NCBI RefSeq assembly: GCF_006345805.1
Contig: NC_043019.1
Coordinates: 16,925,360 to 16,989,359 of the forward strand
DNA from: Octopus sinensis
Lineage: Eukaryota
Length of the DNA: 64,000 bases
Direction: 5' to 3'
A program made the translations under genes and the position numbers. A model generated the notes under the pieces. It did not search any database. It was not told the DNA's origin and saw only the letters and a list, made by a program, of their open reading frames with translations. Shown here one piece after another: positions 1 through 64,000 of the stretch. Position 1 is the first letter of the stretch; each line of letters opens with the position of its first letter.

Positions 1-536
1 TTCCTCTTCCTTTATCTTACTAACAGCTGTCACACTCAATGACTGCCACTAATACACTAAACACCATTCATACTTGTGTGTTATCTATTCTCACAACTGC
101 AGCAATGGAGATCTTGATGAATGGGAGTATAATTAGCATAATTAATCAACGAACCAATGCCAGGTGGGACATCTCCCCAAGCATGTTCTGATGACAATCG
201 ACCGAAATACACTTTCCTTGATTCAGATGCAGACATCATACATCAGCCACCCGACCAAGATGTCGTTGGAAATTCCCATCTTCTTCTTCTTGTTCTCAGA
301 TCAAAAACTTTAAGAGTTGCCATCATCAGCATCAACATAATGAAAGGCAGATCTAAAGAGATTGTGAAGATGCTCGAATCAAAAAACAAACGGCTTTTTG
401 GCCAGGCATGTTTACATGGAATTTTTCAAACAAATGGCACCGTACGATGGTCTCTGTTGTTTATGATTAAGATGCTTGGAGCAGGACAAGGGCTAATGCA
501 CACACATATACATACAAACACACTTGCATATACATC

Positions 537-1394
537 CTGGGTGCAATGGGAAAATTGTTGCCATTTTATATTCTAAATTTTGTGCATGCGCATTGTTTGT
601 TTTTGATTTTGTCAACTACACAGTATAGTAGGGTCAGTTGGGCACTGTCTTTGAGATAAATGGCACCATGAAGCAATTCACTCTGCCAGAAATTAGGAAA
701 TGACCTGCTGTACTGCTTGACAATCATGCCGGAAGCTCCAATACGAGCATTTTAGAGTGTTTGGGTGTCAATTTGAGGACATAAAAATCAAACATCCAGT
801 CAATATCATGGTGCTTGGAGTGATCACTAGTGATGGTGACGTTATGCCACCATTCATCTTCCCACATGATCTCAGACTCAACACGAAGGCCTACATCAAG
901 TACATGGAGAAGGTAGTGCTGCCCTGGGTCAAGAGGGTGGCTACTGGAAGACCATATGTCTGGCAACAGGACTCTGCACTTTGCCACAGAAACAGGAGAA
1001 CCCAGTCATGGTTGTCAGACAACTTCTGCAATCATGTCACCCCTAATATCTGGCCACCTAACTCCTCAGACTGCAACCCCCCTGATTATTATGTGTGGGG
1101 TGCAGTTGAGCAAGAGACCAACAAAACTCCTTGTAACACCAAAGATTAATAAAGGCAAGGATTATGGCAGCATTCACAAACTTAAACAAGGAGATTGTCC
1201 AGAAGATTTGCAGGAGATTCCGAAGTTGTCTGGAGGCCGTGATTGAAGCCAATGGAGATTTTATTGAATAAATTTACTCTTTAGTATTTCAAGATATATT
1301 TATGTAATTTTGGTAAATATATCAGTTAAAATAAGATGTCAGTGTTATTTTCATTTTTGCGTAATTTATACAACAGTTTATTCACCGCACCCTG
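537..1394 (+). mobile_element. Internally deleted Tc1/mariner-superfamily transposon, DD37D (maT-like)
   Basis: ORF 757-1149 contains YVWQQD...WPPNSSDCNPPDY, with 37 residues between the 2nd and 3rd catalytic Asp. Imperfect TIRs (ctgggtgcaatggg.. / ..ttcaccgcaccctg), followed by TA. Confidence 0.85.
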
Positions 1395-1428
1395 TATATG
1401 TATATATTTATATATATTTGCATATGTA

Positions 1429-1832
1429 CAGTGCTGGATTAACCCATTAAGCAAAATAAGCACGTGCTTAGGGCATCAAAGGAAGGAAGGGGCACCACAG
1501 AAATGAAAATCCCTTTAAACTTGCTAAAATAATATTTATAATGCCTTATCACTTCTAAGTATAAAAGCAGAAGTTTTTACATAAAATTAATTTTAACGAT
1601 ATCATCAAAGACTTTGCAATTAAAAAAGAAAAAAAAAAAACCAAGGAGAGAACTTTTCAAATATAAATAAAATGGAAGCATACAAAAATAAACATTATTT
1701 TCCATCTTACTGTGAATTTTGTTTCATTTTGAAAAATAAAAATTAATTTTCTTTTATTACCATTTACATATACTTGAGGGCAGCAAAACCTTTTAGGTGC
1801 TAAGTGCCTCTATGGGTCTTAATCTGGCCCTG
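1429..1832 (+). mobile_element. Non-autonomous hAT-like element (MITE)
   Basis: Imperfect TIR cagtgctggattaa / ttaatctggccctg. The internal remnant reads DIIKDFAIKK, like a hAT transposase C-terminus. Confidence 0.6.
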
Positions 1833-1902
1833 TATGTGTGTGTGTGTGTGCATGCATATATATATATATGTGTGTGTGTATATATATATACACACACACA
1901 CA

Positions 1903-2740
1903 CTAGCAGAGATACCCGGCATTGCTCAGGATTAAAATGGCATAATTTGTATATAATATATTACAGTTATGTTGAAACAGGTGATACAGGAAAGAGCAGT
2001 TTTGACAACAAAACATTTGTAGAGTAAATGATGGGCTAATTTGACAAAGCGACATGTTATGCGTTTGTTTGGAGTATTTCAGGCCCTAACCTGTCACGGA
2101 AAATGGGAGGTGGAGGGGTTATGTGATTTTTGAATGCACTGAAAAGCTGTCAGTGGATACACTCTCTTTTGCAGCATTCGGTGCTGTGTCTAACACGACC
2201 CATCGTCTGAAATTTTGACACCTCCTTCAGGTTTGTTGTCCTACATCACTCATAAAGTAAATTTGGAGGAACTGTGGCTGTTCATTTGTGGGTAATAGGG
2301 AACCAATGAGGTGATAGACTTGCCCTTGAACTTTGACGTCATCGTAAATACATGTTTATCTATCTTAGATGCAGCAAACGATGTCATCTACAGAGTTGTA
2401 TTGTCTGATATTGTTCAGAAAAATCCTTTGACTGGATGGAAGTGCCTTCCAAGGAGGTCCATAAGAAGTCGAAGAGGGGCTGGTAGTGCTGGCAATGTTA
2501 CCTGACCGCCTGAGCAGCACATACCGTTTATTTCATTCGAAAATTTTAAAGCTCTACAGAAATGACAATTTGTGGTTAGCACACCGATTTGGACAAAGTT
2601 ATCATTTTTATAAGAATGGGATGGATCATATCTGAAAACAGCTTCAGAAGTTGTGAAGAATGAATTTGTACATAGTCTGTTTCTGAGAGCTATTCTATTG
2701 GACCGCTGTCTAATCATTAAAACATTGATTTAATGATCCA
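1903..2740 (-). mobile_element. Helitron remnant (RepHel N-terminal Zn-finger fragment plus 3' end)
   Basis: ORF 2415-2717 contains CHFCRALKFSNEINGMCCSGGQVTLP, a typical Helitron RepHel motif. The minus strand ends in the hairpin cctgagc-aat-gccggg followed by CTAG-T at 1903-1906. Confidence 0.8.
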
Positions 2741-3570
2741 GCATTAATTGCTGCAACATGCATTTACTGATCTTGAGAAAATCTCATCTCTCTTCAGGCT
2801 CTTGCCTTCGGTTTTCTACAATCCTCCTGTTTCTGGAGAGATTACATCTTTTCTGTGTTTCTCCCACTCATTCCATAAAACTTTATTCCAAGAGAGCAGA
2901 AATCGAAAGAAGAGAAAGCGAAAACAACAGAGAAAGAAAGTGAAAGATGTATGTACGTCTATATGAAACGGACTTTGGTTAGCCTACAGTTATAATAGAA
3001 GACAATGTGCTGCGCAGTGAGACTGAACCTGAAACCAATTGGTCGGGAAGCAAGCTTCTTAACCACACAGCCACAAATTAAAACTTGTCTTCAAAATTTC
3101 CTGACATTTTAACTTCCAATCAGCAGTTTAATAATGACAAATTTATTTCACTAAATTCTTCCCTATTCTCAAAATTAATGAAACAAAAGCATTATATTTC
3201 AACAGAAATATGGTAACAAAACGGTTAAATAATAATCTTTTTTTTCCAAGGATTATTTGAAAAAAGCTAATGACAAAACAACTGAAAGCTGTAGACGTCT
3301 CTAGTTTTTTGTCTGTTTGTGTGTTATGTAGTGAGTATCACCGCATGAATGTGAGTTATTCCAACAGCAGCGGCTGCAATACACAAGCACACCCAACCAT
3401 ACACTCAGTAGGCATATTAAGAAAAGTCAAGACTATGTAAAGAAATCTTTATTTCTTTTTTTTTTAAAGTTTAAATACTTTTTCAATAAAAAGAAAAAAA
3501 AAACAAAACAGTTCATCTTGAATAAATGAATTAAAATCTATTTGAATAATAAATATTCAATAAAGATTCT

Positions 3571-3784
3571 TCAAAATCTTTGAATTACAGTGTCCCATTC
3601 TTCAACAGGCCAGACTCCGTTGTCATGAACATTCGAAGGGCTTTTTTTCCAATCCCATTCTTTAACTGGTTTGAACCAGTCTTTACCATAATTCGCTGTA
3701 ATATAAGATAGTGTGTCACAGGGAACTCGAATCCACAGGTCTAAAAACTCACTCCAGCAGAGAGTAAATCTAGAAAATATGTAC
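3571..3784 (-). CDS. FKTN: FKTN last coding exon
   Basis: tag|[22 protein letters not shown]...ANYGKDW...[10 protein letters not shown]...EWDTVIQRF* (TGA at 3571-3573; not in the ORF track). Confidence 0.95.
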
Positions 3785-6700
3785 CTATAAGACAGAGCAA
3801 AGTTTCATTACATACAAAGCAATGCATTGGAATTAAGTGGTGTGGTTAATTAGAATAAGAAATGTTTCTGATTAAGGCAGTGCTCCAGCATGGCCGCAAT
3901 CAAATGACTGAAACAAGTAAAAGAGTAAACAAAATCAACATTATCATTCATCATCGTTCATTTTAATGTCCCCCTTTCCATGCATGGGTCAGACAGAATT
4001 GGTTGAAGGATGCTCTTCAACGGCTGGATACTCTTCCTGTTGCCAGCCTTCACCTGTTTCCAAACAAGGAAATATTTCTCCATGGTTGGACATGTTTTCA
4101 TGAAAGATTGGGAATAAATGACATCACTCTTATGACAGTGATGCCTGTTTACGACTACCATGCTATGTCAAGACAAGGAAACAGAAACACACACACATTA
4201 CAGGCTTTTTCCAGTTTCCCTTTTACCAAATCCACTTCCAAGGTTTTTGTCAGTGTATCATAATGTTTGAATGCTGTTGATAATTTTTTTCATTTAGTCA
4301 TAGACTTGATTATGGTAAAACTAGATTACACTTTTTATAACTAGTTCCCATCTGGAATCTCCCTTTAGAAGCTGAAGTTCCACCCTCTTTGAGAGCCCAA
4401 AGTTACAGGATGCAAACGCACACATTGTTACACTTAATTCGTTACCATGCTACTAAGAACTTCTAGAAAGCCATTCATGAACATGCTTTCTCTTCAGAAA
4501 CATCAAGTTTCCTCATCAATTTCCATTAACTTAATCAGTTTGAAAGTCTGTAACGGTTATGAATATTACCCCAAAATACACACAACTAAAAATGTAAACA
4601 GACAAAGATAACACTAAGCACTTAACCACAAAACTCGATTACAGCAACACTAAACATACTTCAAGCATAAAAAATATAGTTTCTTGCATGAATGAATGGT
4701 AGGTTAAATACATTATTTACATTTGACGGATATTTGTCCTCATCTTGCTTGCTGTAAACACATTTCGGCTGATATACCCTCCAGCCTTCATCAGGTGTCT
4801 TGGGGAAATTTCGAACCTGGGTTCTCATTCCTAATGTATTTTCGTTGTTGTTGTTGTTATGGTTATTATTATTCAGGTCACTGCCTGGAATCAAACTCAG
4901 AATCTTGGGGTTAGTAGCCTGAACGCCGGTGACCTGAACGATGATGATGATGCCGCCGCCAACAACAACAAAATACCTTAGGAATGAGAACCCAGGTTTG
5001 AAATTTCCCCAAGACACCTGATGAAAGCTGGAGGGTATATCAGCCGAAACGTTGTGTTAACAACAAACAAGATGAGGACAAATATCCGTCAAATGTAAAT
5101 AATGTAGATAATTCCTCATCTCTTAAATATAGAACTGTAGGTTAAATAATTAACGATTTTATTTTGTCAAGTTACATTGACTTTTAAAACAATGAAATAA
5201 AACTTACTTAAGTTTCTTTCCTGTCTTGGCCTGTGTACCACCATTCCACATATATTTTGGGGTGTCATAAAAGAAAAATATGTCTAATTTGATGTCCCCT
5301 GTAGCAAATGACAACTCAAAGCTATCAGATACCTAAAAATAAAAAAAAACCCATTGATTAGTCAATATTATTAAAAATAAATAGCATTTCCATAATATTT
5401 TGGTAGTATGAATAGAAGTTTGTTCATACTTACTTTACCAAACATGAGTTTGAGAACAAAACCATTTTCTTGGAATGTTGGAATCAACTGTGGATTGTAA
5501 TCCTTTATCCAAATGCCAATGTCTACATCTTTACTATGAGGAATTATACCACATTGTCGGAACCAACCTGAAAGAAAGACAAGTGAAATAAAGTTCAAGA
5601 AACCAAGCATTGTTTAAATGGTAAAGGAAGATCAGTGATGAAAACAAACATCCGAATCCTGACAATTTATGAGCTTTTAATGAGATTTAACATTTAATGG
5701 ATTCAGCATATTTCAATATTTGTGTGAATTGTGGAAATGATTTTAATTACTAGTCAATTAATCAAAGTGAGATTCGGCTTCGGGTAACTAAACTCTATTG
5801 AGTCTGCGATATGGTTGCAGCGTTGAAGGTGTTTATAAGCCATTTAAGAAACACACAAAAACCGTTAGATTCACTTCAACATTTAAATTTAATTTGTCAA
5901 AATATTTTCGTCGCTTTGAGACCGCGACCTGTTAGCACGATATTTTTGTCAGTGAACAGGTCGCGGTCTGAAAGCGACGAAAATATTTTGGCAAATTAAA
6001 TTTAAATGTTGAAGTGAATGTAACGGTTTTTGTGTGTTTCTTAAATGGCTTACAAACACCTTCCACGCTGCAATATATATATACACACATATATATATAT
6101 GTATGTATGTATGTATGTGTGTATATGTGTATGCATGTATGTGTGTGTGTGTGCATGTCTGTGCTTGTGATTGTCCTCCACCACTGCTTGACAACGAATG
6201 TTGGTTTGTTTACATCCCTGTCACCTAGTGGTTTGACAAAGGAAACGGATAGAATAAGTACAATGCTTACAAAAATAAAACTGGAGTTGATTCATTAAAC
6301 TACAATTCTTCAAGGCATTGCCCCAGCATGGCCACAGACCAATGGCTGGAAAAAGCAGAAGAATAAAAGAATACATTCTCTGCTTTGGTCTTATGTTCAA
6401 GGCATGAGAAAGCTTGAGTTTACATGAGAAGGCCTAACAGACCTGGTAGAAACAGCAGCCAAATCTCCCTCAAATCACACCTTACTGTCTTATGTATGTA
6501 TATATATATGAGCCAATGAGGGGGACCTCTACATGGTAGCTAGACCTGGTAGAAATAGCAGCCAAATTTCCCCCAAATCACACCTTACTGTCTTATCTAT
6601 GTATATATGTATGTATGAGCCTATGAGGAGACCCCTACATGGCAGCTAGACCTGGTAGAAATAGCAGCCAAATTTCCCCCAATCACACCTTACTGTCTTA

Positions 6701-9700
6701 TCTATGTATATATGTATGTATGAGCCTATGAGGGAGACCCCTACATGGCAGCTAGACCTGGTAGAAATAGCAGCCAAATTTCCCCCAAATCACACCTTAC
6801 TGTCTTATCTATGTATATATGTATGTATGAGCCTATGAGGGAGACCCCTACATGGCAGCTAGACATGGTAGAAATAGCAGCCAAATCTCCCTCAAATCAC
6901 ACCTTACTGTCTTATCTTTCTGCTACTTGGATATAGGTGTTATATTCGTTGTAAAAAACTTTCCTGTCACACACTCACGCACACGCACACACACACACGC
7001 ACCCTCACACACACACGCGCGCACACCCACACACACCCACTCACACACACGCACGTTAGCTTACAATTTTATTTATATATTTGCGTGTCTATGTGTTGAA
7101 ATAGGAAGTGGGAGGCAGAGTGAAAGAATCACTCACTACAGTAAGTCAATTACTTTCATTTTATTCGTTGCCCACTGTGTGTGTGCATTTGTGTGTGCTG
7201 TAAACCAGACTAAGAAAAGCATTTGACACACACACCAGAATGTGAGTTTTCTGTAAATTTTGCTTAATTGGAGTTTAAATTTTAAAAACTGGACCTGGCA
7301 TGACGTGATGCATTGTACTCTCAAAAATGGTAGGTAAATTGTAATTGAAGAAATCCTATATTGTAGATTTGTATAACTCCCAAAGGGAGGCAGATAAAAT
7401 CTGCCTTTTATAATAAGAGATTATGAATAGTCTTCATCCACAACCGAGAGAATAATGTTTGAAGTTAGTCAAAGTGGTTATTAGTCAACTTTTCATTTGC
7501 CAGAATTCTACCAATTCTGAATTTTGTTATTTTAAAGGGTAAAACATTTTGGTAATGAGAATAGTTTGATGAAAATGCAAAAATAATGGTTTACCCAAAC
7601 ATGTTCCACTACTGAGCCAAAATCTGATTTCCAAACTGTCCAAAAGATGTTTGGTTTTAGCTAACACCTGACGAGCTTTCCTCTGGAACTTTTGGCTGGC
7701 TTCTGAGTTGTCTAATCCATACATAGCCACAAATTTCCTGGCACGTGTGCTATTGCATTCAATAAATTTTGAATGAGGAATTTGTTTTAAGAATTGTTCA
7801 GGAGGCTGAGGAACGTAGACAGTCATATTGTCAACCTGGGCTTCATCCAATTCAAACCTGAAACAAACCAAGAAATGTTCAAGCCGATTCCATGAGAATT
7901 TGCAGACATTTTGTGCACAGGACAAACTATTTGATAACAATGAAACAGAATGTTATACTGCATAAGTCAACTGTTTATAAGGACAGAGTACAGTTGATTC
8001 AGTCAGCCCAAATATATCACTGGTATTTATTTTATGGAAGTAGCAGATAAGAATGGCATTATTTAGCCCTGATAGGATTGGAAATAACATAATATTGAAA
8101 CAAATTTATTCAAGCATTCAACTATTTGTACAAAGTTGTTTGTTTTCATTACGTTGAAATGATGTTGATAAGGAAACTGTGACTCACTTTTCATATGCTC
8201 CAGCATGAACGCCATAAACGATGTCCCCATGAGCTTTCGATGGCAGAACACTGTTGAGTCGAGAAAGCGGACTAATTGCTCCATGCCAGAAGTAACTACC
8301 AAGCCGAATGTGAAACATAACAACTTGAATAACAGTGTGGCGTTGGGCGTTCCGTGGATACAAAAAGAAATGAGTTGGGATGGTGTCATGACGAAAACGT
8401 GGATCAGCTTGTTTAATACTATGGATGAAGAAATCACTTATTAACATTTGAGTAATACCCTGGGGGGAAAAAAAGGGGAAGAAGGAAAGAAATAATTAAA
8501 TAACATCCAAACCAATTTTGAAATTAAATGATATTAATATTACATTTACTGGGAGAAACTGAATAAAGTTGGTGTGGTGGTGGGGGGGGGGAGAGGGGAG
8601 TTTGTATGTCCTTAGTAATTTGCTTTATAATAAATGAATAAATTCAAGAAATGGGTGAATTTCCTAAATGTAAACACTTTTCACACACACACACCATGAA
8701 TAGTAATATCAGTGCCATTCACACGGTTTATATAGGCCTTAAAACCCCCACTTAAAATAAAAGAAGTAGCAAGAACTCACTGGCTCAAGATTTCATGTAA
8801 ATAAGAAATCATAACAAAATCATAACAAAATCATAACAAAACAAAATATATAAATCAGGTCAATTAGATATCGTCAATCATGCTGAAACAGTTACAAACC
8901 ACAACACCAGGGAACAACCTTTTCCTCCTCCTCTTCATTAATTGTTGTCAATATTCTGAGAATATACAAATAATTAAATAAACTAAAACACCTCGTTATC
9001 AATATTTTTTTTTCCCTGAAGATGGTAAGCTGGCAGAATCGTTAGCACACTGGTCAAAATGCTTGCAGATGGCATTTTCATTTTTTTCAAAATGTTTACT
9101 AAAACTCAAACAGGTTTTACTATAATCAAAGTATTTTCTGTTATATCAATAAATATATTCTATTCTTTTCCTCTAAGAAAAAAAAAAAAAGAATTCATTT
9201 TGATATCAGATGTTTAAAACATTGCAGTGAAATACTTTTAAGAAAGTGTCCTAATGCCAGCAATGCAACACTTGCACATGGGCCACAATAGTTCATCCAT
9301 TGTCTACAGAGATAATATAATACCTCTATACTCTAAGCATCTACATGTATAGATGTGTATAGACAAAAAGGGTGTATACTCCTGTCAATATAGAAATAAA
9401 TCTGTGTGTGTGTGTCTACTCTCCACTGCTTGACAACCTGCGTTGGTTTGTTTACATTCCTGCAACTTAGCATTTTCAGCAAAGGAGACCAATGAAATAA
9501 GTACCAGGTTTAACAAAATAAACACTAGGGTCAATTTGTTCAACCAAACCATTCAAGGCAGTGCCCCAGCATGGCCACAGTCCAATGACTGAAACAACTA
9601 AACGACAAGAAGATAAATTCTTATCATGTTTTTTGTTGCTCACATTCTTCTTATCTTTGTAAAATGATGTTCAAACGTTTTGGAGGGCTTTAGAGAAGAG

Positions 9701-12188
9701 GTAGACTTTCAGCCATTTCTGTCGTCCCTGCCAATCTGAATAACAAGAGAAATGAGATGACCAACCACTGAAGGTAATAAGCCATAAATACCTGACTGTC
9801 CCAGTACTTAAAGTTCACTCCAAAAGTAACATGTGGCCGACAGTTCAACTGACAGTTATAGTTGATGGAGACTGGAGATGCTTTGTCGGGACTGAGGCTG
9901 CTCAAAATATCGGCATCGAGTAAGAAAACTGGAACTTTCAGCTCAGCACAAACACTAAGAAACACTTTTGCAACATCCTGTGAAATAGAATATTATAAAT
10001 TGTGGTTATATATAACGTTGACTTCAATGCAATTCTTCAAAATGAAATCCTGATAAACAGCAAAAGTAAACAATGAAAATAGTTTTCTTTCACAAGATAC
10101 AAAAAAGAAGTATTTAGAGTCATTCTTGGTTTATTTCAATGATTTCTATGAAGGACGAAGAAGAAGGGAAAAAATCTTGATTTCAGTGTGGAGAAGTAGA
10201 CTAGATATTGTAAAACAGACATGACTACAATACAGCAGGCTACCAAATGACTGATGAATATTATAAACACACACACACATCTGTGTCGTGCTTGACTTTG
10301 TCCTCAAACATTCACTTGTTACTCCCAGCAGCTTCTCACTTTTGGTGCCACCAAAAGAAAACAATATTATCATTAAAGACATGAAATTGTAAGGATCTTT
10401 TGGACAACAACTGACAAAGGAAGAGCAACACCTTGTCTTCTGTGTGAATTTTCCATTTGTTCCTTTGTTAGGTTTCTGCTTACATTTTGGAATTTATAAT
10501 GTATGCAAGAATAGCATATGTTAAGTTAATTCTGGATTTATCGTCTTTTACGGTCAGCCTATTTTTTAGTATTTCTACAGAATTAGTGAAAGATTGAAAG
10601 GCAAAAAGGGAAGGATTTACAAAGTTGAGATGTTTTTAGGGGAGAAAAAAGAATAAGATAGAATATGGATAAGTATAAAGGATAAAAAGAAAAGTTTAAT
10701 AAGAAAACATTTGCAGGATATTAAAAGATGAAGGAATTTGATGGAAGATTAAAACAGTTCAGACAAGAAATAGACTTTGTTAGGAAGAAATCTGATGTAG
10801 CTTCCATTTATAAGGTATGTCATGATAACATCATCGTTTATTGTCTGTTTTCCATGCTGGCATGGATTGGATGGTTTGAGAAGAGCTGATGAACCAGAGG
10901 ACTGCATCCGACTGCTATGTCTGCTTTCGCATGGTTTCTATGAGCTTCTGGGATTAACAGTAAATGATTGATGGGTCAAACAAGGTTGTTTTGTGTCTTG
11001 CTTTAATATATTGAATGAATTACGGTGATTAGCATTAGGAAAATCATCCAGTAAAAGATGGGGTTTGCTAGGGTGCTGGAAAAGAGGAACAATGACGAGG
11101 GATTTGGCATGGGCCAGGAGGTGGGGTGTAAATATATGATTGCTGCATCAAAGAAAACTCAAATCAATTTTAAAGAAAATGGAAGTTAGTTTGAAAAACA
11201 TTAAAAAAGATTTATGCTAAAAGAAATATTTCCTACAGTTTTTTTAAATATTTAATCCTCACCTCTCTTGGAAACTGTGTTTTCTGTACATGATGTTTAT
11301 CTTCAGATGTATAGATCAGGTTTTCAGAATTTACCGAATTCCGGGTATCATCCTACCAATAGCAAACAGACATTTTAAAAACAACAATATCATTTACAGC
11401 AGGGAAGACCTATCAGCCATTCAAAGCTACACAAAGGCTTAACTTCACTGAAATGTCTGTCATTTGGTGTTAAAGTTTTTGTTGCACCAACTGCAGTCTG
11501 GTCACTCACACTGCAACAGTTGCAGTGGAATTGTGTCAGTGACTAAGTTGCAGTGAGAGAATCACTAAGTAAATGTCAAATATTGCACAAAAGTTCGGTC
11601 ACGACACAGACCATGGGATTACACCTAGAAAGTCACCCTCCCAGGCACAAGTCCGGGAAAGGTTGTCAATGGAAGACCAGCAGTCGCCCATGCATACTGG
11701 CCTCCCCTCTCCACTTCAGTGATGTTACCCAAGGGAAAGGCAAAGGGGCCGATACAGCTTGGCACCTGTGATGTCGCAACTCATTTCTACAGCTGAGTGA
11801 ACTGGAGCAATGTGAAATAAAGTGTCTTGCTCAAGAACACAACACGCAGCCTGGTCTGGGATTCGAGCTCACAACCTCACGATCGTAAGCTTGACGCTCT
11901 AACCACTGAGCCATGCGCCTTCACAAAAGCCATGCACAAAAGTAGATGTGAGCATTTGGATATTTTAGTGGATGAATCATTGCACAAATAGTTTGTACAG
12001 CTCTCCACATTAGGAACCGTTTTGGATATTGTAAACTTTGCAAATAGTAAATATAAAGACAACTTTATTAAGAGAGAGAGAGAGCAAAGACTTACACGTT
12101 TCCAGAAGATACGGATGAGAAAAAACTGAAAGAGCAGAAACACTAAACTGAGTCCCACCAAGAGTTTGAAAAGCTGTGGTTTCTTCAT
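3571..12188 (-). CDS. FKTN: Fukutin (ribitol-5-phosphate transferase, LicD-family), 428 aa, 7 coding exons
   Basis: complement(join(3571..3784,5208..5332,5434..5567,7595..7857,8188..8459,9792..9977,12096..12188)) = 1287 nt, all introns GT-AG, phases consistent. N-terminal TM anchor, then [27 protein letters not shown] (DxD motif), [13 protein letters not shown] and [10 protein letters not shown], matching fukutin. Confidence 0.95.
4711..5136 (+). mobile_element. Palindromic non-autonomous Penelope-type element with hammerhead ribozyme and partial tRNA-like head
   Basis: Inverted arms (~4711-4880 / ~4930-5106), a ~30-nt 3' extension, and a perfect 12-bp TSD gtaggttaaata (4699-4710, 5137-5148). 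Confidence 0.8.
5013..5058 (+). ncRNA. Minimal type I hammerhead ribozyme (C3-G8 core)
   Basis: gacac-CTGATGA-a-agctg-gagggtatat-cagcc-GAAA-cg-TT-gtgtt. Stem I is gacac/gtgtt and stem III is the palindrome ACGT. Confidence 0.8.
5208..5332 (-). CDS. FKTN: FKTN coding exon 6
   Basis: tag|[22 protein letters not shown]...[13 protein letters not shown]|gtaagt, phase 0-2 (not in the ORF track). Confidence 0.95.
5434..5567 (-). CDS. FKTN: FKTN coding exon 5
   Basis: cag|[18 protein letters not shown]...FGK|gtaagt, phase 1-0. Confidence 0.95.
5815..6073. mobile_element. Palindromic PLE terminal (pLTR-like) insertion
   Basis: Near-perfect inverted arms of ~118 bp (5815-5932 / 5955-6073) abutting a TA microsatellite. 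Contains a hammerhead. Confidence 0.75.
5945..5995 (+). ncRNA. Minimal hammerhead ribozyme, G3-C8 variant
   Basis: tttgtca-GTGAACA-g-gtcgc-ggtctgaaa-gcgac-GAAA-atat-TT-tggcaaa, with palindromic AATATT in stem III. Confidence 0.7.
6440..6915. repeat. Tandem repeat, ~106-bp unit x ~4.5
   Basis: The unit gacctggtagaaatagcagccaaat..ccctacatggcagcta recurs at 6440, 6543, 6649, 6755 and 6862. Confidence 0.92.
6925..7420 (-). mobile_element. Non-autonomous Helitron-like element (5' end at 7420)
   Basis: The minus strand starts A|TCTCTTATTATAAAAGGCAGATTTTATCTGCCTCC (TC start plus subterminal hairpin). Internal CA microsatellite. Confidence 0.5.
7595..7857 (-). CDS. FKTN: FKTN coding exon 4
   Basis: cag|FELDEAQVD...PHSKFIEC...FWLSSGTCL|gtaaa, phase 2-1. 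Confidence 0.95.
8188..8459 (-). CDS. FKTN: FKTN coding exon 3
   Basis: cag|GITQML...DPRF...[15 protein letters not shown]...GAYE|gtgagt, phase 0-2. Confidence 0.92.
9792..9977 (-). CDS. FKTN: FKTN coding exon 2
   Basis: cag|[21 protein letters not shown]...FKYWDSQ|gtattt, phase 0-0. Confidence 0.9.
11595..11920 (-). mobile_element. tRNA-derived SINE (family C)
   Basis: Head ggcgcatggctcagtggttagagcg..gctcgaatccc with A/B boxes. Related copies at ~51345-51500(+), 61575-61785(+) and 62520-62850(-). Confidence 0.85.
12096..12188 (-). CDS. FKTN: FKTN coding exon 1 (type II membrane anchor)
   Basis: [31 protein letters not shown]|gtaag. In-frame stop upstream of the ATG. The acceptor tttgttttgcag at 12245-12256 implies the exon starts at 12244. 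Confidence 0.88.
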
Positions 12189-13059
12189 TGATACACATTA
12201 ACATGGTTGTCACACAACTTCACACATTTACGGTGGCTGCACGGCTGCAAAACAAACACCAAAAATTACCAATATTATATAATGTACATCCAAACATGGC
12301 ACCATTATTGCATAGATTTCAACATATCATCAACATTATCGCATTCATTCAAACATATCCATTTTATCATGTCCCAACATCAACATTATCACATAGATTC
12401 AAACCTATCAACATTATTCACAAAGATTTACACATAACCACATTATCACAGAAAAATACATACAAGGAATTATTGGATACTTAATAATTTCTATCAAGAA
12501 CGAAAGAAAACTCCATGTAATCGTTTCTAATATAGGCACAAGGCAGGAAATTTTATGTGTGAGGAGGGGGGAGCTGGGTGAATACCCACCCCCGTTCAAC
12601 CGGTACTGATTTTATAAATGCCAAAAGGCAAAATCAACCAAGGTGGATTATGAATTCAGAATGCAAAGCTGGACAAAGCCCAGCTAATCCTTTTGACTGG
12701 AGTGCCAATGGTTTTCTGCCAGCTTGCTGCCTTAGTAAAACCCAGTGTATTAATAGGGGTTTGTCTGCTGCATGTGCTCTGCCAAAATCAAAGGAATACA
12801 TTATCTCCAATGTGGTGGGGCAGAGGATAAGAGAGAATCAGAGCTGAACAAAATGCCTTAAGCTACTTCTTCACGTCCTCGGAACAAGTTTCTCTTTCAT
12901 TCTTCTGGGGTCAATAAAATAAAGTACCAATCAAGTGATGGGGTTGCTATAATTAATTAATAAGTTATGGGAAAATAAACTCACCAACAGCAGTTGTTAA
13001 GTGGTGTGTGGGGACAAACACTTGTGTGTGTGCGTGTGTGTGTTTATGAACATCAATGG

Positions 13060-13520
13060 AATTTGTATCTTTGTGGTACCAGTGCCGGTGGCACATAAGA
13101 AAACCATCCGAACGTGGCCGTAGCCAGTACCGCATCGACTGGCCTCCGTGCTGTGGGCACGTAACAAACACCATCCGATCGTGGCCGTTCGCCAGCCTCG
13201 TCTGGCACCTGTGTCGGTGGCACGTAACAAACATCATCCGATCGTGGCCGTTCGCCAGCCTCGTCTGGCACCTGTGTCGGTGGCACATAAAAAACACCAT
13301 CCGAGCGTGGCTGTCCACCAGCCTCGTCTGGCACCTGTGTCGGTGGCACATAAAATCACCCACTACACTCTTGGAGTGGTTGGCGTTAGGAAGGGCATCC
13401 AGCTGTAGAAACACTGCCAGATCTGACTGGTCTGGTGCAGCCTTCGGGCTCCCCAGACCCCAGTTGAACCGTCCAACCCATGCTAGCATGGAAAGCGGAC
13501 GTTAAACGATGATGATGATG

Positions 13521-13521
<1 letters not shown>
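13060..13521 (+). mobile_element. RTE-LINE 3' tail fragment with 63-bp internal tandem repeats
   Basis: Shares its 3' end (ttaggaagggcatccagctgtagaaa...gttaaacgatgatg) with the RTE at 59306-61313. The unit recurs at 13156, 13219, 13282 and 13345. Confidence 0.85.
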
Positions 13522-13554
<33 letters not shown>

Positions 13555-14624
13555 ATGTGTGTGTGTTTATATATATATTAATACATACACACACACACAC
13601 AATAGGCTTCCACACAGTTTCTGTTTACCAAATTTCACTCACAAGGCAGTGGAGACCCAAGGCTACAGTAGAAGACGTTTAACCAAAGTGTTGTGAAGTG
13701 GGGCTGAACCCGAAATCCCGTGGTTGCAAAGCAAGTTTCATAACTCTATAGCAATGAATAGTTTGAAATTAATTTAGCAAATAAAAGTTTTAACATAAAA
13801 TATTATTTTATGTCAGATTTTGTAAAGTCATGAGATCTAAAGGACTGTTTAAGTCGATCACATATTATATAGACTAACTTCGATCTTGGAAAGACGTCCG
13901 ACCCATGACGTGATGGAACGCAGACGTAAAAAGATGATGTTTCCAACTTCGCGATAGCGTTTCCCAGTATCATTTCCTTACTTTAACTTAGCTCCTTCCG
14001 TGACTGCATTTTCAGTTTGTAACCTTAATCTTCTACAAAACAAAATCTAACAGATTGGAAAGAACATTATACCATTACTTAATCGATAAGGTTACAACAT
14101 TTTGAAACAATATCACTTTGCTATTAAATTAAGTTCATTTATATCATTCCAAAATATCGATGCCATTATTGAAGTTCTATGATAATGAGTCTAGTGTATC
14201 ACAAAATTGTGAAACAGAAAACAGCTATTGATTTATAATCGAACTTAATTGGTGGTGGTGGCGGTGGCGCTACTATTATTACTAGTCGAGCATAAGTAGT
14301 AATAGTAGTTTAGAAGAGAGAGAACATAGGGCCAGTGGTGCACTGTTTATGTTGAGCAAATGTCTAACAAAATTAGTGACAGTGATAAATATTGAGAGGT
14401 TCATTCAAACATCAGAATTCCTTTCCGCAGCAGGAATCTTATTTACATGGGTTTGGATTAAGGAGAACAGCAGAAGCTAAACTTTTTTGTTTTTATCTTA
14501 CGTCTGGCAGTGTTGTTGGTATATAATGATTACTTTACAAGAGGACAGAACGGGGTTACCACAGATGGACTGTATATACGAGAGACAGATTTTGAAGCAA
14601 CGAACGGTCTTGTGTGTTTTAAAG

Positions 14625-14941
14625 CAGTTATTGACAAACTGTGGCTCGTGAAACTTTCTGAATGGCATCTTTAGTGTGAACCTTTGAACATATGCGGAGT
14701 CACAGTGTGTGTGTCTGGAGGGGTACTGTGTTGGGTTGAACATTCGTTGCAATATTCAGTAACGCCTTGGTGATGTGCTAAGTGCAGTCTACACAAGACA
14801 TGAGGAAACTGCGACCAACAGGGCTCTTTGAATAGCACGCCTAATGAAAAATTATCTTGAATTCGTTTAGTAGTACAGCTCGCCCCGTGATGAGCCATGT
14901 CTCAGTGTGGTCCGCATCTGGAAAAAAGTTGTCCATGCCTG
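14625..14941. mobile_element. Degenerate hAT (Charlie-like) MITE
   Basis: Ends cagttattgacaaact / agttgtccatgcctg. The 8-bp flanks ttttaaag / tttcaaat match at 6 of 8 positions. Confidence 0.5.
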
Positions 14942-16228
14942 TTTCAAATCCAGTAGACATAGATTCATTGGGACCAAGGAAGAAAAAAAAAAGCTGCTGA
15001 AGCTTGTTTGCAATAAAACAATGTTAAACTAATTAAAGATGTTTAAATAGGGAACAGAATCTTGATAGGATAATTACTGGTTTACTTTGCTTCTTGGGAC
15101 TCCACGCCACGAATACAAACCAAAACAAAGAACATTTCATCGTTTCGATTTTTTAAAATTTTAGTTTCGTGTTTTATTTATGAATTATTTCGGAAACAAC
15201 CAAATTATTCAACAACGCGTGAGTTTGTGTAAATGGATTGAAGTTATTATTTTTCTTCATATGATTCGTGAAATTTAATCAATAAACAATTTAAGGGTCA
15301 ATTTGATAAACGTGAGCAATTTTCCATACAACGAAAGTTCGACAATATTTTCAAGAATTGGAGGCAAAAGGAAATTACTGAATGTACACATTAAAACATA
15401 AACAAGAATAGAATAAAGCTGTTCTAGAAGAATAAAGGGATCAATCGCAGGATAGAAACGGGTCAGGTATTTACTTTGTTATTTGGTGGGGGCACTTTAC
15501 ACCAATTAATAACAATTATAATTATGGTGGTTGTCCTCCTTGTCTTCCGCTCCTGTTATGATATTTCATTGTTTCGATATTTCTTCTACTGTAGAAAGGA
15601 ATAAAGAAACCGTTGCGACACAGGAGGCTTAAAGTAGGTTTGAAGACGATTCCAAGACGGGAACCGCCACCGCGACATTAAAAGACATCGATTCCGACGC
15701 GAAACTGGAGACAATTAAAGCAGCCAGGAACAGTCTCACAACAGAGGAATGTTAGTGGGAAGGTATGTATGATACCAGCACAGTTGTTGGCACATGTCGA
15801 TTGGGAGCAGAATTGATAAATAGCGATGAACTTACCAAAAGAGCAACAGGGGAAAAGAACGTCGGAGGCCAACATCCAGAGAAAACAGCCATGTTAAGCA
15901 AGGGAAATAACTCTAGGTAACTGAGGGAGAGAGACGGGGCTCGATGAGGTCGTCGGATTTGCTAGAAAGGGCAACCACTACCTCTCAAATTGTACTTTGC
16001 CCGTGTTGAGTCAAATTAAGCCGCAGGCTCCACTCCTGGTGGAAGGGCATATTGGATAATATAAGTCAGGGACAAACTGATAGAAAAGATTGGGTAATCA
16101 CGGCTCGAATTTCTAAATCGGCGCCAAAGCTACAACTATGTGTAACAACTATCTTACATCTAGCAGATATGCACATCGCGTTAAAATGACTTTTCCAATG
16201 ACATATTTTAACGTAATTAATTATGATA

Positions 16229-16437
16229 GAAGCGACGAACTGGCAGAATCGTTACTACGTTAGGAAAACTGCTTAGCGGCATTTTGTCCGCTTTACGTTC
16301 TGAGTTCAAATTCCACAGAGGTTGACTTTACCTTTCATCCGTTAGTGATCGATAAAACAAGTACCAGTTGAGTACTGGGGGACGATGTACTCAACTTACC
16401 CCCGCTTCCACGAAATTGCTGTCATTGTACCAAAACA
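16229..16437 (+). mobile_element. tRNA-derived SINE (family B)
   Basis: Contains ctggcagaatcgtta...gagttcaaattcc...gactttacctttcatcc. Copies at 30167-30382(+) and 50796-51012(-). Confidence 0.85.
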
Positions 16438-16706
16438 ATCAATTATGACGGCAGAGGGAATTTAGATTGGTAAAGTGTAACGGGGGATCAAAAGAAAAAA
16501 AAATTATAAAAAAGCTGTCAAAAGTTCCTAAATATCCTCGATATAAACTCGAGACAAACGTGCATTTCCCATGTTTTATAAGATATCTCTTGACATAAAT
16601 TGTTTTATAATTCCATAACATAGTTTCATTCTGTTAAAGATTAATATGGCAATGAGTCAGACACCAGATTCAGGCATTTGGAAAATTAGGATTTTGACCA
16701 TTCATA

Positions 16707-17067
16707 TCTTTTACATGTTTCGGTTATTAGACTGTGGCCATGCTGGGGCTCCACTTTGAAGAACTTTTAGTTGAATGAATCGACGCCAGTACTTTTTGCG
16801 AAGTCTGGTACTTATTCTATCACTTTCTTTTGCTGAACCGCTAAGTTACATGGACGTAAACAAACCAGCACCGGTTGTAAAGCGGTGGTGGAGGACACAC
16901 GCATACGACGAACCTCATTCAGTTTTTGTTCACCAAATCCACTCCCAAGGCTTTGGTTGGCTTGGGGCCATAGAAGAAGACACTTGCCTAAAATGCTGCA
17001 CAGTGGGACTGAACCCAATACGACACGGTTGGGAAGCAAGCTTCTTACTCACACTGCCACTCCTGCA
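16707..17067 (-). mobile_element. tRNA-derived SINE (family A, octopus OK/OR-like), diverged
   Basis: Same consensus as the copy at 23145-23547. Confidence 0.8.
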
Positions 17068-17427
17068 TTAAGCATTACTTGGAGACAAATTTCTGGACGT
17101 CTCTGTATTACGATGTTTAGTTGAAAGCTTCTCTGCACAGATTGGTTTTCAGGACAGAGCTTAGGAAGAGGCAAATCTCGTAACTACCTCTGAAAAATTA
17201 TTCTCATTTTTACATTTTAAATATTAAATATTATTATTTTTCAACATCTGAGGGGCTGATTCTGATACACAACCGACTTAAATTGTGAAAGGTTCCGCCA
17301 AGAGATCTCTATCCTTTTTACGCACATCAATCTAAAGCATAGGAAGGAATTTGTTTACTTTCTTATATGGTCCAATACCACAGCTAAGGTCCTCCAATAT
17401 TGATATTTATTTTGGTACTTCTGATAC

Positions 17428-17690
17428 ATCATCATCATCGTTTAACGTCCGTTTTCCATGCTAGCATGGGTTAGATGGTTCGACCAGGGTCTGGGAAGCC
17501 AGGAGGTTGCACCAGGCTCCAGTCTGATCAGGCAGTGTTTCTACAGCTGGATGCCCTTCCTAATGCCAACCACTCAGTGTAGTGGGTGCTTTTTACATGC
17601 CATCGGCACAGGGGCCAGAGGAGGCTGGCAACGTCCACGATTGGTTGGTGCATATGTGCCACCAGCACAGACGCCAGTCAAGGCGGCACT
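17428..17690 (-). mobile_element. RTE-tail repeat fragment
   Basis: catcatcatcgtttaacgtccgttttccatgctagc... is the reverse complement of the RTE 3' end. Confidence 0.8.
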
Positions 17691-19754
17691 ATTATTTACT
17701 TAGTGAAGAGCCATCTAACACACACATGCTATCAATTGGGGAGGAGATTGGATAAGTGTTCTCTGAAGAGCGTTCGAAAAATTGTGAAACAATCTGTCAG
17801 GAGACTCTCTCCCTTATCAAGAAACATAGAAGGAAGTATGTTTACACTGTTATCACAGCTAGGGCTTTCTAATATTCAAATATATGTATGCTGTTGTATT
17901 TTGAAGGGATTATTTGACCCTTCCAAATATTTAACAAACTGACCAATTGATCACTTCATTGATCATTCAGTCAGTTGATTTGACAGAATCCTTTCATCGC
18001 CATTTATGACTTCATCAATGTCAAGACTGTTACTCTGGGTCTGTGTTACTAAGAAAATTATGAGATTCAAGAAGTCGGAAGGGTAAGGGACACCAGACCG
18101 TTAGGCTGTGACCTTGATGTACCTAAAACTGTAAAATCTAAATGTTTTATTTGCTTATTGTTTTTACTAAAATGCAGAAAATGGGAAAAAATCCCACAAC
18201 ATAAAAATATGTGTAATTTCTCTTTAATAAAATCTGACAAGCTGCTTCACTTGTGGATATATATGATGTCTATATATGTATCTTCACAAGTTTCTTTAGA
18301 TACCTGCTTCAACAAAAGACGTGGAACATTATTCCGTATCAGACAAAAAAAAAAAAATGCTTTTCCAAATTTTAATTGTCCCTCACCCTACCATTTTGAA
18401 AAACATCTTACAATTTTTTTCTTTTACTTTACTTGTTTTATGATTTTGGAAAAGAAAATTTTTGTTTCAAAAGGTTGAAATTTTTTAATTGCCTCATCTG
18501 CCCATTCTTTGTTCTCACAACACCAACATCAACCTTCCATAACTTTTTGTACCCAATGTGTGGATTCATGCTTAACAATAACTAGCAGATGATACTTGGC
18601 ACAAACTACGGAGGAGGTATGCCCCAATGTGGTTGCTGGACATGCTAGAAACAACAGCCAATCCTACTTCAAACGTTTTATAAAATAAAGGATACATTGG
18701 AGAATGTAGTCCAAGATAAACAAAACCATGGGCTAGCTGAACGAAGTGCTTTTGATCGCAAGACTGTGTTGGTGCCAAGCAACTTTTTTTTGTCATGAGC
18801 CATCGTTTAAAATCTTCACTTTCATGTTTATCCTCATCATCATCGTTTAACGTCCGCTTTCCATGCTAGCATGGGTTGTATCTTCACAAAAATGAAAGTG
18901 AAACTTAAGTTACACAAAAACTTGTGACCTCTCTACAAGTCTTGTCTTTTCTAGTTGTACAAAATGCCAGTTCACTTCAAGTTTTACAGTTTCTAACCAG
19001 TTCTGGTCATATTTCTTTGTGTAGTTTTAAATCTCAAAAGATCTTACCAAGATTACATCTTTTACTGCAAAACTCTTGTAAAATATCATCATATCTTACC
19101 ATTTCCCATCAAATTTCTTCAAAATTTTGTTGTAAACAAGTTCTGAAGTTTCACTGGTCTTCATGTGAAATTATTCATTGCCAAATTTCATCCAATATCA
19201 ATAATTCTTGCTAGTTCTCTTCAAAGTTTGTCATTTCCTGTCAAGTTGCACCCATTTTTGTCATTATCGCCAAATCTTGCTAGTTCTAGCCTCTATCATA
19301 ATGTCATACACATCTAGGATGCATCATAGGAATATAGATGACTCTAGTATATAACTGGTATTTTCCATCACCCCCCCCCCCCATGAAACAAAATTTCTCT
19401 TGCAGTGATTGTGAAATCTCACAACTCAAGTTGTGCCAGTTCTAAGTGATTCTCAAAATTTTGTCAGTGTTTGTAAAATACCTCCACTTCTTGTCAAATC
19501 TCATAAAATCTCACCAGTTCTATCAACTCCTGTTATTCCCAGTCAGTAAAGACACAGGCCTTCACCCTTAACCGCTATGCTCTAGAGTTAGCATCTGTTC
19601 TGAGCTGGTCTTTTTCTCTCTACAAAGATCTAATCCAATCTTTGGAAACATGCTCTCTTCCGTGGCACCAATAGCTCTCTCTTCCAACACCAGAAAGGTG
19701 ATCAGCCATTAACAACACTCTTCACCAACGTCTTGACTCTTCCTCTCTCTTGCC

Positions 19755-20176
19755 TTACTCTTTACTTGTCTCAGTCATTTGACTGCGGCCATGCTGGAGC
19801 ACCGCCTTTAGTCGAACACATCGATCACAGGACTTATTCTTTGTAAGCCTAGTACTTACTCTATTGGTCTCTTTTGCCAAACCGCTAAGTTATGGGGACG
19901 TAAACACACCAGCATCGGTTGTCAAGCGATGTGGGGGGACGGGACAAACACAAATACACATAGTACATATATATATATATCATCATCATCGTTTATATAT
20001 ATATAGATACATATGACAGGCTTCTTTCAGTTTCCACCTACCAAATCCACTCACAAGGCTTTGGTTGGCCTGAAGCTATAGAAGAAGACACTTGCCCAAG
20101 GTGCCACGCAGTGGGACTGAACCCGGAACCATGTCGTTCGTAAGCAAGCTACTTACCACACAGCCACTCCCACGCC
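19755..20176 (-). mobile_element. tRNA-derived SINE (family A), full length
   Basis: Minus-strand head ggcgtgggagtggctgtgtggtaag..ccgggttcagtccc, an internal TA/CA microsatellite and a gagtaaa-type tail. Confidence 0.9.
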
Positions 20177-20589
20177 TTGTTGAGCATCAGTACAAATTCC
20201 AAAGAGCAAACACTACCAGGCAGTCCCTGTATTGTTGCTTACCAGTCACCACACATTCTTGCAAAACCAACATCATTGCCCTTCACACATGCAGAGCCCT
20301 TGATCATGCCTGACATGAGAATCTCAAATCTAAGCTTCCTGTCTATGGGCTCCCAGCCATATCGTTTTCAAATTGCAGCATTCTGATATTACCTCAACTT
20401 TTTCCTCCTGTACAAATAATGAACTGATTGCTGTGACCCACAACAATGCACACACAGAAGATAGAATGATCCATTCCCTTTAACCCCCTGCACATTGGCA
20501 TCAATCCACATATGACCTACACATACCACATCATCACAAACTACCTCCATAAACATCGTCGTTGTCGGCTTTATCTCATATCCGAGTAT

Positions 20590-21075
20590 TTAGTTCCTTT
20601 GCTGAACGCTTCCTTTATGGTGATGCTGTTGGTGACCGATTCTTGCATTGACTGCATGGCAACGTTGGTGGAAGACGAGGTCGATTTTGTTGAGCTTTTC
20701 CCTCCTGTCTTCTTTGAGTTCTTCCTTTTCTCTTCTGGTGGCTTCAAAGTTTTTGGTTCCCATGGTGATGGAACACCACCACTTGGTACAGTCTCAATCT
20801 TGTGCTGCAAATGATTTAGGCTCAATTCCAGTGGCTTCCAGTTGGTTGTTGTATCTTCCAAGAGGACAACCCCGTGGTCTTTTCCCTGAAGTGAGCTCAC
20901 TGAATAAGACTTGGTGTGGGAACCTTGACCCTTCCATTCTTGCTGCTGACCACTGATGATGGTGTCTCATGATCAGTGATTCAATACTTTGATTGTCAGC
21001 TCTTTCCATGTCTTTGTTGTTGATCACGCAGTGTTCCCATTCAATGTTCAAGAGAGAGCAAAGCTTTTGTTGACC
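20590..21075 (-). mobile_element. Degenerate RTE-type LINE ORF2 C-terminal fragment
   Basis: QWSAARMEGSRFPHQVLFSELTSGKRPRG resembles the RTE motif RW.GH..RM...R.PK..L..EL..GKR.RG. Confidence 0.7.
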
Positions 21076-21317
21076 ATGTTGAAAACAGCATCAAATTTTC
21101 CAAAAACATGAAAACTGGATGATAAAAATTCAAATAAAACGGTTATTAAGAAGTAATCACACAAAAACCATTTCTAGCTTTATCAAAGAAACTTGTTTAA
21201 GATGATTTTATTTGATTTGTAATCAGAAATATAAAAACAGATTTCCAATCTCATTTTTTTTTCATGCTTTTAGGAGAAAAAACAAGTCTTTATAAACTTA
21301 ACAGATAAACCAAACAC

Positions 21318-21397
21318 TTAAGCATCAGATGGATTTGACATTTTCCCTTCAGACTTATGAAAATTATCTCCACTATTGTAACCAGGAGATGAACCAC
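21318..21397 (-). CDS. tra/BCLAF-like gene, last coding exon
   Basis: cttttcttttgtag|[26 protein letters not shown] after an 88-nt intron. Confidence 0.8.
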
Positions 21398-24300
21398 CTA
21401 CAAAAGAAAAGATGAAAATATTTATTAGAATAAGAGGGAAATTAAAACCAAAACAAGTTTTATTAAAAATTTATATCCTGCTCACCTCTTCCACGGCCTC
21501 TTCTGCTTAGGGAACCTCGACTTTGGCTGCGAAATCTTCCAATGGGTCTTGAGGATCTTGATCTGAAAGCACCCCGCAGGATACTGCCACGTTTGATCCC
21601 CACAGGGGTTTTTAATAAAGCTGGTCGATGAGAAAGAGGCCCACGATAGTTCTGCCTACTGTCATGGCGAGGACTACCCTCGGATTTAGAGCCAAGCTAT
21701 TAATAATAACAAAATATCACAATGAAAAACATGTTTTCAATCACAGCTCACAGATAATTCAACACAGGAAAGTATTTCTAGCAATGATGTTTCTTTGTGT
21801 ATCTTGTAGAGAGATAAGAGAAGTCCAGTTTAGAGCTAGCTTTGATCCAACCATGACCATGCAGACTATTTTCTCTTTTACTCTTTTATTTGTTTCAGTC
21901 ATTTGACTGCGGCCATGCTGGAGCACCGCCTTTAGTCGAGCAACTCGACACCAGGACTTATTCTTTTGTAAGCTCAGTACTTATTCTATCGGTCTCTTTT
22001 GCTGAACTGCTAAGTAATGGGGACATAAACACACCAGCATCGGTTGTCAAGCAATGCTAGAGGGACAAACACAGGCACACAAACACACACACGCATACAT
22101 ATATACGACAGGCTTCTTTCAGTTTCCGTCTACCAAATCCACTCACAAGGCTTTGGTCAGCCCGGGGCTATAGTAGAAAACACTTGCCCAAGGTGCCACG
22201 CAGTGGGACTGAACCCAGAACCATGTGGTTGGTAAACAAGCTACTTACCACACAGCCACTCCTGCACCTCATGCAGACTATTCTAGTACATTATTTACAA
22301 TGGACAGACAGGTGCCCTCACCTTGTTTGTTGTTTCCACAATGTTTCGGCTGGTGTACTCTCCAGCCTTCATCAGGTGTTCTGGTGGAATTTCAAACCTA
22401 ACCTTTTATTTGACTAATGGGGTACTCTGTTCTCATTCCTAAGGTGTGTTGCTGATGTTATTTTTCAGTCCCCTACCTGGGACTGACCAAAAAAATAATA
22501 TCAACAGAAAGAGAACATCAGCAACATACTTTAGGAACGAGAACAGTGTACCTCATGAGTCAAATAAAGGGTTGGGTTCAAAATTCCTCCAGAAAACCTG
22601 ATGAAGGCTGGAGAGTACACCAGCCAAAATATTGTGATGATAACAACAAACAAGGTGAGGACACCTATCTGTCCATTGTAAATAATGTACATAATCCTTC
22701 GTCTCTAAAATACAGAATAGACTAATTTAGCATTGTTGGAAATATAGTTTTGAAGTAGAATTTATTTGTTGCATGGTGTGTAGTAGACTCAACAATTAGG
22801 TAATTAGTGAACAAATTAAACTCACCTCATGGAAACCCCTGCTTCGATTATTTATGTCATGGACATCTTTCCAATCTGAATATTTATCTGAGGAGACACA
22901 TTAAATTTTTAAGATAATGAAATAAAATAGGAAAGAATCTTGTATAGAGACAAGCACTAAAATAAACGTATATATGTATACAGCAACAGATAACAGTTTC
23001 AAATAACACCACAGAACATTTTTAAAGAGATGAGTATCAGTGAAATCAGCCATAGATAGCTTGTAAGGATTATCTGGAGGGTGGGCTGGGGTTATACACT
23101 TGACGAATAAATCTTTCAAATGATTTACATTCCTGAAACAGACACTCTCTTTACTCTTTTACTTGTTTCAGTCATTTGACTGCGGCCATGCTGGAGCACC
23201 GCCTTTAGTCGAGCAAATCGACCCCAGGACTTATTCTTTGTAAGCCCAGTACTTATTCTATTGGTCTCTTTTGCCGAACTGCTAAGTGACGGGGACGTAA
23301 ACACACCAGCATCGGTTGTCAAGCAATGCTAGGGGGACAAACACAGACACACACATACATATATATATATATATACATATATACGACGGGCTTCTTTTCA
23401 GTTTCCGTCTACCAAATCCACTCACAAGGCATTGGTCGGCCCGGGGCTATAGCAGAAGACACTTACCCAAGATGCCACACAGTGGGACTGAACCCGGAAC
23501 CATGTGGTTGGTTAGCAAGCTACTTACCACACAGCCACTCTTGCGCCTATGAATTTAGTTTCAAAATTAATTTACTGTTAGGAGAACAATATTCAGCTTA
23601 GCTTTGTCAATAATAGCAGTCACTAGTGATGCAAAACTTGGTTGAGTTCACCAAATAAGGTTGAAGTAGTAAAGCAAGCAACAAAATCACGAGGAAAAAT
23701 ATTTCCCACCATAATGTCTTTCAATGCTTTCCTGAAACACGACCTGGACTCAGTTTGCCATGAAATCGTTTACAAAATAACTATTATTTAGTTGATGAAG
23801 AAGTAATGCACATTACTTTTGTAAACCTTTATAGATCAGTGGAATTGGTAAGCTAACCAAGAGCAATGAAACTCTGCCTAAAATGAAGGTTTGGGGGCTT
23901 AATCACAGTCTGAGCAGTAGACAGGTGATATACAAGAAATACAGACTTTAAGAAAACAAACAGAAAAAAAAAAAGGCTGGATTAACTCTGACAAAGTTTT
24001 CCTTAAATGCCAAATTTTAGAAATGAATTTCCAAAGTCCAAAACAAGCCTATTATTTGAGCCCTTATCTGAGTTATATGAACCCATGAAAACCAATGTCA
24101 TCAAATCGTTCAATTCATCATTAATTATAACACTGTTTTACCTCTTATCCTAGCATCGAACCATTATTTAACTTTCCAGTCCACATTATTGGTCATCAAA
24201 GCAGATATATTGCAAAGGAGATGTTGTATTAGTTAACAAGAAACTAATTATTAAATGAAATGAGATGCTGAAAGAAAACTACTCACCAGAATGCTTGGAA

Positions 24301-25895
24301 AAACTTAGAGCAGGATCTGAAGAAGTTTTGGAATATTTTGAATCTGAAATGTTAAGCAAGCTCTTAAGTTATTTTTGGATTTCTTTACCTAATGAACTTC
24401 TGTAACAATAATAAAAGTGGGTTAGTTTTAACAGCAGCAGACACTTATTTATCTTACTTTGATTATAACAGCAAGTTGAGGGGGAGAAAGAGAGAATCAA
24501 TTTGCTTTAAATAGACTTCCATGTTGAATGTAAAAGACAGGCTGTTACATCAACGGACTCTAAGATCAGTTCCTCGTAAACAGACAACTACAGTTCTCTA
24601 ATTTTCTTTTTTAGTCATCACCTAACATTTTTAAAAATATATTTTCAGTTTATAGTTTTCAAATAAGCAAATGATAAAATAAGAATTTAAAATAATATTT
24701 ATGCAACAAAATATCTCTATTCTATTTTCAATTATTTCATTCCCCAGTAAAAACCAGTGAAGCTGAAAAAAAAAAAACATATTTGGCAGGAAATTGATTA
24801 GAAAGTAACAGGATTATCAATCAATGCAACACTTACCTAAAAGATTAAAAGATGAAAGCAATTGGGTTTTGTTGTACATCGACAACAGAACCAAACTAAT
24901 GAGAAACGAAACAGTAAGGGTGATGAATATATCTGACTGGAAGAAAGAAAGGGCCATGTTCTACCTAAGGAATTCAGTATCCAGTTTATTCTTTCACTGG
25001 AGGTCATGCTGGGATATCGCTTTTGGGGGTTTAGTTAGTCATATGACCCCCAGTACATATTTTATCATCTCTATTTCTTGAAGCATTAAGTTACAGAACA
25101 CAAAGGAGGACAATATGAACACCAACATAGAGAGATGGCTAGAAAGAGACAAGTGGATAAAAATAGGACATACTGAGACATTGATGCTACTTAAAAACCT
25201 TGTCTGTTTAATTAGCACCTGTAATGATGTTTGAGATTGAACCAAAAACTTAAAAGTTAGTTTGGTCCATGAGGTTTACATCACAGACACCATCATCATT
25301 TAACGTCCGTTTTTCAAGTTGGCATGGGTTGGACAGTTTGACATAAAGCTGGCCAGCTCGGGACCTGGCCAGAGTACAACTGTCTGTTGTGGCATGGTTT
25401 CTAATGCTCAAAGCTCTTCCTAATGTCAACCATTTAACAGAGTGTGTTGGGTGCTCTTTATGTAGCACTGGCACACGCGCGAACAGAATACATCAACCTG
25501 TTTGTGCTTAGGGACTGACAATAAAATAGTAGAAACATCACAATAGAAGGGGATTCCATGGCAGTCCGCCTAAAGTGTAACTGACAACATGACTTGCCAG
25601 CAATTAATCTTTTCTCTTTCAAATTCATGTTTATGTAGTCTTATGTCATTTACAGATTATCCAAAGCGAGGATTCTACAGCAGTCAACCAGTACTAAGGG
25701 AAAACAAACTGAAAGTTACACACAACTGTTTCAAACCAAATTTGAAGAGGATCTAATTACACCACGGGAACAGCCTTGTCTGCTGAAGATTTTCTCAGGA
25801 AATTTAGACATTTTCATTACAACTAAAAAACATGTAACCAAGGAAACCACAGAAAAATGCATTTAAGTTTTCAGCCCAAGGAGACTGAATATATA

Positions 25896-25939
<44 letters not shown>

Positions 25940-28900
25940 ATATATATAAATATAAATACAAAGAAAGTATTGTGGTTCAGTTCACAGGTGATCTAAATGA
26001 TTAGGGAGGCTAGGTAAGTGCTGTAACGGATGCTCCTTCCGATGCAGCAGATATAGAATTGTTAAAGAGGACAACAAACGTGAAGGCAAGTCAAACATCT
26101 CAATTCATACACTTTATTATAATTAGTCTTACAGCTGTTTCTGGGATATCCCCCGAGTATGGGATATTCCGTTATCAGAGACATATAGGGAAAATGAGAA
26201 GGGTATGAATTGATGAAATGACGACATAGAGGAAGGGAGTAAAAGGATGAGGAGATGGAAAGAGAGAAGGAAAAAAGAAGCATAAAAGTTCATAGTTCAA
26301 CTTTCCGATGTTGTAGAAAGAAGTGCATAAGTCCTTAGGTTCAATCCTGCGTGGATCCATGTGGGTTAAAATCCTGATAGTGTAAACATCCAGAGAAAAA
26401 AGACGTAAACATATCAACGTTGATATGGTAGGGGAGGTGGTTATTAAGTGGTAAAAGGAAAGAAAAGTAAATGACTGGAAAGAGAGGTAGTTAGAGTGAG
26501 GGGGAGGGGGTTTAAGGATAAAATAAGGTGTATAAGCATATGGTGTCTAAGAATATTGCGTACAGGGGTAGCCGAGAAGATAAGAAGGAGGATGAGGAGG
26601 TAGAGAAAGATAATTAAGCAAATGTGGTGAGTTGAGGGTTTCTTTTAAGCTGAGTCCACAGATGGAGTGTTGGCCCTGATACGGGATATCAGCGTCTATT
26701 ATAAGCCCAGCAAAGTCTATATTGTATTTTTCTATTAATTAGATGGTGTACATGGCTGGCTAATGATGCGGAATGACTATTCTTTTTATATTTAAATGAG
26801 TTTAAATGTGCATAATATCTTTGTTTAAAATTTGTAGTAGCTACCTTTTAACCCACAACTCCCCACAATTGCTTAATAAACACAACGAAGCCTTCACTAC
26901 GTGTAAGCACAAATTCTTCTGCACTTTCAAATTCTTTCATAAATCTAAATCTAAATAACACCCACATAGAATGCTCCATGATCATTAACACCTACCCTTC
27001 TATATCTCTTATATCTACCTTACCTCATCACCTTGTAAGATAAATATTAATTATTTAATTTATTTTTAAACCTTAACCCAATAAATCCCCTAATATCTAA
27101 TTCTAACTCCCACTCATAAATAATTCAACATTCAACTAGCTCCTCCATTCTTGACCACCTACACACCCATAACCCCATTGCTAAAAATAACTCTACAGCC
27201 ACTGACCTTAGCCAGAACAGACACAAGCATTTACCCCTGTACGCAATATTCTTAGACACCATATGCTTATACACCTTATTTTATCCTTAAACCCCTTTCC
27301 CCCTCACTCTAACCACCTCTCTTTCCTTTTACCACTTAATAGCCACCTCCGCTACCATATCAACGTTGATATGTTTATGTCTTTTTTCTCTGGATGTTTA
27401 CACTATCAGGATTTTAACCCACATGGATCCACGCAGGATTGAACCTAAGGACTTATGCACTTCTTTCTACAACATCGGAAAGTTGAACTATGAACTTTTA
27501 TGCTTCTTTTTTCCTTCTCTCTTTCCATCTCATTCTTTTACACCCTTCCTCTATGTCGTCATTTCATCAATTCAAACCCTTCTCATTTTCCCTATATGTC
27601 TCTGATAACGGAATATCCCAGAAACAGCTGTAAGACTGAATCTTTTCCAAAAATAATAACGTATATGACTTGAGATGTTTGCCTTGCCTTAATGTTTGTC
27701 GTCCTCTTTATTATATATGTATATATATACTCAAAAATAAGCAACAAGAATGACTCCGGTAATTTGGTACGATCGTTTCGTACTACATCATTTTATTAAA
27801 TGTTGTAAGTATTACAACAGATTTAAGATGCTGAGCTCTCATCAGCCAATTATAGAGGTTTTCCATTAATACAAAAATTTTCATATCAAGTGGCAACATT
27901 ATAGAGAAGGTAGATATAAAGACAAAGATGTGGATTTAAATTTTAAGAATATATAAGGGACTCCACTACCTCAAATGTTCTTAAAATTTAAATCCACATC
28001 TTTGTCTTTATATCTACCTTCTCTATAATGTTGCCACTTAATTTGAAAATTTTTGTATTAATGGAAAACCTCTATAATTGGCTGATGAGAGCTCAGCATC
28101 TTAAATCTGTTGTAATACAACATTTAATAAAATGATGTAGTACGAAACGATCGTACCAAATTACCGGAGTCATTCTTGTTGCTTATTTTGATTATAATCA
28201 CCCCACAGATTTTCATGGATAACACCATACAAAATTCTGGTGCATCTAAATTCAGTACCATATTCATTTGAATATATATATATATATATATATACACATA
28301 CACACATTAGTGTGAATGCTTTCATTTGTCATTAATTAATGGAAATAATGTAAGCAACAAATACCAACTTAAAATATTTCACACACACACAAAAGAAAAA
28401 AGGAGTACAAGAAAACAAAATGTGTGACCTCAGCTGTGTGGTGTGTGTGTGTGCGTGTGTGTGTGCAACATTTTGAAGATGGCTCCTCGTAAGCCACCTG
28501 TAAATTTTGTTTCTGTGTTGTATTCTGAAATGTTGTCAGTTTCCATTATCCTTCACCTTTATTTTCCTTGTAATGCCACTTAATAGTTTTACTATTCAGC
28601 ATTTCTAAATATTCAGAGTTAGGTCTTTGACTGGTGAAATGTTAGTGTTGTTGTTGTTGTTGCGTTAATTCCAGTTGAACCCTGACCGAGCAGAGACAGG
28701 TCCCTCAGGGAGTTCCAAATATGCCAAACTTACCTTCACTACAGGTTCTTTTATTTTTTAAGTAGACACCCCCCCCTTCACTTTCAGGTTGTGTTTGTGT
28801 GTTTGTGTTTAAGCATGTGGTTTGATTCATGTTGAGGTATTCAGAACATTTTGTGATGCATCATTATTGGCTGACTAGAATTCTAGCCAAGACCATTCTG

Positions 28901-31900
28901 TACACTCTTTAGTTCTTGAGTTATCCAGTATATTCAACCATTTTTAAGATGGCAGGCAAAGCTTGAGGGTGATTTTGTTGCTATTTCTAGCAGGTTTCTT
29001 TTGATGTAAAACTTCATATAGAATAATATAATAGTCTGGTACTTTGGGAGACCAAACTTATTATTAAAATAGTTTTTTTTTATTATTAAAAAAAAAAAAG
29101 AAAGAAAAAAAAAAGAATTGCCTCAAATTGTTCCTTTGAAACCAATCACTTTTGTTATGTTAAGAATAGTTTTGTTTTCGTTTTGAATGTTTATTCTTGC
29201 AGTAAAAGACTTCCTGATAACTTCAACATTCTCATTATTAACAGTCTGTGTTCATCCAGGTGTATTTGCTGTCAAAGATTAATTGATTTCATGAAACAAG
29301 GTTTAGGGATATTTTGTTCGAAATATGAAATACAAGCTGATGAACCCATAAACCTTATTCATATTTTGCATTCAAATAAATCCACGATTGTGTAGTTTGG
29401 TACTTTTGTTCTTTCTTTTCACCAACAACTGAAGTTTAGAACAGAACCAGCAAAGTTGCGAGTTCAGCTGCAAACATTTGTTGTTTTCGTTTTCTTCTTT
29501 TTTTTCCCCTCCATATTTTCTGTAGAGACTTGATTCCTTCGAAATGTCAAACCACATTTAACACTGCTGCCATTGCAGTGACTTATGAAAGTTCGTTTCA
29601 CATCACAAGATTGGATTCATAGCAAACAGTTGTTGGAGTCGGACTCTAGTCAGACTCATAGCAGACTCTGTGAATATTTCCAGTTGTGTGGTGCAGTGCA
29701 ACAGCTTTTCAAACGATCAAAAATTTTAATATGCAAAGATGGGACTCCCTCCATTCATGGTCTTACCTCTTCTCTTTGGAGTGTATTCTCGATCAAAATA
29801 ACTCCCATCTTGATATCCACTTTTTCTCCTAGAGATAAACAAAAACACAGCTAGAAGCAAACATAAATGAACAGAATAATATGAATATAAAGTATGGCTT
29901 CTATGCATTTCCTCTCAGTTTAAGTGTTGGATGTGTATACATGTAAAGCATAAGAGATGACAGCTTCTTTCAGCAGGGCAGGTTTTTATAACTTGAATGG
30001 TGTGTAACATGTATTTGGATATGATGTGCTGCAGTGATTATTTTTATGGGAAATACTTCTCCCAAACGCAAAAACAACAAACCAAAAGACAAAACCCTCG
30101 ATAGCAAAGTGACAGTACTACCCACTTTATAGATTCGTAGAACCCGATTTAATACTTATCCAATGTAAGGCAGCAAGCTGGCAGAATCGGTAGCATGTCA
30201 GACAAAATGCTTAGGGGCATTTCATCCATCTCTGTGTTCTGAGTTCAAATTCCACCAAGGTCGACTTTGCTTTTCATCCTTTCGGGGTTGATAAAACAGG
30301 TGTCAGCTGAGTACTGGGGTCGATATAATCGACTTACCTGCTGCTCCCGAAATTGCTGGCCTTGTGCCAAAATTTGAAATCAATACTTATAATCCAGTTT
30401 TCCAATTATAAGTTAAACAGTGACAATAGATTTTTCACTGAGTGACAGAGAGAGAAAGAGAGAAAGAAAGCGGGAGAGCACTTGCCATTTAGCTTTAGGA
30501 TTGTATGATTCTCACCACAAAATGATCTTTGAGAGGAAATGTGGAAGAAAATAAGGAGAAATAAAGCCTTAGTCGTGAATATTCTCTCAGGAGTTGAAAC
30601 CTAAAACAGCAGTTGGCTGCTGCTGTTAGTGTTTTGCAACAGCAAAGGCTCTTTCCTGATTCTCATCAACAAAATATGCAACATTAAAAGAGAACCGTTG
30701 CACATTATGCCTGATGTCTTCGTGCAAATTCTTACCTAAATTGCACAACAAAATCCTGGCCATTCTAAATATTTAGAATCATTGTAGTAGATGGAAATTA
30801 TCAAAGTTTTCCAGACTTCAAAAGATGGTCAGTTTGTTAGATTTCTCCAGTAAAGCCTCAAAAGTATTAAATTATAATTCAAATTCCATGGCTTCTGTAT
30901 TTTCTACTCATCATCTTCTGGTTTGTTGTCATGTCTGCTCCTCTTCCTTTCTTCTTAACATGTCTCTCTCTTACAAAACAACACGCTAGCTTTAAACATT
31001 ATTTTGTATGGCTAACATTTTGTTGGGTTCACACCAAACAATAAACGAAAGATTTGAAATGAAATAGCATTTCATTTCTATCGTTTCCTTTTGCCGCTTA
31101 CAGCCCACAGCCAAACATGTAGTGTGTGTGTGTGTGTGTGTGTGTTACAAAAAAAAAAAAAAAACACTAGCAAAGAAAGGAGAAGCTCGTCATGTAAATG
31201 CTGCTCATTAACCTAAATATTTATAATGATGATAGAATAAATTATTATTGTGTTCCAGTGTTCTTCTTCAGAGTCCCAGAGTAAGGGTTGCCCTCTGCCA
31301 AAAGCTCGTGTATAGGTTTGTATTTATCAGCTGTAAAAATAGAGTTTTACATGCAGAAAGAAGTTCTTGCCTGGGCCCTTGCTTCCAAGAAATCCACATT
31401 TCTTGCAATATTCCTCGTTTGTTGTTGAAGTGAAACAGTGTCCCTCTTCCTATGCAGGCAATGCCACACCTGTTGTTTATCGGTGTCATCCCACCTGTCA
31501 TGAAATCTCAGTGATTCAGTCACATGGACATCGACTCTGAAAGGGCTTCTCTTGTCAGATGTGGTGATGCAGACAGTAAACAATATTGGTAACAGGGCAG
31601 ATGATGTGGACGTTACAAAGAATGTGACAGGCCAGCAATCAACAACATATGCGTAAATACTTCAAAGGAATAAGAAAGGATTTCCCCAGCATTGCAGGTT
31701 TCAGCTAATAGGCAATAAAACACCAATAAAACTGTTCGCCCAAGACATCACAGTGTACTATAACCTTCATTGATCTTCGGAGACTTTCTATAGGTAACAG
31801 AATAGAATTTTCCTTTCTTTGTAATTCATTTGTTTGTATCTGGAATAATACAGCAGATGCAGACTAAACTGGCCACTCAGCTAATTAAAAAAAAACACTC

Positions 31901-34900
31901 ATTATTTAACAAACTGCAATCACTCTAATTAACCATGTCAATGGTTTGTTTTCTTTGCATCGTCAGCCATTCCAGTGGTTTCTTCTGCTCATCTGAAGTA
32001 GGGAGTTCCATCACCCCTTTTGTCTTCTTGCACTATCTCACCATCAGATCCTCCACCAAACACCTTGTCCAATCATTCCAACTTCAAGCGAGTCCACCTC
32101 TTGAAATCCATTCCTCTTAACGATCAAGAGGACCAACAAACATGCATGGTCATTGCCATGTCCACTTCAGATTAACAAAAGAACAACAGAGCACCTCTGA
32201 CTGTCTGTTAGGGTCCACCTGGAGAACCAGAAAACAACTCATTCCTAAGCAGTATTGACAGAATCAAGAATCTCTTCAATTACTTGGCAATCCATCGAAT
32301 CTCACCTGTATACACCTTTAATATCAAATACTCGATCGTGTATCAGTATTATACTGCAACTAATCTTCATAAAGAATATACAATATTCATTCTAAAGGTA
32401 TTTAGGTTCTTAACTCTTCATGAAATAACTTGTCTTTACAGAAATACTTAAGAATATTTACCCATGCAAAGGATCTTACTTAAAGATGCACAACATTGTT
32501 ATATTTATGTAATTTAAATTCTAAACACAGATGGGTTTAGAAATCAAAAAACTAATTAATTAGCTTAGGCCGAGAGACTGGACAGCAGCAAATGTTTCAC
32601 AGAATATTTACTATTTACAACTCAGAACTGGTGGTGTTGATTCCAACCCTAATAGTCCCTTCCCTCCAGTTGTGCAGCCGAGTGGCAATGTCAAGAACTG
32701 ATAACTACAATTACGTTAGGGTTAGGGTATTTTAAAAGAAAGTACTTACCTTGGAGATCCTGCAAGCCTGGCGCTAATACTATGGCGCAGGTCATCAGGA
32801 TTATGTTGCACACGTTCCATCCGCTCCCAATCCCTTGACTCACCCCGGCTGGATTCAGGATATGCAGGCATTCCACTACCATAGTAGTGTGGAGAACTAT
32901 TTAGTGGCCTCATCCTTAGATAAATAAGAAATGGGATAAGGGCTTAACGCTTACTAAGAAATCAACAAGAAAATCAATCCAGAATGTGAGCCAAGTTTGG
33001 AATGGTGCTTACACAGTAACATACATCATCAGTAAAACACTGCAGCAAGAATACTGCTTCAATGAATAACATTTTCCCTTCATCCACGTTTATTTATGAT
33101 GTAGAAATAGAAGCTAATCAACTGGATTTGGAAGATATGTTAACAATATTGAATTCTTGAGGATTTTTCATTTGTATAGAATTCTAGCCAACTGCTTGTT
33201 TGACACTTTTATGTTAACATGCAAGTATTTCATCAATTGATTGAATTCTTGGAACTAATGAATGTGGTCTTCAACCAATTTATAAAATTTCTTTTAATGT
33301 TCTTCCAAAGAAACACTATTTCGCAATGTCTCATTTTGCTGCAGTATTTTCTATCTTTCTTTCTTTTGGTATCTTTCGAAACTCTTAAAATCATCCATGA
33401 ATTTTTGTCCTTCTTTCGTAAGTGGTAAATGTTGAAACAGCTTCTCATGTTTATTAAAATTTAAATACAATTTTTCAAATATTTATCATTGAATGAAGTT
33501 TAAAGAGAATTGTATTTTTTAAAAATGAATTCTCAAAAGTTCTGGTTGTATATTTTTCCTTTGCAATTGTGTGTCTGTGTGGATGGGTTAATTTTTTTGA
33601 TGATATAGAAACATTTCACAGGGAAATCCCTTTTAACAGGGCACAAAGAATTCATGGAATTGGTAATTTGTACTTTGTTAAATGTTTCTGACTTGTTTTT
33701 CCATGAAAAGCAGTTCGTTAATGGCAGTCAATGTTTTGACAAATTACATTTTCAGACAAATAAAACCATTTCATCTTCCTCATCCAAATAGTGAAATGTT
33801 ATCGATATTTTTTATCAAACAGATTTGATAAACTACAAGTTAAGCAACAACCAATTCCTCTTAATTGTAAACAGTTCAAACATTAGAATAACTTTTTTAT
33901 GCTATAAAGAACCATTATTTTCTGTAAGTCACAAAAAGATATTGTTCATTTGTTGTTTTTTGATATCTTGTGCAAGGTTTCAATGGCAAATATTGTGTAA
34001 CTGTTTCCTTTTCCCCCCTTATATATACACACACATACACATATATATATCCAGTCCCAACTTAGAAATTTAAGAAACAAGTTTAAACAATCAAATCAAA
34101 GAAACCTGTCTCAAAATTTGATTTAACCAGCAAGAATTCAGGAGGGTTGCTTTTCCAAACTCTTTGTGTAATATATTATTTAGTTGATAATATTTTTATG
34201 TTTGTTTGTATTTTAGACATATGATTAAGTATGCACACTGAGTAGATGTAATTTCTTAAAGAGAATCAAAGCTACATTAAAAGACTTTCTGGTGTTTGGT
34301 TAGTTTCTAATTGTCAATATTTAGTTTAGTTATAAAGAGATTCTGTCTATATTAAAAGTGGTGCCATCATAGTAATCTATGATGTACCAATTCCAGGAAA
34401 ATTTTCACTGTTAATTTCTAAAAAAATATTTCTGTTTGGGTTTGTACCTCCCCCCCCCTCTCCTCATTACAATCCCGCTTTTTGGTGTCATTCACGCAGA
34501 TATACTCTTTTCTCTCTTTTACTTGTTTCAGTCATTTGACTGCGGCCATGCTGGAGCACCGCCTTTAATCGAGCAACTCGACCCTGGGACTTATTCTTTT
34601 TGTAAGCCCAGTACTTATTCTATCGGTCTCTTTTGCCGAACCGCTAAGTAACGGGGACATAAACACACCAGCATCGGTTGTCAAGCAATGCTAGGGGGAC
34701 AAACACAGACACATATATATACATATATACAACAGGCTTCTTTCAGTTTCCGTCTACCAAATCCACTCACAAGGCATTGGTCGGCCTGGGGCTATAGCAG
34801 AAGACACTTGCCCAAGGTGCCACGAAGTGGGACTGAACCCGGAACCATGTGGTTGGTTAGCAAGCTACTTACCACAGAGCCACTCCTGCGCCTATATTTA

Positions 34901-36124
34901 TTTCTTTAACGATATCCCTTCAACTAACCAGACAATGAAACAAATAAATGCTGACTTGTCTGAGGAGACTTGGATGCAATATAGAATGGGTCAAGCAACC
35001 AAAACCGTAGACGTGGGTGCAGACGTAAAGAAGCAGATGTGCAAAACAGGGAAACAGGTGCCAACCAAAAACAAAAAAAAAACACCAATCTTCCAATATC
35101 ATAACTTTCTCTACTTTTTTTTTGGGGGGTCATCTCATATAATATGACAAAAACTATATTTTCTTAAGCTACAGAAAATGCTTTGGCCCTGACCAATTGC
35201 TGACCCTCTACAAGATGAAATAAAACCTACACTAGAAGGACTTCTTCACATCCAAAAGAAGGTCGTCTACCAGATTTGCAAAGACTCATTCTTCACTCTG
35301 CCTAATCATTGATACTCTGATTGCATCCCTTCCTCAGTATTTCCACAAGGGCCGCACGCTCCCAGCAACCCTACTTTAACCTCTCCTCGCCACTTTGTTC
35401 AATTCTTCCTTCTGAAAGTATCAACTTTCTGGAATTTTCTGAAGGAAGAGCACTGCTACCAGTCTATTTAACGAATATTTAAATTACTGTAATACATGTA
35501 TTAATTAAAAATATTTAGATTAAGGATATATATATGAGTGTGTGTGTGTGTGTGTGTGCGTGCGTGTAAGAATAAATTCTCAGATTTAGTTGATTTTCAA
35601 TTTGTAAAACAACCCAGTAAGATGATTAAGACTGAAGTGAGGAGAGAAAAGATTTGGTTCAGTGGTGCAACAAAATGATGATTTGTCATTCTCCTGCAGT
35701 CTGTAACATTTAGACAATTAAATGTCCTGATAAGGTTCTGTGAAGTAATTTGAAGCAATCCAGCCATAATAATCTTCTTGTCCAAAGTTAGCACAAATCA
35801 GTGAGTTAGAGAAATGTTTCAGTGTTGTTTAATGGCAGCAACAGAATTCATAAGATAGAAGAGTCTTTCTGTCAGGTTTGTTACAATAAGAAGGTAAAAA
35901 AAAAAAAAAGGGGACCCAATCAGCAGATTTGTCCATTGGGTCCAGTTAGCAATTCTTCAAATCTATCACCAAAAAAAATGTTAAAAGACAAAAATTCTGA
36001 TCTTTTCCGTTGAAATACTTCTGGACTTGTTTTCATTATTAATTCAAAGATTACTGCAATAGCAATCATGGTGCACCAGTGCAGTATGAAACGGAAATAG
36101 TCTTTTCATTGAGACAGACACAAA

Positions 36125-36166
<42 letters not shown>

Positions 36167-39100
36167 ACCAGCCATAAATTAAAAAAAAGAAATAATGTAT
36201 TATTACATTATGAAGTTTTTTTCTTTTATAAATTGTTCTTTTTATCTTGTTTAGAAGAAAACATAATCTGATTGCTTCAAATAGGTAACAAGATGGAAGA
36301 AATATTTCCCCAATATAAAATATTTTCACTGACAAACAATAGGAGTTGTTAATCAGTTATGGCAAGAAAACATCTTCTCTTAATGCATGAAAATTTTCAA
36401 TATTTCTTTGCTGATGCCAAACTCTTTGTTTTCAAAGACAAACAGTGCACACAATCATTAAAATTGGGGTAAAATACAGTCAATAATTTTTATCATTTTG
36501 AATTTACGACAACAATAACCTCCATTCTGTAAAATTTCTGCCCTAGATCAAGTAGCTCTAGGAGTACCCCAGCTTTATTGTCTTTAGCCATTGTGTTTCT
36601 TGGAATTCATTATACAATGTCCCCTTCTCACTTTCAAAGAAGGTTGGGAATTATTTCTAGCAGATTTGAACGACCACTTAGAGGCTCTTTTGTTGGTTTA
36701 TTTTCCTTTCTTTTTTTTCTATAGACTTAATAAAAAAAATTTTAAATATTTTTTTCCTTTCTCGTATATTTAATCATTGTAGATTTTGCAGATTTCACAG
36801 TTTTAAATATTTCATGATTTCTAATCATAAATTGCATATAATTTCAGAGCACTGTTTCCCATGCTGCAATCATTTCCGAATATGAATGAGTTCAAATCTT
36901 GCCAAAGTCAACTTTATCTTCCGTCCTTCTGGTATTGATTAGAGAGGTATCAATACCCAGGTATTGATCCAGTTCACCAGACAAATCTATGGCATCATGG
37001 TGCCAATGTTGCAATTCATTGCCTTTCTTATTAAAACGGTTTGGATCACCAAAAGACTGTCTTTTTTTGTTTTTTTTTTTACTTTTTAGTTGTACCACAT
37101 TCCTGGCAATAATCATAATTAATTGCATCAAGGTCATTATTTAACTCTAATTAGACTTTGTAGGTAATAGTAATGTTCTACCAGGGCACGACCACTTACA
37201 TGAATAAAAGACATGAACGTCCTCAAAGAACGATATGAACAAATCTAGTTTCCATCACATACACAGAGAGGGAAATGTGGCTAAGTCACTGGGTAACAAA
37301 ATAATTGGTAGCTGTGGCATGAGAAATTCATTAATAGATACAGCAAAATATAAGTTCAGAATGAAATTTTGTCAGATTAAAGCATTTAGGAAATTAAGCC
37401 ATTGCTGATAACGAGAACTGGGATTATCATCAGCCCAGTAAATGAACTGATTTCTATTAGAGCGAACCAAATGAAAATAAAATAGCAATTACCACGGAAT
37501 GAGCACAAATTATCAAAACAACACTTACCTGCTTTCTCCCATCCAGCGATCATGGCTACTTCTTTGATTAGATAATGACCGAGAGCCTTCATATCCTTCT
37601 TTAGGATTTCTATAAAAGATTTCCATCAAATCCATCAAGTAACTTCATTAAATCTTGGGTTTGCAATGGCTTTTAGCTTCAGCAAAACTATTTTATTTTT
37701 CTCAAAACTTAATTTTAATTTCTATGAATACAAATAAATATTTGATCAGAGCAATAAATTTCGGTTACAATTCTTTTATTCATTCATGTGTTTCAGTCAC
37801 AGGACTGAAGTCATGCTGGAGCACCATCTTGCAGGAACAAAGCTATGTTTTTTTTCTTTTTGAAGTGTGCTACTTGTTCCATTGGGCTCCTTTTGCCAAA
37901 TAACTAAGTTACAGGGATGTAAACAAACTGACACCGACTTTCAAGCAATAAAGGGCAAACACAATACGTGCCCCCACACACACACACACTTTTATTACAC
38001 ACCTGCTTCCCTTGCTTGTTTTGGTAAGACAAATAAATTGTTTTATCCTTGCCTGTTTTACAAGTAAGGGATCTCTAATGCTATACGACTTTGAAAAGCA
38101 CAGAGTGAGTGCACCAGGCACAACTTCTGCACAAGCAATCATAGATGTAAACACACACACACACACACACACACAGCTGACCCAGGGCTATAGTAGTAGA
38201 TCCTTGCCCAAAGTGCCATGCAGTGGGACTGAACCTGAAACTATATGGTTGTGAAGTGATCTTCTTAACCACACAACATGGCCTATGCCTATTGTGTGAA
38301 TAATTTACACAAGAGAAACATTTATTTATTGAAAATCTGTGTTAGGAGCAGGTCGATAATGTAAACAATATCAATGAAATAGTATGTTGTCAACTGAATG
38401 TGACAGTCCCATGAAAGGGAAGAATGCTACTGTTATTTAGCCCTAGGAAACAAAGTATCCTGTTGGACTGGACACATTTCCTGTATCCTTATGTTTTCAA
38501 AGTGGAGACAAGCACCCCCACCCATCCACTAGTGTTCTTCCCTTTCATGGGACCGTCACAAGTCGACAACATACCACCACTTCATTCGTGCTGCTACTGC
38601 ATAAATCTGAGACATTTAGAAATGTATTATTTCTAATATCAATGGACTTTTAGACTGTGGTATTTCGTCCAGGTAAGGTCACTTTAAAGAGGGAGAGTGT
38701 TAAAAAAACACAATGTACCTCAAAAACCAGAGGAAACGTATGACAGATATTGATATTTCACTGTTATTTCTGCTCATCGGTGCCATGTACTGGATTCACT
38801 ACCAAAGCAAAATTGAATTGCTGGTCTCAAGTTTCAAAGCATTTAACAACACTCATACATTAAATAAGTAACATGGAGAATGTTTACATTAAAGAACTGC
38901 TATGTAACACAAAATCTGCAATTTTGTTTTATTTGCATATCACTTTTGCAGATCAGCAGATATATTTTACACTCCCTGTATATCTGTTTATACTACAGAC
39001 CAGCAATTCGAATTTGGAAATGAATTGAATATATGGAATTGATGAGCAGAAATAACTGCAAAATATCAATGTCTGTTGTTCTCGTTCACCTCCAGGGCAA

Positions 39101-42100
39101 TTTGTTTCACCTGCCTTTGAGGTATTCTGCAATTTTTTAAGCCCTGTAAGTCTTTAACCCTTTTGTTACCAACCCGGCTGAAACCGGCTCTGGCTCTGAG
39201 TACAAATGTCTTGTTTTCATAAGTTTTAAATTAAAATTTTCCACTAAACCTTAGTCACAATTTATGTTCCTAACACTATCTGAATGATAACTAAGTTATT
39301 TTACTAAATCCTTTGTTAGATTTAAAATTTATTGAAAGAAACACAGAGTATCTCAAAATAAATACAGTAACGAATACAGTAATGAAATACCACAACCTAA
39401 AAGGTGTTTAATAGCACACATGCATTATGTGACATTAACAACTTATTTATTGGGCAAATGCAGTTGTAATACAACCTTATTTACTGATCTGTCACAGTAC
39501 AACTGTTACATGATCTGTTATAAGAAAATGTTTACTGACCTGTCATAGTAATATTGGTCATCATTCCATGAGTGAGAATAGGGTGGTGACCTATAGCCAG
39601 AGCTATAGGGGCCATCATCATTCATTTCACGGTAATTATTTCTTTCATGAGAATCTACTGTCACAACTCGAAGTTCTTTGTAGTCAAGTTCTTCTTCTCC
39701 TGCATCAATAAGATCATACTGGCGGAGTTCCTCTCGATCAAATATAGGCCTTGTTCCTTCATTCTTCTGACGGATCATCACAAAATCATAGGGATTAAAC
39801 TCCCGCCGGACAGGCTGAGGAGGAGATCCAGATGCTACATGTGAATTTCGATGAATCCCAATTGTAATATTTTCATCAAAACGGAAAGGAGTATCTGGTT
39901 CAAGCATTTTAAAGCGTTCAGTCAGACTGCACCGTCTCTGGTTCTGTAGGTAGGCCCTACCAAGAGCCACACGGCTGTAGCTATCTTCAGGAATTAAAGC
40001 ATGTGATGACTGATAAGATCCTTGGGCGTAACCTGAAACCCCTGGAGACATTTTCCTACTGTTGAACGAAGGAGGTAATGGGTTATCATGATAGCTAGAA
40101 AGAGAAGTGTGCTGAGATGAATGACCAAATGGCTGTCCTGATGCTTTGTAACTGGAGCTCGGCTGTCCACCATAATCCATAGATGACATAGAGGGCACCA
40201 CTTGCCTGCTGCCACTGCCCCACATGGGTGACCTATGTGATAGAAATTAGGTAATAGTTACAATTCAATATTATGGATGGCACTTCTGAAATATTCAATA
40301 TCAAAAGATAAAATAAATAATGAAAAAAAACTAGGATTTCACAGATTATTTTCAATAAATACAGATAATAAAAATATCATTGTATATTAAAAAAAACTGA
40401 GAATGATGATGGCTTAAGATGACAAAAGGTTTGAAACACCAATTCAGATATATATCTGGAAATATGTTTGGAGCAGAAATATCTTGGCTCAGAGCCAAGT
40501 TTGGTTTTCTTTTCAAAACAAATCATCTGCACAGGTTGTTCAGAAAGAGTTTGCAGAACAATCTTGTCTGTCGTTTATGGTATGCATGTCTGTGGAGTAC
40601 TCAGCCACTTGTGAGTTAATGTTGTCCTCGTGTAGTAATGAAAATTGAAAGTGACATCCAATATCTGCTGTAGTTATTTCTCTTTGATTTACCAATGTGT
40701 CCATGTATCTATTTTCGCTTCGATGTATTTATCAGTCCACTCTGAATACAGTGATAAACATTTAGAAACAAAAAAATGCCACCTTCCTTTCAGTCACCAC
40801 TCTCTGTCTCTCCTCTCTCCCACTTTGCCACTCACTTCAACTATACCTCCTCTGCTTAATTCCTTTTCTCTTTTCTGTGTACCACTCCCTTCAACCTTTT
40901 TACCCCTTCTTTGAAGCAAGTGTGACACACACCACAGGTACATACGTAGAAAAACAAAAGTTAGCATATCAATATTTAGGATAAAAATTGTTTGTTTAAC
41001 AATAAATGCTTAAGGAAATGAAGAACTACTACCAGAGATATTGACACTGAACAAAAACCTGGTGCAATTTATTGGTCTATTGTATGCATTGTTATTATTG
41101 GGGTTGGCCAAAACGTCCATTTGGTTTTTTAAGCATAAATAAGAAACAAATTTTAAACACAAAGCTATTTATTCAATAAATGATATAATTGCCATCTAGC
41201 TTCAGTATCTTCTGCAATCTTGGGAGCAGATCCATTATTCTCTGTTCAAAGAATTCCATCTTCACTAGCAAAGAACTCTTTCAGGTGGATTCTTATGTCC
41301 TCTTCAGAGCTGAATGTCTATCCATTCACTGAATTTTGAAGAGACTGAAACAAGTAGAAATCTGAAGGTGCAAAGTCAGATGAATATGGAGGCTGAAGCG
41401 TTTGCAAAGAGGTGTGCAGCCTGACAGGATCATGAAAGACAATGCCCTAACAATTAGCATGTTCTGGATGCTTCTGGCGAATCACTACATTTAATTTGTC
41501 CTACTCGTCACAGTACACATCCAAATCAATGGTCCTATTCATGAGAAGAAGCTCATAAAAGGCAACACTTTTCCAATCCCCATCAAAGTCCAATTTTGGA
41601 GGTTGCTTGTGGTGGTTCACCAAGCTTCTCCCATGGTCGTTTGCACCTCACATTGTTATAGACAATCCATTCTTCATTCTCTGTCACCATTCTCTAGAGA
41701 AAAGCACCTCTGACATACACAACACATATCTTTCTACAGGTGTCTGCTGGTTTTTAACCCCACCTTGTTTTTTCTTAAATAAAAAAGTATGACATGCCAA
41801 TAATGTTTGTTTTGCTTCTCCATTTTCAGAGTGATCTCCAGCACACAAAATACAACCTGTCTCATCATAAGTTCATGTTGAACTACGTTAGTGTGTCAGT
41901 TAATTAACGAGTAAAAATGTGCAAAGGAAAGAAAAAATAAAGGAGGAGGGGGGGAGTGCGATGTCATATGCCTAAAACATAAGCCAAAGCAAAAAGGAAA
42001 CTCTTTGGCCAACCCAATATAATACAATGGCTGTTTTTCTGTTTATGACATTAACAGGGAAAAGTTGAATCAAACAAGTATTTTAATGTTGATGACACTA

Positions 42101-45011
42101 AAGAAGCTCTAAAGGCATTCCATAAAACTGATAATTGTTGTTTGACAATTTTGTTTACGAGGAATGGCTTTGTTTGCACAATTGTTTTTGAAGCGGGAAA
42201 CCTTTCCAATTACTAATGAATCAATAATGAAATTAAAAAAATTATAATTTTAAGAATGTAACTTATCAAGCCAAAAGGTGGTGTGAGCATTAAAGAGCTT
42301 TTGTTCTTGAAATTTTTTAGTGTTTTTTTGTTTGTTTTACAATAGAGGAATAACCTTTAACAATAACAACAATCACACTTATAACCATCATGTAATGTCA
42401 AGATAAGGCTACACTAAAGCACACACGTACATACACATTTCGACGGATGACTTCAAAAACCTATTAGTCATGGAATCTGTCAATTTCTTAAGAATAGAAG
42501 GTTGGACTGCCTCTGCTGCAGCTTTGATGGTTGCCCATAAGACATCTTTCGACGTAAATAGGCATCTATCGACATAAACATCTTGTTTAATGATGGACCA
42601 AAGATTTTCGATAAGGTTCAGATCCGGAGATGCTAGCGCCCACACAATCAACCTTTGACCTTGTATGCCGTAAGATGCTAGGAAATTTTGGGTGGTCTTA
42701 GCAGGGTGGGAGAGAGTATTGTCATGCATGAAAACGAGATTCCTTAGAAGTGACAGCAGTATGTCATCTCGCCAGGGATCTACAAGACCTCCTTCAGCAG
42801 ATTGCAGTTGGTGGCTACGGTCACTTTAACCTCTTCAGGTACCCTGACCAGGCCAACAAGTCTGTCTCCAATGATACCAGCCCACAACATGACTCCTCTA
42901 CCATGTCATTGATGCTCAGCTCCACGATAAACCCAACTATTTGCACAACCGTCAGGTTGATTGAGGATCACCCTGGTTTCGCCAGAGAACAGAACACAAC
43001 TCATGTCTAACGTCATGTACATTTGGGCCCATTGGAATCTCAAACTCCTGTGAGGAGGCTGTTTCAGGTGGTTTTTCAGTACATGAAGTCTGGAAGCAGT
43101 GAAAATGGCCTTGCTTGTTTGTCCAGGTTTCCCACGTAACTTGTGGCCAATATTACTTAAATTCCTAGCTGTCATAGTCTTGTAGGTCCCACAATCAGAT
43201 CGTTTCTTCCTTGGCTCTCATGTGTCTAAATAATTCATTATGTCAATAACTGTTATAATATTATAATGGGTTGGCATGCACACACACACACACACAGAAT
43301 GTGTAACCCAGAAAAGTCTACCATATCCATACGTGTCACAAAAGATGACTTGTTTTGCTCAAAAACTCCTGTCCAGTCCGTTGTGCAGGCATGGCTGTGT
43401 GGTTGAGTAACTTGCTTCCCAACCTAATGGTCTGATGTTCAGTCCCACATTGGGCAGCTACCTTCTAACGTAACCCCCAGGCCAACCCATTCCTCATATG
43501 CTAGCATTAAAACATATCAGTGAAACTAAGTTCAAGAAGCGCTGTGTGTCCTACCCACACTTAAGAAAACTTCTCATACATTCTACCACAACAACCCAAA
43601 CTACATCTCTACATTTCTTCTCTTCCTCACATTTCCTCCTTCATGCACTGTGCTTACCTCCCACCCCGCAATCATGTCCTCTTGGCCCTATCCCACTGTA
43701 TCATTGCTCTCCGCTAGCCCCCGACCTATGTGTTCCACCCACACACCCCGTCTCACTGTATTATTGCTATCTGCTAGCCCTGGCCTGTGTGTTCCACCCA
43801 CATGCTCTGTCTCACTGTATCATTGCTATCTGCTGGCCCCTGGCCTGTGTGTTCCACCCACACATAACAAGAAAACTTTCCACTCATCCTACCCCAACAA
43901 ACCAATCTACATCTCCACATCTCTTCTCTTCCTCACATTCTCTCCTTCATACATTATGCCTAGCTCTCACTCCCCAATCCTGTCCTCACGGCCCTGTTTT
44001 TCTGTATCATTGCTATTCAGTAACACCCCCCCCCCAACTATATATACCCAAGTTTCCACCCCCGCCCAGCACTCTTTAATCGTGATTCTTCACAGTATCT
44101 TTGCACTTATAATTATAACCTTCGAACCTCAATGGTATGCCCTGGCACTTGCCACCATCTTTATCTCTCTCTTCCTTTTCTCAACCATCCCATTTATATT
44201 CCGATCCCTATTCCTTGTGAGTATGCCTGGCACTTTGTCACCATCTCTATCCTGCTGTTTCCCGCTCTCTCTCTCTCCTCCTGCACTTCCTTCAAATTGG
44301 TTAACCACTTAAAAAGCACCCAATCCACACTGTAACGTGGTTGGTGTTCAGAAGGGCATCCAGTTGTAAAAACCTTGCCAAAACTGACCTCGCCTGTGCT
44401 TGTGCCACATAAAAAGCACTAAGTCTACTCTGCAGAGTGGTTGGTGTTAGGAAGGGCATCCAGCTGTAAACATCCTGCCAAAACAGTCACAGAAGTCTGG
44501 TGCAGGTTTCTGCCTGGCCGGTTCCTGTCAAACTGTCCCCCCACCCATGCCAGCATGGAAGCCGAAAGTTAAATGATGATGATATACACATATCAGGACA
44601 TAAAGAATAAAATGCCTGATTTTCTTATGCACCAAGTTTGACTGATTCCACTGCAAAGTGTTGAGTAAAGTTATTTGATTGCAGACCTCCTTTCAGTGTT
44701 TTTATTATCACACACATACACTTAGATATATACATACATATATATACGATTGATTTCTTTAAGTTTCAGTCTATGAAATGCATATATATATATATGTGTG
44801 TGTATATACACACACAAAGATAAATTGTGTGGGCAAACAAAAATATGAGATACTGCCTAGTGGATTTTTATTTTTTATTTTGATAAGCCTGGTACTTATT
44901 CTATCAGTTTCTTCTTGTGAAACCAGTAAGTTATGGGGCTCAAAATATACGAACAGCATTTGTGAAGCAGTGATGAGGGAGAAACACACACACACATATA
45001 GACTTACATAT

Positions 45012-45044
<33 letters not shown>

Positions 45045-45251
45045 ATTGATTTCTTTCAGTTTCTGTCTACAAAATCCACTGACAAGGCTTTGGTTGGTCT
45101 GAGGCTATAGCAGAAGACACATGCTAAGTCACCACACAGTGGGACTGAACCCAGGACCATGTGTTTTGGAACAAAGTTTGTTACCACACAGCCACACCTG
45201 CACCTATGTGTGTGTGTATATATATATATATATGTACATATTACATGTACA

Positions 45252-45292
<41 letters not shown>

Positions 45293-46203
45293 GCATAGGA
45301 GAGCGGGTAAATGAACATTGGAGACAACTCAAGGAAGGTAAAAGCTCATCAATTCTGTACCAACACGCCGAACAGGAACATGGGGGATCAATTAACAACA
45401 TAGAAATTAAAATATTGTCCACACATAGAACAGATGCAACAATCAGACAAATTACAGAAGCTGTACACATAATAGAAAATAAACCTAGCCTGAATAGGAA
45501 ACTAGAACGGAACACTAGCACACACCATAACATATGACGGTAGAGGATCCCAATAAACTGGTTACAATATATAAACAAAACCGAAAACATAAAACATAAT
45601 AAATAAAATACACAGATAAATAGTTTTTTAATTTTTTTTTTGTTTAATTTAAAAGATTTTTTGGATTTATTATTATTATTACTAGTATTGTTGTTATACA
45701 TACAAGCATACGTAATGATAATAATAATAAGTGGATGTAAACACAACAAAAACAACTTACATAAACGTATATAAACAAGAGATAGAAATATTACAGGCAT
45801 TCCACTCACCCCCCTCCACACACATACACAATAACTAAACATAGACGCACATAGAGATATAAGCATGCGCAAAAGAAGACATACAATAGAAATACAAAAT
45901 GGCAGACGGTTAGTAAGGAGAGACACAAATGAGAAAGAAGAAAACAAAGGACCACTGATGCGGTCACAGGAGTGTGACGAAAGAACTCTGGCCGAAATAA
46001 GATTAAGATTAATGTAAAAAATAAATAACACTGAAGCAAAATAACACCAAATATATATAGTGCATGTGTTTTTATTGGCTAAACTGGCAAAATGACTATT
46101 CCGAAATATAACAATATCTGTTTCAACACACGACTTCACATAAAAAATCTTGCACAACAATATATAAATATATATATATTAATATATATATATATACATA
46201 TAT

Positions 46204-46251
<48 letters not shown>

Positions 46252-46312
46252 CTATATATATATATACATATATATATACATATACATATATATATATATA
46301 CAATATATATAC

Positions 46313-46343
<31 letters not shown>

Positions 46344-46682
46344 CAATATATATATATATATACTATATATATATACATATATATTACATATATATATATA
46401 TACATATATATATACATATATATATATATACATATATATATACATATATATATACATATATATATACATATATATATACATACATATATATATACATATA
46501 TATATACATATATATATACATATATATATACATATATATATATACATATATATATATATACATATATATATACATATATACATATATATATACATATATA
46601 TATATATACTATATATATACATATATATATACATATATATATATTATATATATACATATATATACATGTATATATATACATC

Positions 46683-46714
<32 letters not shown>

Positions 46715-46794
46715 TATACATGTATATATATACATCTATATATATATATATATACATATATATACATGTATATATATATACATGTATATATATA

Positions 46795-46830
<36 letters not shown>

Positions 46831-47112
46831 ATATATACATGTATATATATACATCTATAATATATATATATATACATATATATATATACATGTATATATA
46901 TACATCTATATATATATATATACATATATATACATGTATATATATACATCTATATATATATATATACATATATATACATGTATATATATACATCTATATA
47001 TATATATACATATATATACATGTATATATATACATCTATATATATATATATACATATATATACATGTATATATATACATCTATACATATATATATACATG
47101 TATATATATACA

Positions 47113-47154
<42 letters not shown>

Positions 47155-47271
47155 CATATATATACATATAATATATACATACATATATATATACATACAT
47201 ATATATATATACATATATACATACATATATATATATATACATACATATAATATATACATACATATATATAC

Positions 47272-47305
<34 letters not shown>

Positions 47306-47862
47306 ACATACATATATATATATACATATATATATACATATATATATACATATATATATACATATATATATACATATATATATATATATACATATATATA
47401 CATGTATATATATACATCTATATATATATATATATTACATATATATACATGTATATATACATCTATATAATATATATATACATATATATACATGTATATA
47501 TATATACATGTATATATACATCTATATATATATATATACATATATATATACATGTATATATATACATCTATATATATATATATATACATATATATACATG
47601 TATATATATACATCTATATATATATATATACATATATATACATGTATATATATACATCTATATATATATATATACATATATATACATGTATATATATACA
47701 TCTATATATATATATACATATATATACATGTATATATATAACATCTATATATATATATATACATATATACATGTATATATATACATCTATATATATATAT
47801 ATACATATATTACATGTATATATATACATCTATATATATATATACATGTATATATATACATC

Positions 47863-47922
<60 letters not shown>

Positions 47923-48098
47923 ACATACATATATATATACATACATATAATATATATATACATATATACATACATATATATATACATACATACATATATA
48001 TAATACATACATACATATATACATACATATATATATATACATACATATATATATACATACATATATTATATATACATATATATATACATAATATATAC

Positions 48099-48131
<33 letters not shown>

Positions 48132-48674
48132 CATATATATACATGTATATATATAATATATATACATATATATATATATATATACATATATATACATGTA
48201 TATATATACATCTATATATATATATAGATATATATACATATATATACATGTATATATATACATCTATATATATATATATACATATATATACATGTATATA
48301 TATACATCTATATATATATATATATACATATATATACATGTATATATATACATCTATATATATATATATACATATATATACATGTATATATATACTCTAT
48401 ATATATATATACATATAATACATGTATATATATACATCTATATTATATATATACATGTATATATATACATCTAATATATATATATACATGTTATATATAC
48501 ATCTATATATATAATATATATATATATATATACATATATATATAACATACATATATATATATATACATATATACATACATATATATATATACATACATAC
48601 ATACATATATATATATACATACATACATATATACATACATATATATATATACATACATATATATATATACATAC

Positions 48675-48707
<33 letters not shown>

Positions 48708-48781
48708 CATATATATACATATATATATATATATATACATATATATACTTATACATACATGTATATATATATACATCTATA

Positions 48782-48813
<32 letters not shown>

Positions 48814-51800
48814 CATGTAAATGTAAATTTAAAATAATAAGGGTGAAAATTTGAATGTCAATTTGATTAATATCAATTTAAAACCAGTGGTGTAGCACAT
48901 TGAAAAGTCTGAAGTTTCAGAAAAATTTATATTACATACATATAAGAGGAATGTCCGCTTTTAGTTCATGCCACTTATATAATAGTTTCACTTTAATAGT
49001 TTCAGTATTAAAGTGAAAGCATTTAACATTACAATAGAGAGATGTTTTTGTTTCACTTTTGACATGTAATACTGAAATAGTGGAGAAGATATAATATTGC
49101 TATGGGCTCGCCCTAGGCAAGAAGTTCAAATTTTTTTTTGCCCACGACACTCCATGGACCCTAAGTAAGGCATGAGTAAAATTTGAATGAAATTGGTTGT
49201 GTAGTTCTCAAGTTTTAGGGATTCACAGACAGACAGACACACATTCTCAGTTTTATATATATAGATACATACACACACACATATGTACATATATATATAT
49301 GTACATATGTGTGTGTGTGTGCACATGTCTTCTTGTCTTGAAGTCGTGAGGCTGTTGTAAATGGCTAGCATTCCATTTCCAATATTCTGCAAAAGAGCAT
49401 CTGGCTATAGAAAATCTGCTTTAATAAACCGTCTGCCAACACAAGCAAGGAAAAATGGACACGAAAATGATGACGATGATGGTGATAAGCATCATGATCA
49501 CCTGAATAATTAATTTAATGCTTACGCAAAAGTTCATATCTAAGATGGGTTTTTTTTGTATATAGTTGCGTGTATGTTTCGTTTAATACAGCCTTAATTC
49601 ATTAATATTCATGGTAAAAACAAAACAAATAAATGCAAATTATAGAATGAATTTATAAAGCTTACTTGGATCGTCGCTTCATATTAACAGGACTACGTCT
49701 TGAAATTGGGCTGAAACCTTTCCTAGAATGATCCCGACGGCTGTAGCTGTCGTGATGAGAAGGTGGAGAATATCTATGTCGCCGGGATACAGACAATGTA
49801 CGGTTTGGGCTGTGAGCAGAGGTCATGTGTGAAATTGGCGACCTTGAATGGCGTTCCACCCTTGTTGTAGCGCTGGACCGATAATGACTAACATGGCTAT
49901 ATGGAAGGTATGTGTCAGTGTGATGGTGGCTCTCTTTGCGATGGTAGAGAGAGAGAGACTTGGAGGGAGGAGGAGATCTATCTCTGAAAAGAAAGAAAGA
50001 AAAAAAATTAACAACTAATTAATATTCAACACAATTAACATTACTATCTTTTATCTCTTATCTTTTTACGTTTCCCTTATTAGACTGTGGCCATGCTGGT
50101 GCACTGCCTAGAAGTCTTTGTCAAATGAATCAATCCCAGTTATGTTTTTTTTTTTAAATCTAGTACTTATATCTGTCTCTTTTGCCAAACTGCTAAGTTA
50201 CACAACAACACCAGTTATCAAGTGGTGGAGGGGGAAGACACACACACACACACACATATATATACATATATACGACGGGCTTCTTTCAGGTTCTGTCTAC
50301 CAAATCTACTCACAAAGCTTTGGTCGACCTGAGGCAATAGCAGAAGACATTCACCCAAAGTGCCACACAGTGGGACTGAATCCAGAACCATGTGGTTGGG
50401 AAGCAAGCTTCTTACCACACAGCCGTGGCTGGGCCTATATATTAATATCAAATCACTGCATTCATCTTCAACAAAGCAAGTCAATCGTTGCTTTACATTT
50501 GATCGCAAACAGCTCTTAATGACAAAGATGATGGTTGAACAGAAATTAATCAAACTTCATCATGAACAATTTTTCACCAAAAAACTACAAGAATTTATCC
50601 TAAAGTAACTTACCCACTTCAAAGCATTCTTGCCTTTCACGCTCTGCATTCAAATAATGCTTTCAGTGTTTTCATAAGAATGGAAATTATTTCTTAAATA
50701 TAAACTTTAATAAGAATTCTATCAGAGGTTGCCTACTCCACGGATCCAGTGAGTCATCATAATTATTGTATTAACAAGTTTTTCTATGTTAGCATTGGTT
50801 TCAAATTTTGGCACAAGGCCAGCAATTTTGGGGAAAGGCCTAAATCGATTACATCAACCCCCAGCCCTCACCTAATACCTATTTTGTTGGCTCTGAAAGA
50901 ATGAAAGAGCAAAATCGACCAACGTGGCATTTGAACTCAGAACGTTAAGATGGATGAAATGCCACTAGGCATGTTGCCAAGTGTGCCAAAAATTCTGCCT
51001 ACTCGCTGCCCTCGTTGGTGCTATATTACATTAACATGATAAGCATTTTGAGAAGGAACAGCAGCAACAACAACTGACTCGTATACCTATGTGTGTTATC
51101 TTTCTGTTCCTCTAGCTCTGGCTAGTGGGCTGTAGCCATACAGCCATCCATGTTGCAAAATACTTTGCTCTCACCTCGGTATTTGGTGGATGAGGCAGTT
51201 TGATGCAGTCGCTCATTGTGCATTTGTTGCTGTGAAATAAATTCATTTGGGATTTTACTTCATCAAAATGCCTGACCGTTGTTTGAACTTACTAGCATCA
51301 ACAGTCTGCAGAATGCTCAATTTTATGAAGATATTTAACAGCTGTAGTTTAGCCTGGCATGTGTTGGGCTCATGATGATACAGAATGTGGGTTCAATTCC
51401 TGGCTTTTACAGTACACTGTGTTCTTAAGCAAGGCATTTCATTTCATGTTGCTCCAGTTTACTCAGCCCAAAATAAGTACCAGCTCAAGCAGGTGCAACC
51501 CTTCCTCCTCTCCACTGTCACATTCTACATATTCTACTGGGTCAAGGAGTAGGAGGGCAGAAAGAATATCTATACCTGCTCACAACTAGTTAGGTACCTG
51601 AAGCAATTAATGAAAGCACGGTACATACGACCAAACCAGAATTGCAAGTTGTGGTTCTTTTCCTTTTCTGGTTTTTAAAACAAGTTGAATGGAGAGAGTA
51701 AAAATTTGGACACTTAGCGTTAGGCAGTTGGCAGATCTGCATAGTTCCCAGTATTGAAGTTTGGTGCCAACCGTTCTAAAAATCTTGCAGCTGCAAATTA

Positions 51801-54800
51801 CTGCACACATCTCCTTTTTATATTGCAGTAAGCAGAGTCTTGAAGCTTTCGACCTTGCAAGCTTCATGCAATGATGGGACCATCATAAGAGGCATCCATT
51901 CAGATAATGAAGAACAAATGTCTTCCTCCTCCTCACCGCCACCATCTAATGCCCGTCTTCATGTTGGAAAGGGTTGGACGGTTTGATAGGGGTTAGGCAA
52001 GCCAGAGAGCTGCACCAGGCTCCACTGTCTGCTTTGACATAGTTTCTGTGGCTGGATGTCCTTCCTAATGCCAACCACTTTACAGGCTGCATTGGGTGCT
52101 TTTTTTTCCTATGTGGCACCAAGAGAGATGGCTTAGTGTCAGCTGAGAGGTTAACGTATGATGGCCGGATAGAGATAGGTGTCATACAGCAGAGAAGATA
52201 CTTGGCTACCATAGTAGGGAGAGGAGAGAGAGAGAGAAAGAGATATGGATGGTGAAACAGTGTAGGGGGAGTATAAGTGGTAGAGAGGGAACAGAGGTGG
52301 GTGTTCCATAAGAGTGTGAGGGGAAATGTTTAGGAATGGGGAAGAGATGAGTGTAGCGAGAGAAATTGGAGTGGCTGAGGGGTGGGGTCCTTGGTGGACC
52401 CCTAACCCTACATGGAATTCTTCACTGTACTCGTTGCCAACCCTCACCTTACTGACAACATCCTTGTACATGGCTTGCGCAGTTCTCACTAACCATTCAT
52501 CTATCCCTAGTTTCCTCACTGACTACGAGAGAAGGGATTGGGGACCCTGTCAAAAGGCTTTCTCCATGTCAACGAAAGCCAGGTACAGAGGTTTATCTTT
52601 GGCTAGGTATTTCTCCTGCAGCTGTCTTACCAGAAATATAGCATCAGTGGTGCTTTTCCCTGGCAGGAACCCAAACTGCATCTCATCTACACTGATCCTC
52701 TCCCTAATTAGTTGGGCTATGACCCTCTCTGTGACCTTCATTACCTGATCCAACAACTTGATACCTCTGTAATTTGTATCTAAAGCATCACCTTTACCTT
52801 TGTAGCAGGTGACTATGGTGCTGCTACACCAGTCATTGGGTACGACTCCTTCATGTACCATCTGGTTAACTATACGGGTGACTAGGCTATAGCCGACACT
52901 GCCAGATATTTTGAGCATTGCTGCAGTGATTCCTGATGGGCTGGGGGCTTATCCTGTCTTCATACCCTTAATTGCTTTATCTATCAAGGTACTGTTAATT
53001 CGGATAGCTGGTCCCTTTGTTGGGTTGGCATTCAGCAGACTCTCTTTCTCCCGTTCATTCTCTTTATTTAGCAACCTTCCATAGTGGTGTCTCCAAAACT
53101 CTCTTTTTGCAGCCTCGTTTAATGCAGGTGAAGCATCTTCCATGCGGACACATTTCTCTCCTATGACATCACGATTCTCTTTCAATCACCCCCAAGTTTG
53201 AGAAACAAACACTCATAACTTTTTCTTTTAAAACTTCATTGCATGAGACTGATACCATGAAATTCCTCGAATTGAGCTCTATCATTTAAGCTTAATTAAA
53301 ATATAATTTGTTTTTAAAATTAAAAAAAGTTAATTATACTTAAATCCGATTTTTTGCTTTATATTTCTTTTTCATATTTTACCTCACAACTTTTTTGATA
53401 CAAATTTTTGTTGCATGGGACCAAAACTATGAAATTCTTCATGCTTTCTTCTATTATTGAAGCCAAGGTAAATATATTTTGCTTTTAAAACAAAAAAAAA
53501 GTTATTTAGATCTAAACTCGATTGATGGCATTACTTACTCACTTATAATGTTGCTACAAATTTTGATGTAAATTTTTTTCTACTGGATCAAATCTCACTT
53601 TTTTAATGCCAAAATATAGCTAGGGACCAGTACTCTTCAAAAATGTTTCAATTTGGTTAAGAACTGAATTAGCGACAAGCTCTGAAGATGCTGCATGTGA
53701 GTAAATTGCAGCCTTAAGAATATTATTCAACTACAAGCATAGTTAAATAATTTTAACATTTTAACATGTGTGTTTAAACTAAAACAATAGCAAATTTCTG
53801 ACAGGTCAAACATACATTTTAAGTGCAACCTGAAAACAATGTAAAAAGCCAAAGTTTTGATCCGGAGTCGCCACGAACCTGTTGTGTGTGTGTGTGTGTG
53901 TGCGTTTGACTGTTGATAAAAACCTTCTCCTGAGGTTTTCCGATAACAGCCTTACCTCAACTAATATTTATGCTTTGTTTACATTTATTTACAGTTCAAT
54001 CACACCAACTTCATCTGTTTGAATCAATTTTGCTGCAGAGCTGAAGAAATACGTCCAAAGAAAGCGACGCCATATTTCACTTATAATTATATATATATAT
54101 ATCAAAACTATTTTGATGTATAATAACTCTGCAGAATCTTCAACTTCAATATGTACTTCACATAAATACAACAACACACCGGGTTGTAATACTGGAATAA
54201 GTACGTGGGCTTCTTGAGGACACAGCTTGGATTTTACCCTACCTACATTGTGTGTGTGTGTGTGTGTGTTACACAAACAAAATGTATATTTCACAACCCC
54301 GTTGCGCCAACCAGCGAGAGGTACTCAGGATATAAAGGTGTTAGCGTAGGGATTAAGTGTAACTGGCACATTTCCAGGTATCATCAATTCTCTACATGCG
54401 GTGACTTCAAAGTAAATAATGAAGTTATAATTACATAAGAAAGCATTATATTAAAACCGCCCAAATTTACTTATTCTTAAAATGAATAAAAGGGCGGATT
54501 CGGGGAATAGCTGTCCTTCAAAATTCCAAGCCACATGGGAAAAGAGGTTTTTTTTTTTCTTCTTCTTTCAAATATTCATATTCCTGCATCATACATCGGG
54601 CATTATAAGTCGAATAATAAAAATGTTTTCCAAAATTTCAGTTTTCCTTTTTTAACACTTTTGCCTCTAACTTCGTTTCCAAAGAAGAACTTATTTCAAA
54701 ACTACGCCGATATTACTATAACATTATTTTCATTATTACTACAATGGCTAGACTAAATTTTCACATGGCATCAATGAATTTAATTCCGACACAGTAAATA

Positions 54801-54959
54801 AATAAATCTGATCATTAACCAATTTCATGGTAAAGCAGCGATGAACAAAATTTCTGAAGAGGAAAATTGTGATTCAGAAAGCGAGAAATTTGAATGACAC
54901 TTGTATTTTCTTTTTTTGGCGATTTACAATGGCAGTTTAACCAGTGTGTGCGCGCGTAT

Positions 54960-55037
<78 letters not shown>

Positions 55038-55811
55038 GCAAACACGTACATACACACACACTGTACGATGATGAAGAAGAGAGGTTTTCGTGTGAGGACA
55101 GGTCGCTTTTACCATATTACCGAAAACTGAAAGCGCGAGTAGTAACGTTCATTCATATCTTAAACATATTATTCGTGGTTGAATATTGAATAAAAATAAG
55201 GAGATTTCATAACTGCTTCTTAAAATTTGACCAGACATATTTTAGCGAAAGCAAAAATCCTTGAAATTATCTCTTGAGATCTTAATAGGAAAAAAAAGCG
55301 ATCACTTCGAAAGGTCGGCAGCAACAGACCTTTAATACACAATTGACATTTTTAGGATGGTTTAAGAAAATGTTACACCAAAATTCATTTGAAAGAATGC
55401 TGGTCCAATTACTAATAATAAAAAATAATTTGTTTCATATATAATACACCTTTAGGACACAATTCCGATCAAATAATGTGTGAATATGTCACTAATATTA
55501 GGTTTTTCTCCTCTTCTATTCTTGAAATGACATTGATTTCTATTCTTGGAATGCTATTAATTTTTATTTCCTTGCATATAATTTACAATCAGTTTGTGCT
55601 ATATGATGAGTTTTACTTTCGAGAATTGAAATAATTAATAATAATAATAATGAAAGAAGAAAGAGGAAGCTTTCTGTCTGAATCGAAACCGCTAAATTTT
55701 GTTTTGTATAAGTTTAGCTTCCGATAATATTATGAAGGCAAAAATCATAAATAGAAATATTTACCTCCGATCCTTTCTGTGTCCAGGAGATCTTCTTTTC
55801 GGTAGTGGCAT
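21318..55811 (-). CDS. RS/RG-rich nuclear protein with a Transformer/Feminizer CAM-like domain and BCLAF1/THRAP3-like motifs, 591 aa, 10 coding exons
   Basis: complement(join(21318..21397,21486..21696,22826..22887,24287..24343,29767..29828,32750..32914,37529..37609,39540..40232,49666..49983,55765..55811)) = 1776 nt open frame, all introns GT-AG with matching phases. Many RS/SP dipeptides and a C-terminal RG tract. Confidence 0.85.
21486..21696 (-). CDS. tra/BCLAF-like gene, exon 9 (RS/RG-rich)
   Basis: taatag|[14 protein letters not shown]...[27 protein letters not shown]|gtgagc, phase 0-1. Confidence 0.88.
21871..22269 (-). mobile_element. tRNA-derived SINE (family A) with 13-bp TSD
   Basis: TSD catgcagactatt at 21858-21870 and 22270-22282. 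Confidence 0.92.
22287..22718 (+). mobile_element. Second, diverged copy of the palindromic hammerhead-containing element
   Basis: Inverted arms carrying CTGATGAA-ggctg-gagagtacac-cagcc-GAAA (the minus copy at ~22337-22380 is the more intact). Same kind of 3' extension, with an imperfect 12-bp TSD agactattctag / agactaatttag. Confidence 0.78.
22826..22887 (-). CDS. tra/BCLAF-like gene, exon 8
   Basis: ctcctcag|[21 protein letters not shown]|gtgagt, phase 1-0; the other two frames are closed. Confidence 0.82.
23145..23547 (-). mobile_element. tRNA-derived SINE (family A), full length
   Basis: Near-identical to the copies at 21871 and 34505. Other diverged copies at ~37790-38290, 44870-45204, 50061-50435, 56717-56930, 6150-6370(+) and 9400-9615(+). 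Confidence 0.92.
24287..24343 (-). CDS. tra/BCLAF-like gene, exon 7
   Basis: catttcag|[19 protein letters not shown]|gtgagt, phase 1-1 (skippable in frame). Confidence 0.7.
25935..27711. mobile_element. Penelope-like element 3' remnant with long inverted pLTRs
   Basis: Inverted arms ~26063-26570 / 27235-27711. The spacer encodes GIY-YIG-type remnants (minus: [33 protein letters not shown]; plus: [16 protein letters not shown]). Each arm has a hammerhead-like motif (26126-26182 -, 27598-27636 +). Flanked by TA repeats. Confidence 0.8.
27734..28260. mobile_element. Palindromic PLE-type terminal insertion with hammerheads
   Basis: Inverted arms of ~217 bp (27734-27951 / 27974-28190) plus an extension, between TA repeats. 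Confidence 0.8.
28076..28162 (+). ncRNA. Hammerhead ribozyme with long stem II (mirror copy 27761-27851, minus strand)
   Basis: aattgg-CTGATGA-gagctcagcatc...gatgtagtac-GAAA-cgatcg-TA-ccaaatt, with palindromic ACGATCGT in stem III. Confidence 0.75.
29767..29828 (-). CDS. tra/BCLAF-like gene, exon 6
   Basis: ttatctctag|[21 protein letters not shown]|gtaaga, phase 2-1 (supplies the required phase change). Confidence 0.82.
30167..30382 (+). mobile_element. tRNA-derived SINE (family B)
   Basis: aaggcagcaagctggcagaatcgg...gagttcaaattcc...cttgtgccaaaatttgaaatc. Confidence 0.88.
32750..32914 (-). CDS. tra/BCLAF-like gene, exon 5
   Basis: tttatctaag|[12 protein letters not shown]...[21 protein letters not shown]|gtaagt, phase 2-2. 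Confidence 0.85.
34505..34892 (-). mobile_element. tRNA-derived SINE (family A), full length
   Basis: Same consensus as the copy at 23145-23547. Confidence 0.92.
37529..37609 (-). CDS. tra/BCLAF-like gene, exon 4
   Basis: ttttatag|[27 protein letters not shown]|gtaagt, phase 2-2. Confidence 0.82.
39158..39375 (+). mobile_element. TTAA-type (piggyBac-like) MITE, 3'-clipped
   Basis: Starts ttaa|cccttttgttacc. A related 3' end at ~3075-3228 finishes ggtaacaaaacgg|ttaa. Confidence 0.55.
39540..40232 (-). CDS. tra/BCLAF-like gene, exon 3 (CAM-like domain)
   Basis: tag|SPMWGSGS...SLTERF...ITIGIHRN...[25 protein letters not shown]...YYYD|gtcagt, phase 2-2. Confidence 0.92.
41098..42017 (-). mobile_element. 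Decayed mariner (DD34D-type) transposon
   Basis: TIRs ttggggttggccaaa / tttggccaacccaa flanked by TA. Minus-strand remnant [20 protein letters not shown] matches the YSPDLAPSD motif. Confidence 0.82.
42409..43220 (-). mobile_element. Decayed Tc1-related transposase, DD37E (TRT-like)
   Basis: MHDNTLSH...[15 protein letters not shown] has 37 residues between D and E. Upstream fragment [15 protein letters not shown]. Confidence 0.8.
43385..44583 (+). mobile_element. Composite repeat: tRNA-SINE head, pyrimidine-rich insert with ~60-bp tandem repeats, RTE-type tail
   Basis: Head gcaggcatggctgtgtggttgag at 43385; repeated ctcactgtatcattgctatctgc..ttccaccca at ~43690-43862; tail ending gttaaatgatgatgat. 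Confidence 0.6.
45288..46155 (+). mobile_element. Penelope-like element 3' fragment (GIY-YIG C-terminus, 3' region, degenerate hammerhead at 45949-45993)
   Basis: [10 protein letters not shown]...[11 protein letters not shown]...[19 protein letters not shown], followed downstream by ggacca-CTGATGC-g-gtcaca-ggag-tgtgac-GAAA-gaac-TC-tggcc. Confidence 0.78.
46158..48815. repeat. ~2.65-kb compound (TA)n/TACA microsatellite with a higher-order unit
   Basis: Recurrent tacatatatatacatgtatatatatacatctatatatatata. All YI/IY ORFs here are artefacts. Confidence 0.97.
49020..49265 (-). mobile_element. Helitron-like 5' end
   Basis: Minus strand reads A|TCTATATATATAAAACTGAGAATGTGTGTCTGTCTGTCTG (TC start plus GTCT microsatellite). 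Confidence 0.55.
49666..49983 (-). CDS. tra/BCLAF-like gene, exon 2 (RS/H-rich)
   Basis: ttttcag|RDRSPPPSK...RHSRSPISH...[15 protein letters not shown]|gtaag, phase 2-2. Confidence 0.88.
51945..53185 (-). mobile_element. Rearranged RTE LINE fragment (RT pieces and 3' tail)
   Basis: [18 protein letters not shown]...[15 protein letters not shown]...FVDMEKAF, the same family as 59306-61313. Confidence 0.9.
55765..55811 (-). CDS. tra/BCLAF-like gene, coding exon 1
   Basis: aag[18 protein letters not shown](AG)|gtaaat, in a CpG-rich 5' region. Confidence 0.8.
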
Positions 55812-55910
55812 CTTGAATTAATTTTCACCGTTAGAACTGTTGTACCTTTAATGAAGACTGATTCAGACGTCGAGACGGTCGACGGTCGCCATATTGATTG
55901 AAGGTTAGGC
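55812..55910 (-). promoter_or_regulatory. Putative TSS/5'UTR of the tra/BCLAF-like gene, with YY1-like motif and a short uORF
   Basis: CpG-rich. aatATGGCGac (55885-55895) is YY1-like and opens the uORF MATVDRLDV* (55863-55892). Confidence 0.55.
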
Positions 55911-56183
55911 AAGGAAAGAGAAATCTATGGAAGAGCAGAAATACTACAATTAATTTAGAGATTGAGAAATGTAAAAAAAAAAAGTGTTAGGAAAGACCAA
56001 TGAAGGAAAGGAGATAGTTTAATAATCACTAATAACAACTAATATGTCGCGGATCATTCAAAAGTAAATTACAAAATAAGTAACGTTTCCCCCCTTTTTT
56101 TCTGGATTTCCTGTATATTCTCCGGTAGTTTCGTATCAAAAATTTCCTCATCTATCCAATAAGCTATACGCAGACATCTAATG

Positions 56184-56226
<43 letters not shown>

Positions 56227-57431
56227 GTGTTAACCTGAAAGTATGTCTTCAGTATTTTCCCTTTCAAGAGGTTTCCTCTCACAGTTTTTATTTTCAACAA
56301 AATCACTTGAATTTTATATGTTTTCTATTTTATAGTTTCCTTTGTATACACCATTTGGAATTTGCCGTAGTTTCGTACGATCGCCATAACTACCAATGTG
56401 GAGTCCAACCCGCCGCCGCCACCGCCGCACTCTATTACAGAGTTACGTCCCGTTTCACTTTACTTAGAAATAGGGAGTGATAAGAATTTTCCTTAAAGGA
56501 TAAATTGAAAGTGGCCGAAATTTAGACAGACATATATACTTCGCACATTACGCATACGATCAGTAAACGGAACAATAAAACTGCAAGGCTTTTCTTAAGT
56601 TCAGAATTTGAATTTGTTTTCCAGCAATGGAACTTTGTATCTTTGGTAGAAACCAGTTCCTTCTTCACAGTAAGATTTCAAATATTTAAAAATAGCGGAC
56701 AGCATGCATACATATGTCTTTTACTTGTTTCAATCATTAGACTGCGGCCATGCTGAGGCACCGCCTTGAAGAATTTTTAGTCCAATGAATCGACCCCACG
56801 ACTAATTTTTTTAAAGCCTGGTACTTATTCTATCGGTTTCTTTTGTCAAGCCTCTAGTTACGAGGACGTAAACACACCACCACCGGTTGTCAAGTAGTGG
56901 GTCAAACACTGACTCAAAGACACACACAGATATATATATACACTACATGAGTTGTCTAAGAGACCATAAATGCGGGAGAAGATGCACTCGTATAGCTGTT
57001 AGTAAAGTGGGTATATTGTCTGAATTTTATAGTGTTAATTATTGATCAGGGTTATGCAAAATGCATTGATTAGATTAGCTATGATGGATAATTAACACTA
57101 TAAAATCCAGAAAATGTATATATAAAAATAAATAAATATATATATGTATATTTTGTATAGGATACAAAGAACATGTGACAAAGCAAACAGGGCGAACACG
57201 TGGTATAAAACCGACAAATATCAAGGAGTGATGTTTGTAGAGGCCACAGCCCATGGAGAACTAGCCCGTAGATTTAGAAAAGCTCTGAAGGAGACCAAAC
57301 TCAACATTAAGATTGTTGAAAAGCCAGGGAACTCTGTCAGATCACAACTATGTAGGACATACCCCTTTGAGAATACCATATGCACCAATGATAACTGCAT
57401 GGTATGTAGGATTAGCTCAGGCATTAACTGT

Positions 57432-58269
57432 CATCATCATCATCATCGTCGTTTAACGTCCGTTCTCCATGCTAGCATGGGTTGGACGGTTCGACCGGGG
57501 TTCTGGGAAGCCAGAAGGCTGCACCAGGCTCCAGTCTAATTTGGCAATGTTTCTACAGCTGGATGCCCTTCCTAACGCCAACCACTCCGTGAGTGTAGTG
57601 GGTGCTTTTTACGTGCCACCTGCACAGGTGCCAGGCGGGGCTGGCAACGGCCACGGTCAGATTGGTGTATTTTATGTGCCACCGGCACGGAAGCCAGTCG
57701 AGGCGGTGCTGGCATCGGCCACGAGTCGGATAGTGCTTTTTACGTACCACCAGACCAGGGATCCTGGCTGGTTCAATTCGATTTCGATTTCGCTTGCCCC
57801 AACATGTCTTCACAAGCAAAGGGGGTTGGCAAGGGTGCCTGTCGTACGGTCGCATTGGAGTATTTTACGTGCCACGGCCACGAGTCGGATAGTGCTTTAC
57901 GTACCACCAGACCAGGGATACTGGCTGGTTCAATTCGATTTCGATTTCCCCAACATGTCTTCACAAGCAAAGGGGGTTGGCAAGGGTGCCTGTCGTACGG
58001 TCGCATTGGAGTATTTTACGTGCCACGGCCACGAGTCGGATAGTGCTTTACGTACCACCAGACCAGGGATCCTGGCTGGTTCAATTCGATTTCGATTTCG
58101 CTTGCCCCAACATGTCTTCACAAGCAAAGGGGGTTGGCATGGGTGCCTGTCGTACGGTCGCATTGGAGTATTTTACATGCCACGGCCCCGAGTCGGATAG
58201 TGCTTTTTACGTACCACCAGGCCAGGGATCCTGGCTGGTTCAATTCGGTTTCGATTTCGATTTCGATTT
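57432..58269 (-). mobile_element. 5'-truncated RTE 3' tail with ~155-bp tandem repeats (x ~3.5)
   Basis: Unit starts at 57717, 57876, 58027 and 58184. (ATG)n tail at 57432; ctgt is duplicated at both junctions. Confidence 0.88.
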
Positions 58270-59150
58270 CTGTAGAACTCAAAATGTAGTTTACAGTATA
58301 AGATGCATAGAAGGTACTTGTAAAGACATGAACATGATGTACATAGGGGAGACATCTAGGAGCATTGTGGAAAGACTAAATGAACATCTGAGACAATATG
58401 ACAAAAAACAGTCCTCCCTACTCTACCAACATGCCAAAGACCACCTGGAGGCAACTTGGGTCAACTTGACATCTGCATCTTATCCAAGCACCCAAAAGAC
58501 AAACACTCAGACAAATACGGGAGTACGTCCTTATAAATGAAACTTTCCCAATACTAAATAGGAAATATACATAGTAGATATCATACCCACAGTTTACACA
58601 GGTAGAATAGAATAGTTAGTGGGCTGTTATGTAGATAGATGTATGTATGTGTGTGTGGGTATGTATGTGTATATGCACATGTATGTAAGCATATGGATAT
58701 GAAAAAAAACAGACGGACAGGTACACAGGTTATATGAACAGACAAGCACACATACGCAAATGGAGACCGAACTACAAGACCATATATATATACACACGCA
58801 CATTTTACTTCACACAAGAACACATATGATGACATGTGTCCACACATATGGAGATGCACTTCCATACATACAAACATGGTACATAGTTGCATAACACATA
58901 CACACAGACATGCACACACAAGGAGACAGAGGTGCATACATATACAAACACACACATACATACATAAACACAGACATGCAAGCACATGAATATGCAGGAT
59001 ACATACATACAGATGCACACACATACATACATATATACATATGCATACACACATACATACACGCATGCATAGGCACACACACACAGACCCACACACATGC
59101 ACACAAACAAACAAAAAGGAACGCAGTGTAAATAACGGACAGAGTCAAGA

Positions 59151-59187
59151 CTATTGAAAAGGTTGCAAGACGCAACGAAAATTTTAG
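59151..59187 (+). ncRNA. Minimal hammerhead ribozyme, U3-A8 variant
   Basis: cta-TTGAAAA-g-gttgc-aagac-gcaac-GAAA-at-TT-tag, downstream of the PLE GIY-YIG ORF. Confidence 0.6.
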
Positions 59188-59305
59188 GAAAATAAGAAAT
59201 CAGTGGAAATTTTACTGGTGAGTGTGTTAAATTATAAGGCACAAAAAGAAAATGACTCTCCCCAGACACAACAATATATATGTATGTATATATATATATA
59301 TATAT

Positions 59306-61313
59306 ACTAGAAATAATTACAGGGTATCAAGCTGTTGGATCAGGTAATGAAGGTTACGGAGAGTGTCATAGCCCAACTGATAAGGGAGAGAGTCAACTTG
59401 GACGAGATGCAGTTTGGTTTCGTGCCAGGGAAAAGCACCACTGATGCCATATTTCTGGTGAGACAGCTGCAGGAGAAATACCTAGCCAAAGATAAGCCCC
59501 TGTACCTGGCTTTCGTTGACATGGAGAAAGCTTTTGACAAGGTCCCCCGATCCCTTATCTGGTGGTCAGTGAGGAAACTAGGGATAGATGAATGGCTGGT
59601 GAGAGCTGTACAAGCCATGTACAGGGATGCTGTCAGTAAGGTGAGGGTTGGCAACGTGTACACTGAAGAATTCAAGGTAGAGGTTGGGGTCCACCAGGGT
59701 TCAGTCCTCAGCCCCCTCCTATTTATCATAGTCCTCCAGGCAATTACAGAGGAATTCAAGACAGGATGCCCCTGGGAGCTCCTCTATGCTGACGACCTTG
59801 CTCTAATTGCTGAGTCACTATCAGAACTGGAGGGGAAGTTTCAGGTGTGGAAGGAGGGATTAGAATCGAGGGGCCTTAGAGTCAACCTAGCTAAAACCAA
59901 AGTACTAATAAGTAGGAAGGTAGACAAACCACAAATGCCTTGAGGTAGATGGCCCTGCTCGATCTGTAGAAAAGGCGTAGGTAGAAACTCTATAAGATGT
60001 ACCCAGTGTAAGCTATAGACACATAAGAGGTGCCGCAATGTCAAAAGAAGGCTAACTGGGAAGATAGTTTTTGTATGTGGCAGATGCTCAGGAGCAATAA
60101 ACTCTGAAAATCTGCAGAAAACAACTTCCATCACTTTCCAGGGGGAAAAACTACAAGTAGTTGATAGCTTCCGTTATCTAGGTGACCAAGTCAGTAGTGG
60201 GGGTGGGTGTGCTGAAAGTGTAACTGCTAGAGTAAGAATAGCCTGGGCAAAGTTCAGGGAGCTCTTACCTCTGCTGGTGACTAAAGGCCTCTCGCTCAGA
60301 GTAAAAGGCAGACTGTATGATGCATGTGTACGAACAGCCATGCTACATGGCAGTGAAACATGGGCCATGACTGCTGAGGACATGCGTAAGCTCGCGAGGA
60401 ATGAAGCCAGTATGCTCAGATGGATGTGTAATGTCAGTGTGCATACTCGACAGAGCGGAAGTACCTTGAGAGAAATGTTGGACCTAAGAAGCATCAGATG
60501 TGGTGTGCAAGAGAGACAACTGCACTCGTATGGTCATGTGGCGAAAATGGATGTGGATAGCTGTGTGAAAATGTGCCACACCCTAGTGGTTGAGGGGAAC
60601 CTGTGGAAGAGGTAGACCTAGGAAGACCTGGGATGAAGTGGTGAAGCACAACCTTTAAACATTAGGCCTCACCGAGGCAATGACTAGTGACCGAGACCTT
60701 TGGAAATATGCTGTGCTTGAGAAAACCCGGCAAGCCAAGTGAGACCATAACCTCGTGGCCTATGCCAGGGGTGTAACCAGCCCACTTATGCTTACCTTTC
60801 CTTCATTGGACACTAAACTCTGCTTGCGAAGATCTGTTGAGGCAAGTGAAATTGAAATCAAATTTGATGACTTGTATCCATGCTAGTGGAGCACTAAAAG
60901 CACCATCCGAGTGTGATCATTTCCAGAGCAGCCAACTGGCTACCATGCCATTGGTATGTAAAAAGCACCATTCGAGCGTGATCATTACCAGCGTCACCTT
61001 ACTGGCACGTGGAAAAACTTTTGAGTGAGGTCATTGCCAGTACTGCTGGACTGGCTCCTGTGCAGGTGGCATGTAAAAAACACCATTTGAGCATGGCTGT
61101 TGCCAGTTCCACCTGACTGGCCCTCGTGACGGTGTCATGTAAAAGCACCCACTACACTCTCAAAGTGGTTGGTGTTAGGAAGGGCATCCAGCTGTAGAAA
61201 CTCTGCCAGATCAAGATTGGAGACTGGTGCAGCCATCTGGTTCACCAGTTCTCAGTCAAATCATCCAACCCATGCCAGCATGGAAAGTGGATAGTAAACG
61301 ATGATGATGACGA
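59306..61313 (+). mobile_element. 5'-truncated RTE-clade LINE (RT, PHD-like finger, 3'UTR, (ATG)n tail), inactivated
   Basis: GVHQGSVLSPLLF, LLYADDLAL and FRYLG motifs; premature stop at 59941; inserted in a TA/TATG microsatellite. Confidence 0.95.
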
Positions 61314-62879
61314 TATATATATGTATGTATGAATGTATGTATATGTATATAGAGTTGAAATTTATGGGAAAACAAGATAGGTGAGGGAACAACAAGAAAG
61401 TGTGTTAGTTTGGTGCTTGGGAAGAATGGGAAAGCCTTTTATGTTTCGGGCCTATGCTCTTTGACAGAAAGGGATAAGAGAAAATAAACAGAGAGACAAT
61501 GAAAAAAATTGTAGATTTCAGCATTAGTTTAAGAGGTTTCACTCAAGTGAATTTATAGTAAAAAAAAAACAATAGCTTGTATCATGAGATAGTGAGTTCG
61601 ATTCTTGGACCGGGCTGTGTGTTGTGTTCTTGAGCAAGACATTTTATTTCTTGTTGCTCCAGTTCACTCAGCTGTAGAAATGAGTTGTGACATCACTTGT
61701 TCCAAGCTGTATTAACCTTTGCCTTTCCCTTGGATAACATTGGTAGCATGGAGAAGAGAGGCTGGCATGTATGGGCGACTGCCTATGGACAAAAGAAAGT
61801 ATTTACATTTTTATAAAAGAATATGCTACTGGGTTCAGTCGTTTTAAAAGATGGTTGAATCATGCTGAAAGAGAAAGGAAAATAAATTGGAAAAAAATCA
61901 AATTAAATTAATTTTACATGGCATCAGTTGTGGAAGTTCACATATCCTCATATTGCAGAAATCACATGATGCTGGCTGTTGGTTTCCTTCTGATGACTGC
62001 TGGGTCATTTCAGTGACAGTCTCATTATGTGCGTAACTTAAAATTTCTGTGGTTGTGACTTTATAGCATGGAAGAAATGAAACTGCAAGGGAATGTCACA
62101 GTTGGTTTTAGTTCCCCAGAAGTTAGTGACCATTGAGGCATCACAAACAGTTCAAAACACTGAGAGGTTGAGTGAATAAAGTTATGCATTCAGGAGTAAC
62201 TGTCCAGACCTGATATATGGCTCTACTAACCTGAAGCTAGATGGAATTTCAAACCATCTGCACAGGTATTTGTCCTCCCATTTCTCAGCTTCTTCCACAA
62301 ATATTTGTCAGTGGCATTTTATAGATCAGCAACAGCCATATGTATATTGGCAGGGGCCCATGTTCGAAGATCCCTACCTGAACCTGTTTGGAAAGCTTGA
62401 TTCTTGTAGCTTTTCCAGCCAGCCTTCTGCTTGTTTCTGCATCCTTGAGACACTACCTCAGTCAGTAAGGAAGGCTTTGTATCACTTACTTAAACATTTT
62501 AGTTTTTAAAGGGTAAAGACTCCCTTTGGTCAGGAATAACCACAGGATTGCTCCTAGAAAGTTCTCCTCCAAAGCATAAGTCCAGGCAAGGTTGTTTATG
62601 GAAGACCAGCAGTCGCCCATACATGCCAGCCTCTCCTCTCCATGCTACCAATGTTATCCAAGGGAAAGGCAAAGGGGCCGATACAGCTTGGAACAAGTGA
62701 TGTCACAACTCATTTCTACAGCTGAGTGAACTGGAGTAACGTTAAATAAAATGTCTTACTCAAGAACACAACACACAGCCCGGTCTAAGAATCGAACTCA
62801 CTATCTCATGATTGTGAGCTTGATGTTCTAAACACTGAGCCATGCACTTTTGTAAACATTTTATTCAGCACACCTTAAT

Positions 62880-64000
62880 ATGACCTCCTCTTGAACATGG
62901 AACCGGAACTTGCTTGTCACATTTTCACTCCTAATTACAAAGCTTCTTGACGTCCTTGATTTGCATTTCATTGTGGTTTGTACATGGCTTGAAAACGTTA
63001 TGCTTAGATCGCCCATGAAGCCTGGCAGATCCAAATTACTTTATCGGGCCCCTGCATTCCTTCCTTGCTGATGTTATGAGCAGATTAACGCCCATGACAA
63101 ACAAGGTTGGTGAAATTGTACAACCAACTATGATGCCCTTTTCTGGGTCATACCAAAGATTTGTGAACCAGGCAGTTTTGAACCTCAGATGGTCTTCCAT
63201 AGCTGCATTGATGAGGTCGTATGAAACTAAGCCTTACATATTAGCCAAGTCAATACAGACTACTGTTGGAATGCCTTTTCTTTTCTTGTCGGATCAGTTA
63301 GTTAAAGATACCTAAGTACTCCAATTACCCAAAGAACTCTAACATGCCATCTTCTGGGTTGATTCATCAATATATTTGTTCTTCAACATGGAAGTCATCA
63401 TCGTTTTGGCTGGGACACTCAGAGGAGAGACACAGTTGACCAGAACTGGCTAATCTCAGAGGAATTTGTTTCTTTTTGTATGAAACAACCCTCAGCTCTT
63501 TCCTCGGTTGATGGGATGCTGTATTTTGACCATACTGTCCCTAAAAGTTTCCTTAGTCTGCAGAAGTGATCTTCTCTTGTATCTTGGTCCTGGAGCAGAA
63601 GCTGATCGAACTTTCAGCACAACCTCTCTTTCCTTCTTTCCTTGCTGATTCCCTAATACCAAGCTTCTCATTCTAATGACCTTCAGTTTGCACTCAACTC
63701 ATGTCTCCAAAAACTGACATTGTGGCTTTCTTTAAGGAATTCTTCCTCATCTCTTTTAGGGCTGATCTGTCTCCCAGATGTTGTTTCTTGCAGTAGTTTT
63801 GGTAAACTTGTATGGTGAACTTATATGGGCCCTTTATAAACTGAGCTCACTTATCTTCCTTCTGCCTAGGTTTTCGAGACCTTTCAGCTCATTTCAGACT
63901 GCACAGCTTCTCCCTTCTAGTCAAGTCTTTTATGCCTTCTTTTTCCTCAACACTTTAAGATATAACTTCAGAATTTTTAATTGCTCTCTCTCTTCATATG
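62880..64000 (-). mobile_element. Degenerate LINE (CR1/L2-like) RT remnant
   Basis: Broken minus-strand RT-like motifs (AVVCIDLA, YDLIN); no intact ORF. Confidence 0.45.

What the first reader, a model, noticed from the sequence alone, without database searches (positions are those of the whole stretch)
39725..39928. Transformer/Feminizer CAM-like domain in a mollusc RS-protein gene
Seen: exon 3 of the 591-aa RS/RG-rich gene encodes [10 protein letters not shown]...[29 protein letters not shown]. Established knowledge, recalled from memory: hymenopteran Fem/Csd has KIKVDIHR...KRDIINPEDVMLKRRTGEGSKPIFEREEI and tephritid Tra has KRRFGEGSKPLFQRDDI. This is the CAM autoregulation domain of insect sex-determining splicing factors. 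Spacing and key residues match (IHR; NP.D...R...EG.[KR]PIF[DE]REE). Inference: this is a lophotrochozoan tra-family splicing regulator. Cephalopods have a ZZ/Z0 system whose downstream switch is unresolved, so it is a candidate worth testing, though it may only be a housekeeping splicing factor. It lacks the C-terminal Pro-rich region of insect Tra.
Basis: partly seen in the sequence, partly recalled or inferred. Interest (0 to 1): 0.85.

Follow-up and report, generated by a model that had tools for sequence, protein, structure and literature searches.

The report
Octopus gene links transformer to BCLAF1/THRAP3
This single-copy octopus gene, which is not on the sex chromosome, carries a true relative of the signature domain of the insect sex-switch protein Transformer, and its relatives in snails, clams, spiders and sea lilies suggest that Transformer likely descends from the same general splicing factor as human BCLAF1/THRAP3, so it is probably not an octopus sex switch but a clue to where the insect switch came from.

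Summary
Exon 3 of a 10-exon, 591-aa RS/RG-rich gene encodes a true CAM homologue: an octopus profile finds hymenopteran Fem/Tra-type proteins among 1.84 billion sequences (best E 1.6e-22), and a hymenopteran profile finds this exon back (36.5 bits; 0 of 2000 shuffles).

The sex-switch reading is not supported: the gene is on C23 while Z markers are on C20, and it has no Tra/Tra2 elements and no intron in CAM.

The larger result is the family: molluscs, a nemertean, a crinoid, chelicerates and Tra share LxxRF - IxIxIxR - CAM; most full-length non-insect members add DLR[HY], HDxR and WxHD. The last two are the eIF4A3-binding motif pair known only from CASC3, BCLAF1 and THRAP3. Published BCLAF1/THRAP3 peptides show the other motifs in the same order (F-to-IHR spacing 19 in both), and ESM Atlas features point to PF15440. 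Transformer is therefore likely the insect member of the BCLAF1/THRAP3 family (about 0.75). No alignment to vertebrate proteins could be run and PF15440 does not score. Octopods have lost both eIF4A3 motifs. I found no paper or earlier scan note stating this link.

The parts
55765..55811 (-). Coding exon 1 ([12 protein letters not shown]...)
49666..49983 (-). Exon 2, RS/His-rich N-terminal region (13 RS/SR dipeptides in the first 200 aa of the protein)
39540..40232 (-). Exon 3, holds the whole conserved motif array including CAM, uninterrupted
39911..39925 (-). LxxRF motif (LTERF, aa 225-229); L 85%, R 80%, F 83% of 60 family rows; counterpart of TLNER|F in mouse Bclaf1
39848..39868 (-). IxIxIxR motif (ITIGIHR, aa 244-250); I244 93%, I248 98%, R250 95% of 60 rows; likely counterpart of EIHRR in BCLAF1/THRAP3
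39728..39796 (-). CAM core (NPYDF...R...[11 protein letters not shown], aa 268-290); R288 and E290 invariant in 60 rows (partly by how rows were cut), E280 88%, G281 87%
39656..39676 (-). E-x-R-V motif closing the array (aa 308-314)
37529..37609 (-). Exon 4
32750..32914 (-). Exon 5, 165 nt in-frame cassette holding the NPDDLRH motif (32802-32782); skipped in annotated 536-aa isoforms of two Octopus species
29767..29828 (-). Exon 6
24287..24343 (-). Exon 7, start of the decayed HDxR region
22826..22887 (-). Exon 8, decayed HDxR motif: FSK.SDKY..W kept, both prolines and HD lost
21486..21696 (-). Exon 9, RG-rich region
21318..21397 (-). Exon 10 with stop; no WxHD motif

Best explanation
The gene is the single, autosomal octopus member of an animal-wide family of RS-rich proteins that includes insect Transformer/Feminizer, and it is likely the counterpart of vertebrate BCLAF1/THRAP3, predicted to work in both sexes as a largely unfolded nuclear splicing co-factor rather than as a sex switch. 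Shown: gene structure, CAM homology, family breadth, location off the Z contig, loss of the HDxR and WxHD motifs in octopods. Inferred: the ancestral bilaterian protein ran RS domain - LxxRF - IxIxIxR - CAM - DLR - HDxR - RG - WxHD. Its RS end would activate splicing, as shown for THRAP3, and its HDxR/WxHD end would dock on eIF4A3 of the exon junction complex, as shown for CASC3 and ALYREF. The middle array would bind partner proteins; ERH is the lead candidate, because mouse ERH cross-links to the matching stretch of Bclaf1 and Thrap3. Vertebrates kept both ends and eroded the CAM core; the named hymenopteran Tra-type proteins kept CAM and lack the EJC module (the Colletes protein ends in a Pro-rich tail instead); octopods kept CAM and DLR and lost the EJC motifs on their own. 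Skipping exon 5 would remove the DLR motif and tune partner binding.
For: Family: 60 hits at E<=1e-3 of 1.84e9; named ones are cephalopod, bivalve, gastropod, nemertean, crinoid, spider, horseshoe crab and hymenopteran (13 of 20 looked up carried names). Pfam on 59 hits: Btz in 14 (12 over cut-off), SDP_N over cut-off in 6, both over cut-off in 2 (P0037, P0054). Of 34 rows of 390 aa or more, 19 have P(-12),P(-8),HDxR, 22 a terminal WxHD, 16 both, 20 DLR. The family profile aligns to both motifs of CASC3 in the PDB (weak, E 0.019). PMC4797287 names HDxR followed by WxHD for BTZ, BCLAF1 and THRAP3 only, with P at -8 and -12. CASC3 has its own locus on C2. A Trp just before the first Pro is in 19 of 21 family rows and in BCLAF1/THRAP3, not in human or octopus CASC3. 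Mouse Bclaf1 peptides give TLNER then F630; human BCLAF1 has IHR at 651: spacing 19 after a +2 offset that I read from the shared STR residues, the same as octopus F229-I248; family spacing 18-21 in 35 of 43 rows; 12 of 62 rows have TL.ERF; chance of the pair in a 920-aa protein 23 of 200,000 (pattern chosen after the fact). Thrap3 has PVDLR after it. ESM Atlas on aa 200-315 alone, without the Btz end: best hit 0.91, 178 shared features, PF15440 in 32% of that cluster; second 0.88 with 95%; ten of ten best named hits agree. THRAP3 = N-terminal RS plus C-terminal MLN51-like segment (PMC2879504). Single copy. No compact fold: pTM 0.24.
Against: No vertebrate protein was among the hits that I could name and none could be fetched, so no alignment score to BCLAF1/THRAP3 exists. 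PF15440 does not score on the octopus protein or anywhere in the genome and reaches only 17.5 bits, under cut-off, in 1 of 59 hits. The Atlas gave no usable hit for the hymenopteran CAM region with Tra families skipped; its 0.9 level is reached by 4-10 in 100 shuffles and was not measured for parts. In BCLAF1 the stretch after IHR shows no clear EG..PIFDREE and DLR lies about 30 residues after IHR in Thrap3, against roughly 130-170 in molluscs. Recalled vertebrate neighbours MAP3K5 and MAP7 are on C2 and C16, not C23. The three SDP_N proteins with both motifs are from unnamed sources, and their place beside hymenopteran Tra has only SH-aLRT 85-86, with the echinoderm pair drawn in by a long branch in one tree. 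All functions are transferred from vertebrates.
Confidence: 0.72

Rival explanations
1. The gene is a true Tra/CAM family member, but the family is not orthologous to BCLAF1/THRAP3: the shared pieces are short linear motifs for common partners (eIF4A3, ERH) that arose or were shuffled independently in RS-rich mRNP proteins.
For: No PF15440 score; no vertebrate hit; no Atlas hit from the hymenopteran side; WxHD also occurs in ALYREF; no shared synteny.
Against: Five motifs in the same order with one matching spacing; the Trp that separates the BCLAF1 type from CASC3; Atlas match from a part without the Btz end; no other PF15440 or Btz locus than CASC3 found in the genome (insensitive searches).
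Confidence: 0.2
2. The gene is the downstream switch of the cephalopod ZZ/Z0 system: a Z-dose signal changes its splicing or level, and it then sets sex-specific splicing of targets as insect Tra does.
For: CAM is intact; a downstream switch need not be on Z; alternative isoforms are annotated, including a frame-shifted 392-aa form that joins exon 4 to exon 7 in O. bimaculoides.
Against: Autosomal; no Tra/Tra2 element and no junction in CAM; dsx arthropod-specific and sex-specific tra splicing a derived trait of holometabolous insects (PMC6721801); Daphnia tra knock-down had no reported sex effect; only 48 genes, 39 on Z, differ between sexes in paralarvae (the 9 others could not be seen); hemichordate tra reported not to drive dsx splicing (recalled, paper not held).
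Confidence: 0.06
3. The likeness to CAM is chance in an Arg/Glu-rich disordered protein.
For: No Pfam hit; the stretch is short.
Against: E 1.6e-22 forward, 0 of 2000 shuffles, profile-profile 97.7% with reversed control 0.1%, best and only genome hit of P0037.
Confidence: 0.01

Closest known systems
Insect Transformer / Feminizer / Csd (Pfam SDP_N PF12278, Apis_Csd PF11671; PMC6721801 passages and section 5, PMC4736151 passages)
   Same: RS region and CAM core with IHR, NP, R, EG and PIF[DE]REE conserved; reciprocal profile match.
   Different: No Pro-rich tail, RS region lies before CAM, no SDP_N score, no exon junction before EG, no Tra/Tra2 elements, no sex-specific stop exon seen; has the LxxRF, DLR and RG parts that the named hymenopteran rows lack or erode.
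Vertebrate BCLAF1 / THRAP3 (Pfam PF15440; PMC2879504, PMC4797287, PMC9270653)
   Same: N-terminal RS region; LxxRF, IHR and DLR in the same order; relatives carry the W-P-P-HDxR and WxHD pair with an RG stretch between; disordered.
   Different: 591 aa against 920-955; PF15440 does not score; the CAM core is clear here and not recognisable in BCLAF1; the octopus protein itself has lost HDxR and WxHD.
CASC3 / Barentsz / MLN51 SELOR module (PF09405; PDB 2hyi, 2j0u)
   Same: Relatives share both eIF4A3-binding motifs.
   Different: CASC3 is a separate gene on C2; lacks the Trp before the first Pro; octopus gene has lost the module.
Hemichordate and echinoderm tra homologues (Suzuki et al. 2015; recalled, paper not held)
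   Same: As recalled: a CAM plus RS protein outside arthropods, not sex-specifically spliced, unable to drive dsx splicing.
   Different: So CAM outside insects is not new in itself; as I recall it that paper made no link to BCLAF1/THRAP3 or the EJC, which I could not check.

Membership tests
Transformer/Feminizer (insect definition, PMC6721801) | CAM domain | tested here: met
Transformer/Feminizer (insect definition, PMC6721801) | RS-rich domain | tested here: met
   13 RS/SR dipeptides in the first 200 aa; placed before CAM, not after
Transformer/Feminizer (insect definition, PMC6721801) | C-terminal proline-rich domain | tested here: not met
   7% Pro in last 80 aa against 25% in P0055
Transformer/Feminizer (insect definition, PMC6721801) | Exon junction inside CAM just before EG | tested here: not met
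   CAM lies wholly in exon 3
Transformer/Feminizer (insect definition, PMC6721801) | Tra/Tra2 binding elements for autoregulation | tested here: not met
   0 matches of three recalled 12-13-nt patterns in 21000-56000 on the sense strand; an 8-nt core once, twice on the other strand
Transformer/Feminizer (insect definition, PMC6721801) | Sex-specific splicing with a male stop; control of dsx splicing | not testable with these tools
   Runs carry no sex label
Transformer/Feminizer (insect definition, PMC6721801) | Pfam SDP_N match | tested here: not met
BCLAF1/THRAP3 | Pfam PF15440 match | tested here: not met
   1 of 59 relatives, under cut-off
BCLAF1/THRAP3 | N-terminal RS domain | tested here: met
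BCLAF1/THRAP3 | HDxR and WxHD motif pair in this protein | tested here: not met
   Absent in P0006, P0002, P0003; HDxR kept in the more distant cephalopod-like P0004 at 63 bits
BCLAF1/THRAP3 | HDxR and WxHD motif pair in orthologous invertebrate proteins | tested here: met
   16 of 34 long rows have both; Btz over cut-off in 12 of 59
BCLAF1/THRAP3 | Significant alignment of the middle region to vertebrate members | tested here: inconclusive
   Atlas features and published peptides agree; no vertebrate sequence could be fetched; Atlas blank from P0055
BCLAF1/THRAP3 | Speckle location; binding of ERH and the EJC | not testable with these tools
Z-linked cephalopod gene | Lies on the Z chromosome | tested here: not met
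   Window on C23; AMN and an RH1 (SPAG9-type) hit on C20

The most novel reading that the evidence does not exclude
Insect transformer, feminizer and csd are the arthropod orthologues of vertebrate BCLAF1/THRAP3/BCLAF3. The sex switch was built from a general RS splicing co-factor that docked on the exon junction complex; holometabolous Tra lost the eIF4A3-binding end, octopods lost it in parallel, and the CAM-containing motif array is a docking site for a conserved partner, most likely the ERH dimer.
Probability: 0.7. Interest if true: 0.85.

Novelty: new variant of a known kind. Interest (0 to 1): 0.68.

Why it matters
The origin of tra has been called possibly intractable (PMC6721801), the CAM domain was said to resemble no other metazoan protein (PMC4736151), and it has no known binding partner in what I read. 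Lophotrochozoan, chelicerate and echinoderm members that keep both CAM and the EJC module bridge Tra to a well-studied human family. That gives direct tests: does Tra or Fem bind ERH through the CAM array, do crustacean and cockroach Tra still bind eIF4A3, and did loss of that end coincide with the switch role? It would also give BCLAF1/THRAP3 invertebrate models. For cephalopod sex determination the result is mostly negative: this gene is a weak candidate.

Tried and rejected
Pfam on the exon and on whole cephalopod proteins: nothing. Word-based protein searches found only 3 cephalopod clusters and, from a relative's Btz region, no vertebrate protein (15 candidates, none at E<=10). A motif pattern scan of metagenome contigs for vertebrate BCLAF1/THRAP3 DNA: 0. 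PF15440 and PF12278 in the own genome: no match at this locus. Atlas with the hymenopteran region: blank; Atlas structure rows all under TM 0.5. PDB with the domain profile: 0 at E<=10. AlphaFold2 of the domain: pTM 0.24, three short helices, so no fold search was run. Synteny with recalled vertebrate neighbours: not shared, of little weight in a rearranged genome. No hidden exon with HDxR or WxHD in the window. No holder is on record as RNA; the exon-5-skipping joint was not among the 15 joints shown, 92 were not shown. T>C differences at 21650 and 21657 match species or allele differences seen in the O. vulgaris records and are not taken as editing. Trees are weak: the first used wide envelopes and an unfinished careful search (61 of 62 rows), the second 104 columns (60 of 62 rows; P0051 and P0065 dropped). 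Wexler's supplements hold no Tra sequences by six motif terms. Literature: ten searches; none listed a paper linking tra or feminizer to BCLAF1, THRAP3 or Barentsz (4 papers, passages of 2 read, no such claim; 40 of 249 listed, none with 'feminizer'). Subscription journals and bioRxiv supplements were not searchable, and orthology databases were not available. Earlier scan notes: none on this family.

Full report
What is there. The 68 codons read without a stop on the - strand. They lie in exon 3 of a gene with ten coding exons from 55811 to 21318; all introns are GT-AG and the joined 1776 nt give exactly the 591-aa record P0006, named as an uncharacterised Octopus sinensis protein. Contigs of four runs from four studies join introns 3-8 in 4 of 4 and intron 9 in 3 of 4; the runs are guessed, not recorded, to be RNA. 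Annotated 536-aa isoforms of two species skip the 165-nt exon 5; an O. bimaculoides 392-aa record joins exon 4 to exon 7 out of frame. Three different queries find only this locus in the genome at a significant E-value.

The CAM likeness is real. Pfam gives nothing, though an automatic UniRef name of the O. bimaculoides protein already says 'complementary sex determination N-terminal domain'. A three-sequence cephalopod profile scored against 1.84 billion proteins gave 60 hits at E<=1e-3. Six of 59 scanned pass the SDP_N cut-off; three are named hymenopteran (Nasonia E 1.6e-22, Colletes 2.2e-4 with Apis_Csd and a Pro-rich tail, Diachasmimorpha 5.7e-4). These records are 'uncharacterized'; I call them Fem/Tra-type from Pfam and layout, not from experiments. 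A profile of the hymenopteran rows alone finds exon 3 at 36.5 bits, next best 4.1, and none of 2000 local shuffles comes near. Profile-profile matches to cephalopod, bivalve/gastropod, chelicerate and echinoderm groups are 96.9-99.1%, reversed controls 0.1% (group labels of unnamed rows follow the tree).

The family is wider and longer than Tra. Named hits are bivalves, gastropods, a nemertean, a crinoid, spiders and a horseshoe crab (13 of 20 looked up had names; 39 hits were not looked up). The conserved array is LxxRF, IxIxIxR, CAM, ExR. Behind it, of 34 rows of 390 aa or more, 20 have DLR, 19 a P-P-HDxR motif, 22 a terminal WxHD and 16 both; Pfam Btz passes cut-off in 12 of 59, and the family profile aligns weakly to both motifs of CASC3 in EJC structures. 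P0037 and P0054 pass both SDP_N and Btz; they and P0056 group with hymenopteran rows at SH-aLRT 85-86 in two quick trees, one of which also pulls in the long-branched echinoderm pair. Since mollusc, chelicerate and echinoderm members have the module, it was likely ancestral (inference), and the named hymenopteran rows lack it.

The link to BCLAF1/THRAP3. PMC4797287 (passages and section 19) reports HDxR, with P at -8 and -12, followed by WxHD in BTZ, BCLAF1 and THRAP3, and that WxHD binds eIF4A3. CASC3 is a separate gene on C2. THRAP3 has an N-terminal RS domain needed to activate splicing and a C-terminal MLN51-like part (PMC2879504, passages). A Trp within six residues before the first Pro is in 19 of 21 family rows and in both human proteins, not in CASC3. 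Cross-link peptides of mouse Bclaf1 read TLNER then F630 (PMC9270653, section 5), the same hexamer as Argonauta; human BCLAF1 has IHR at 651 (PMC10196724, supplement rows). That is 19 residues from F to I, as in octopus; the pair arose in 23 of 200,000 random 920-aa proteins, with a pattern chosen after the fact. Thrap3 then has PVDLR. Independently, ESM Atlas features of aa 200-315 return PF15440 clusters first (0.91, 178 shared features), a lead of moderate strength by the tool's own figures.

Against that link: PF15440 does not score here or in the genome and only once, under cut-off, in 59 relatives; no vertebrate sequence could be fetched, so no alignment statistic exists; the Atlas was blank from the hymenopteran side; the CAM core is not recognisable in the BCLAF1 stretch seen; DLR spacing differs; two recalled vertebrate neighbours are on other contigs. 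By its own sequence the octopus protein fails two defining tests of the family (PF15440, HDxR/WxHD), so I file it as a likely divergent orthologue, about 0.75, not as a tested member.

What octopods lost. A profile of the HDxR half scores P0004, an unnamed more distant cephalopod-like protein, at 63 bits, and Octopus and Argonauta at 0.2 bits or less; none of the four has WxHD; all keep DLR. No hidden exon in the window supplies the motifs. The octopus protein thus looks Tra-like partly by a parallel loss (inference).

Sex determination. Papers place the Z on O. sinensis chr20 and name AMN and SPAG9 as Z-linked (PMC10925132 passages and section 8; bioRxiv 10.1101/2024.12.09.627507 passages). 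AMN and one of two RH1 hits are on C20; the window is on C23. There is no Tra/Tra2-type element (pattern recalled) and no junction in CAM, both typical of autoregulating insect tra. dsx is arthropod-specific and the sex-specific tra pattern derived (PMC6721801, passages and section 5). Sexed reads could not be compared, and the list of nine autosomal sex-biased genes in paralarvae sits in material I could not see. A switch role gets about 0.06.

How it likely works. AlphaFold2 finds no compact fold (pTM 0.24), which fits a chain of short binding motifs. Inferred from vertebrates: the RS end promotes splicing and speckle retention (passages); the middle array binds partners, with ERH the lead because it cross-links to Bclaf1 K620 just before TLNERF and to Thrap3 K665 and K708 beside IHR and DLR; the HDxR/WxHD end docks on eIF4A3 in most invertebrates but not in octopods.

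Novelty. CAM outside arthropods is recalled from a hemichordate paper that is not held, so a mollusc member alone is a modest gain. I found no statement that Tra belongs with BCLAF1/THRAP3 or that its relatives carry the EJC module (listings, plus passages of PMC8605363, PMC5699544, PMC12207402, PMC10057164 and 10.64898/2026.09.28.754972). Subscription journals and orthology databases were out of reach. Earlier scan notes hold nothing on it. Verdict: observation confirmed, sex-switch reading weak, evolutionary bridge likely; interest 0.68.

Noticed in passing
window 4600-12200, - strand: Multi-exon fukutin-like gene (FKTN_N over cut-off in one exon, weaker in another), downstream neighbour on the same strand.
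   Followed up: partly
G000 C11:32.86 Mb, C11:42.79 Mb, C8911, C12467 (L010-L013): At least four ERH-like loci: one canonical (L013), one close paralogue (L012) and two divergent ones with fewer introns (L010, L011). ERH is usually single-copy (recalled); whether the divergent copies are functional is open.
   Followed up: partly
window 27700-28150: Long inverted repeat read by eye (about 200-nt arms around 27960), with T>A and A>G differences in RNA-like contigs; a second large inverted duplication around 26170-26550 and 27290-27600. Both lie in intron 6 and could form double-stranded RNA.
   Followed up: no
window 46000-48830: About 2.8 kb of TA-rich microsatellite (GC 11-13%) in intron 2.
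   Followed up: no
window 52150-52950, 59300-60600, 42400-43220: Decayed LINE reverse transcriptase pieces (RVT_1 at 59317-59940) and a DDE transposase relic.
   Followed up: partly
P0013 (Nasonia vitripennis record): The CAM-containing block is repeated three times in tandem in this Fem/Tra-type protein; may be real or an assembly artefact.
   Followed up: no
P0040, P0041, P0044, P0047, P0048, P0050, P0059, P0066, P0068 (unnamed): One clade (SH-aLRT 95-96) has altered the CAM core, often with Cys or Tyr in place of IFD, while P0065 from the same clade keeps HDxR and WxHD.
   Followed up: no
PDB entry 9rmv: A recent ERH structure whose partner, if any, is not shown by the tool; worth checking for a BCLAF1/THRAP3/CHTOP-type peptide.
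   Followed up: no
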